Shown here piece by piece: positions 1-64,000 of a DNA stretch of 64,000 nucleotides. The DNA is from Heptranchias perlo. Its lineage: Eukaryota. Position numbers and translations under genes: made by a program. Below the pieces are notes generated by a model. It was not told the DNA's origin and searched no databases. It worked only from the letters and a program-made list of their open reading frames with translations. Within the stretch, counting starts at the first letter, position 1. Each line of letters opens with the position of its first letter. The stretch is taken from assembly GCF_035084215.1 (NCBI RefSeq), contig NC_090352.1:9610001-9674000 (forward strand), in the 5' to 3' direction.

Positions 1-337
1 CTGTGCTCTGTGGTTTCTGTTTGTTTTGACCTACGTAGCATAAAAAGGAAGAGGTTTAAGGGACAGTAACTCACGTAGTAAGTATTAAAGCCATTACTCC
101 TTGCTGAATCCCCATGTATCCTTCATTTAAGACACCAAGCATTGGAGCGGAGAGGCAGAAAGCTGAAAAACTAGTCCAAGATCAAAAATAAAGATGTAAT
201 TGTTCTAAAAATAAGAGGGCACTGAACTCAGTCTTATACCACCTCACGTTTTATTATTGGTAGGAAAGTAACATGAGGCAGTCAGGAGTGAGAAGCATTG
301 CGAGGTCATCTCAGCAACTGAGAACTCATATTATGAA

Positions 338-647
338 CTTTCTTTTTCTCTTTCTTTCTCTCTTTCTAGCCTGTTTTCTTTCTCTCTTTTCTCTCCCCTC
401 CTTCACTTTTTTCTTTTTTACACCCCATCTCTTTTTCTTTCTCTCCTCCTTTTCTTCCTCTCTTTCCTGCTCTTTCTCTTCTCTCTTCCCTCCTTAACAT
501 CCTTGCTTTGTTCCTCCCCCTTCTTCACTTGTTCTTTCTTCATTCCCTCCTTCTCTATCTTGCTTTCTCTGTTCTCCTGTTTCACTTTTTATCGTCCTCT
601 CTTTCCTTTCTTCTCCCTCCTTCCCTTCTTTCTTTCTTTCTTTCTCC
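338..647. repeat. CT-rich low-complexity tract
   Basis: TTTC/CTT-rich sequence. Confidence 0.8.
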
Positions 648-3600
648 AGGGCGGGTGGATAATTGGAAGTGAATGCTGGCTCTGAAGTGAGTGATGCTCT
701 GGGCCACTGCTCACATTAAGCGCTCTTGGAAAGAAAGCAATTGACAGAACACACAGCTGCACAGTGCCGTTTCCACAGTGCAACTTCCTGCTTTACAGTC
801 ACAACAATTGGACGAGTGAAGCCCTTTTACGCACCAACAACCCAGAGAACTTTCTCCTGATGGCTGCCTCAAGCTCTCAAACTGACCTTCTGCTGACAGG
901 GAAGTTGGGGTTGACTGGTTATGAAAGAAGAATAGAAGAACAGTAAGGTCTAGCGGGATGTGTTTTATGGCCCAGTTTTCTCCTCTCTTGAAGCCTGCGA
1001 CTCACGTAGTACAGATCTACAGATAAGGGAGGAGCACTCAGGCATCATCCAAATGGACATTCTTTATATGACAGTCTAGTCTAAGACTGTACAAGTTACT
1101 TGACCTTGTTGGGGTGGTGGGAGCAGAGCTGGGGAGGGGGCAAGAGACAACACAGACAAGCCTGATCCCGTGCTTCAGAGCAGAGTTCTGCTGGGGTGGG
1201 ACTTCCACCGCCCCTCCGTACCCATCCCCAGCCCCAGCCATTTTGATATATTGGTACTGTAGGTATTTTTTCCCCATCTTACGATGAGAACGTGCCAGGT
1301 CTCCCCTTGGCATGTTTAAGATCAGTAGGTTGCAGTGTGGGGAATTATGGATACAGACTCCCATTTCTCCATAACTCCACGATGCAGCATGTTGGAACAT
1401 TCCTGAGAGCAGCCCACGGGCGCAACGCAGTTTGGAACTGTGGACCTCAATGAATTGGATTAATTTATGCTTACTTGGAGCGTCTTGACTGAAATTATGA
1501 ATTGGAGACCAGACGGTAAATGTTCCAGCCCACTTTAACCACCGGTGGGAGTTGGGTAAAAGTCCTTGTCCTACAACACCTTGTGCGACGCTGCAGGTAT
1601 GAATGCCAATTAATGTAGGGTGGGAGGAGGCTCGTGTGGTGCATAAACACTGGCATAGACCAGCTGAGCCAAATGGCCTGTTTCTGTGCTGTAAATTCTA
1701 TGTAATTCTATGACATTCACACAGCGTGTATGTCATGAGCTAAGAAAGTGAACTCCTCGGCCAGCTCTCATTCTTCTGTTGCCCTACCAAGAACCAATAC
1801 AACATTCGAAATGTGCCAGCCCACTTTAACCACTGGTCAGCACACAGTGAGAGCTGGGTTGGAACCCAGGTCAGATAGATGGGAGGCGCTTCTCATGTAG
1901 GAGTCGTGGATGAAATAAGTTTAGGTTTCTGGAAGATGTGTTCCCATAGCAGAAAGCTGCCTATAATTAAGCACAAGTTGGTACTAAATTAACAGTCTCA
2001 CTCAGACACAACAGAATGGTCAGTGATTCTCAGATAGATCACAAAGGTGGCTAGTTAGGCAAATGGAAAGTATTGCACTAATGAAGTAGAGGATGATCTT
2101 CTGAGGTTATGACTAGGGTGCATTGTTTGAGCAGACTTCAGGGGCTTAACCCTGTATCTGACCCAAGCAGTCCCTGAGCTGGCAGTGCTTGATGCTGACA
2201 CTGGAAGACCAATCCCCAATATGTGCAACTGGCAGGCGAAGCTCCCACTGGCAACATACACTCAGAAAATCGGCCTTTGGACGTAACAGTGGAAAGTGCT
2301 CCATTCCCTAGCATGTACATTCCTCAAGTTGATATGTGCAAAAAAGTGCAGTAAAAGAAATAGATCTTAAACTATATTTGCATACACTTTTTCAGTCAAT
2401 GTGTATATAGATTTCATGAAAACCACTGCCAAACTATTGTGTGAAGTTTCACAAGGGTAGACAGTCCAATTGGCAAACTTCACATGCAACCACTTGATAT
2501 ACTCGTACTAAATTCTCAGGTCTGTTATTTTTCTGCAGGCATTAACCCATTTGAGATAGAGTAGAGGGAGCTTTGCTCTGTATTTGGGTCATGCTAAATC
2601 CAACCTGAGTGTGCTTGATGCTCGATTCCCATTCCTCAGCACTGATGTCCTTTTCCATTGTGTCGTACAGTAGACTAGTTATGAGGCATTTTAGAGTAAC
2701 CCATAAGGATTATGTCAGTATTCTTCCCTGTGGCAGTTACTGTAATGAAGAATTTTTTGTACTCTGCTATTTCATACAATTTTTTAACAACCTTTTTGCT
2801 CTGGTGGCGGGTGAGTAAAGCTCCATTGATGTATTATGGAAGTATTGTTAGTTGTCTATGAACTGATTTGGGGATAAACAAAACACAGAGAATAATAAAC
2901 GTTTAAAGAAGAGAACAAGATAGATTTGTTTTCACTTGATTCACTGTCTCACAGAATGGGTGAGGGCCGTCTGTTCAGTGATTCGTTCTGAGACTTAAAA
3001 ACATGTAATGGTTCAGACACAGCCTGGAACACGAGTCAAGAAACAAGTGTAGCGGAAATGACTGTTGGTGATGTTCTCGAATGCTTAGTGTGCTCCTATC
3101 AAACTCGTCTCTCTGTCATTTTAATGGAGGCCTTAGCCCATTTTCTTTGTTGCGGTCACAGTGTGAATATCTATCAGATGATCACATTTTTAAAAATTTC
3201 CCCACCAGGCACCTGTACTGTGATATTAGTACAGGCACAAGTATTTCTGACATGACAGATTTAAACTCCGAGGGCACAGATACTGTATTTTTTGTTAGTC
3301 CGGATTGGTTTAGTTACAAACTTACTGGTTCTCCATTACAATGTAATTCTGTACAGCTGCATGTTCAATCTTAAACTAGAATTAATTGTAAATGAATATT
3401 TACAATTAAACAATGAGGCTCTGATTCATCTGGATTAAATTCAAGGTATTGGAACACCCCACAGTCTAACGTGTTGGAACGGGTTTCACTCCAAAGTGGC
3501 ACAAATAAAAAGATAGGCAATTCCAATACGGAAAATTAAAGAGGGTGTTTTACCATCTGTACCCCCTTTAAAAAGGGAGTCTCATCGTCCTGATCCCTTT

Positions 3601-4344
3601 TCAAGAAGGAGTCTTATCATGAGGAACTCTATTACACAGGGAGCCTTGCACTTAGGGTCCTTTAAAAGGGCTACCACCTTCATGATACAGTGCTGTCAAA
3701 CATTTATTTTCTTTGTGTACAAACAGATTGTTGAAATACATGATCGTGTCACTAGTACAGGCACGATGGGCCAAATGGCCTCCTTCTGTGCTGTATCATT
3801 CTACGATTCTATGATACACATTCTTGTCACAAGAAACTCTGCACCAGGATGACTATTGAGTAAAATCTAACCCATTACTATAGCTTCTTCAGCAGAACCA
3901 CATTGAAAATGTTATGAAAACTCCCCCGATAGATCCAGCAAGCTTATAATCATACCTCAGCAAGCGTCACTATCTGTAGATAGATCAATGGGTAAATGCG
4001 TCACACTGTGCAGAATGTGGCTGTTCAAAGCTAAATCTGGACCATAGTGGGGTAGGGTACAAGAGGACCCAGGGGTGCTGTGCTAGGAAGGGGAAATCAA
4101 ATCAACCAGGTACCCTTCCCAATGTCTATTCAACTTTCTATGCTGGAAAGTGTATACTTGTGGACATTGGGTAAAGACGAGAGCAGACAGAGCTGTGATA
4201 TCCCCCATGGTTAATGGCCTGCGGGCACACAGAATTACATAGAATTTACAGCACAGAAGTTGACCATTTGGCCCAACAGGGCTATGCCGGTGTTTCTGCT
4301 CCATGCGAGCCTCCTCCCACCCTACTTTATCTAACCCTATCAGA

Positions 4345-4650
4345 ACATCATGAGACCTCTACCACCTAGGAGGACAAGAGCAGCAGGCACATGGGAACAA
4401 CACCACCTGCACGTTCCCCTCCAAGTCACACACCATCCCGACTTGGAAATATATCGCCGTTCCTTCATCGTCGCTGGGTCAAAATCCTGGAACTCCCTTC
4501 TTAACAGCACTGTGGGAGAACCTTCACCACACGGACTGCAGCGGTTCAAGAAGGCGGCTCACCATCACCTTCTCAAGGGCAATTGGGGATGGGCAATAAA
4601 TGCCGGCCTCGCCAGCGACGCCCACATCCCATGAACGAATATAAAAAAAA
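4345..4650 (+). mobile_element. LINE 3' fragment with A tail, same family as 12298-14070
   Basis: KSWNSL...[25 protein letters not shown] tail, A-run at about 4642-4650. Confidence 0.85.
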
Positions 4651-5401
4651 ATACTATTAGGTGAGGAGTAGCAACTTGGGCAAAGTAGCAGATCCTTAAA
4701 ATCATATCTCAGCAAACGTCACTCTCTGTAGAATGGAAGGGGGAATAATTGGTGCAGGGAGGTGGGGGGGAGGGAGGGGGAATTTAACATGGAAGTCCTC
4801 ATAAAGAGCTGCAAATGGCTCTACAATTCTCATGCTCTCTCTGGTGAAACTTTACTGAGTTGGTAGTTTGATGCTGGGCAACAGTGTGAAAGCTGGAGCC
4901 TGCACAGCTAAGCAACCAATTAGACTCAACCTCACACCAATACCATGTGCACAAAGAAACCAATGTATTACTTACCGGTGCAATGTCCAATCTCCCTCGT
5001 ACTGGTAGACATACACCACACAGTAGGTTGAAGCATGTGCTGAATGAAGCAGGCCACACACACTTCAATTTAGAGACAATGGACTCTCTGGTTTGCTCTG
5101 AGTCGTTGAGAGCCACACCATGCACACACAAACAACTCAACATTGTGCAGACATGCCCAGGCAGGGACGGTGGCAGCCTGAGTTTAGATGGACATTGGGG
5201 AGCCATTAACTCCTGACCAGTTAAACCTTACCAATACGAGCGAGGGGATCATTGTTTAATTTGCTTCATACACTTTATCCCCTTAATAGAAAAAGGACGT
5301 TAAAGACTTTCTCTCCATCAGTATGATGCCGCAAATCCAAGGAAACAGTTTTCTATTGGTATCAAATGATTGTCAGCTTGAGCCACACTTATAAAATAGA
5401 A

Positions 5402-5868
5402 AGGAGAAAGACTTGCATTTATATCACGTCTTTCACAACTTCAGGATGTCCCAAAGCGCTTCACAGCCAATGAAGTACTTTTTTGAAGTGTAGCCACTGT
5501 TGCAATGTAGGAAATGCAGCTGCCGATTTGCGCACAGTGAGGTCCCACAAACAGCAATGTGATAAAGGACCAGATAATCTGTTTTTAAGTGATGGTGATT
5601 GAGGGATAAATATTGGCCAGGACACCAAGGGAGAACTCCCCTGCTCTTCTATGATAAGTGTCGAGGGATGTTTTATATCCACCTGAGAGGGCAGATGGGG
5701 CCTCAGTTTAACATCTCATCTGAAAGATGGCACTTCCGACAGTGCAACACTCCCTCAGTACTGTGCTGGAGTACCCGTCTGGACTTTGTACTCAAGTTCC
5801 TGGAGTGGGACTTGAATCCACAACCTTCTGACTCAGAGGTGACAGTGCTCCCAACTGAGCCACAACTG
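5402..5868 (-). mobile_element. tRNA-derived SINE with L2-like tail (DeuSINE/SacSINE1-like)
   Basis: Minus-strand head GTGGCTCAGTTGG (A box) ... GGATTCAAGTCC (B box); tail ATAAATGCAAGTC; several homologous copies in the window. Confidence 0.75.
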
Positions 5869-5909
5869 GCACCTAAATGCAAATTCAGGGCTTTTTAGGA
5901 GGTGGAGAA

Positions 5910-6940
5910 GAACTTTCATGTATCAAGATAAAGTGTGGAGCAAGATGGTGCCAGTGTTGCACTCCAGGCCAGATAAGCACAGGTTCAAAACTGAGATGTT
6001 TGGCTGAAGAAGGTCATAGAGATGGGGTAAATCAAAGTAAATGAGAGCTTTGCTGGCGAAGAGCAAGATTTTAAAGTGGATCCTCTGGGGACAGGGCATC
6101 AGTGGTAGTTGACGAGGGTGGATGGTGAGGGATGACAGGGTATCAGTGTGGGATGGATACAAGCTGCAGATTTCTGGATGAGTTGGAGTATGTATAGGGT
6201 GGACTTGGGGAAGCTGCTCGGGAGAGCGTTGGAAAAGTCGAGTCTTGAGGTGATGAAGGCGAGTCTGAAGGTGGACATGCAATATTCCAGAGGTGGAGGT
6301 AAACAACCCTGGTGATGGATAGGATGTGGGCTTTGAAGCTCATCTCAGGACGTTGCACAACTGCAGGTTCAGCGTGACGGAGCATCTGAGGAGGAAGATG
6401 GGGCCTGAGACTTGAGGTTTCTTGCAAGAGCTGAACAAGATAATTTCAGTCTTGGTGATCTGCAAAACGTTCCGAGTCATCCAGAACTTGATATCAGTCG
6501 GACCTAGTGAAATCAGGGGTACAGACCAGCTGGTAGAGCTGTGTGTCATTGGTGTACATAAGGAAACAAATCACATGAATGCAGATGATGTTGCTGACTG
6601 GCAGCATATAGCTAGAGACTGGGAAGGAGCAAAGTATGATGCCTTGGGGCACACAGGAGGTGACTGTGGGCAATGGGAGGACAAACTAGTGGAGGAGGTA
6701 AACTGACGGCATTGAACAAGGAGGAATGGAACCAGGAGAGGGCAGTGTCATGGAGGTGGACCACCAAGGAGTAGCAGTGGAGGAAGATGGAGTGGCTGGT
6801 TGTGTTGAACGTTGTGGAAAGGACAAGGAGAGATAGTTAAACAGGACAGCGTTGGTGATTATGGGCAAAATGAAGACCTGATTCTAGGGGTTTGAACAAG
6901 AAGTGGTGGGAGAGGCAGACATGGGATTGGAAGTCATAGA
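5910..6940 (-). mobile_element. L2-like LINE remnant
   Basis: DIKFWMTRNVLQI..KTEIILF, YLHLWNIA, RIHFKILL motifs. Confidence 0.7.
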
Positions 6941-7645
6941 GTAAAGCCCCTTCTGTTCTGCCCCAACTTGGGAAAACTTCCTCCTACTTTACCAGTGTGA
7001 ATCTTTAATTTCTCACCTCAGCCATGCTTGTGATCTCTTGAATGACATGAGCTAAGGGACTAACCATAGGGCTGGCTATTTGAGAGGCTGTGAAAGAACT
7101 GACTGGCTGGGATTCTGGCTGAGGTCACAGACAGTGGACTGGCTGGGCAGGCTGCCTGGTGAGCAGATTGGCTATGGGACTAGTTGGAGGGTCTGGCTGA
7201 GGGCCTTTCTGACCCACCTAACATTGACTTTTCAATAGTTCCTAATATGGCTAGTTGAATAGCAGAATACACACATGAACCTGAATTGATATTTTCTAGT
7301 TTTAAATACAGATTATTATTAATCAGTTTTGTCTTCATTTCACTAAAATTATAGAGTTCTCTTAATTAAAAATATCAGCTAACTCAAATTGTTGTGAGCA
7401 CTAAATTCCCACTGTGTGCTATTATTTACATTGCTTATCTCAAATTATTGGGTAATACATTTTTTTAATTCACAAAATGACTGGACTATTGGCAGCAGAC
7501 TGTATATTTAATGCAGGGAGAATGATTGGCTGTACTGAGCTATGCCAGACACCAGCAGACAGGAATTGGTTAAATGATCCACATTCTTTCTTGTTTCTGA
7601 ATTAAGGTAGATCTGATATTAACCCTTGCAGTCAGCAAATAGATT

Positions 7646-8008
7646 GTCTCACAAGGACAATAAATGCCCCAGGTCAGTCTCACAAGAACAATAAATGCCC
7701 CAGATCAGTCTCACAAGAACAATAAATGCCCCAGGTCAGTGTCACAAGGACAATAAATGCCCCAAGTCTGTGTCACAAGAACAATAAATGCCCCAGGTCA
7801 GTCTCACCAGGACAATAAATGCCCCAGGTCAGTCTCACCAGGACAATAAATGCCCCAGGTCAGTGTCACAAGAACAATAAATGCCCCAGGTCAGTCTCAC
7901 AAGAACAATAAATGCCCCAGGTCAGTCTCACCAGGACAATAAATGCCCCAGATCTGTCTCACCAGGACAATAAATGCCCCAGGTCAGTCTCACAGGAACA
8001 ATAAATGC
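7646..8008. repeat. Minisatellite, 31-bp unit (AATAAATGCCCCAGGTCAGTCTCACAAGAAC), about 11-12 copies
   Basis: Direct periodicity, e.g. TAAATG at 7661 and 7692. Confidence 0.95.
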
Positions 8009-10627
8009 ATTTTTCCTGCCTAGCCCGTATCATTCTGCTAATTTTGTGTATCGCAATTAGGTCTGATGCAGATTCCTAATATCGGGGGAAAGGAGCGAAT
8101 AAGGCGATCTTTAAAATCACCTGAACCTCACTGAATAAAGCCTGACTGTCACTCAATGTGATCCAGTCAATGTTGGGGGTAGGAAGAAAGGAATGGGTAA
8201 GGACAGTTTTCATCACATTCTCAAAGGAACTTAAAAAAAAATTGATTTGGAAATTGCAAAATTGTCCCAGAGTGTTTAAGTTGAAGACTACAACACTGTT
8301 CAGTTGAAAACAACTTGCATTTATATAGTGTCTTTAATGTAGTAAAAGGTCCCAAGGCGCTTCACAGGAGCGTTATCAAACAACATTTGACACCGAGCCA
8401 CATATAGTAGGACAAGTAAATTAATCTTAACAGTTGCTTGGGATGCTCAAGTGACAGATGCGATTCCATCACTGTTTAATTTTCCCTCACACATTCGCGC
8501 TCTATGTGAATTGTGCATTTGCAGATGTGAGATCTGATGTCATCCCTTTAGACAGGTGTGAAGGGAAAAGCAGCGAACAAAGAATTTGTGTGAAAACGCC
8601 TCACGTAGCTCTTATCTCAGGAAAAAAAAACACAATCACTGTATTAATCTGAAAAACGAGCTGCTGATAATATCCATTCTATCAAACAGGGCAATGGTTC
8701 CTCATTGAACACGCTCGCTGTCTGTTCTCTTACCTTCTTTAGGCCCAGCTATTGCTGCAGAGCCTCGGCCCACTGGACTGGAATGCTTGTTGACCCGGCC
8801 TGGGGCTTTCAGCCCACTTGGTTTCAGCAGGCTCATTTCCCTAACGTCTACGTCTCTCTCTCGTAGACAATACTCGTTCTCTAGGAGGGCTGGTGATTAG
8901 CTCAGACATCTCTCCAGCTTGCCGTTCCTCCCATCCTGACAGGACCTAATTGTTAAACAGAAAGGGGAAAAAAAATCTGCATCACAGCCTTAATCAACCC
9001 GACTCTCTTGACTGGCAGAAGGAGATGACAGAAGCCCACCCAATCTCCGACACACGAGCTGCTTCAGCTTCAAGAGAGAGCCCCTTATTCATCGCTATTG
9101 TAGTTTCAGCAGCATCCTTACCGTCTCTTTCCTCTCATCCAGCTCCCTGTGTTACACTGATTCTCGGTGCTCTCGCTGACGCCCGCCCCTGGGCTGTAGT
9201 CCTGCCGCAGCTCTCCTGCCTCTCCCTTTGGCTGCTCGGGTAGGATGCAGAAAAACTGAGAAAAGCTGACAGCACCCAGTCACATGGAGCTGCACAGACA
9301 CACTTGCGTCCTCTTCGCTCCGGTGAGGATTGGAGGAATGAAGCACAGCACGTTTGCCAGTCATTCAGGGCTCGGAATCCAGGAGCTGTCCAATGCTGGC
9401 TTCTGCAACAACAAAAAAACCCCAGCAATTATACAAAGCAGCAGAAGCCACCGACGGCCTAATGAGCTTCCACTGCCCCCGGGACTGAAATTTCCTTAAT
9501 TCTGGACAACCAGCACAAGAGACTGGCTCCTTCTGATCCAGTGTGCTTCAAACGGGAGGGCTTGCAATGCACTGAAAAGCTGTGATTGACTCCCAGCTCT
9601 GCTGAATAAATGAACAAAAGGAAAGTGATAGGGGGAGGGCGCTGCCTCTTCCAGCTGCCTGTTGTTTCTTCGCCAGCCTGGCTTATGGATTATTCATTGG
9701 GGAAGCAGCTGGGACAGGAAATGAATGTCAAACAAAGGCGGAAGCTCGAATCTGGTTAGAGTGTTGCTGCTCTCAATCTGCCTCAGAAAATTCTGCTGCA
9801 CATAAAGCATGTCGTGCTGAGGAAACAGTTAAATCGTGTAGTTTTCACAGCAGCACTGTGTAACTCTGATGTTTTAATCACTCACAAAGAACAATAAATA
9901 CTTTTAAAAACAAAATCATTCTTTTTTTAAATGATTATTCTAAAACTTGATGTTCAATTGACCTCTACATCCCCAGGATGGGGAGCGAGGAAATCAGGCA
10001 GCTTCGAGGTCCTGATCACAATCCAGTGACCCCTGCTGGAAAGTGTAAGAGTCGTGACATTGGGTGAGAATAATGTTAGGCTCAGCTGTGATGCCTTCCA
10101 CGGTAGAATATCTGCCAACACTCACTGAGTTCGCACGTGAAGAGCTGTCATTTTGAATGAGATACTGGAGGGCTGCTGGCACTCATACAACCGTATCGAG
10201 TATTTCAGTACTAGCGCAGCAGCAGAGGAGACTGGGTGGCACAGCGGATTAGAACAATGGCTGTTCCCTTCGGGGCTTTAGGATCAAATGCAGTCCAGGC
10301 TTATGGTCTGAGAGTCTCCTCCCTCAGCTGGCCACATGGTCCTGGGTGAGATGAGTTTGTCCAGTCTCAACTCAGTTCCCAGGGGGCCCACAAAGTGCTA
10401 ACTGCCAGTTAGTGCTGAATTATAGGTACTTTAGTGCTGAGGCCTGGCACCCATTAGCAATGACATTGAGACTGACCAAATCTATTGCACACAGGCCCTT
10501 TATTGCTGGTACAATTCCTGATAACCATAACGTGCTCCTGTCGCATTGAAGCTTTGTGCCGGAAGACAAAAGACAAAATATAAACCTAAATTCCCTCCCT
10601 ACCTCGCCTGGGGGAAAATAATCCAGC

Positions 10628-11460
10628 GTTGTTATTAATATCTCTGTAACCCTCTACTTTTAATATCACTATAACCTACAGTGTTAATACCTCTATAACC
10701 CTCAGTGTTATTAATATCACTATAACCCTCAGTGTTATTAATACCTCTATAACCCTCAGTGTTATTAATATCACTATAACCCTCAGTGTTATTAATATCT
10801 CTATAACCCTCAGTGTTATTAATATCTCTAAAACCCTCAGTGTTATTAATATCACTATAACCCTCAGTATTATTAATATCTCTATAACCCTCAGTGTTAT
10901 TAATATTTCGAAAACCCTCAGTGTTATTAATATCTCTATAACCTTCAATGTTATTAATATCTCTATAACCCTCAGTTTTATTAATATCTCTAAAACCCTG
11001 TGTTATTAAGATCTCTATAACCCTCAGTGTTATTAAGATCTCTATAACCCTCAGTGTTATTAATATCTCTTTAACATTCAGTGTTATTAATATCTCTATA
11101 ACCCTCAGTGTTATTAATATTTCAAAAACCCTCAGTGTTATTAATATCTCTATAACCCTCAGTGTTATTAATATCTCTATAACCCTCAGTGTTATTAAGA
11201 TCACTATAACCCTCTGTGTTATTAATATCTCTTTAACATTCAGTGTTATTCATACCTCTAAAACTCTCAGTGTTATTAATATCTCTATAACCCTCAGTGT
11301 TATTAATATCACTATAACCCTCAGTGTTATTAATATCTCTTTAACATTCAGTGTTATTCATATCTCTAAAACTCTCAGTGTTATTAATATCTCTATAACC
11401 CTCAGTGTTATTAATACCTCTATAACCCTCAGTGTTATTAATATCTCTATAACCCTCAAT
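10628..11460. repeat. Minisatellite, 27-bp unit (ATAACCCTCAGTGTTATTAATATCTCT), about 30 copies
   Basis: Direct periodicity; produces the 9-aa repeat pseudo-ORFs 10635-11204. Confidence 0.95.
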
Positions 11461-11469
11461 CCTCCCTCT

Positions 11470-11900
11470 CAACAGATATTGATCCAGCCCCCTTTTAAGC
11501 TGTCACTGATCCGAAATGACTATTCACTATTCTACGGGAATGAATGGTTTTTGACTAAGTTCTAACTTTGCTTGAGGCTTTTGAATTCTGTACTTATGCC
11601 CTTTAATCATATGTTTATTATACAAGTTAAATAGCTTTCTTACAACACGTTAGCCTATATCTTTTATTTTGAAGACCGGTATCATGTCCTCCCTCAGTCT
11701 TCTTTGCTCCAGCCAAAATAAGTTCAGTCTTTCTTCATAACTTAGCCCTCTATGGGCTCGAGTCACCCTGGCTACTCTTGTATTCACCGTTCCTAATGCA
11801 TCTATATTTTTGTTGAGATAGGGCAACCAAACCTGCACTCCACACTGCAGAACTGGCCTCCCCATTGATCTGTACAACATCATTATAATTTGTTCTGAAT
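11470..11900 (-). mobile_element. Old CR1 LINE fragment
   Basis: LYRSMGRPVLQCGVQVW, LSYEERL, RRLREDMI. Confidence 0.7.
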
Positions 11901-12297
11901 CCAATACCCTCCAGATCTGTTCCGCCCAGTTCAAAGAAAAAGCAGCATTGAGCATGGCTGCAAAGTTACGCAGTGTCCAGGTCATTCCATGTCTGGGAGA
12001 GGAGACAGTGCATCTGGGGTGGAGGAACTGGATATCTAAAAAGGTGGATTGGGGAGAATTACGCTCTAAAGCTTTGGTACTTCTATAAAGAATGATTCAA
12101 TGAGGAGCTGATGCTGGCTCCTCTAGATTTCAGAAAAGTATGACTGGAAATGCATGCAGAAAAATGCCAGCATCTCTGAAGAAGGCCTATAACCACAATC
12201 TATGGGATTGGTCTTTGTAATAATAAGCAACAATAACATACCTTAAAAAGATGTGAAGAAATGGATTACAGTTCAATGGCATTGTTTATACCATTTT

Positions 12298-14070
12298 TAA
12301 AAATTCACTCATGGGGTGTGGGCGTCGCTGGCAAGGCCGGCATTTATTGCCCATCCCTAATTGCCCTTGAGAAGGTGGTGGTGAGCCGCCTTCTTGTACC
12401 GCTGCAGTCCGTGTGGTGAAGGTTCTCCCACAGTGCAGTTAGGTAGGGAATTCCAGGATTTTGACCCAGCGACAATGAAGGAACGGCGATATATTTCCAA
12501 GATGGGATGGTGTGTGACTTGGAGGGGAACGTACAGGTGGTGTTGTTCCCATGTGCCTGCTGCCCTTGTCCTTCTAGATGGCAGCGGTCGCGGGTTTGGG
12601 AGGTGCTATCGAAGAGGCCTTGGCGAGTTGCTGCAGTGCATCCTGTAGATGATACACCCTGCAGCCACGGTGCGCCGATGGTGAAGGGTGTGAATGTTTA
12701 GAGTGGTGGATAGGGTGCCAATCAAGCGGGCTGCTTTGTCCTGGATGGTGTCGAGCTTCTTGAGTGTTGTTGGAGCTGCACTCATCCAGGCAAGTGGAGA
12801 ATATTCCATCACACTCCTGACTTGTGCCTTGTAGATGGTGGAAAGGCTTTAAGGCTTTGGGGAGTCAGGAGGTGAGTCACTCGCCGCAGAATACCCAGCC
12901 TCTGACCTGCTCTTGTAGCCACAGTATTTATGTGGCTGGTCCAGTTAAGTTTCTGGTCAATGGTGACCCCCAGGATGTTGATGGTGGGGATTCGGCGATG
13001 GTAATGCCGTTGAATGTCAAGGGGAGGTAGTTTGACTCTCTCTTATTGGAGATGGTCATTGCCTGGCACTTGTCTGGGGCGAATGTTACTTGCCACTTAT
13101 CAGCCCAAGCCTGGATGTTGTCCAGGTCTTGCTGCATGCGGGCATGTCACTCTCACCTCACCTCTGGAATTCAGCTGTTTTGTCCATTTTTGGACCAAGG
13201 CTGTAATGAAGTCTGGAGCTGAGTGGTCCTGGCGGAACCCAAACTGAGCATCGGTGAGCAGGTTATTGGTGAGTAAGTGCCGCTTGATAGCACTGTCGAC
13301 GACACCTTCCATCATTTTGCTGATGATTGAGAGTAGGCTGATGGGGCGGTAATTGGCTGGATTGGATTTGTCCTGCTTTTTGTGAACAGGACATACCTGG
13401 GCAATTTTCCACATTGTCGGGTAGATGCCAGTGTTGTAGCTGTACTGGAACAGTTTGGCTAGAGGCGCGGCTAGTTCTGGAGCACAAGCCTTCAGCACTA
13501 CAGCCGGGATGTTGTCGGGGCCCATAGCCTTTGTTGTATCCAGTGCACTCAGCCGTTTCTTGATATCACGTGGAGTGAATCGAATTGGCTGAAGACTGGC
13601 TTCTGTGATGGTGGGGATATCGGGAGGAGGCTGAGATGGATCACCTACTAGGCACTTCTGGCTGAAGATGGTTGCAAACGCTTCAGCCTTGTCTTTTGCA
13701 TTCACGTGCTGGACTCTGCCATCATTGAGGATGGGGATGTTTACAGAGCCCCCTCCTCCCGTTAGTTGTTTAATTGTCCACCACCATTCACGACTGATCT
13801 GATCCGTTGGTTGTGGAATCGCTTAGCTCTGTCTATAGCATGTTGCTTCCGCTGTTTAGCATGCATGTAGTCCTGAGTTGTAGCTTCACCAGGTTGGCAC
13901 CTCATTTTTAGGTACGCCTGTGCTGTTCCTGGCATGCTCTTCTACACTCCTCATTGAACCAGGGTTGATCCCCTGGCTTGTTGGTAATGGTAGAGTGATG
14001 GATATGCCGGGCCATGAGGTTTCAGATTGTGCTGGAATACAATTCTGCTGCTGCTGATGGCCCACAGCGC
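12298..14070 (-). mobile_element. Non-LTR retrotransposon (LINE) RT fragment with 3' end, internally deleted
   Basis: ORF 13100-13705: KAMGPDNIP, WKIAQVCPVHKK, NYRPISLLS, QFGFR; downstream LQQDLD-like and MEYSPLAW; 3' tail AATAAATGCCGGCCTTGCCAGCG. Confidence 0.9.
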
Positions 14071-14159
14071 CTAATTTCACATAATGTCTGTTAGGTAATA
14101 GACTTTCCAAGTCCCCAAAATAACCACACGCTTTTAAAATTCAACAGAAATTACATCTG

Positions 14160-14560
14160 ACATCGCCTCGATTATAAAATTCTCATCCTTGTTATCAAAT
14201 CCGTCCTTGGCTTAGGCCCTCGCTATCTCTGTAACCTTCTCCAGCCCAAGAATCCTCTGAGATCGCTGAGCTCCTCCAATTCTGGCCTCTTGTGCACCCC
14301 TGATTTTAATCGCTCCACCATTGGTGGCCGTGCCTTCAGCTGCCTAGGCCGTACGCTCTGGAATTCCCTTCCTAAACCTCTTTACCTTTAAGACGCTCCT
14401 TAAAACCTACCTCTTTGACCAAGCTTTTGGTCACCTGTCCTAATATCTCCTTATGTGGCTCACTGTCAAATTTTGTTTGATAATGGTCCTGTGAAATGCC
14501 CTGGGGTGTTTTATTACATTAAAGGTGCTATGCAAATGCAAGTTGTTATTGTTGTTGTTC
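14160..14560 (+). mobile_element. L2-like LINE 3' end
   Basis: YKILILV, GGRAFS, LWNSLP, FKTLLKTYLF followed by TAAAGGTGCTATGCAAATGCAAGTTGTT tail. Confidence 0.75.
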
Positions 14561-16239
14561 CTTATTAAAAACCAGGATTCAAAGTTTTAAACCAACAACT
14601 GGGTTGATTTTCTGCTCCCGTCTACCCATTCTATCAGCAAAAATCGGGACAAGTGGGAACAGAAAACGAGCGGGATCCTGTTCCTGCAGAACTCTGCCCA
14701 CGCTGCACCACGGTATAGTTTCTGGAGTATGGGTCAGTGACTTTGGAAGCACCTGCCTCAAATTGGGAGGGAGGCATAGAAAGATACTAATAGTACAGTA
14801 GTTAAAAATAATAAGATAGAAACAGTCCACAAGGCAATACAATATCCTTTTTAGAACATATTTGACACTGTTTGAAAAGTGCCTGGACTTTCTTCTGAGT
14901 TGAAACAGTCTTTCATAGACCTTCATGGTGCAATATTGTACATGGACAATGCAAATCTCAGCTCATCCACAAAGTTTGGACTTCTAGCCAGAAGTAAGGA
15001 TGAGACAATTGTTCAGGTTTTGGAGAAGAGGACTACTCACTGGTGCCACTTGCATAGTGCGCGTTAGAACCTGTCCATAGTCTTTTCTAGCTGATCTGTC
15101 TTGAGCAGTATCTTTCCAGTTAAACCACTTCACAGAGGCATGAAGGTCATTTCAGTCAGACAAATTTTCCCTACAGCCATCACCTCCTGCACTTCATTTT
15201 AATTGAGGTCCTATACACTATAAGGCGAAGGTGTGCAATATGTGGTTGAATGTGACCTGCAAGGTTCTTCATCCTAGGCTATGGTTCTTTTTGGCATTTT
15301 TGTGGCCTTGTGTGGAAGAAAAAGTGCACCAGGCCAGGCAATAGAAGAGGACATAGGAGAGCAGAGCACATGAGACCAGGAATAGCAAAAAGGTAAATAA
15401 GGTACAATCTTTGGAGTGCCTTTTTGGTGTATGGTGTGCTTGGATTTTTAATGGAGCCCACTGAATGAATGCACCATATCGATCCATCCCCCTGCTCCAT
15501 AAGATTGGCCAACGCTGCTATAAGACAGGCCTATCAAGGATCACCTACCAAAACAACAAGTTTCTTCCTTCTATCCTGTCCTGGAGTGTAAGAGAGATGT
15601 TAGAAGAGACTTCTGAGATATGGAAACGATATCCAAGCCTTGGATAGACTTGGGCTTTATAGAGAGTATATTTTTGAGAAAAGAAACTTTGGGCACAAAA
15701 CAGGAGACCAATTTCTTGGGAGGCAGCTTCAGCAATGAAAGGGTTGTGGGAGTTCCAATTGAGATTACAGGAGTTGGCAGGACCAAGAATGTCAACAGGC
15801 AAAGAGGGCTAAGGATGGTGCCCTTAGTCCCTGTTCACCTAATAACATTCTGGGCCTGACTAACTGCTGAGGCAATGCAAACAAAACTAGGTTGCTGAAT
15901 GTAAAATAGAATCATCAGAAAGAGTGGATAGGTTTGGGCAATGAGTGAAAGATGTCATCCATATAAAAATGGAATAGACCGGGAGAGAGGACAGAACATT
16001 TGAAATCACCTGATAGGAGAAAGAAAATCAGAGAACGCAACATCAACTACAGCACTGACATGATGATGGAAAAAGACAGCAACTGAACTGTGGGGTTTAC
16101 TAAAGGAGGATTTTACAGAGGTTATGACAGAACACCATAGGCAAGGGATTAAAAGAGGCAGGAAGATATAGGAATGGAATCAATTATTGTGGTCCCAGTT
16201 GGTGCCTATTTTCAATTATGGTTATAATGTGTTCTTGCA

Positions 16240-16560
16240 GCTTTTAAGAAGCGGGATTATAGCAGTATTTACGGCCGGAGAACCGTTTTTAAAGGCGGGA
16301 TTATACGAGTATTTACGGGGGCGGTCCAATTATGTTTCAATGTTCTGGAACTCTGACAGTGAATGAGATCATGTCAGTTTCTGGCGGGAAAATGTAACAA
16401 GCGGAGAAGCGGGAGGCAAGAGTCCTGGCGGGAGAGGAGATAGGCTGACTGCCGGGGACTCAGGGCCGAGCCGCTCGTTACATAAAAGTCTATCCATCCC
16501 CCGTGTGAGTGCGGGCCCGCAGCCCCGGGAGACGAGGAGCCCAGTGGCCGATCCCACCAT
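16240..16560 (+). promoter_or_regulatory. RAD51D CpG-rich promoter/5'UTR with E2F-type sites
   Basis: CpG-dense against a CpG-poor background; GGCGGGAAAA (reverse TTTTCCCGCC, E2F consensus) at 16383-16392; further GCGGGA motifs at 16251 and 16295; GC box GGGGCGG near 16317. Confidence 0.65.
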
Positions 16561-16640
16561 GGTGATCCTCAGGGAGGGAATCTGTCCCGGAGCCACCGCG
16601 CAGCTCATCCAGGCTTTAAAAGAACAGAACGTAAGAACAG
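16559..16640 (+). CDS. RAD51D: RAD51D exon 1 ([27 protein letters not shown])
   Basis: Kozak cccaccATGG; donor CAG|gtaggg; 82 nt. Confidence 0.93.
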
Positions 16641-19600
16641 GTAGGGAGCGGCCAGCCTCTGATCCGTGCTACCGGCTCCCTGGTGGGTATACTCACAAAG
16701 AAACAACTTGCATTTATATAGCGCCTTTCATAACGATGCAAAGCGCTTTACGACCAATGAAGTTCTTTTTGAAGTGCAGTCATTGTTGTAATGCCAAATG
16801 GAGACCTTTTTAGAAAGGGGCTGTTATATCACAACTTCTTGCCAAAACCCCGAGTAAGAATAACGTCTGATGCAAGCGGAATCACGCCAGCCTTTAGTTT
16901 GTTGGAATGCATTTGGAAATGGCAGTAGATATCACTGTGTATGGGGTTGGACTGGGTCCAAGTTTTTTTCCTGCCTCCAGGATATCACTAGGCAGGCTCA
17001 TCAGTTCATGGAACAGCAGTTTTCAAACTTTTCTGTATGGGGGTTCTCCCTGTGAAATTGATGCTCTTCTGTCAGCTACCCGAATGCAAACATTTTATTA
17101 GGGGAAGGAAAATAAGTCAACAAGTACAGACATTTGCTGACAGAAATCAAAGAACTTTGGGGGACCCCCTCACTCTGGTTGCCAGCCCTCCAGGATTGTC
17201 CTGGAGTCCCCAGGGAGTAAAGATTAAACTCCTGGGAGCAACCTGGGAAATATAAATATTGCTGTGTTATATAGACCAGGAAGGCCCCAAGCCCTATCCC
17301 CAGTCTGTGCTGAGTTAGTGACTTACAATCAGGCTTACATTCCAGCACCTCCATAATAGGAGTAGGCCATTCAGCCCCTCGTGCCTGCTCCGCTATTTGA
17401 TAAGATCATGGCTGATCTGTGATCTAACTCCATATACCTGCCTTTGGCCGATATCCCTTAATACCTTTGGTTGCCAAAAAGCTATCTCAGATTTAAATTT
17501 AGTAATTGAGGTAGCATCAATTGCCATTTGCGGAAGAGAGTTCCAAACTTCTACAACCCTTTGTGTGTAGAAGTGTTTTCTAATCTCACTCCTGAAAGGT
17601 CTGGCTCTAATTTTTAGACTGTGCCCCCTACTCCTAAAATCCCCAACCAGCGGAAATAGTTTCTCTCTATCCACCCTATCCGTTCCCCTTAATATCTTAT
17701 AAACTTCAATCAGATCACCCCTTAACCTGCTAAACTCCAGAGAATACAACCCCAATTTGTGTAATCTCTCCTCATAACCTAACCCTTGAAGTCCGGGTAT
17801 CATTCGAGTAAACCTACGCTGCACTCCCTCCAAGGCCAATATGTCCTTCCAAAGGTGCGGTGCCCAGAACTGTTCACAGTACTCCAGGTGCGGTCTAACC
17901 AGGGTTTTGTATAGCTGCAGCATAACTTCTGCCCCCTTGTACTCTAGTCCTCTAGATATAAAGGCCAGCATTCCATTAGCCTTATTGATTATTTTCTACA
18001 CCTGTTCATGATACTTCAATGATCTATGTACCTGAAACCCTAAGTCCCTTTGGCCATCCACTATTTTTAACTTTTTACCATTTAGAAAGTACCCTGTTCT
18101 ATCCTTTTTTGGTCCAAAGTGGATGACCTCACATTTGTCTACATTGAATTCCATTTGCCACAGTTTTGCCCATTCACCTAATCTATCAATATCGCTTTTT
18201 AATTTTATGTTTTCATCTACACTGCTTACAATGCCACCAATCTTTGTGTCATCGGCAAACTTAGATATGAGACTTTCTATGCCTTCATCTAAGTCATTAA
18301 TAAATATTGTGAATAATTGAGGCCCCACGACAGATCCCTGCGGGACTCCACTAGTCACATCCTGCCAATGTGAGTACCTACCCATTATCCCTACTCTCTG
18401 TCGCCTTTCGCTCAGCCAACTTCCTAATCAAGTCCGTACTTTTCCCTCGATTCTATGGGCTTCTATCTTAGCTAACAGTCTCTTATGTGGGACTTTATCA
18501 AATGCCTTCTGGAAGTCCATATAAATAACATCCATTGACATTCCCCTGTCCACTACTTCAGTCACCTCTTCAAAAAATTCAATCAGGTTTGTCAGGCACG
18601 ACCTACCTTTCACAAATCTATGCTGGCTCTCTCTGATTAACTGAAAATTTTCGAGGTGTTCAGTCACCCTATCCTTAATTATAGACTCCAGTATTTTCCT
18701 CACAACAGATGTTAGGCTAACTGGTCTATAATTCCCTGGTTTCCCTCTCTCTCCTTTCTTAAAAAGCAGAGTGACGTGCAATTTTCCAATCTAGAGTGAC
18801 GGTTCCTGAATCCAGAGAACTTTGAAAGATTATCTGCAATGTGCTCACCTACTTCCTTTAAAACCCTGGGATGGAAACCATCTGGTCCTGGGGATTTGTC
18901 ACTCTTTAGTGCTATTATTTTCTTCATTACTGTTGTTTTACTTATGTTAATTTTATCGAGTCCATGTCCCCGATTCAATATTAGTTTTCTTGGGATTTCC
19001 GGCATGCTATCCTCTTTTTCTACTGTAAATACTGACGCAAAGTAATTATTGAACATGTGCGCCATTTCCCCATTGTCAATGACAATGGGCCCAATATTAG
19101 GAGGGCGGGGCGTCGACTGGGCGCGTGGGTAGTGCGTCCATTGAAATCAGGGTGCTCTGCACGGAATCGCAGGCTAATTGGATCCACTTACCTGTGCTTC
19201 CAGGTTTCGTCTTGGAAAGCTGCGCAACAGGCGGACTGCGCATGCGCAGCATAGACTGTCAGCTGGAGGAGCCCTATTTAAAGGGGCAGTCCTCCACTGA
19301 CTGCTGTTGCAGGCAATAGGAAAAATTACAGCATGGAGCAACCCAGGGGGAAGGCTGCTTCCAGGTTAATGATGCCTCACTCCAGGTATTACTGGAGGGG
19401 GAGGACAGAGATCTTCCCCCCGGCCTGCCTCTGCCACCAAGAAGGCCTGGCTCGAGGTGGCAGAGGAGGTCACCTGCACCACCAACATATCGCCCACCTG
19501 CATACAGTGCAGGAGGCGCTTCAATGACCTCAGTAGGTCAGCCGAAGTGAGTACACTTACTCATTCCCCTACACTCCGTCTGCCACATCACCACCCCCAC

Positions 19601-22600
19601 CCCACATCTCCTTCTGCACTGCCAACACTACTCTATCACATCACTCCTCACACCCACTCAAAGCTCATCCTCATCTTACCTGCAGTTACTCACCTCGCCA
19701 GTACTCATCCCGCCACTACCACTCAACCCAATCCTCATACAATCTCATGATTCTATCTCATACTCACCCTCTCATGCATCTCTTTCACAGTCAGCCTCAC
19801 TCAACCTGCCACTACCTGTGCTGCAGCCACAGGGCATGCATCACATATGTGCAGTAGGAAGCGTAAGGCAAACGTGTCGTGAGCATGAAGGGGATGCACA
19901 AGGGTGTTTGAGGGTTTGTCATGGTGTTTACCTATATTTAATTTCTGATCAACTCACATTACATATTATATTGTCACCACTACTGCCGTGTCTTTGCAAA
20001 TCTTGTCTGGTTTGTGCAATAATGCCCTTTCCTGAGGATCACCATGAAGACCCACAACTGATGCCACCCATTGTGTCACTGCAGAGTGGGTGTAGGTGTA
20101 TTTGCAGGGCTCTTTTGTGCAGACGACTGAGAGACGTCGGCGATGTCCCCGGTGGCACCCTGGAAGGATGCGGAGGAGAAGTTGTTGAGGGCAGTGGTGA
20201 CTTTGACAGCGACAGGTAAGAAGATGGTGCTCGGGCCAGCCGGGAGCAGCTCGGCATGAAGGAGGCTGCAGATGTCCACGACTACATGTCGAGTGACTCT
20301 GAGCCTCCGTGTGCACTGCTGCTCAGAGAGATCCAGGAAGCTGAGCCTCGGTCTGTGGACCCTGTGGTGAGGGTAGTGCCCTCTGCGACGCATCTCTCTC
20401 TGCGGTAGCCCTCCATTTGAAAACTGCTGTGCAGGTGGATGTGTCACAGCGCTGTGTTGTGGAGCTCCACGTGTCAGAGGTGGACGGCGTGGCCGGCGAG
20501 GCTGGTGATGCTGTTCGTCCTCCGAGGAGGTCATGACTGCAGCCACGGCGGCCCCCATCCGGAAGATGTACATTTGAGGGGGTCCGCAAGGTAGGTAAAT
20601 GTGTCAGGACACCGGGGTAAGTGTGCAAGTTTGTGAATTTTATTGTTAGGAGGAGGGTGGAGGAGGCCAAACTTTGTCCAAAGTGACAGAGTGGCCTCCT
20701 GCAATGAGTGAGGGTCTCCCCACCCCTCCCCCACCTGTCAAATGGACCTTTGCAGCTGCCACAGGCTGGTGGCTGCAACACGTCCATTTGAAATGGGAGT
20801 GTTTCCCCCAGTATGGGAAACAGTCTCAGTTCATTGCAAAACCCACCCCTCCTAAAATGTTTTGTTAATCAGGTTTGTAAACGACCTGAAATACTTTAAT
20901 GAGTACTTTAAGTGGCACCCCGCCGGCATTAATTGCCGCGGGAGTCCCACGTGTGGGGCTGCGCGCACACGTCAGCGCGTCACTGGGGAACCCAGAAGTG
21001 GGTGGGTTGGAGCTGGGCTCCAGACCCGCCCCGGGAATCCCCGATTTTCGCAGCCCCCCCGCTGCGAACGCACCTGCTCGGGGGTGCGAAAATCGAGCCC
21101 AATATCTCCACTTACAGTTTTTAAGGGGCCAACACTGCTCCTGACCACCCTCTTTTTCCTCATATAACTATAAAAGTTCTTTGTATTGGTTTTGATATCC
21201 CTTGCAAGTTCCTTTTCATTCTCTCTTTTTGTAGCTCTTACTATCTGTTTTGTGACCCTTTGTTGATCTTTGTATCTTTCCCATTCGCCAGGATCTGTGC
21301 CATTTTTTGCCTTTCTGTATGCCCTTTCCTTATGTCTTATACTGTCCCTTACCTCTTTCGTTGTCCATGGCTGTTTTTGTTGGCAATTAGAGTTCTTGCC
21401 CCTCGGGTATAAACCAGTTCTGTATCACTTTAAATGTTTCTTTAAACATTTCCCACTGATCATCAGTCGTTTTACCCACTAACAGATTTGCCCAGTTTAC
21501 TGTGGACAGTCTCTGTCTCATCCCATTGAAGTCGGCCTTACCCAAGTCTAGAATCTTAGCAGCTGATTCACTTTTTTCCCTTTCAAACACTACCTTGAAC
21601 TCGATCATGTTATGATCACTATTGGATAGATGTTCATGCACAGTTAAGCTGTTAACTGAATCTGGTTCATTACTCATTACTAAATCTAGTATGGCTTGCC
21701 TCCTTGTTGCCTCTAGGACATACTGCTGTAGAAAACTATCCCGGACACACTCAAGAAATTCACTACCTTTCTGACTGTTGCTAGTCTGCTTTTCGCAATC
21801 TATGTGAAGGTTAAAGTCCCCCATTAAGACCACTCTGCCTTTGTTATAAGCTTGTCTAATCTCTGCATTTATACAATCTAGCACCTCAGAGCTGCTGCCA
21901 GGGATCCTATACACAACTCCCACTATAGTCTTAGATCCTTTCCTATTTCTCAATTCAACCCATAAGGTCTCTGTTGGCTGCTTACCTCTCATTATATCCT
22001 CCTTTATCATTGAAGTGATTTCATCTCTAATCACTAAGGCTACTCCTCCCCCTCTTCCATTTTCCCTGTCTCTCCTGTAGACCTTATAACCTGGTATATT
22101 TAGTTCCCAATCCTGACCATCCTGCAGCCATGTAATAACCAGTGATCTTGCTGGAAAGTGTGTGTGTTATCCATGTTCAAGTAGGCCCCTGATGTTCACA
22201 GTCCAGGCTCACATGAAGAATGAACACTTGGGCAAGGTGCTGAAAGCTGCCTGGCACCAATGGAACACTTGCCTCATTGAGAATCAGCACCTTCCGGAGA
22301 GTAGAGAATTTGGGGGGGGGGGGGGGGGGAGCTTTGTGTAAATAAGTACAGAAATGTTAGTGGGTAATGCAGTGATCTCCTCCTGTTCCATTTGTGGGTA
22401 ATGCAATGATATCCTCCTGTTCCATTCATGGGTAATGTAGTGATATCCTCCTGGTCCATTAGTGGGTAATGCAGTGATATCAGCCTGTTGCGTAAGAGAG
22501 TAATAGTGATATCCTCCAGTTACACTAGTGAGTAAAGCAGTGATATTCCCCTGTTCCATTTGTGGGTAATGCAATGATATCCTCTTGTTCCATTCATGGG

Positions 22601-34600: not shown

Positions 34601-37279
34601 ACTCCACAGGCTTTAGGTGGGTCAGCGGCAGAAGCCCCAAGTGGGGGCATCTCAGCACTTATGCCGAGTTGCACGGCCTCCCCACTCCTGCAGATTTCTG
34701 GGGCCGAAATGTTTTTCAGAGATAGACACCACACGCTGCTATTTTGCACTGGGTAAGAATCCCTCGGCCCCTGCAGGGCTGGCTTTGACTCAGCCCCGTA
34801 ACAGTCTCCCAATTCAAGCATAATCTGACTCTATTCCCGTCTACTGTCATGTCTGTTGTGTGTGTCTTTGGGTTTTATTTTTTAGGTATGTCTCTCATGA
34901 TGCAGCTCGCAAGGGAACTGAAGACTATGGCCAAAGAATTGGGTGTCACTGTAATAGTGAGTACAGGAAACTGTTCCACAGAGAGTTCTGTGATCTGTTT
35001 ATTTATTTTTAAATAAATAGTTGGGCTGAATTTAACAGTACAAAGCATTACAAAGAGCTGTGATTATTTATTATTCTTAGGGTGCAGCGGTGATTTACCA
35101 GAATGAAAACAGGGATGAGGGACTTCAGTTGTCTGGAGAGATTGGAGAAACTGGGGTTGTTCTCCTTAGAACAGAGAAGGTTAAGGGGAGATTTGATAGA
35201 GGTGGTCAAAATCATGAAGGGTTTTGATAGAGTAAATAAGGAGAAACTGTTTTCAAAAGAACCAGAGGTGAGATGAGGAGCAATTGTTTTATGCAGCGAG
35301 TTGTTATGATAAAAATTAAGTCTTGAATTTATATCGTGCCTTTCGTGACCTCAGGATGAACCCAAAGCGCAATACAGTCAATGAAGTACTTTTGAAATGT
35401 AGTTACTGTTGTAATGTAGAAACACGGCATTGCCTGAAATGATGGTGGAAGCAGATTCAAGAGTAACTTTCAAAAGGGAATTGGATATATACTTGAAAAC
35501 TTGAGGTCATGAAAGGCGCTGTATAAATGCAAATCTTTTCTTTCTTTCTTTCCACTCTCGCCCAGTACTTTCCATTAGGAGCCAATGGATAAAAGTCAGG
35601 AGTGTTAGCTGACTTTTTTTTCTCTTCCTCCCCCTCCTCCCCACTCTTCCTAGTTCAGCGGGGGCTTAGATTAATAGGAACACCACATTACCACCTTAGA
35701 GATTACGTAACTCGGCATAAACCAGCACAGATTCTGGGTCTTCCAGTCTGAATGGCTCAGTGTCATTATCTACCCACTGAACCTTTGGCAGAGTTAACTG
35801 TTTAATTGTAAAATGAGCAGTAAAGAATGAACAAAATCCATGGAGAAAGGCGGACCGATTCCATTGACTGTTCTTACTTGTCAGGTGACAAACTGTGTCG
35901 TCCAGGACACCAGCGGAGGGGTGAAGCCAGCTCTGGGGCGCTCGTGGAGTTACGTCCCCAACATCCGCGTCCTCCTCCGGCACAGAACAGTAGGAGCGGG
36001 TTTGCACCCTACGAAGCACACTGCAACGATACTGAAATCATCCCGGCAGGTGGGTGGGCAGTGCCCGCTGTATGGAGACCCACAAGTGGCGTGCGGGTGG
36101 ACCATCCTACCTCCTCTGCCGGCTTCGCACCAATAGCACGGAGGATTGGCCCATAAGACACATTGCACTCTTTCTTTTTCTCTCTCTCCTTCTTATTCTT
36201 TCCCACACTGAGAAACTTTGGAACTCCTCATCGCTCCGTCTTTCCATTTTACAAGGTGGGCAAGTCGCTGATGACTACTGTTTAACTTCCTCCTACTCTT
36301 TCCAATCTGCACCGAGGGCCTTTGCCATTTGCCTCTGCTCCTCAATTTAAACCAAAAAACTGGAAGCAGGAGGAATAGGTGAAGGAAAAGAATCTGCCCT
36401 TGAGGAGCGTTTTCCTCATTGAGTAGTTTCGTGGACAGGAGGTACTTCCCTGGAACTGGTTTGGACACTGCTAACTATCTGTCGTCTTTTGATGGACACG
36501 TTTGTCCTGCAGAAGACACTATGAGATAGAGACTCTGAACCAGGGCTCCTGGTGCAGAGTTGGTGTCCCAAGTTCACCATCTGTACATGGTGCCAACACT
36601 GCAGATTAGTGAGATCTACCTCTGTTTCTATGGTGACAAAACTACCGCCATTTTATCCCTTCCTGTTTTACCCCCGTATAAATTTAATCTGGATGTGGAC
36701 AGACACAGTCATCGCTGTGATGATCACATTGTTACACAGGCTTCAATTTACACGTTTGAGGAGAAATGTCTTGGAGGGCACTCGACTGATACTAGGATGG
36801 CCTTGAGGGGAGGAGCTGACTCTTCTCTCGTACGAGGAGGGGCTTGGGGGAGTGACTCTTCCCTGATCCTAGTGTGAACTGCGGGGAGGGGAACGGTGAC
36901 TGCCTCCCTGATAATAGTATGGATCAGGTATCTTCGCACCATTCTCTTCTCCCCCCCCCCCCCCCCTCCCATTACTAACATGGCCTGGGGGTTACCTCTG
37001 CTCAGTACCTTCCGTCTATCCCTGTAGGGAAGCAGGTACCTCCCAAGGGAGCAGAGTCATGATTGGTAATTCTCCAGGTATATCCCTGCTCCTTGATCCA
37101 CTGCCAATCCCGTCCTCGCGCCTGTCTCAGAACCATTTCAAACCTTGATCTCATTTGTATGTATTTTTTTCCTTCAGCCTACCAGAGTTAGCGTAGAGTT
37201 TGACATCACTTCCTGCGGAACACTGGCCAACCGAGCTGCTTCCTCTCAACACGCTGCTGGTGACCTTGACGACACATAA
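16559..37279 (+). CDS. RAD51D: DNA repair protein RAD51 homolog 4 (RAD51D), complete 10-exon gene, 334 aa; join(16559..16640,23080..23141,25217..25335,27296..27377,29861..29995,30224..30319,32672..32762,34886..34956,35885..36049,37178..37279)
   Basis: Hand-spliced exons give [11 protein letters not shown]...[38 protein letters not shown]...GAPGSGKTQ (Walker A)...VLYIDSTGG...VVVDS (Walker B)...[12 protein letters not shown]. Exon sizes 82/62/119/82/135/96/91/71/165 match the mammalian RAD51D layout as I recall it. All introns are GT-AG with consistent phases. Confidence 0.96.
19333..19546 (+). pseudogene. Harbinger Myb/SANT-like DNA-binding protein, first exon remnant
   Basis: [19 protein letters not shown]..(frameshifts)..[13 protein letters not shown]...[11 protein letters not shown], the Trp/RF pattern of NAIF1/MSANTD-like domains; donor GAA|gtgagt. 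Confidence 0.78.
19966..20558 (-). pseudogene. Harbinger (HARBI1-like) transposase N-terminal remnant, no DDE core visible
   Basis: [20 protein letters not shown]...ICSLL...[33 protein letters not shown] matches the HARBI1-like HTH region; degenerates afterwards. Confidence 0.82.
22358..22657. repeat. Minisatellite, 34-bp unit (TAGTGGGTAATGCAGTGATATCCTCCTGTTCCAT), about 9 copies
   Basis: TCCTGTTCCA at 22381 and 22415. Confidence 0.9.
23080..23141 (+). CDS. RAD51D: RAD51D exon 2 ([21 protein letters not shown])
   Basis: Acceptor tttttcag|, donor AAG|gtaatg; 62 nt. Confidence 0.93.
23520..23730. mobile_element. Short palindromic Penelope-like retroelement insertion with 13-bp TSD
   Basis: About 85-bp inverted arms (23518-23602 / 23609-23693) plus a unique tail; TSD GGACATTAGTGAA at 23507-23519 and 23731-23743; contains a hammerhead core. 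Confidence 0.75.
23604..23640 (+). ncRNA. Minimal type I hammerhead ribozyme motif
   Basis: tcac-CTGACGA-a-GGAGA-taa-TCTCC-GAAA-GC-TT-gtga: core CUGANGA and GAAA, stem II GGAGA/TCTCC, stem I TCAC/GTGA, self-complementary AAGCTT in place of stem III. Confidence 0.65.
24360..25090 (-). mobile_element. LINE 3' fragment, same family as 12298-14070
   Basis: Near-identical to 12310-13060. Confidence 0.88.
25217..25335 (+). CDS. RAD51D: RAD51D exon 3 ([39 protein letters not shown])
   Basis: Acceptor tttacag|, donor AA|gtaggt; 119 nt; not in ORF track. Confidence 0.93.
26440..26640. repeat. Minisatellite, 36-37-bp unit (TATTCCCCATTAACAGGG...), about 5 copies
   Basis: ATTCCCCATTAA at 26463, 26499, 26536, 26572, 26609. 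Confidence 0.85.
27296..27377 (+). CDS. RAD51D: RAD51D exon 4 ([27 protein letters not shown], Walker A)
   Basis: Acceptor ttctgcag|, donor CAG|gtaaga; 82 nt; P-loop. Confidence 0.95.
27776..28305 (+). mobile_element. CR1 LINE 3' fragment
   Basis: [35 protein letters not shown] plus CR1 3'UTR. Confidence 0.85.
29861..29995 (+). CDS. RAD51D: RAD51D exon 5 ([25 protein letters not shown]...)
   Basis: Acceptor gttaaag|, donor CAG|gtaggg; 135 nt. Confidence 0.93.
30224..30319 (+). CDS. RAD51D: RAD51D exon 6 ([32 protein letters not shown])
   Basis: Acceptor tttcacag|, donor CAG|gtagga; 96 nt. Confidence 0.93.
30471..32521. repeat. About 2-kb polypyrimidine/polypurine tract (approx. 21-bp unit CCCCCCTTTCCTTTCCTCCTT) in RAD51D intron 6
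   Basis: Almost pure C/T on +; explains the P/F/S-rich and G/K/R/E-rich pseudo-ORFs. Confidence 0.97.
32672..32762 (+). CDS. RAD51D: RAD51D exon 7 ([30 protein letters not shown], Walker B)
   Basis: Acceptor ttccgcag|, donor AAG|gtgaga; 91 nt. Confidence 0.93.
32990..33460 (+). mobile_element. CR1 LINE 3' fragment
   Basis: [23 protein letters not shown] plus 3'UTR. Confidence 0.83.
33782..34144. mobile_element. Non-autonomous DNA transposon (MITE), hAT-like TIRs TAGGGTTGCCAAC
   Basis: 13-bp perfect TIRs at 33782-33794 and 34132-34144; TSD degraded; related partial copy at about 17175-17250. Confidence 0.7.
34886..34956 (+). CDS. RAD51D: RAD51D exon 8 ([24 protein letters not shown])
   Basis: Acceptor ttttttag|, donor ATA|gtgagt; 71 nt. 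Confidence 0.93.
35885..36049 (+). CDS. RAD51D: RAD51D exon 9 ([28 protein letters not shown]...KSSRQ)
   Basis: Acceptor ttgtcag|, donor CAG|gtgggt; 165 nt. Confidence 0.93.
37178..37279 (+). CDS. RAD51D: RAD51D exon 10 ([14 protein letters not shown]...DDT*)
   Basis: Acceptor tttccttcag|; TAA at 37277-37279. Confidence 0.88.
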   Translation, partial: PTRVSVEFDITSCGTLANRAASSQHAAGDLDDT

Positions 37280-37283
37280 TAAA
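37278..37283 (+). terminator. Candidate poly(A) signal AATAAA overlapping the RAD51D stop codon (second AATAAA at 37841-37846)
   Basis: ACA TAA TAAA sequence seen directly; usage unknown. Confidence 0.4.
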
Positions 37284-38824
37284 GCCTGGCTGGACTCTGT
37301 AGATATAGAACTATGTGTAAACATTTGTAGTACAATGAATGTATTGAGAAAATAAGATCAGTTTGATAAGTTCGGGGCCTCTTTCTCCCCTCTCCTCCTG
37401 AAGACTGGATGCAGTTGTTTGGGGAGCCTTATCCTGGCACATTTTGGAAGATCAAAAGACCTCTTGCCCCATCTGCTCCCCTGTGCACTGCAGGCTGTTG
37501 TGAGATTCACAGTGCCTATCGCTTCCTCCCGGGCCCTCAGCCTTCCTCTCCTGGGGGGGGGGGCTGGGATACTGAACAGAGCAACTCTCTTTTGGAGCAC
37601 CTCCTTCAGCTGGAGCTGTGGCCATGTTAATGATGTCAGACAATACAATAGCAACAAAAGAATTTTGCACTGATTTATGAATGATGGGAGTGTTATACCA
37701 TGTAATGCAGAATATATTCTATTCAGGTGAGCCACGTCCCTTTAAGGCTATAAAGTCTAATTGTTAAGTGGGTATAACAATACTGTCTTGTACTTTGCAG
37801 TACCTGCCTAATATCACTGTTTCTGTATAACTAAAGTGTAAATAAATGTAATTAGTAATTTTAGCCTGCGTAGTCGGGTACTGAATGTGCTTTCCACATT
37901 TGAATTGAAAGGAAGCCCTACACAAATCCCAATGCTCGGGGTACTGCAAAATGGGGCCATTGTTAGAAAAGGGGTACGGAACCGGAGACATCTACTCCCC
38001 AGCTCACAAGGGGCTCATCTGGTCTAACCACTGAGGGGATAACGGTGGTTAAAAGCCCCAAACTGTAAAACAGTGTGAGAAACTGCTCTTCCTGCAACAG
38101 CCACGAGATGGAGTCTGGACTCAATTTTTAAAAAATGGATTTTAAAATTATAGTTTGAAAAATGTCATTTCAGACACAGGATGGGAAGAGGACATTTTAG
38201 GCAATGATAGTGTGTGGAAAATTCACTCCTCCTGTTGACGGGCCTGTATTTCACTTTCACTGTGATTCTTACAGGGGTTGTATCCAGACTTTAGCTGAGT
38301 CGGCACCTAGCAAACCACACACCAGTGTAATTCAGAAGAAGCCTGGTGTGAGATTCCACTGGGAAGATGCTCTTACTGACTGTGTGCTTTGACCCGAGGC
38401 ACTTTGTTCCATCTCCTTGATGGCACAGGACACTCCATGCATACTTTGCCCATAATCCTACACCCCCATCTTCCCTCCTTCATTGAGGCTCCTGAAATGT
38501 TAGGCCCAGTATCTGCCCTCACTGCCCAGTGTTTGCCTCTTATGTTCCCAAAAATATACTGACCCATTACTGTAAGTGTTGTACATTATTTCAAATCCTG
38601 TCTTTTGTAAATATTGATCCTCTGCTAAAATACACCATTAAGTTAACCATTGATCATCTCATCTCAGCTTCCTATCTGGGCCCGTGTCTCGGTCTGTCAG
38701 TGAGCACGTGGTACTTCACTAAACTATGGATCAGCATTTTCTTAGAGGTGACTTGTTTCCTTCTCACTACAGTGATGTCAATTAAAAATGTGTCGCACAC
38801 AGACTAGAAGGTCCTTGCTTCAAG

Positions 38825-39181
38825 ATGCCAGCCTTGGCACTCTCACCTCCGAGTCAGAAGGTTGTGGGTTCAAACCCCACTCCAGAGACTTGAAGCAGAA
38901 AATACAGGCTGACACTCGCAGTGCAGTACTGAGGGAGTGCTGCACTGTCGGAGGTGCCGTCTTTCCGGTCTGCCTTCTCAGGTGGATGTAAAGGATCCCA
39001 CGACACTATCCTGGCCAATATTTATCCCTCAACCAACATCACTAAAACAGATTACCTGGTCATTATCTCATTGCTGTTTGTGGGACCTTGCTGTGAGCAA
39101 AGTGACTGCAGTGACTACACTTCAATAGCTGTAAAGTGCTTGGGACATCATGAGGTTGTGAAAGGCGCTATATAAATGCAA
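38825..39181 (+). mobile_element. tRNA-derived SINE, same family as 5402-5868
   Basis: GAGTCAGAAGGTTGTGGGTTCAAACCC head; AAAGGCGCTATATAAATGCAA tail. Confidence 0.75.
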
Positions 39182-42100
39182 TTCCTTCCTCCCCTCTCCC
39201 AATCCTGGCTGGATTGGCCAGGTTAAGGTCAGATCAGGGGGGGTAGGATCATGGCAAGTTCTGGGCTAGAATTTTCCAATTCTGTGCTCATGTTCACCAG
39301 CTTATGATTTGTTGCAGGTTCATTTTAAAGGGCAGAAATTTGCAAGCGGCTGAGTGGAAAATCCCAACCTTGCAATTTGCTTTGTCGCTGATGACAATTC
39401 AGTAAAAACTCTAACAGCGTAACTCCCACTTCCATATCACTAACAGAGCAGCTAAGGTGATCCGGGGGGGGTACTTTTACACCAGTAGCACAGTTGGAAT
39501 GTGACCTTTTTGTGCCCACTTTAGGAAATTCAGGATAAGTCACGAACTGGATTATCTGATCAAAATCAGGCGGGTGCCAATCCCACCTTCTCAGCTGGGT
39601 CCAGGGAAGTCCTGTAACTTGAAGCTACCTCCCATTTTGTTAGGGATAAACAAACGATGCTTCAACAAATTAAGCAAAACAAGGCTGGAACCTTACAAAC
39701 AGATTACTGGTCATCAAAAATTATAGTCTGCTGCAAGCTGCTTTTATTCCTTCTTCCGTTCCACACTGACTCATGATGGTGTACTGCCCTCCAGTATCTT
39801 GCTCAAGTAGCCAAAAACCTTGATAGTGCGTATTTGCAGGTTGTTTGACCATGGAGGATACAATCCCATTCTCCCCCAATATTCACGTGCACTTTCTTGC
39901 AGGGATATCTGGATAGAATGGGAATAGAAACTAGGGCCTTTTGGTGTAGCCCAGAGAATCCACAGGGTGTGATCCCATCAGTTGAGCTGGGATTGTGCCT
40001 GCCATGGAACTTTGCTGCTGACCCCCACTAAAGATTTCCGGGTCATTGTAGGAGCCTCCAAGAGCAGGCCATCGATGGTTTGGTGGCCTCCATCTGCTGA
40101 AAGCCCCAGAACCACTGGCCAGCCTGGGGGGGAGGGGGTACTGGGACCCCTCAACCCCCGAAAGTCATCTTGCTACTCCCGTGACCACCTTACACATGGG
40201 ACTGCTTTCAACAGTGAAAACAAAATTGCAGCCCCCTCCCCCACCCCCCGATCTCAGCCTGGACCCACAATTTGGCCCTGCCTCCACCAGTTATGGTGAG
40301 CTGAAACCAATGGTACCTGTGCCGATATCACACCAATTCCCAACTAAGGGCTGGAGCATAGGCAATCCTGACCGAGGGAGTCCTGGCCCCACCTCTCCCT
40401 TAGATCTATGGCCTCATAGGTGCAGGTGGGGGCGACTCAGCCCCCACAACACAATACCTGAAACTCTAGCCTTATGGCCAGCATACAACGTATCCAGGTA
40501 GTGACCGAGTTTGCAGCCTTTCTGCCAGACACCCGCCAAATTTATAGCAGGAGTCCACCAGAGCGGCGAGCAATTTCAGGGCCGGAGTCTTTATACCCTA
40601 GACCACCCTAGGACTTCATCTCTAACCCAACCAATACAGCAGTCTCTTAACAGGCAGCTTGATCCATGTGGTCTCTGATGTTATTCTTTCGTTAACAGCC
40701 AGGAGGTAAACGAGAGCAGGAATAGGTCCCAGGTTCCCCACCAAGCTCCCTGCATAGATAGCAGTGTCCCTCCTTTGCCCTGGGGAAGAACGTCACGTCG
40801 GCAACTCCCCCAACAACGTGGAGCAGTTCAGAAAGTCCTCCCTCTGTAGGGAGCCACAGGGGTTGGAAGATATTTGATCTGTTCTATCTTGGACATAGAA
40901 AGTGTTTTGTTGAAACTCGCAGTATTTGATGTAGAGAGGATATCAGAAGTCACATAATCACAGCTCCGTCCCACCTCCCCCTGTGTAGATTGATTAATGA
41001 TTAGTATTTTAACAGCAAAACAAACATCAAATAAAACATTCCCGAAAATAACTCGCATTAGATCAGAAAACCTGCCTCCAGCCTGGTCAAACTGCAATCA
41101 TTAACCAACAGGAACTGTATGGAACGGGTCGTATTCTAGAAATCGGAGTTTCGAGTCATTTCTTTCTGCTGATGGCTCTCCAATTAAAAATGGACTTTAG
41201 CTGGGCCAGGCTGCCTGGAATGGATATGGCATTTATTCTTTTAATAACTATGAGAGTCTTGCCTGCTGTGATATGTGGTACAGTGCTTCCTTTCCTAAAT
41301 TATGTGATATATTTATATTAATTATTTATTTAAGTTATTGGTGCAGTTGTTGTACATTTTTCTTATATTTTATGGGTTTTTTCTCATATGGCATTTGCAG
41401 GAGCATACATGATACATCGGGGCTGTTAGCTTGACTGTACCTAATGGGATAGTAATGTTACACTGTTCAGGATTAGGGTCTTTTGTTGGCAGTGATTGGA
41501 GCAGGGAAACTGGGCGGAGGCGTACAGCAGCTACCTAGACTTTTGAGGGCACGTTGGGTTGACTCATTATTCTTATGGTCTGTGCTGTAAGCAGGGTTTC
41601 TTCAGAGTCACGACGGCTCCAAGGTAACACACCTGGTAATGAAAGTTCGGAACCAAGTCAACTCTCCATGTGAATCAGATAGGGCCACAGTACATCAGGG
41701 CACTGCTGGTAATTGAACAGCAAGTCCAGCTCACTAATGGAACCTGGAGGGGTTAGGGGTTGACCTGTCACTGGGGGCAGGGATTCTTCCCATTCAGCTC
41801 TAGATAACCCTGCAAGGCTCCACCATAACAGATAGAGTGATCCTGGCTGGTCAAGCAGTGGAGAGTACACAGTACTCTGTATTGTAAGCTGCATGGTTTT
41901 AGCTGGTTAAATTCCAGCAGTACCCCCTGTGCACACTAAGCCTCGGCTCTGCAAACCTACACCTAAGCTGCCTGGACTTAGTTAAGTGTGGTATGTTCCA
42001 GTGGGAGTGAATGGGCGCTCTTTATTGGGAAAAACAGAAATTCTACAGGTAAACATTTCTCAGTAGCTTGCCTCGGAGACTCTTTAAACATAGCGATGGG

Positions 42101-42769
42101 ATCCTTTGCAAGCCAGACATCTGACTGACCAAAGAAATTTGTGGTCAGGATGTGATCTTGTCTTTCCTTGCCCATCAGCCCTCTCCCAATGGGTGTTGAA
42201 GAGTTTGACCTTTTTTGGCGTCATGTTGTTTCCTTCTCCTGGCAAGAGAGGGAGGCATTGCAATCCACTCACACTGGTCTGGTAATAAAATCTGGTAAAG
42301 GCAATACCAATTACCGACTACTTGTAACTGATATCAGGACAGACTGATTGCTAGTTGTAATTAATCATGTGTCAGGACACAGACTGAGAAAATAAATAAA
42401 TCAGCCTAACAAGAAGAAAGATCAAAGCCCAGAAATTACTGTTGGTGATATTTATGGACGGACACTGAACACGTTTGTATGACATTCCTCTGTCCACTAC
42501 TTAAAGGAGGTATTAACCCATTTAAAATGAGTGAATTAACATCTCTTATGAGCATATGAAAAGAAGAGTGCAATAAGACCATCAAGCCCATCCCCCATCC
42601 AAACAAGGTGTAACCAAGTACACCTAGCCACTCGGTCTCCTGGGAGCGAGAAGAAAAAGAGAGGCCAATTCAAGAAAAACTGGGAAATTCCTCTTCAGTT
42701 TTCTAAGGCAAATGTGGAGCCCATAACTCCTTGTAATCCGAGCCAACCACTAATTACCCTGTAGAATCA

Positions 42770-43480
42770 AAGAATCATACAGCATGGAAGGAAGCCTGAG
42801 TCGGTTCTTTCAAAGAGATATCCAATTAGTCCCACTCCCCCGCTCTTTCCCCATAGCCCTGCAAATTTTTCCTTTTCAAGTGTTTTTCCAATTATATATG
42901 GAATTATCCAACTATAAATGGAAATGTCCTCTTCTCTCAGGAACTTGTCAAGGTTCCTTTTAAAGAACTGCACCAAATGTCTTGATAATCTGTTCCAGAG
43001 GACAATGACAATAGATATTTCCTGGCATGTGACCTAACTCTTTGTCTATAGATTTCACATATATGCCCTCTGGTCTCACCATCCTTATCCATTTCAAGTA
43101 ACCTATCCAACCTGGCTGTAACCAATTTCCTCATTTCAAAATTTCAATTATATCCCCCACTTCAAGCCTGCTTTTCTCTAAAATAAGCCTAACTATTGGG
43201 GGCCTATCCTCATAACTAGGAGTTCCAAGGCTCATTTCAGTCTCATTCCTTTACACCTTCTGCAGACCCTCGACATCTCCCGCTATGTGTGGATCCAAAA
43301 CTGGATACAGCACTCTAATTATTGGTGTACCAAAGACTCCTATAGCCTAAGTACAATGCTTTATGTATTGCACATGATTTTCCTAGTAGTGCAGCCTAAA
43401 ACCTTCTTTCCTTTCTTGATGGCCACCTTACACTGCTTGTGCATCTTTAACAAGTTAGCAACCATTAACCCCTGGGCTCT
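42770..43480 (-). mobile_element. Old CR1 LINE 3' fragment
   Basis: TRGH, FKRNLDKFL motifs and CR1-like 3'UTR. Confidence 0.65.
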
Positions 43481-43499
43481 TTTTGATATCTTACCGCCA

Positions 43500-44183
43500 G
43501 CAGTGCAAAAGACAATGTTAAGCATTGGCAACCATCTTCAGCCAGAAGTGCCGAGTGGATGATCCTTCTCGGTCTCCTCCTGAGTTTCCCACCTTCACAG
43601 ATGTCAGTTTTCAGCCAATTCGATTCACTCCACATGATATCAAGAAATGGCTGAGTGCAGTGGACACAGCAAAGTCTACGGGCCCAGACAACATCCCTGT
43701 TGCAGCACTGAAGACCTGTGCTCCAGAACTAGCTGTGCCTCTAGCCGAGCTGTTCCAATACGGCAACAACACTGGCATCTACCCGGCAAAGTGGAAAATT
43801 GCCCAGGTATGTCCTGTCCACAAAAAGCAGGACAAATCCAACCTGGCCAATTATCACCTACCAGCCTACTCTTAATTGTCAGCAAAGTGATGGAGGGAGT
43901 TAGTAGTGCTATCAAGCGACATTTACTCACCAATAACCTGCTCACAGATGCTCAGTTTGGGTTCTGCCAGGACCACTTGGCCCCAGACCTCATTACAGCC
44001 TTGGTCCAAACATGGACACAATCCTGGAACTCCCTATCCACCAGCACTGTGGGAGCACCTTCATCACATGAACTGCAGCGCAAGATGAAAGCTCACCACC
44101 ACCTTCTCAAGGGCAACTAGGGATGGGCAATAAATGCTGATCTTGCCAGCGATGCCCATATCCCAAATATGAATTTTAAAAAA
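43500..44183 (+). mobile_element. LINE RT fragment fused to 3' end, same family as 12298-14070
   Basis: GPDNIP, WKIAQVCPVHKKQDKSN, QFGF, then HHHLLKGN tail; internal deletion. Confidence 0.87.
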
Positions 44184-44469
44184 GCAGATGTCCCTCTAAT
44201 GGTATAAACATACCTGGAATTTTCCATTCCCAAGAGACAGGAAGGTCATGTGAGTGTGTTAACTGTTCACTAATATCACTAACAGTGACTTTTAGACTTA
44301 TGAGCCTAAGTACTTTACAGGTATTTAAATTGAGTTGCTTGGTTGACAGGTGAGGGTGTCTGATCTAATTGGGTTGGATTTTTTTCCTCTTATTAGCAAG
44401 CTTAGGTGAAGGGCCAAGACCCAGACAGCAGGACGCCACAGAGGTTGAAAAGAATCGGAGAGTAGATTA

Positions 44470-44520
44470 GATAAATCAATGAGCAGTGTCCCCTGACGTC
44501 AAGCTTGGATTTAAAAGGCT
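44470..44520 (+). promoter_or_regulatory. Candidate core promoter of the Bf/C2-like gene (HNF6/Onecut-like AAATCAAT, perfect CRE TGACGTCA, TATA-like TTTAAAA)
   Basis: AAATCAAT 44473-44480, TGACGTCA 44494-44501, TTTAAAA 44510-44516, all just upstream of the signal-like exon. Confidence 0.45.
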
Positions 44521-44581
44521 GTAGGGGGAAATGTAGAATGAGGCAGGTAAGGAGTTTCACAGTTTTGGATCTTATAATCAG

Positions 44582-44647
44582 TCTGGTTCCTGAATTTGAC
44601 CTGTGTTGTGTTTGGATCTTTGAATCTCATCTATCTCTCACTTGCAG
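44582..44647 (+). CDS. Bf/C2-like putative signal-peptide exon ([21 protein letters not shown]), start codon unresolved
   Basis: Hydrophobic stretch ending GCA G|gtgagc, phase 1, matching the CCP1 exon. No in-frame ATG, and an in-frame TAA lies just upstream. Confidence 0.5.
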
Positions 44648-47600
44648 GTGAGCCTCCCTTTGTTAAATTTGTTTTTTCTGTGTCCTTTTTTCAATCACGT
44701 GTCCATCAGACATTAATATAATTTCAAAGGATAAATGAGATACAAATGTTTTCAAAAATAATATTTTAAATATTAACCGTTTGTGATCAATTTTAAAATT
44801 TGGTGTAACAGCTTTTTTTCCCGAGGGAACTGGATAGCACAGTGGGTTTGCACACTCTCCTTTTAACCCTGGGACCTGGATTCAAATCTAACCCTGGCTA
44901 TCAGGGTGAAGATTTCCTCTCTCTGCTACTTGCTACATGACATGAGCTTTGGGAAGTCTTAACCCATTCCATGTTGGTGTGAGCCCACAGTACAAAGCTA
45001 GCACGACAATGGTAATCTCACTGAGACAGGCCACAGATGGTAGGTGTGAGAAACAGAAAATACCACACTGGTACAGTAGGGGTTGGTGCTGAGGCACAGT
45101 GTTGGGCAAAGTAGGAGTTTTACTCCATAGCTCCCCACGTTAAACTTGACCTGGAGTGTTTAATGCTGACACTGAGTACCAAAAATGGGAAAGTGTTTCG
45201 TTCATGAGCACTAACATCACTCATCTTGATGAGCACAATCCTCTGCAAAAAAAAAGTTGTTCTATATTTTATCCTTTTTGAAATCCCAGTCATATTTCTG
45301 CTGGATATTAATAATTCATGGAAACTACTCTGACTTTCCTTGGCATTGCCAAGTATTGGGTAGAAAAAACCCTATTTGTAAGGACTTGTAAGATGAAAGT
45401 AGACAAGGTCCCAGGTTCAATAGCTAATCTTGGTCAAGGTGACAGTTGAGATGATACAATTGGCCTTGGTGTCCTTTGGCCAAGATGTTGAAAAACATCA
45501 GCCAGGGTTCCCTTTCCTGATCATTATCCCGTGGCTTCTTGTAGAAAGTGCAAGTGTGATGACAGTAGGCAAGGACACGATTGGGCTCCCCACACTCACA
45601 AACCTAGCCTCGCACACAAGGAATGGCTATTTGAGAAAAGTACCTGAAACCTGTGGGATCATACTGCAGAGTCAGGAGCGGAGGGGAGAACATTGGAGAG
45701 AGATATATCTACTCATATTGTAGTGGGGGGGGAATACATTCATTGGCAAGGGATCAATATACTCATTGTAGAGGGAATACATTTGATGGAGAGGATGATT
45801 ATACTCATTGTACGGGAGGGAATACATTAATTGGAGGAGGCTAAATGCATTTATTAAAGGAGGGATAAGTACATTCATTGGAGGGGGGTAAATACACATG
45901 GAGGGGGATAAATATATTCATTGAGGGGATAAATACACCCATCTCTAATGTTATGCTCTTTATGTTATACTATAGAAGAACAACTTTGCAGTAATGAAGA
46001 GGTAATTAAAGGAGGAAGGATCGAATGGCCGGAGAATCGAGTAGAAAGAAGTGTGATGACTTACATTTGCCCTGTTGGATTCCGACCCTATCCAGTCAGT
46101 TGGAGATACTGCAACAGAGACAATTATTGGAGTCAACTGCGAAATGTTTATGGTGAAACAGCACTTGAAGCAACATGCAACGGTTCGTCTTTATCTAGAA
46201 TGTTAAACTCCCTTTTCCAGTGATTCGACTCCAATGTTATGGGAAAGTCGATTTTAATTGAGTTAAAAATCAATATATAGTATTCAAAGGGTTATGCAGC
46301 TCTATATTGACTGCATGTTCTTATCAAATCAGTCTTAATATTAAAAAATTGGTTTTGACCTTGGTAAACCAAAAGTAGAAGTTTAAACATTCAACATGAG
46401 TCTTTCCAGTAGATTGCTTTCATTGTGACACATTCCTGGCCCATGAATATTAAGTTGCCCCATTTCTTACCAAATTCCCACAACATTCCCTTCAAAATCA
46501 CCCACTATGGATGTCAGCTGTGCCCAATTACACAGGGGTGTCCAAATTACAGCCCCCAAGACCTAGTCCACAAAGCCCAGGCAACTCAATTCCATGATCA
46601 CTTGTATTTCATACCCGTTTGTCCTGTTTGAAAGTCATGGGCCTGGAAATGTCAATTTTTGCACTGGTGCCTGACTGGTGGATAAATCCTAAATTATAAC
46701 GCCAGCATCTGTTAGTATCAACAACTTGAGTTATATGTAAACCAACGGGAAGAAGGATTTAAATTTTATAAATGGCCTGTACGCACCTGAAGTACGCCCA
46801 AAAAGTCAAAGTGTTTGGAGCCCCCTCCTCCCAGTCCCATTGTGCTTGCATCAATACATCCTTTCTCTCTGTTAGTGTCGCAGAGACAGGTCGATGGCTT
46901 TTAAAATATATTTAGTGATCTCTATCCGCTCAGAAGCATGGCCTGTTTTTAATACAGGTATGTGATGTTATCGTACGAAAGTTTGATACACTTGTACCAA
47001 ATTCATCTGACCACTATTCTAATGGGAACACAGGAACTGGAGTAGGCCACTCAATCCTGTTCTGCCATTCAACCAGATCATGGCTGATCTGTATATTAAC
47101 TCCATCTACTTATCTTGGTTCCATATCCCTTCATACTCTTGCTTAACAAAAATCAATCAATCTCAGTTTTGAAATTTTAAATTGACCCCCAGCCTCAACA
47201 GCTTTTTAGGGGAGAGAGTTCCAGATTTCCACTACCCTTTGTGTGAAGAAGTGCTTCCTGACATCACCCCAGAACGGCCTAGATCTAATTTTAAGGTTGT
47301 GTCCCCCTGTTCTGGACTTCCCCAGTAAATGGGGGCATTAACTCATTTAATTTAATTATCACCAAGAGTAATATTTAGCCTATGATGCGTAGCTCCATTG
47401 CTTTTCCAGATCGTAATGGATCTGTAAGGAAGAAGACCCCATACTTAGTTTGAATTTCTCACACTGTTAGTGTTAGAGAGTATATTATAGAGGCGAGCTT
47501 GGAGAGAATGAGAATTCCAGATGTAAAGCCTTCATTCATAGATTTTATTGTAGGAAAATGATACTCACAGACAACACACATGGCGATGCGACGGATGCAG

Positions 47601-50600
47601 GAGACCTCATGTTACTGTTGCTCAGCTCAAGCTCGGTCTCTACCTAACTCCCATGACGGTAGCTCGCAATTATACCTTCTGTAAAGCCATTATATACACA
47701 CCTGTCCCATGACCCTGCTCCTAGTTACGTTAGGACCCGTTGGCTCAACATTCCAAAGATGCACTGGCTCATTGGGGGTGAAAAGGTTCCACATCACGGT
47801 CTCAGGACATAACATAAATTGTCTTATCTACTTGCATTTACGGAAAAGGGTAAACATATAGGAATCCAAATACATCTTACATGATGGCAGTGGTACCAGC
47901 CTTGCAGGTTTGACTGTCTTATTGACATTCTGCACATACTAACTGTTTCAGCAAATTTCTGAAGACACTGTCTTCTAACTACAAAATGGAGTCTTCAGTT
48001 CAAAATGGAATCCGAATACAACTTTACCTGGCAGAGCTTCTCTCAGAGTCAGACATAGTAACAATAACAACAACATGTGCATTTATATCCCTCCTTTAAC
48101 ATAGGCGCTTCGTAAATACACGTAAGACAATGGGTGGCAAGCCGGGAAAGGAACGATTAGGAAGGAGGACCGAAGACTTGGTCAGAGAGATGGGTCTTGA
48201 GGAGCTCCATCCACAGGCATTGCATACTGGGAAATCCTGGACCCACTGATACGTACGGCCACCCACAAGGCACTCTGTCAGCGCCCATTGACAAAAAAAT
48301 CAACTGCCATTATTTTTATGCTTCTGTTCATAATATGTTTTTACATTTGCTTTCCTCCCATCCTCAGGAACCACTGCTTAGTCCATTGATTCCTTAAAGA
48401 TGGTTACCAGGACTTGGCTGCTTTCATTACCTACTCCCTTTAGTAATCAAACGTTAAGTCTAACTGAATGCCCTCAGTCTGCCTTTGGGACTCAACAGGG
48501 CTCCTAATATTTTGCTAATCATTTGCTTACTATATTTATAAACCTTTCACATTGTGCTTTATATTCCCCACAATCTAAACCCCATTTCCGATTGTACTCC
48601 TGACCAGTTTTTTAATATCATTTACCTTACTCATATTCATTTCTGTCCTTGGTTCTACCTTTAGATCTATACTTGAAGAAAGTTCTTCCCCCCCCCCCCA
48701 TTTCTTTCCTTGTTGCCCACATCAGATCCATCTTCCTCTGCTACACCTCTTCCCCAGTGATATTTAGAGACTCCATATTCTCAGTAATCTGTTCCATTTT
48801 TTCATTTGTATTCCTCCCTTCTAACAATGTGTTCCAGTATAGCCCACTTAGTTCCAGTCTGGCTCTCTTGGTTCCCTCATCTCCTTAAAATTGCCTCCTT
48901 AAAATTGAGAGTCTTTGTTATACTCCTCCCCTTCTCCATTGTAACCCTGACTTCAAACTCACCCATATCATGATTGCTATTTCTAAGGTGCTCTCTAACT
49001 ATAACCTTCTCCACCATCCCTGGTTGTTCCATAGTATCAGGATTAGTATTACCCTGCAGTATTACCCCCCTCCCACCCCTGAGTAGGTTCTTTAACCATT
49101 GTATTGTGCCCTATAACACGTTTTTGTTCTTTTAGTCCCATGTTAGATGTCGCAATATATCCCTGGTTAGTTGAAGTCTTCCATGACAATTTCAGGCAAT
49201 CGCTCAGATGCTTCCCTCCTGACCCGGAGGCCTGTAACAGATCCCAATAGTTACATTTTTTTCCTTTTAATATCACGTACTTTGATTCACACTGTTTCCA
49301 CTTTATCTGCTCCTGAGCCATATTTCTCAATCTCTTTCACATAAAAGCCATCCTCTTCCAGTGTATCCTTGCTATTCCTCTGGATCAATTTATATTATTG
49401 TATTCCCCCCCCCCAACCGTGTATGTAATTATTTAGCCATGTCTTCATGCCTCTGCCTGTGCAGTTTTCATTAGTGTACACCTTCCGTTCTCTGATTTTG
49501 TTTTTAAGTCTCCTGGTGTTGGTGAACAGAATTTGGAGACATCAATTAATCCCCCGCCACCCACCTCAATCTGACCTACTCCATTATTTTATTGTCATTT
49601 CCTCATCTGGTGATGTCCTTAGCCTTTGTACTTGAACTGCTGTCTACCATCCCCTCCACTGTTCCATAACATCTGGCCTCTGTATCTTTTCTAGCTCCAT
49701 CTTTCTTTACTTCCCTTTATTTTTGGTTTGCTCTGTTTGCTCATACCCTTTACCCCATTACTCTGTTCCCACTGCCCTACCTGCTCTTTTGGGAAGGACA
49801 CTGGTACCAGTCGGGCTCTGGTGAAGAACATCCAGCCTGAACAGTTTCCTCCTCCTAGAAATGACTCGGAAACCTTCCCTTCTATACAATCTACTCGGGC
49901 CGCAACTTGCTACTGCATTTGTTTCTCCCTAACCAGGTACATTGTGTAGCACTAGCAGTAATCCGGAGATTACCATCCTCAACCTCTTATACGATAATCT
50001 AGTCCCTAACTCGTTAAGCTTACCCTGCAAGACCTCCATCCTACTCCTCCCGTGTTGGTTCCTATGTGAACCATGAGTCCAGACTGGCCTACACAAGGGG
50101 TCTTTCCCTCAGCTCCATTGCGTCCCTTAACCCTGGGAGACAACATATCATTTGATACTTGGATTGAAGCTGCAAATCAGGCGCCTGCCCCTTAAATGTG
50201 GGCTCCTCCCCCACCATCACCTGGTCTCACGCATAGGCTTACTGTCACCCCCTGCAGGAAACAGTATGGGCTCACATGGAATTAATCTTAACCCTCTCCT
50301 GAACTGTAATTGCAGAAATGACTTGCCTCGCACCAAAACATTTTGAATTTGGATCGTTTGCCCCTGTTGAGAACACCTACAAAGTTAAAGCTTCAGTCAC
50401 ATTTCAGTGTTTTGATGGATACCAGCTGATTGGTTCAGCTACGAGGACCTGCTTGGCAAATGGCCATTGGAGTGGGACGTTGCCAAGATGTAACTCTGAA
50501 GGTATTTATTTGGTTTTTACTTCTTTTACACTGCTCACGAGAACAACAATCTTTTCAAATGCAGATAGGATGGTCTAGTAAGAATAATAGATCAGAATTT

Positions 50601-53600
50601 AGATTTGTTTCTAAGGATTTTACACATAGGAACAGGAGTAGGCCATTCAGCCCCTCGAGCCTGTTCCGCCATTCTTGGCTGATCTGCATCTTAACTCCAT
50701 CTGTCTGCCTTGGTTCCGTAACCCTTAATACCCTTGCCTAACAAAAATCTAACGATCTCAATTTTGAAACACCTACAAAGCATGATCCTTAACTTGAGTT
50801 GTCTGACATAATCTGACTCAATTACAAGGAGACATTTAACTTACTGTCTGGGCTCACTCCAAAGGTACCAAGGACTGAACAGGGCACAGTTCTATGTAAA
50901 GTGATAACTACTTTATTGCATTACGTTATCTAGTCAATGATAGGACGACTGTTAGCTTAGTCATCACAAACAGAACGTGTAATGCAGTATAGCTCCATTC
51001 AGATTACAATATCACACCCTTAGCTGAGTTCAACTTATTATAGCAGGTTGACCCCATTCAATTCTAAAGAGTACAATATGTGCTTGGCAAATTTAACCCT
51101 TTTAGTTTATATAACAAAAAAAAGACTTGCATATATATGGGGCCTTATCACATATCTCAGGAACATCCCAAAGTGCATTACATAGAATGAATTACGTTAT
51201 GCACCTACTGCTGTTATGTGGGTAAACAAATGAGAAAAAAAATGTATTTATATAATGCCTTTCACTTCCTCAGCACATCCCAAAGAGCTTCACAGACAAT
51301 GAAGAACATTTGAAGTGTAGTCAGTGTTGTAACATTAGGAAAACACAGCAGCTAATTTGCACACAGCAAGGTCCCAAAAACAGCAATGAGATAAATGACC
51401 AGATAATTTGTTTTCTCGTAGTGTTTATTGAGGGGTAAGTGTTAGCCTGGATATCAGACTAACTCCCCTGCCGTTCTTCGACTAGAGCCATGGAATTTTT
51501 AATGGCCACCTGAGAGGGCAGATGGGTACTCAGTTTAACTGATGGGGACTCATCTGAAAGACGGCACCTCCAACAGTGCAGCACTCCCTCAGTACTGCAC
51601 TAAGGTGTCAGCCTAGATTTTGTGCTCAAGTCTCTGGAGTGGGACTTGAACCTACAACCTTTTGACTCAGACGAGTGTGCTACCATTGAGCCACAACTGA
51701 CTCTAGGAGACTTGAGCACATATTCCAGGCTGACACTCCTGATGCAAATTGCTAAACTGCTTTATTTCACAGCAACTGAACATACAGAACAACAGTTATG
51801 ATTGGACTCATAGATACAACTTATCTTTCATGTAATAATATGAATTCTGTAAACAGTGTGTTCGATTGTGTTTGAACTCTGTTCAGAGAATAGTCCAATT
51901 GCCGTGACAATTGTATTGTATAACAGTGTGTAATAAGTGTGTATTTAGCATAAGTTAGAAGAAGACAAACCAGGAAAGGCGGCAACTTCATGGAGACTTA
52001 AATCAACAAACTGCAGAGGAAGAAGGAATCACTTCAATATAGCAGTTAATTCATCTTTTGGCTATGTTCAGCAGCCTTTCATCTTCAAATTTCTCCTTAC
52101 TTCTGTTGGTTAAGATGAATATGGACAATTCCAAGAGTAGGGAAAGAGAATAAGAAGAATGTAGGATGAATGGTAGGAGACTACATGATACAACACAGAG
52201 GGGAGAGCTGGTGAATAGCTCAGTGAAATCATCAGTGCAATTGACAGCAGCAGTAAAGAAGGCAAACAAGATCTTGGGGTGTAGAGCCTGTATATGCCTG
52301 GGGTAAAATAGCAAGCTTGTACAGATCACTGGTTAAACTTGAATTCCTGTCACTATAGCATGGTGGAGACTTCCTGACTTTCAGGAGGATACACAGGAAT
52401 TAGGCACCTGAGGTATGAGGAGAGACCTTGGACACCATGAAGGTTTACACAGTAGAATAGCAGGCGGAATAGAATGGAATAGAAAACTTAAGGAAGTTTT
52501 CAAGATTCAAAGGGATGTGGATAAATTGTTTAATGTAAATTGGGGGCACAGAGTGACCGCAGAAGAGGGAAGGTGAACAGACAGTTTAGACTTAACTACT
52601 TCACACAGAGGTTGGTGAATAAGTGGAACAGGCTGTCCAGGGAGCCGGTAAAGGCAGATCGTGTTAGCAGATTCAGAGTGAACTGGATAGGCTTTTCGTG
52701 AATGAGGGGCATTAGGGATAGAGTATGCGATGGGATTTTTTAAACCTTGCAATTGACCAGATGGGTCGCAATGTCCTAATCCTTCCCATGGACATTCCTG
52801 TGTTCCCAAATAACTGTGGCATTGGGTTACGTTCCATTCCTACACTCTGGGACCTGGAATCAAGTCCATCCAGATGGAGTTTTACCTGCTGGCTGTAAGG
52901 ATCTGAGGTGAAATGAGTTTGAGAAGTCTAAACCCAGTTCCTAATGGGCACAGACCCATATTAGTAAATGCACTGTCATAATTTGGCACAAATTGATAAC
53001 AAATTAACAGTTGCACTGAGGGAAACCCCAATGAAAGCTGCATTTGGAACTGAATGTCAGGGATGGTACTCTTTTGATACTGGACTATGATATGTGCCTC
53101 AAAGGTGTAGAGGGAGCTTTACTCTGCATCTGCATGAGATGTACTTTACCTGACCTAGCAATCCACGATGCAGATACTGAAAGTCAAAGGTGGAAAAGTA
53201 TTCCAGTTCTCATGCGGACACCTTCATTCTGTGTCTTTAAATGCGATGCCTTTAACAGGGAGGATCGACAGGATGATGTAGTATTAGTTCAAGATTAAAA
53301 TCATAATCTGGGTCCCTGTCCTATTTTCATTAGAAGGTCTCTATATTCAACATGATTTTATTTTCTCCATTTAGACACATTCTGCCCCAACCCTGGAATC
53401 CCTTTTGGTGCAAGAAAAGAAGGGAAGTATTATGATGTCTTTTCAACTGTCCAATACCACTGTGACAAACACATTTTACGGGGTTCATCAAAACGCACAT
53501 GCTTGGAAACCGGCCAGTGGTCTGGAGTGGAGCCTCGATGCGAAAGTAAACCTTTTTATATCTCGCTATTTTTTCTAAATCTTTTATCATAACTAGCAGA

Positions 53601-56600
53601 TCTCCCATGGCATTGTTTCCATTAAGGAATTCAGAGGAAATTTCTTTACCTCGAGAGTGGTTAGAATGTGGAACTCGCTACCACATGGAGTGGTTGAGGT
53701 GATTAGCATGAATGGATTTAAGGGGAAGCCAGATACGTACATGAGGGAGAAAGGAATAGATAGGCTGAAATAAAGTAGGGTGGGAGGAGGCTCGTGTGGA
53801 GTATAAACACCAGCACAGACTAGTTGTACCTCTTTCTATGCTGCAAATTCTATGTATTTATATGTTCATGCCAAGCCAGAGGATGCGATGTTTTATAAGG
53901 AAAGGAGTGTTGTAGCATGTCACACACAGTGTATTACTCTGCTGCTAAAGGAAAGATGCGTGTAATCCAGCCTATTTGTTGGAGACGATCAATACCATTG
54001 AAACTGGAGAATTCCTATATTAGACTTGCAGTGTCAGGGTGCAGCTTAGACATTGATCTTTCACCTCTGGGTCCTGAGTTCAAATCGAGCCCAGGCTGAT
54101 GGAATTGAACATTCCTCTGTCTCCTGGCTGTATCGGTGCTATGCAGAATGGGTTTGAGGATTCTCATTCCAGTTCCTAGTGTGAATGGCTGACAACATTA
54201 AATTAAATTTTTGTTAGATAAGGATATCAAGGGATATGGAGTAAAGGTGGGAAAATAGAGATGGGGTGCAGATCAGCCATGATCTATTTGAATGACGGAG
54301 TAGGCCCGAGGGGCTGAATGGCCTACACCTGTTTCTATTGTTCCTATGTTCTTAGACCACAAGGTCTTATTTCTGTAAACAGCATATCTTGAGGTCAGTT
54401 GGAAGTTAATTGCTCTTAGCCACATCTTAAGGTCAATTAGAGGGTATTTTCTGTTGCTCTTAAAGTTTATTTAACACTAGCAAGAAGTGACTGGTTTTCT
54501 TTGTCTTTTTCATATATTTTTTAACTGACAGAAATGTGCAAGTGACACCAGAGAAGTGATCAGCACATGTCAAAACTCATACACTTATTAGTTGATGTCC
54601 CATGGAGTTCCTCACAATGAGTCAGACAGTATATAAGAACAATTATTTATAATAGGAAGGGGACTTGGGGTCTGGCAACACTGGGGTGGGGGGTCTAAGG
54701 ATCTAGCAGTACTTTGAGGGGATTCTGGGGGTTGGAACAATTAGGGGAGGGGGCCTGGGAGCTCTAAGCATTGTGGATGGTTCTGGAATATGGAAGACAG
54801 GAAGGGAGTTGTGGGGTGTGGGGGGGGGGGGGGGGGGGGCTACTGGGTCCAGAAGAACTGGGGAGAGAGAACCTGCAGCGTTGTAGAGCAGGATTCAGAC
54901 ATTATGTCCAGTGAGCAAAATGACTGTAACAGGACTTAAACCTGCAATCTTCTGATAACAGCATGATTAACACCAAAGTCAGACACCTTGTCCATTAGGG
55001 TATACAACCATCTATAGTATTGGTGAGGGGGATGGCATCTGGCATCCTTGAGGGAATGGAGAGTCTAGGCGAGTGGGCCCAAAATGCCCTTGCCCCTCTT
55101 GGACCATTAGACACAACACCCACCACACTCCTGGCTGTCAGTTTCCATTCCTGGACCATCTTAAGCACTTTTTTGACCATCAAGCAGTCCTCCCTCATAG
55201 CTACCCCCATCATCAGCAGTACCTGCCTTTGAGTTCTTGTCTTAAAGCATCTGGTGCACTATTAGTGTGTTTACCAACTCATTAAAAAAAACAAAATTGC
55301 TCAGAAATTGATTGTTACATAGAATTATATAGACTGTACAGCACAGAAGCAGGCCATTTGGCCCAACTAGTCCATGCCGATGTTTATGCTCCACACGACC
55401 TTCCTCCGACCCCTTTTCATCTAACCCCATCAGTATAACCTTCTATTCCTTTCTCCCTCATGTGTTTATCTAGCTTCCCTTTAAATGTATCTATGCTAGT
55501 CGCCTCAATTACTCCTTGTGGTAGCGAGTTCCACATTCTAACCACTCTCTGGATAAAGAAGTTTCTCCTAAATTCCCTATTGAATTTATTAGTGACTATT
55601 TTATATTTATGGTCCCTCCTTCTGGTCTCCCCTGCAAGTAGAAACATCTTCTCTATGTGTACCCTATCAAACCCTTTCATAATCTTAAAGTCTTCTATCA
55701 GGTCACCCCTCAGCCTAGAGAAAAGAGCCTCATCCTGTTCAATCTTTCCTGATAGGTTTAACCTCTCAGTTCTGGTTTCATTCTTGTAAATCTTTTTTGC
55801 ACCTTCTCCAGTGCCTGTATATCCTTTTTATAATATGGACACAGTATCCCAAGTGTGGTCTAACCGAGGTTCTATACAGGTTTAACATAACTTCTCTGCT
55901 TTCAATTCTATCCCTCTAGAAATGAACCCCAGTGCTTTGTTGTCATTTTTAATGGCCTTATTAACCTATGTCGCTACTTTTAGTGAATTGTGTATCTGTA
56001 CCCCTATATCACTTTGCTCCTCTACCCCATTTTGAAGGAATATGTGGCCTCGTTATTCTTCCTACTAAAATGCACCACCTCACACTTATCTATGTTGAAA
56101 TTCATTTGCCAATTACATGTCCATTGTGCAAGTTTATTAATGTCTTCTTGTACTTTGTCGCAGTCCTCCTCAGTATTAACTATACCCCCCAATTTGGTGT
56201 TGTCCGCAAAGTTTGAGATGGTACTTCCAATTACCAAGTCAAAATTGTTTTTGTAAATGGTGAATAACAGTGGTCACAGCACCGATTCTTGTGGAACATC
56301 ACTTCCCACCTTTTGTCAGTATGAGTAACATTGTTTACACAGTGATCAAGTTTTAAACTCACAAAGTGGTTTGTTATCTTTCTTGGAGAGAATTTTTTTA
56401 GTTAAATTGGGAACCAAAATGAAGAATTGTGGGGTGTTTTGTGACGTTTAATATGGACAACAGACAATCAGGAACATTGTATTAATTCACATTCAACTAC
56501 TGGCTAGGTTTAGAATACATAGAAAAATGAACTGAAATCCCCTACAATTTTCCACTAAGAAAAATAAATCTATTCTCAGTAAACAATCTTTGTTTTGTTT

Positions 56601-59600
56601 TCTACCAACAGAAGATAACACAGGTACTGTTAATCACAGGTGTTGACTAACTGTCTTGTGTAGTAAAAGTTATGATGTGGAGATGCCGGTGATGGACTGG
56701 GGTTGACAATTGTAAACAATTTTACAACACCAAGTTATAGTCCAGCAATTTTATTTTAAAATAAAATTGCTGGACTATAACTTGGTGTTGTAAAATTGTT
56801 TACAATAGTAAAAGTTAAACAGCTCATGTTAGAAAAATAGCAGTTATTATTTTAAATCTGAAACATGCTTGAAATAAAACTTTGAGAATTCAATCTCTGG
56901 TTTGCTTCAAAGTCTTTTGGAGTGTGAAAAGGAAACCTGGAAAGCTGAGGCTGCCACACAACCTATTATATTAATAAGCAGTTACTGCAAAACACAGACT
57001 ATTCAACAGCACAAGCAATCTCTCCCCATGCGGCTGTAACATGCTACATTTCGTTGTTGAATAGGCAAATACTCTTTTGATAACGTGGAGGACCTGGCAA
57101 AAGAATTGGATGTCTTGGAGTCAACAGTTCGCAATCCAGGTAAGATTGATGCATATCTGATTTTCATTATTATTATTATTATTATTATCCTGTGGTGTTG
57201 CTCATGGGTAGGTTGGGATCTGGAGCATGGTTGTGATGTTTTGTTGCTAACCTGGCCTGTACCTTTTAAGGCTACTGGTCAGCACTTCCTGAGGTGGACT
57301 GATTTAAATACACATGTCCTGAGGCCTATTAGAAACTAGTTGCTGTTGGACTTTTCTCTAGATTTGAAGCTGTTTGGCTTCCATCCTTGGGGAGAGGTCA
57401 GGTTAAGTAAAGATCAGAAAAAAAAACAGCAGCAAATGCCTGGCTTTCTTTTTGTTTTTGGATACTTTATGTTCAAAAGTTGTTCAGTTGTGATTTGTTG
57501 GTGTTTTACACAAAGTGTAACATATGAAGTGTGATAGGCTCATACCACAACCTTTATGCACATATATTACAAGTATCTAGTTGATTTTGCAACAGAAATA
57601 CCACATTGCCAATAGTACAGAAAGTAGGTAATTGGTACATATAGAGACATATCTGGTTTCTTTAGTCCTTCAATGCCAAGCATGAGGAGAAACCACTTAA
57701 AGGGAAAACAATAGGACATCAGTGCCAGAGTGTTCTGTCTGTTTACATATAACTGAGGGGCATTTGTCAATCAGTCCAGGTCAATTGATGAATGTGGAGG
57801 TCCCTGCACCCCATCACCCTCCTAAATGCCCACAGGGACTACGCACTGCCCAAACCCAGTGTCCAATAGGACTCCTGACTCAACCATCTACAGAAATAAT
57901 GACCGTGACCCTGTCAGTGAGTCACAACACCCAAGCCGACCAACTGAGGGGCATATTTCTGCAAGTATCACATCATGTGTTATGCAGCAGGAGAAAGTAT
58001 ACCCAGTCACATGATTTCTCAGGATTGGGTGGTTGCAGGTCAGCTGACAGGCAGCCCCCATACATTCAGTGGAGTTACTCCATGACACCTGCCCATCAGT
58101 GATTTCACAGTGCAGTCTAAGACAGTGGAAGAACCCAAATCTGTTGGATTTCTGTACAGATCAAAATTTCAACCGATATTATGATAAGAGTGTATTATTG
58201 TCAGTATAAAATGGAAAGGGCTGTGAGCAACAAGCACAGGCGCTTTCCCTAGACTTTCCTTCCTGTTTAATGTTCCCTGCAGTGCGGGCGGTATGACCAG
58301 ATTATACTGCTGTCTTCAGTCAGTCTGACTACACGTGCTTATGTTTCCTCAGACCTTAATTCTAGAACAGAAGTCAACCCAGGTCAGAAAAGAGGGGTCA
58401 ATGTCTTCTTTGTCATCGATGCCTCAAGAAGGGTTGGAAACGAAAACTTCATCAAGTCTTTAAACTTTGTTAAAACCTTTATTAACAGGGTAAGTGTGAT
58501 TGTTAGAACTGTCAAATTATCCCAGTTCCACAAGTTCATTCTCAAGTGTCAAAGAGTCAGCACTAAGGTGATCAGGAGTAGGAACGAGTTACAACAGACT
58601 GGTACAAAAGGAAGAATGTACTGCATACATTATTAATGGCCTGGTCTTCGGTTTATTCCTTCGGTGGGTCATTTTAATATTTTAAATATATTTCAAAACA
58701 TGACCCTTAACAGAACTGTAAGTTACAGATTTGGAGTTTAATTGAGGGATTCAGGTCATTTATATACAAAACAATGGATATTTATATTTTTGTAATAGCT
58801 TTGTAACAGAAAGAATTCATGACCACTTGGTTTTGACACTTGAAACTGTGCTATACGGACACTTTAAGATGTTTCTGCTAATATTACATAGTGCATCTTC
58901 AACTAACTTGTATAGATCTGAGAACGCTAGTCAAAGTGTTTGAGCTTTCCCTGAAATAGGGGATAGCTGGGAATGAGTCACAGGCTGGAATCTAATCGAG
59001 AGGATCAGATTGTTTGTATCTAGAATAATATTATCTGAAGGGGAGAATAAGAGAGAGAGTCAGCTTGGGCTGCTCTTTTGCAATTCCTAATGGTCAGTTA
59101 CAGAGTGGCTTTGGTCGGGGCCTGGGTCCAGTGTCCCAGCATTGAGGTGACCACCTGTCCAATTCCAAAACGAACAATCCACTTTTTGGGCTGTCTGAAA
59201 ATTTCTAATATGTAAACAAGGCACCAACATTTTGTTTCATTTTTAAAACAAGGACCTATTTTTTTCACTTAATTCTGTATCTCATAATATGCAGACATTA
59301 TCTACTAAGCTTTGCAATGATCTTTCATCAGTGAAGGAATCCTGACAACTCAACTCCCAGGATTATTACCCCGCTCTGCTCTCCTTGTCTTTGGTTTTTG
59401 AATTTGGCAGAAGCTGGGAACCCTACTGGACCAAGAAGGGTCTACTTCCTTTGCCTCACTGTGCTTTTCCCACCTTTATTCATGTAGTCACCGTTATACT
59501 AACATTGCACGTGTGTCATTTTGGCACTGTTGGTCACACTCTCACCTCAGAGTCAGAAGGCTGTGGGTTGAAGCCCCCACTAAGGACTTAAGCACTGAGT

Positions 59601-61290
59601 CTAGGCTGCCATTTCAGTGCAATACTGAGGGAGTGCTGCATCATCAGATAAAAGGTTAAACTGGGTCCTGTTTGAAGAAGAACTGGGAGGTCTACCAGTG
59701 ATCAACACTGATATCTCAATCTATGCTATCTATTGCTATTTTGCCGTATACAAAATGGCTGCTGTATTTGCCTACTTAACAAAAGTAACTGCACTTCAAA
59801 GTATGTGGAACTCTGAGAATAGATGAGATATTCTATAATTGGAATTCTTTCTCTTACATATGTATGAAAATTGAAAGCACATACAAAGGGCAAATTATAT
59901 TGGGAACATGATACAATATTTGATTTGAGAGATCCTGTTTCCTGCTGTCCCTTAGGTGTCAGATGTTAATGGTCTGGTCCGATTTGAAGTTGTCGCATTT
60001 GGATCATATTCCATAATGATCACAGACATCAAGGAAAACCTTACTCCTAAGGCTGTGATAGAAAGAATCAAACGTGTTGATTATAGAGGTAAGTTGGACA
60101 AGCCCATTGTAGTTGGGACAAAAAACAGAAGGTGGAAATACACAGCACATTAGTCAGCATCTGTGAAGGGAAAAGTCAGGTCATGACGCTTTGGGTGTGT
60201 ACCCTTCATCGGAACTGAACACCGAGAGATCAGCAGGAATTTTAGTACAGTTGGAAAAGAGAGAGAAAAAGGGGGGGAGGTGGGGGAAGAGGGTGAGAGA
60301 ACCAACAAATATACCAATCACAGCATAAATGTGTTAAATGGCCTGCAGACTGCTTAATAGTAACACTTGGATGATAAAAAAGATCATCAGTGAGATAACG
60401 CAGATGTGTAGACAGGACAAAAGAACGTGTCGAGTGGGTGTAAAAGACACGGGTGAGAAATAGAGGAAAAAATACTGCAGATGCATCAGACATAAAATTA
60501 AAGCAGAAAATGCAAGTGAAATAAGGTTGATCCACTGATTGCAAGAGAAAAAGAATGGATGCACGTCCTGGGTTCCATCCCTGCTCGCCCTGTGCTCTGA
60601 CACAGGGTCTCCCTTTAACAAAAGCAAAGTCAGCAAAATCCAAACGAGTGTCAGGCAGATCCCCTTTCCTGGGCAACTTTAGGCGTCACCTTTTGTATTG
60701 GTTTATCTGGAAATTCCCAGAAAATTCTGATATATTTCTAACTTTTCTCCAACTATCTGGTCACTGCTCTGCAGTTGCCTCATTTCTGTAGCTGCTACAA
60801 AAGTCTGGATTATTAAAGGCCCAACTGTGCCCCGTTGGTGTGCGTGGCAAATAACTAGTGGTTAGAGCCAGTTCAGACTACAATGATTTCTTCTTTTTTT
60901 GTCAATTTGTGCCCTGTTCCACATGGACACTGATATTTTGTTTCAGTCTGCTGTCGGTGATTAAAAGAAAGGGGGCTCTCTTTGTCTTCATTTTATTTTA
61001 TACCCCTTGCTTTTGGGCATGTGTCTCCAATGAAGGAGCAGTTTTGGAGAATAAGATGAACGAGATGAGAATTCAAACAATAAACATGGATGAGTGTCTC
61101 CATCAGTTTAATGATTACTTTTTTGTTGTTGCAAATTTTCCTTCATCCGTTGAAGAATATTACAACAACACGGGAAGAAGAACGGGAATAGCTCTGGAGC
61201 TAGTCCACTCCTCCATCAACGAAACTGTAAAACTTCAGATCGAAAATGGACAACCTGTCCCAAAGCAGGTCATCATTATAATCACTGGTG
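44582..61290 (+). CDS. Complement factor B/C2-like protein, 5' part (signal?-CCP1-CCP2-CCP3-linker-VWA); join(44582..44647?,45976..46182,50316..50501,53375..53545,57065..57139,58353..58489,59956..60088,61156..61290); continues beyond window
   Basis: Three phase-1 symmetric sushi exons with C-C-W-C pattern ([12 protein letters not shown] is typical of Bf/C2 CCP3), a linker exon, then VWA exons ([24 protein letters not shown]). Exon order and phases are those of the Bf/C2 family. Bf versus C2 orthology cannot be assigned by eye. Confidence 0.9.
45700..45935. repeat. Degenerate approx. 21-bp tandem repeat (ATACATTCATTGGAGGGGG) upstream of the CCP1 exon
   Basis: Repeated ATAC(T/A)TCATTG + G-run. 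Confidence 0.65.
45976..46182 (+). CDS. Bf/C2-like CCP1 exon ([14 protein letters not shown]...[17 protein letters not shown]...W...ATCN)
   Basis: Acceptor ctatag|, donor G|gttcgt; 207 nt; sushi Cys/Trp pattern. Confidence 0.87.
48500..50160 (-). mobile_element. Ancient CR1 5' remnant (ORF1 esterase-like + endonuclease)
   Basis: Minus strand reads VHIGTN and VISGLL (CR1 ORF1 SGNH-like) near 49950-50075, and SNHDM (SDH-like) near 48965. Confidence 0.55.
50316..50501 (+). CDS. Bf/C2-like CCP2 exon ([12 protein letters not shown]...[33 protein letters not shown])
   Basis: Acceptor ttgcag|, donor G|gtattt; 186 nt. Confidence 0.92.
51240..51700 (-). mobile_element. tRNA-derived SINE, same family as 5402-5868
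   Basis: Colinear similarity to 5402-5868. Confidence 0.75.
52130..52810 (+). mobile_element. Old CR1 LINE fragment
   Basis: Degenerate [24 protein letters not shown] motifs. Confidence 0.6.
53375..53545 (+). CDS. Bf/C2-like CCP3 exon ([56 protein letters not shown])
   Basis: Acceptor ccatttag|, donor A|gtaaac; 171 nt; absent from the ORF track, read by hand. Confidence 0.92.
55315..56330 (-). mobile_element. CR1 LINE RT/3' fragment
   Basis: [35 protein letters not shown]. Confidence 0.85.
56672..56805. mobile_element. Second copy of the palindromic Penelope-like element (opposite orientation, centre deleted), 11-12-bp TSD
   Basis: ATGATGTGGAGATGCCGGTGATGGACTGGGG is the reverse complement of the 23700-23730 tail; perfect 98-bp palindrome 56709-56806; TSD TAGTAAAAGTT(A) at 56661 and 56806. 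Confidence 0.75.
57065..57139 (+). CDS. Bf/C2-like linker exon ([24 protein letters not shown])
   Basis: Acceptor gaatag|, donor CAG|gtaaga; 75 nt; YSFD-x-x-E-D-L-A resembles the Bf/C2 alphaL linker. Confidence 0.82.
58353..58489 (+). CDS. Bf/C2-like VWA exon a ([45 protein letters not shown])
   Basis: Acceptor tttcctcag|, donor AGG|gtaagt; 137 nt. Confidence 0.92.
59956..60088 (+). CDS. Bf/C2-like VWA exon b ([19 protein letters not shown]...[11 protein letters not shown])
   Basis: Acceptor cccttag|, donor G|gtaagt; 133 nt; phase 0 to 1. Confidence 0.88.
61156..61290 (+). CDS. Bf/C2-like VWA exon c ([21 protein letters not shown]...KQVIIIITG)
   Basis: Acceptor gttgaag|, donor G|gtgagt; 135 nt; aligns with the Bf GTNT..AL...HVIILMTDG exon. 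Confidence 0.87.
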
Positions 61291-62579
61291 GTGAGTCTCT
61301 GAGGGGACGGGTGTGTTTTAATAAGCACTTGTATATAGGGCAGGAAATGGGATTGGGTTGGTGGGATTGGGCCGAATAGGGGTGGGATCATGGCCTTCTT
61401 TGCTGCTGATGAAAATTCATGAAATACGTTCAATAACTGATGACCTCTCTGCCCTTCATGAGACAGATGAGCATATTAGACAAACAGCCTTTCATTTAAA
61501 ATAAAAAGTTTAGCATCCGGTTTACCTCTTAAAGTTCTGGACAATTTGCACATGGGTCTGTTCATTCACATTAGTTGGGAGGTGGGGGGGGGGGGGAGGT
61601 GGGTGTGTATATTTCCTAATGTGTATGGGTATCCCCTATTGCCAGCTGGTGTGTGTTCTCTCACATCAACTGGTGCTTTTACATTTTGTGTGTTCCCTTA
61701 TGCCAGTCACTGTGTATGTGTTTGGGTTGTGTGCATCTGTACACACAAGTGTGTCCCCTCATGTAACGTTCTCAGCTGAATGTTATAATATATTTATAAA
61801 ACACATTTCAAATCAAAACATCTCAAAGTACTTCACAACAGATGACTGTTTTTGGAGCACAGTGACTGTTTTATGTAGGCAGAAATGGCAGCAACATCCC
61901 ATGCACAGCCAAACACGAGATGAATGAGTTAATCTGTTTTTGGTGGTGTTGACCAGGACACCTGAAAACTCCCCTCTCTTCATTGATCTTTCACATTCAC
62001 TTTGAACCAATGGAACAGAGTTAACCGGGGTGAAATTCGTCCTGGGCGATAGTGCATCAGCGGTCCTTCTGACACTCCGCCAGTGTGTCAGCCAATGTTT
62101 CATCGGAAAGACGACACCTCCTGAGGGAATGCAGCATTCCCTCAGTACTGCACTGCAGCCTCAATTTATGCATTCAAGGGGTGGGGCTCAATTGCAGAAC
62201 CTCCTGATGCAAAGGTGAGAGTGCTACTGACTAAGTATCATCATAGTGTACTCAAGTCAATTCCAAATGATCGCCATTGCCAAGTACTCACTGATCACTG
62301 GCTGTCATCTTACGCTTTTCAGATGAGACATTAAACAGAGGCCCTGTCTGCCCTCTCAGGTGGACGTAAAAGATCCCATGGCACTATTTTGAAGAGGAGC
62401 AGGGGAGTTCTTCCTAGTGTCCTGGCCAATATTTATTCCTCAACCAATGTCATTAAAACAGATTATCTGGTCATTTATTTCATTGCTGTTTGTGAGGGTT
62501 TGCTGTTGTGTACTTCCTTGGTTCTCAAGCGCTTTGGGATATCCTGATAAAATGCAAGTCTTTTCATTTATTCCTGTTC

Positions 62580-63570
62580 TTTCACAGTTGTTTTCCGTTC
62601 AGCTGTCTCTGATACTTCCCCACCTCCTCCTTGCCCACCACGCCCAGGCCTCCCCTAAGCTTCCCACACCCACTCTAGCCCTGCACCTCTGGCTCTTTCC
62701 ACTTTCTCTCCCATCTCCCTCCACGTCTTCTCTGAGTTCATCTTGTCCGAAACCCACCTCTTGCTCCCTTGACCCCATTCCCACTAACCTGCTGACCACC
62801 TACCTTCCCTTCCTGGCCCCCATATTGGCTGACATTGTAAACGTTTCCTTCTCCTCAGGTACTGTCCCTCTCCCGGTCAAAAGCATCATCATCACCCCCC
62901 ATCTCCTCAAAAAAAAAAATCCTCGACCCCTCTATCCTTGCAAACTACCACCTCAGCTCCAACCTCCCTTTCCTCTATCCCCGCCCACCCCCCACCCCCA
63001 CCCCCACCCCAGCCACTGTCTCAGGCTGAACCAGACCGTTTGCGACCTCAGCATCCTATTCAACCCTGAGCTGAGCTTCTGACCCCCTATCCTCTCCATC
63101 ACAAAGACTATCTACTTCCAGCTCCGTAACATCGCTCGTCTCCACCCCTGCCTCAGCCTGTCTGCTGCTAAAACCCTCAGTCATGCCTTTGTTATCTCCA
63201 GACTTGACAATTCCAATGCTTTGCTGGCTGGCCTCCCATCCACCACTCTCTAAACTTCAATTCATCCCGACCCTATTTGTGTTACCTCCTCCAGCCCTAC
63301 AGACACCCCCCTCCCCTCCATTCCTCTGACTCTAGCATCTTGTACACTTCCCCTCCCTTCACTTCACCATGAGCAGCTGTTCCTTCAGCTGTCTAGCCAC
63401 CTGATATGGAATTTCCTCCCTAAACCCCCCCTCCCTTCCCACCCTCTGCCTCCACATCCCTCTCCTCAAGACCCTCCTTAAAAACCCATCTCTGACTAAG
63501 CTTTTGGTCATCCCTTTTGATATTGTCTGATTACACCTCTGAGAAGCACTTTGGGATGTTTTTTCTATGT
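62580..63570 (+). mobile_element. L2-like LINE remnant
   Basis: PTSCSLDPIPT, LADIVN.SFSSGTVP, LFNPELSF, FQLRNIARL, HAFVISRLD. Confidence 0.75.
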
Positions 63571-63574
63571 TAAA

Positions 63575-64000
63575 GAACATAAGAAATAGGAGCAGGAGTA
63601 GGCCATACAGCCCCTCAAGCCTACTGCGCCATTCAATCAGATCATGGCTGATCTTCGACTTCAACTCCACTTTCCCGCCCTATCCCCATATCCTTTCGTT
63701 CCATAGAGTCCAAAAATCTATCACATTCAACGACTCAGCATGCACAGCCCTCTGGGGAAGAGAATTCCAATGATTCACAACTCTCTGAGTGAAGAAATTC
63801 CTCCTCATTTCACTCTTGAATGGTCGACCCCTTATCCTGCGACTAGTTCCCCTAGTTCTAGACTCTCCAGCCAGGGGAAACAACTTCTCAGCATCTACCC
63901 TGTCAAGCTCCCTCAGAATCTTGTATGTTTCAATGAGATCAGCTCTCATTCTTCTAAATTCCAGAGAGTATAGGCCCATTCTACTCAATCTCTTCTCATA
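63575..64000 (-). mobile_element. CR1 LINE 3' fragment (runs off window)
   Basis: LYSLEFRRMRADLIETYK, FFTQRVVNHWNSLP plus 3'UTR. Confidence 0.85.

Follow-up and report, generated by a model that had tools for sequence, protein, structure and literature searches.

A separate ancient branch of the factor B/C2 family with an incomplete MIDAS and a trypsin-type protease domain in the shark Heptranchias perlo

Available passages of two reviews trace factor B (Bf) and C2 of jawed vertebrates to the duplication of a single ancestral Bf (PMC6015906, PMC10751288). Both proteins, according to part of a further paper, make extensive contact with C3b or C4b through CCP2-3, and the MIDAS becomes the pivotal hold once these domains are released (PMC12847986). 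Human Bb uses a long loop after Gly216 on C3, as stated in an excerpt of a preprint (bioRxiv 10.1101/2025.08.09.669456). The mode of Bf activation in animals that lack factor D is given as an open question in extracts of PMC4714745 and PMC6015906.

The window (the whole 64,000-nucleotide stretch of H. perlo DNA that was analysed) contains the 5′ part of a factor B/C2-family gene (Table 1). The complete gene has 18 exons and encodes 746 aa, its coding sequence being that of P0001 plus the stop codon, and has the broad Bf/C2 architecture: three CCP domains, a linker, a VWA domain and a serine protease. All introns are GT-AG (17/17). The seven CCP, linker and VWA exons of the initial annotation correspond to exons 2-8, and all are open, AG/GT-bounded and in phase as described; exon 1, which appears from a hydrophobic stretch to encode a signal peptide, was omitted from that list. 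A partial duplicate of exon 9, now decayed, adjoins the gene.

Table 1. Positions of the gene features, counted from the first letter of the window unless a contig is named.
Feature	Position	Strand	Remarks
Exon 1	41172..41277	+	ATG, predicted signal peptide (aa 1-35); exact match to P0001 aa 1-35, GT donor
Exon 2, CCP1	45976..46182	+	joined to exon 3 in spliced contig X5 record 9
Exon 3, CCP2	50316..50501	+	open, in phase
Exon 4, CCP3	53375..53545	+	X5 record 12 joins it to exons 5 and 6
Exon 5, linker helix alpha-L	57065..57139	+	helix 231-246 in predicted model
Exon 6, former scissile loop with the non-conserved R253; DASRR on VWA strand A	58353..58489	+	loop 250-259 low-confidence in model
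AGG, R275 at third MIDAS position (S255)	58430..58432	+	lineage-variable; Arg in 3/13 elasmobranchs
Exon 7, VWA	59956..60088	+	open, in phase
Exon 8, VWA with GRRT and ITG(G)	61156..61290	+	HMMER alignment to human factor B
AGA, R346 at MIDAS Thr position (T328)	61176..61178	+	Arg in 13/13 elasmobranchs, 0/6 bony members
GGT, G383 at last MIDAS Asp position (D364)	61287..61289	+	Asp in 0/13 elasmobranchs
Intron 8	61291..64000	+	exons 9-18 beyond window
Exons 9-18	C31:9675933-9700595	+	encode VWA remainder and trypsin-type protease

The codons behind DASRR, GRRT and ITGG were confirmed, and the canonical codons that a check of raw reads might have revealed are not seen: contigs of the DNA run X3 cover all three positions and spliced contigs of run X5 (probably RNA) cover the first and third, each with 0 other letters, both runs being one sample that is possibly the source of the assembly and not independent of it. 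Among three runs guessed to be RNA, exon pieces are listed for X5 only, with no tissue given; X6 and X7 have none among the matches listed. A decaying pseudogene or an assembly error might be suspected from S255R, which is almost confined to one species, and from the neighbouring exon 9 copy. Both were rejected, the former given zero stops and zero frameshifts in 18 exons, the existence of spliced contigs and orthologs in 12 elasmobranchs (59-76% identity) that share the MIDAS loss, the latter given the uniform X3 and X5 contigs and the recurrence of T328->R in orthologs; either is exceedingly improbable. The evidence supports an intact, functional gene, not a pseudogene.

A phylogeny against Bf and C2, as the initial annotation had suggested, places the protein in a separate clade (support 100/99) of 19 members: 13 sharks and rays, gar, bichir and four amphibians. 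Among the matches listed, this dead-MIDAS lineage has no member from mammals, birds or teleosts. The clade lies outside Bf/C2, and joining it to them is rejected (p-AU 6e-5). The lineage also forms one group in separate CCP, VWA and protease trees; per-domain FastTree support values were possibly displaced by rerooting, and support is taken from the other trees. Compared with shark canonical Bf, intron phases are equal at 17/17 and positions fall within one column at 15/17, including all 7 introns inside the protease. The shared introns and the single group in each domain tree argue for common descent of all domains and rule out a swapped-in trypsin domain. Cyclostome Bf leans to canonical Bf/C2 in the tree (90/76); the AU test does not reject a topology uniting it with the trypsin-type lineages (p-AU 0.16), and rejects one gnathostome-only clade weakly (p-AU 0.033).

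In the human gene order, Bf and C2 stand beside SKIV2L in MHC class III. The canonical pair of H. perlo lies at C42:2.23-2.31 Mb, with Ski2_N (SKIV2L) at C42:2.353 Mb. The paralog adjoins RAD51D on C31, away from the SKIV2L locus. An MHC class I search of the genome returned 42 matches, all on small scaffolds and none on C31 or C42, which does not place the MHC; an NTR search did not yield an intact C3 chain that could be used. CCP matches at C29:18.35 Mb, considered as Bf, belong to a many-CCP gene. The paralog is neither Bf nor C2; it is a separate ancient branch of their family and not a shark oddity. No description of the lineage was found in the literature searched, a coverage that key subscription papers lie outside.

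HMMER aligns DASRR, GRRT and ITGG to DGSDS, GTNT and MTDG of human factor B, so that 2/5 MIDAS ligands are retained (S255, T328 and D364 follow what we take to be mature human numbering, partly from the initial annotation). A complete MIDAS occurs in 20/20 canonical Bf/C2 and 3/3 cyclostome Bf, against 0/19 members of the paralog lineage, and the loss is therefore not due to chance. It is very likely that the VWA binds no Mg2+, and the protein is probably unable to build a classical Mg-dependent convertase, as had been proposed. The loss is wider than the MIDAS: 7/26 VWA invariants of the canonical proteins are gone from all 13 elasmobranchs of the lineage, and the VWA may therefore have a new partner. 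Between the same species pair, VWA conservation is 68% for the paralog vs 70% for canonical Bf.

It had also been suggested that two arginines replace the cation, their guanidinium groups holding the C-terminal carboxylate of C3b or C4b in a metal-free VWA contact. The part of this idea that stands concerns T328, which is Arg in every elasmobranch member, as D364 is lost from every one; the D271 column is acidic in 13/13, and Arg stands at the T328 column in three caecilian sequences of the sister lineage too. S255R does not hold up in the same way, being found in only 3/13 elasmobranchs, and the six bony members have Arg at neither site. Moreover, Asp-x-Ser-x-Arg occurs in a VWA domain of collagen VI alpha-2 and thus is not special to complement. 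Cation replacement by Arg is improbable as an explanation of its own, though compatible as an addition to the preferred one.

The type of protease lay beyond the view of the initial annotation, which ended with the window. The downstream check that it had proposed shows a complete His/Asp/Ser triad and S1 pocket in exons 9-18 (landmarks C469, R482-I483, H523, D573, C593, D686, S692 and G724). The domain belongs to the ancestral trypsin type, with an R-IFGG activation site, Asp189, Gly226 and the full triad, and carries the motif set of S1A zymogens: Arg-Ile-x-x-Gly, Asp194, Cys1-Cys122, the triad and Asp189/Gly216/Gly226 (presumptive chymotrypsin numbers, set by alignment and recall). P1 Arg, Ile/Val16, Gly19, His57, Asp102, Asp189, Cys1 and Cys122 are present in 19/19 lineage members; Asp194, Ser195, Gly216 and Gly226 are present in 17/19 rows, the two gaps being X2 isoforms; the X1 isoforms of the same members have the motifs of Ser195 and Gly226. 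In canonical Bf/C2, P1 Arg and Asp189 are each found in 0/20, and Asp226 in 19/20 (1 gap). The Pfam Trypsin match starts with profile position 1 at I483 in the paralog vs position 9 in canonical shark Bf. The closest matches of the activation exon are matriptase, TMPRSS6, MASP-2, hepsin and C1r, with weak E-values of 0.01-0.2. In the predicted model (pLDDT 84), residues 474-482 form a flexible loop ahead of I483. These motifs make it highly probable that the paralog is an active trypsin-type zymogen. A catalytically dead decoy, raised earlier, is contradicted by the complete triad, S1 pocket and activation motif; a non-catalytic competitor of Bf/C2 would suit the dead MIDAS and the retained CCPs, but not the invariance of these features across the lineage, and is very unlikely.

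At the Ba/Bb column, Arg occurs in 19/20 canonical proteins (1 Lys) and 3/3 cyclostome Bf, against 3/19 in the paralog lineage and 0/6 in the sister lineage, where the scissile loop is deleted. The three paralogs (H. perlo included) never have Lys-Ile/Leu after this Arg. H. perlo, Heterodontus and Cetorhinus retain an Arg in their flexible linker loop, so CCP release is possible in these species. The MIDAS need not be lost along with Ba release: in the sister lineage, which lacks the scissile loop, the shark paralog retains a complete MIDAS. The loop state is that of the lineage, the linker of this shark paralog being absent from the assembly. Identity to mammalian FB is 41/47% in CCP2/CCP3 and 24% in the VWA. 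Without C/G/W/P, CCP2/CCP3 identity is 30/33%, FB vs C2 being higher (43/38%), and the conservation toward FB is partly generic. The loop after Gly216 is short in the paralog and likewise in lamprey Bf.

The dead MIDAS, the trypsin-type protease and the loss of the Ba Arg together indicate a different activation route. The preferred reading, to which we give a probability of about 0.5, is a secreted classical zymogen that keeps its CCP-VWA chain, is targeted without Mg2+ and probably acts on a C3-family substrate. The protein is likely secreted and would be activated by a single cut at R482-I483. By the rules of the trypsin family, Ile483, as the new N-terminus, would pair with Asp691 (Asp194), and C469-C593 would keep the CCP-VWA chain tied to the protease. 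Bf/C2 structures suggest that the unreleased CCP2-3 could go on holding the enzyme to a thioester protein. The activated form would be an Arg-specific protease working without Mg2+ or factor D; its substrate would most likely be C3, C4, C5 or their b-fragments, which is the least certain step. Because the CCPs are not released, we propose, the MIDAS contact became dispensable and hence decayed.

The same zymogen could instead have left complement, its CCPs and VWA targeting another substrate or surface; the coagulation or contact system, matrix or reproductive fluid may be candidates. The position outside the Bf/C2-SKIV2L locus, the loss of the MIDAS and further canonical VWA positions and the short C3-contacting loop agree with such a departure, and the canonical pair of the same genome could serve both convertases. 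Against it, all three CCPs, the linker helix and the 18-exon plan have been retained for >400 million years, and CCP2-3 is still the part nearest FB/C2. Departure is a doubtful reading; we lean towards a function in complement.

If the preferred zymogen reading is correct, sharks, rays, gar, bichir and amphibians might keep a further complement arm, a single-cut, CCP-retaining, re-associating C3/C5 convertase independent of Mg2+ and factor D; this is a tentative proposal. Such an arm would be a living model of Bf before factor D and may predate the lamprey-gnathostome split. Two more ancient Bf-family paralogs with an invertebrate-style protease stand beside Bf and C2, both hidden by the automatic names 'factor B-like', 'C2' and 'C3/C5 convertase', and three kinds of protein may be mixed in gene counts and expression work on these animals. 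The axolotl, gar or catshark protein makes factor D-free Bf activation testable, and EDTA-resistant complement activity is worth seeking in plasma.

Among known systems, jawed-vertebrate factor B/C2 (human PDB 2ok5, 2xwj and 9qj4; shark MHC-type Bf P0221 and P0100) share the domain order, the triad and the 598-627 insertion after PVCLPC with the paralog, and their structures are the best Foldseek matches of its model, suggesting the same fold; shark canonical Bf also has 18 exons. Model TM is 0.60-0.63 with open C3b-bound FB and C4b2 vs 0.44-0.45 with free FB, AlphaFold domain packing being unreliable. Unlike Bf/C2, to which identity is about 25-30% in VWA and protease, the paralog has an incomplete MIDAS, no conserved Ba/Bb Arg and a locus away from SKIV2L, and it carries R-IFGG, GWG, Asp189 and Gly226 where Bf/C2 lack the activation motif and have Asp226. 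Bf of lamprey and hagfish (P0025, P0340 = BAA02763, P0178) and of amphioxus and hemichordate (P0212, P0217) has a trypsin-type protease like the paralog, with an R/K-[IV]xxG activation motif and Asp189; these motifs are found in invertebrate Bf and largely in lamprey Bf, not in jawed-vertebrate Bf/C2. These proteins differ from the paralog in their full MIDAS and Arg at the Ba/Bb site. The sister paralog (shark P0021, P0193; turtle P0166; caecilians P0020, P0022, P0027; tarpon P0179), placed as sister group with support 100/99, likewise has a trypsin-type protease and only machine-given names; its MIDAS is complete in 2 shark members and degenerate in 5/7, and its linker has 33 residues vs 41-46. 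C1r, C1s, MASP and factor I combine an Arg-Ile cut, disulfide-linked chains and CCP exosites, in the portion seen of PMC6092519, a likeness to the activation suggested here. The paralog, however, has no CUB/EGF or LDLR modules, and its exon structure and tree position mark it as a descendant of Bf.

The Bf/C2-type gene of the window comprises 18 exons once 120 kb of downstream DNA are added, with GT-AG borders at 17/17 introns and a coding sequence of 2241 nt (stop codon included) that translates exactly to P0001, a Heptranchias perlo protein entry of 746 aa with the automatic name 'complement factor B-like'. The initial annotation was right about the three replaced codons and about the seven exons, which are open and in phase; alignment to human factor B places the replacements (R275, R346, G383) at MIDAS ligands 3, 4 and 5. 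All three codons are spanned by DNA run X3, and contigs of X5, presumed to be RNA, agree with zero differences at the AGG and GGT codons (the four runs compared are from one sample). Exons 2 and 3 are joined in X5 contigs, as are exons 4, 5 and 6; a further X5 contig, 1377 nt long, overlaps exon 8 from 61185 on. The loss is real and conserved: a complete MIDAS occurs in 20/20 canonical (jawed-vertebrate Bf/C2) and 3/3 cyclostome proteins, 2/7 of a sister lineage and 0/19 of the window gene's own lineage. D364 is absent in all 13 elasmobranch members (now G, T, A, N, S or H); the six bony members have Arg at neither the S255 nor the T328 site and, in the D364 column, a residue other than Asp (4) or a gap (2). 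The earlier idea that two arginines replace the cation is weak, with S255R found in 3/13 elasmobranchs; T328R is fixed there (13/13), and R346 may grip a carboxylate, in elasmobranchs only. Two tunicate Bf-like proteins (P0203, Clavelina; P0227, Styela) combine a trypsin-type protease with MIDAS motifs that are likewise degenerate, possibly by independent loss.

The VWA domain of the lineage is under constraint. Its identity to 12 elasmobranch orthologs is 55-77% (CCP 59-81%, protease 61-76%), and in one species pair it is 68% in the lineage vs. 70% in canonical Bf. The change extends beyond the metal site: Bf/C2 have 26 VWA positions that hardly vary, of which 13 persist in 11 or more of the 13 elasmobranch members and 7 are lost in 13/13. 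The confident AlphaFold model (pLDDT 84, pTM 0.78) has a normal VWA pattern, and its best structural matches are factor B and C2.

The window gene is neither Bf nor C2. Two tandem canonical genes lie on another contig, both carrying RDFH, the Asp226 motif, together with the three MIDAS motifs, and 42 kb from them is a match to Ski2_N, whose gene is the class III neighbor of C2-CFB in human. MHC class I matches (42/42) fall on unplaced small scaffolds, one of which (C1080) also has an NTR-domain match.

Features in and around the window (G000:C31:9610001-9674000; C, contig; L, stretch of DNA)
Feature	Location	Strand	Remarks
RAD51D exons, flanking the gene	window 29800-35000		exon 29861-29998 confirmed against PDB
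2-kb pyrimidine-rich simple repeat	window ~30450-32600		long spurious open frames
Decayed partial exon 9 copy	L004:2279-2341		~270 bp past real exon 9; 76% aa over 21 codons; acceptor kept
Two tandem intronless rhodopsin-family GPCR frames, other flank	L007:8674-9648, L008:7746-8735	same as window gene	12 and 21 kb past gene
Canonical Bf/C2 pair	C42:2.23-2.31 Mb		
P0021 gene copies	G000:C200:12707-51661, G000:C1788:2112-74910		near-identical; unplaced contigs; 5' ends cut by contig edge

An IQ-TREE tree (54 proteins x 695 columns) was built from rows picked by hand, full-length Bf-type proteins, one per cluster, excluding multi-repeat proteins, C2-CFB read-throughs and several canonical frog and teleost rows. 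The gene's clade (support 100/99) unites 13 elasmobranchs, gar, bichir, axolotl, newt, Discoglossus and Bombina; the salamander orthologs P0015 and P0019 carry a ~200-residue Ser/Thr-rich N-terminal extension ahead of CCP1. Its sister clade (100/99, n=7) holds two sharks, a turtle, three caecilians and tarpon. P0021, another Heptranchias perlo gene, belongs there; it has a full MIDAS and R|VFGG, and its two copies may be haplotypes or a duplication. Canonical Bf/C2 form a separate clade (100/100), which cyclostome Bf weakly adjoins (90/76). In topology tests on 26 of the rows, the data reject a forced union of the lineage with canonical Bf/C2 (p-AU 6e-5) and, weakly, a clade of gnathostomes only (0.033), and do not reject a grouping of cyclostome Bf with the trypsin-type lineages (0.16). 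By this placement the gene dates back at least to the shark-bony fish split, and possibly further. Intron phases are shared with canonical shark Bf at 17/17 introns, and positions lie within one alignment column at 15/17, so the protease domain was inherited rather than swapped in.

The protease domain, encoded outside the window, opens at R482|IFGG. The downstream exons, once retrieved, proved to encode the triad and a trypsin-type S1 pocket (His57, Asp102, Asp189, Asp194, Ser195, Gly216, Gly226, Cys1/Cys122 pair; Asp189 rule, PMC7914634, excerpt), residues invariant across the lineage apart from two rows without the C-terminal part, which are X2 isoforms with complete X1 forms. These ray isoforms (P0012, P0014), without the exons that encode Ser195 and the C-terminal strands, may be genuine splice forms that are inactive, or errors of annotation. 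The Ba-releasing Arg is present in 19/20 canonical, 3/3 cyclostome and 3/19 lineage proteins and in 0/6 linkers of the sister lineage; relative to cyclostome linkers, these six lack 12-13 residues.

Lineage proteins are already in RefSeq under automatic names. The lineage is undescribed in the full-text literature examined, in which subscription journals, the main outlet of shark complement work, are thinly covered; because most such journals lie outside it, "undescribed" is provisional. The available parts of PMC10751288, PMC6795676 and PMC9207270 (main text) contain no account of it. Other partial sources report one Bf in lamprey, a Bf/C2 duplication in jawed vertebrates and agnathans without factor D (PMC6015906), two C2/CFB in gar (PMC7768046), and unclear invertebrate convertase assembly, with lamprey FB-1 and FB-2 listed (PMC4714745). 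The gene represents an ancient and apparently unrecognized branch of the Bf/C2 family, for which another activation route is predicted, and is more than the dead-MIDAS gene first framed. Terado (2001) reportedly traced the specialization of the protease to the origin of jawed vertebrates.

In human Bf and C2, CCP2-3 make a large C3b/C4b contact, and what holds the enzyme once the CCPs are cut off is the bond between the Mg2+ of the MIDAS and the C-terminal carboxylate (PMC12847986, excerpt); C2 ligands are named in part of bioRxiv 10.1101/2025.08.09.669456. In the window-gene protein, a cut at R482 would activate the zymogen and leave the chains one disulfide-linked piece. Because activation there would not cost the CCPs, the MIDAS-Mg2+ bond would not be needed, and from its dispensability we infer that the protein is a zymogen of the classical type, targeted by its CCP-VWA chain, an enzyme that would work without Mg2+ and factor D. 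We give this mechanism as a whole a probability of about 0.5, with the substrate as its least certain part. Judged from sequence, a complement protein is a candidate: ancestry in the family, the retained three CCPs and linker helix, and CCP2/3 identity to FB of 41/47% argue for a complement role, although the loop that contacts C3 is short and non-structural CCP identity is below that of FB vs. C2. Canonical Bf/C2 differ from the lineage in P1 Arg (0/20), Asp189 (0/20) and Asp226 (19/20), whereas cyclostome Bf and five invertebrate Bf rows share its trypsin-type activation motif and Asp189. The predicted working mode resembles that of C1s and MASP, as outlined in the available part of PMC6092519.
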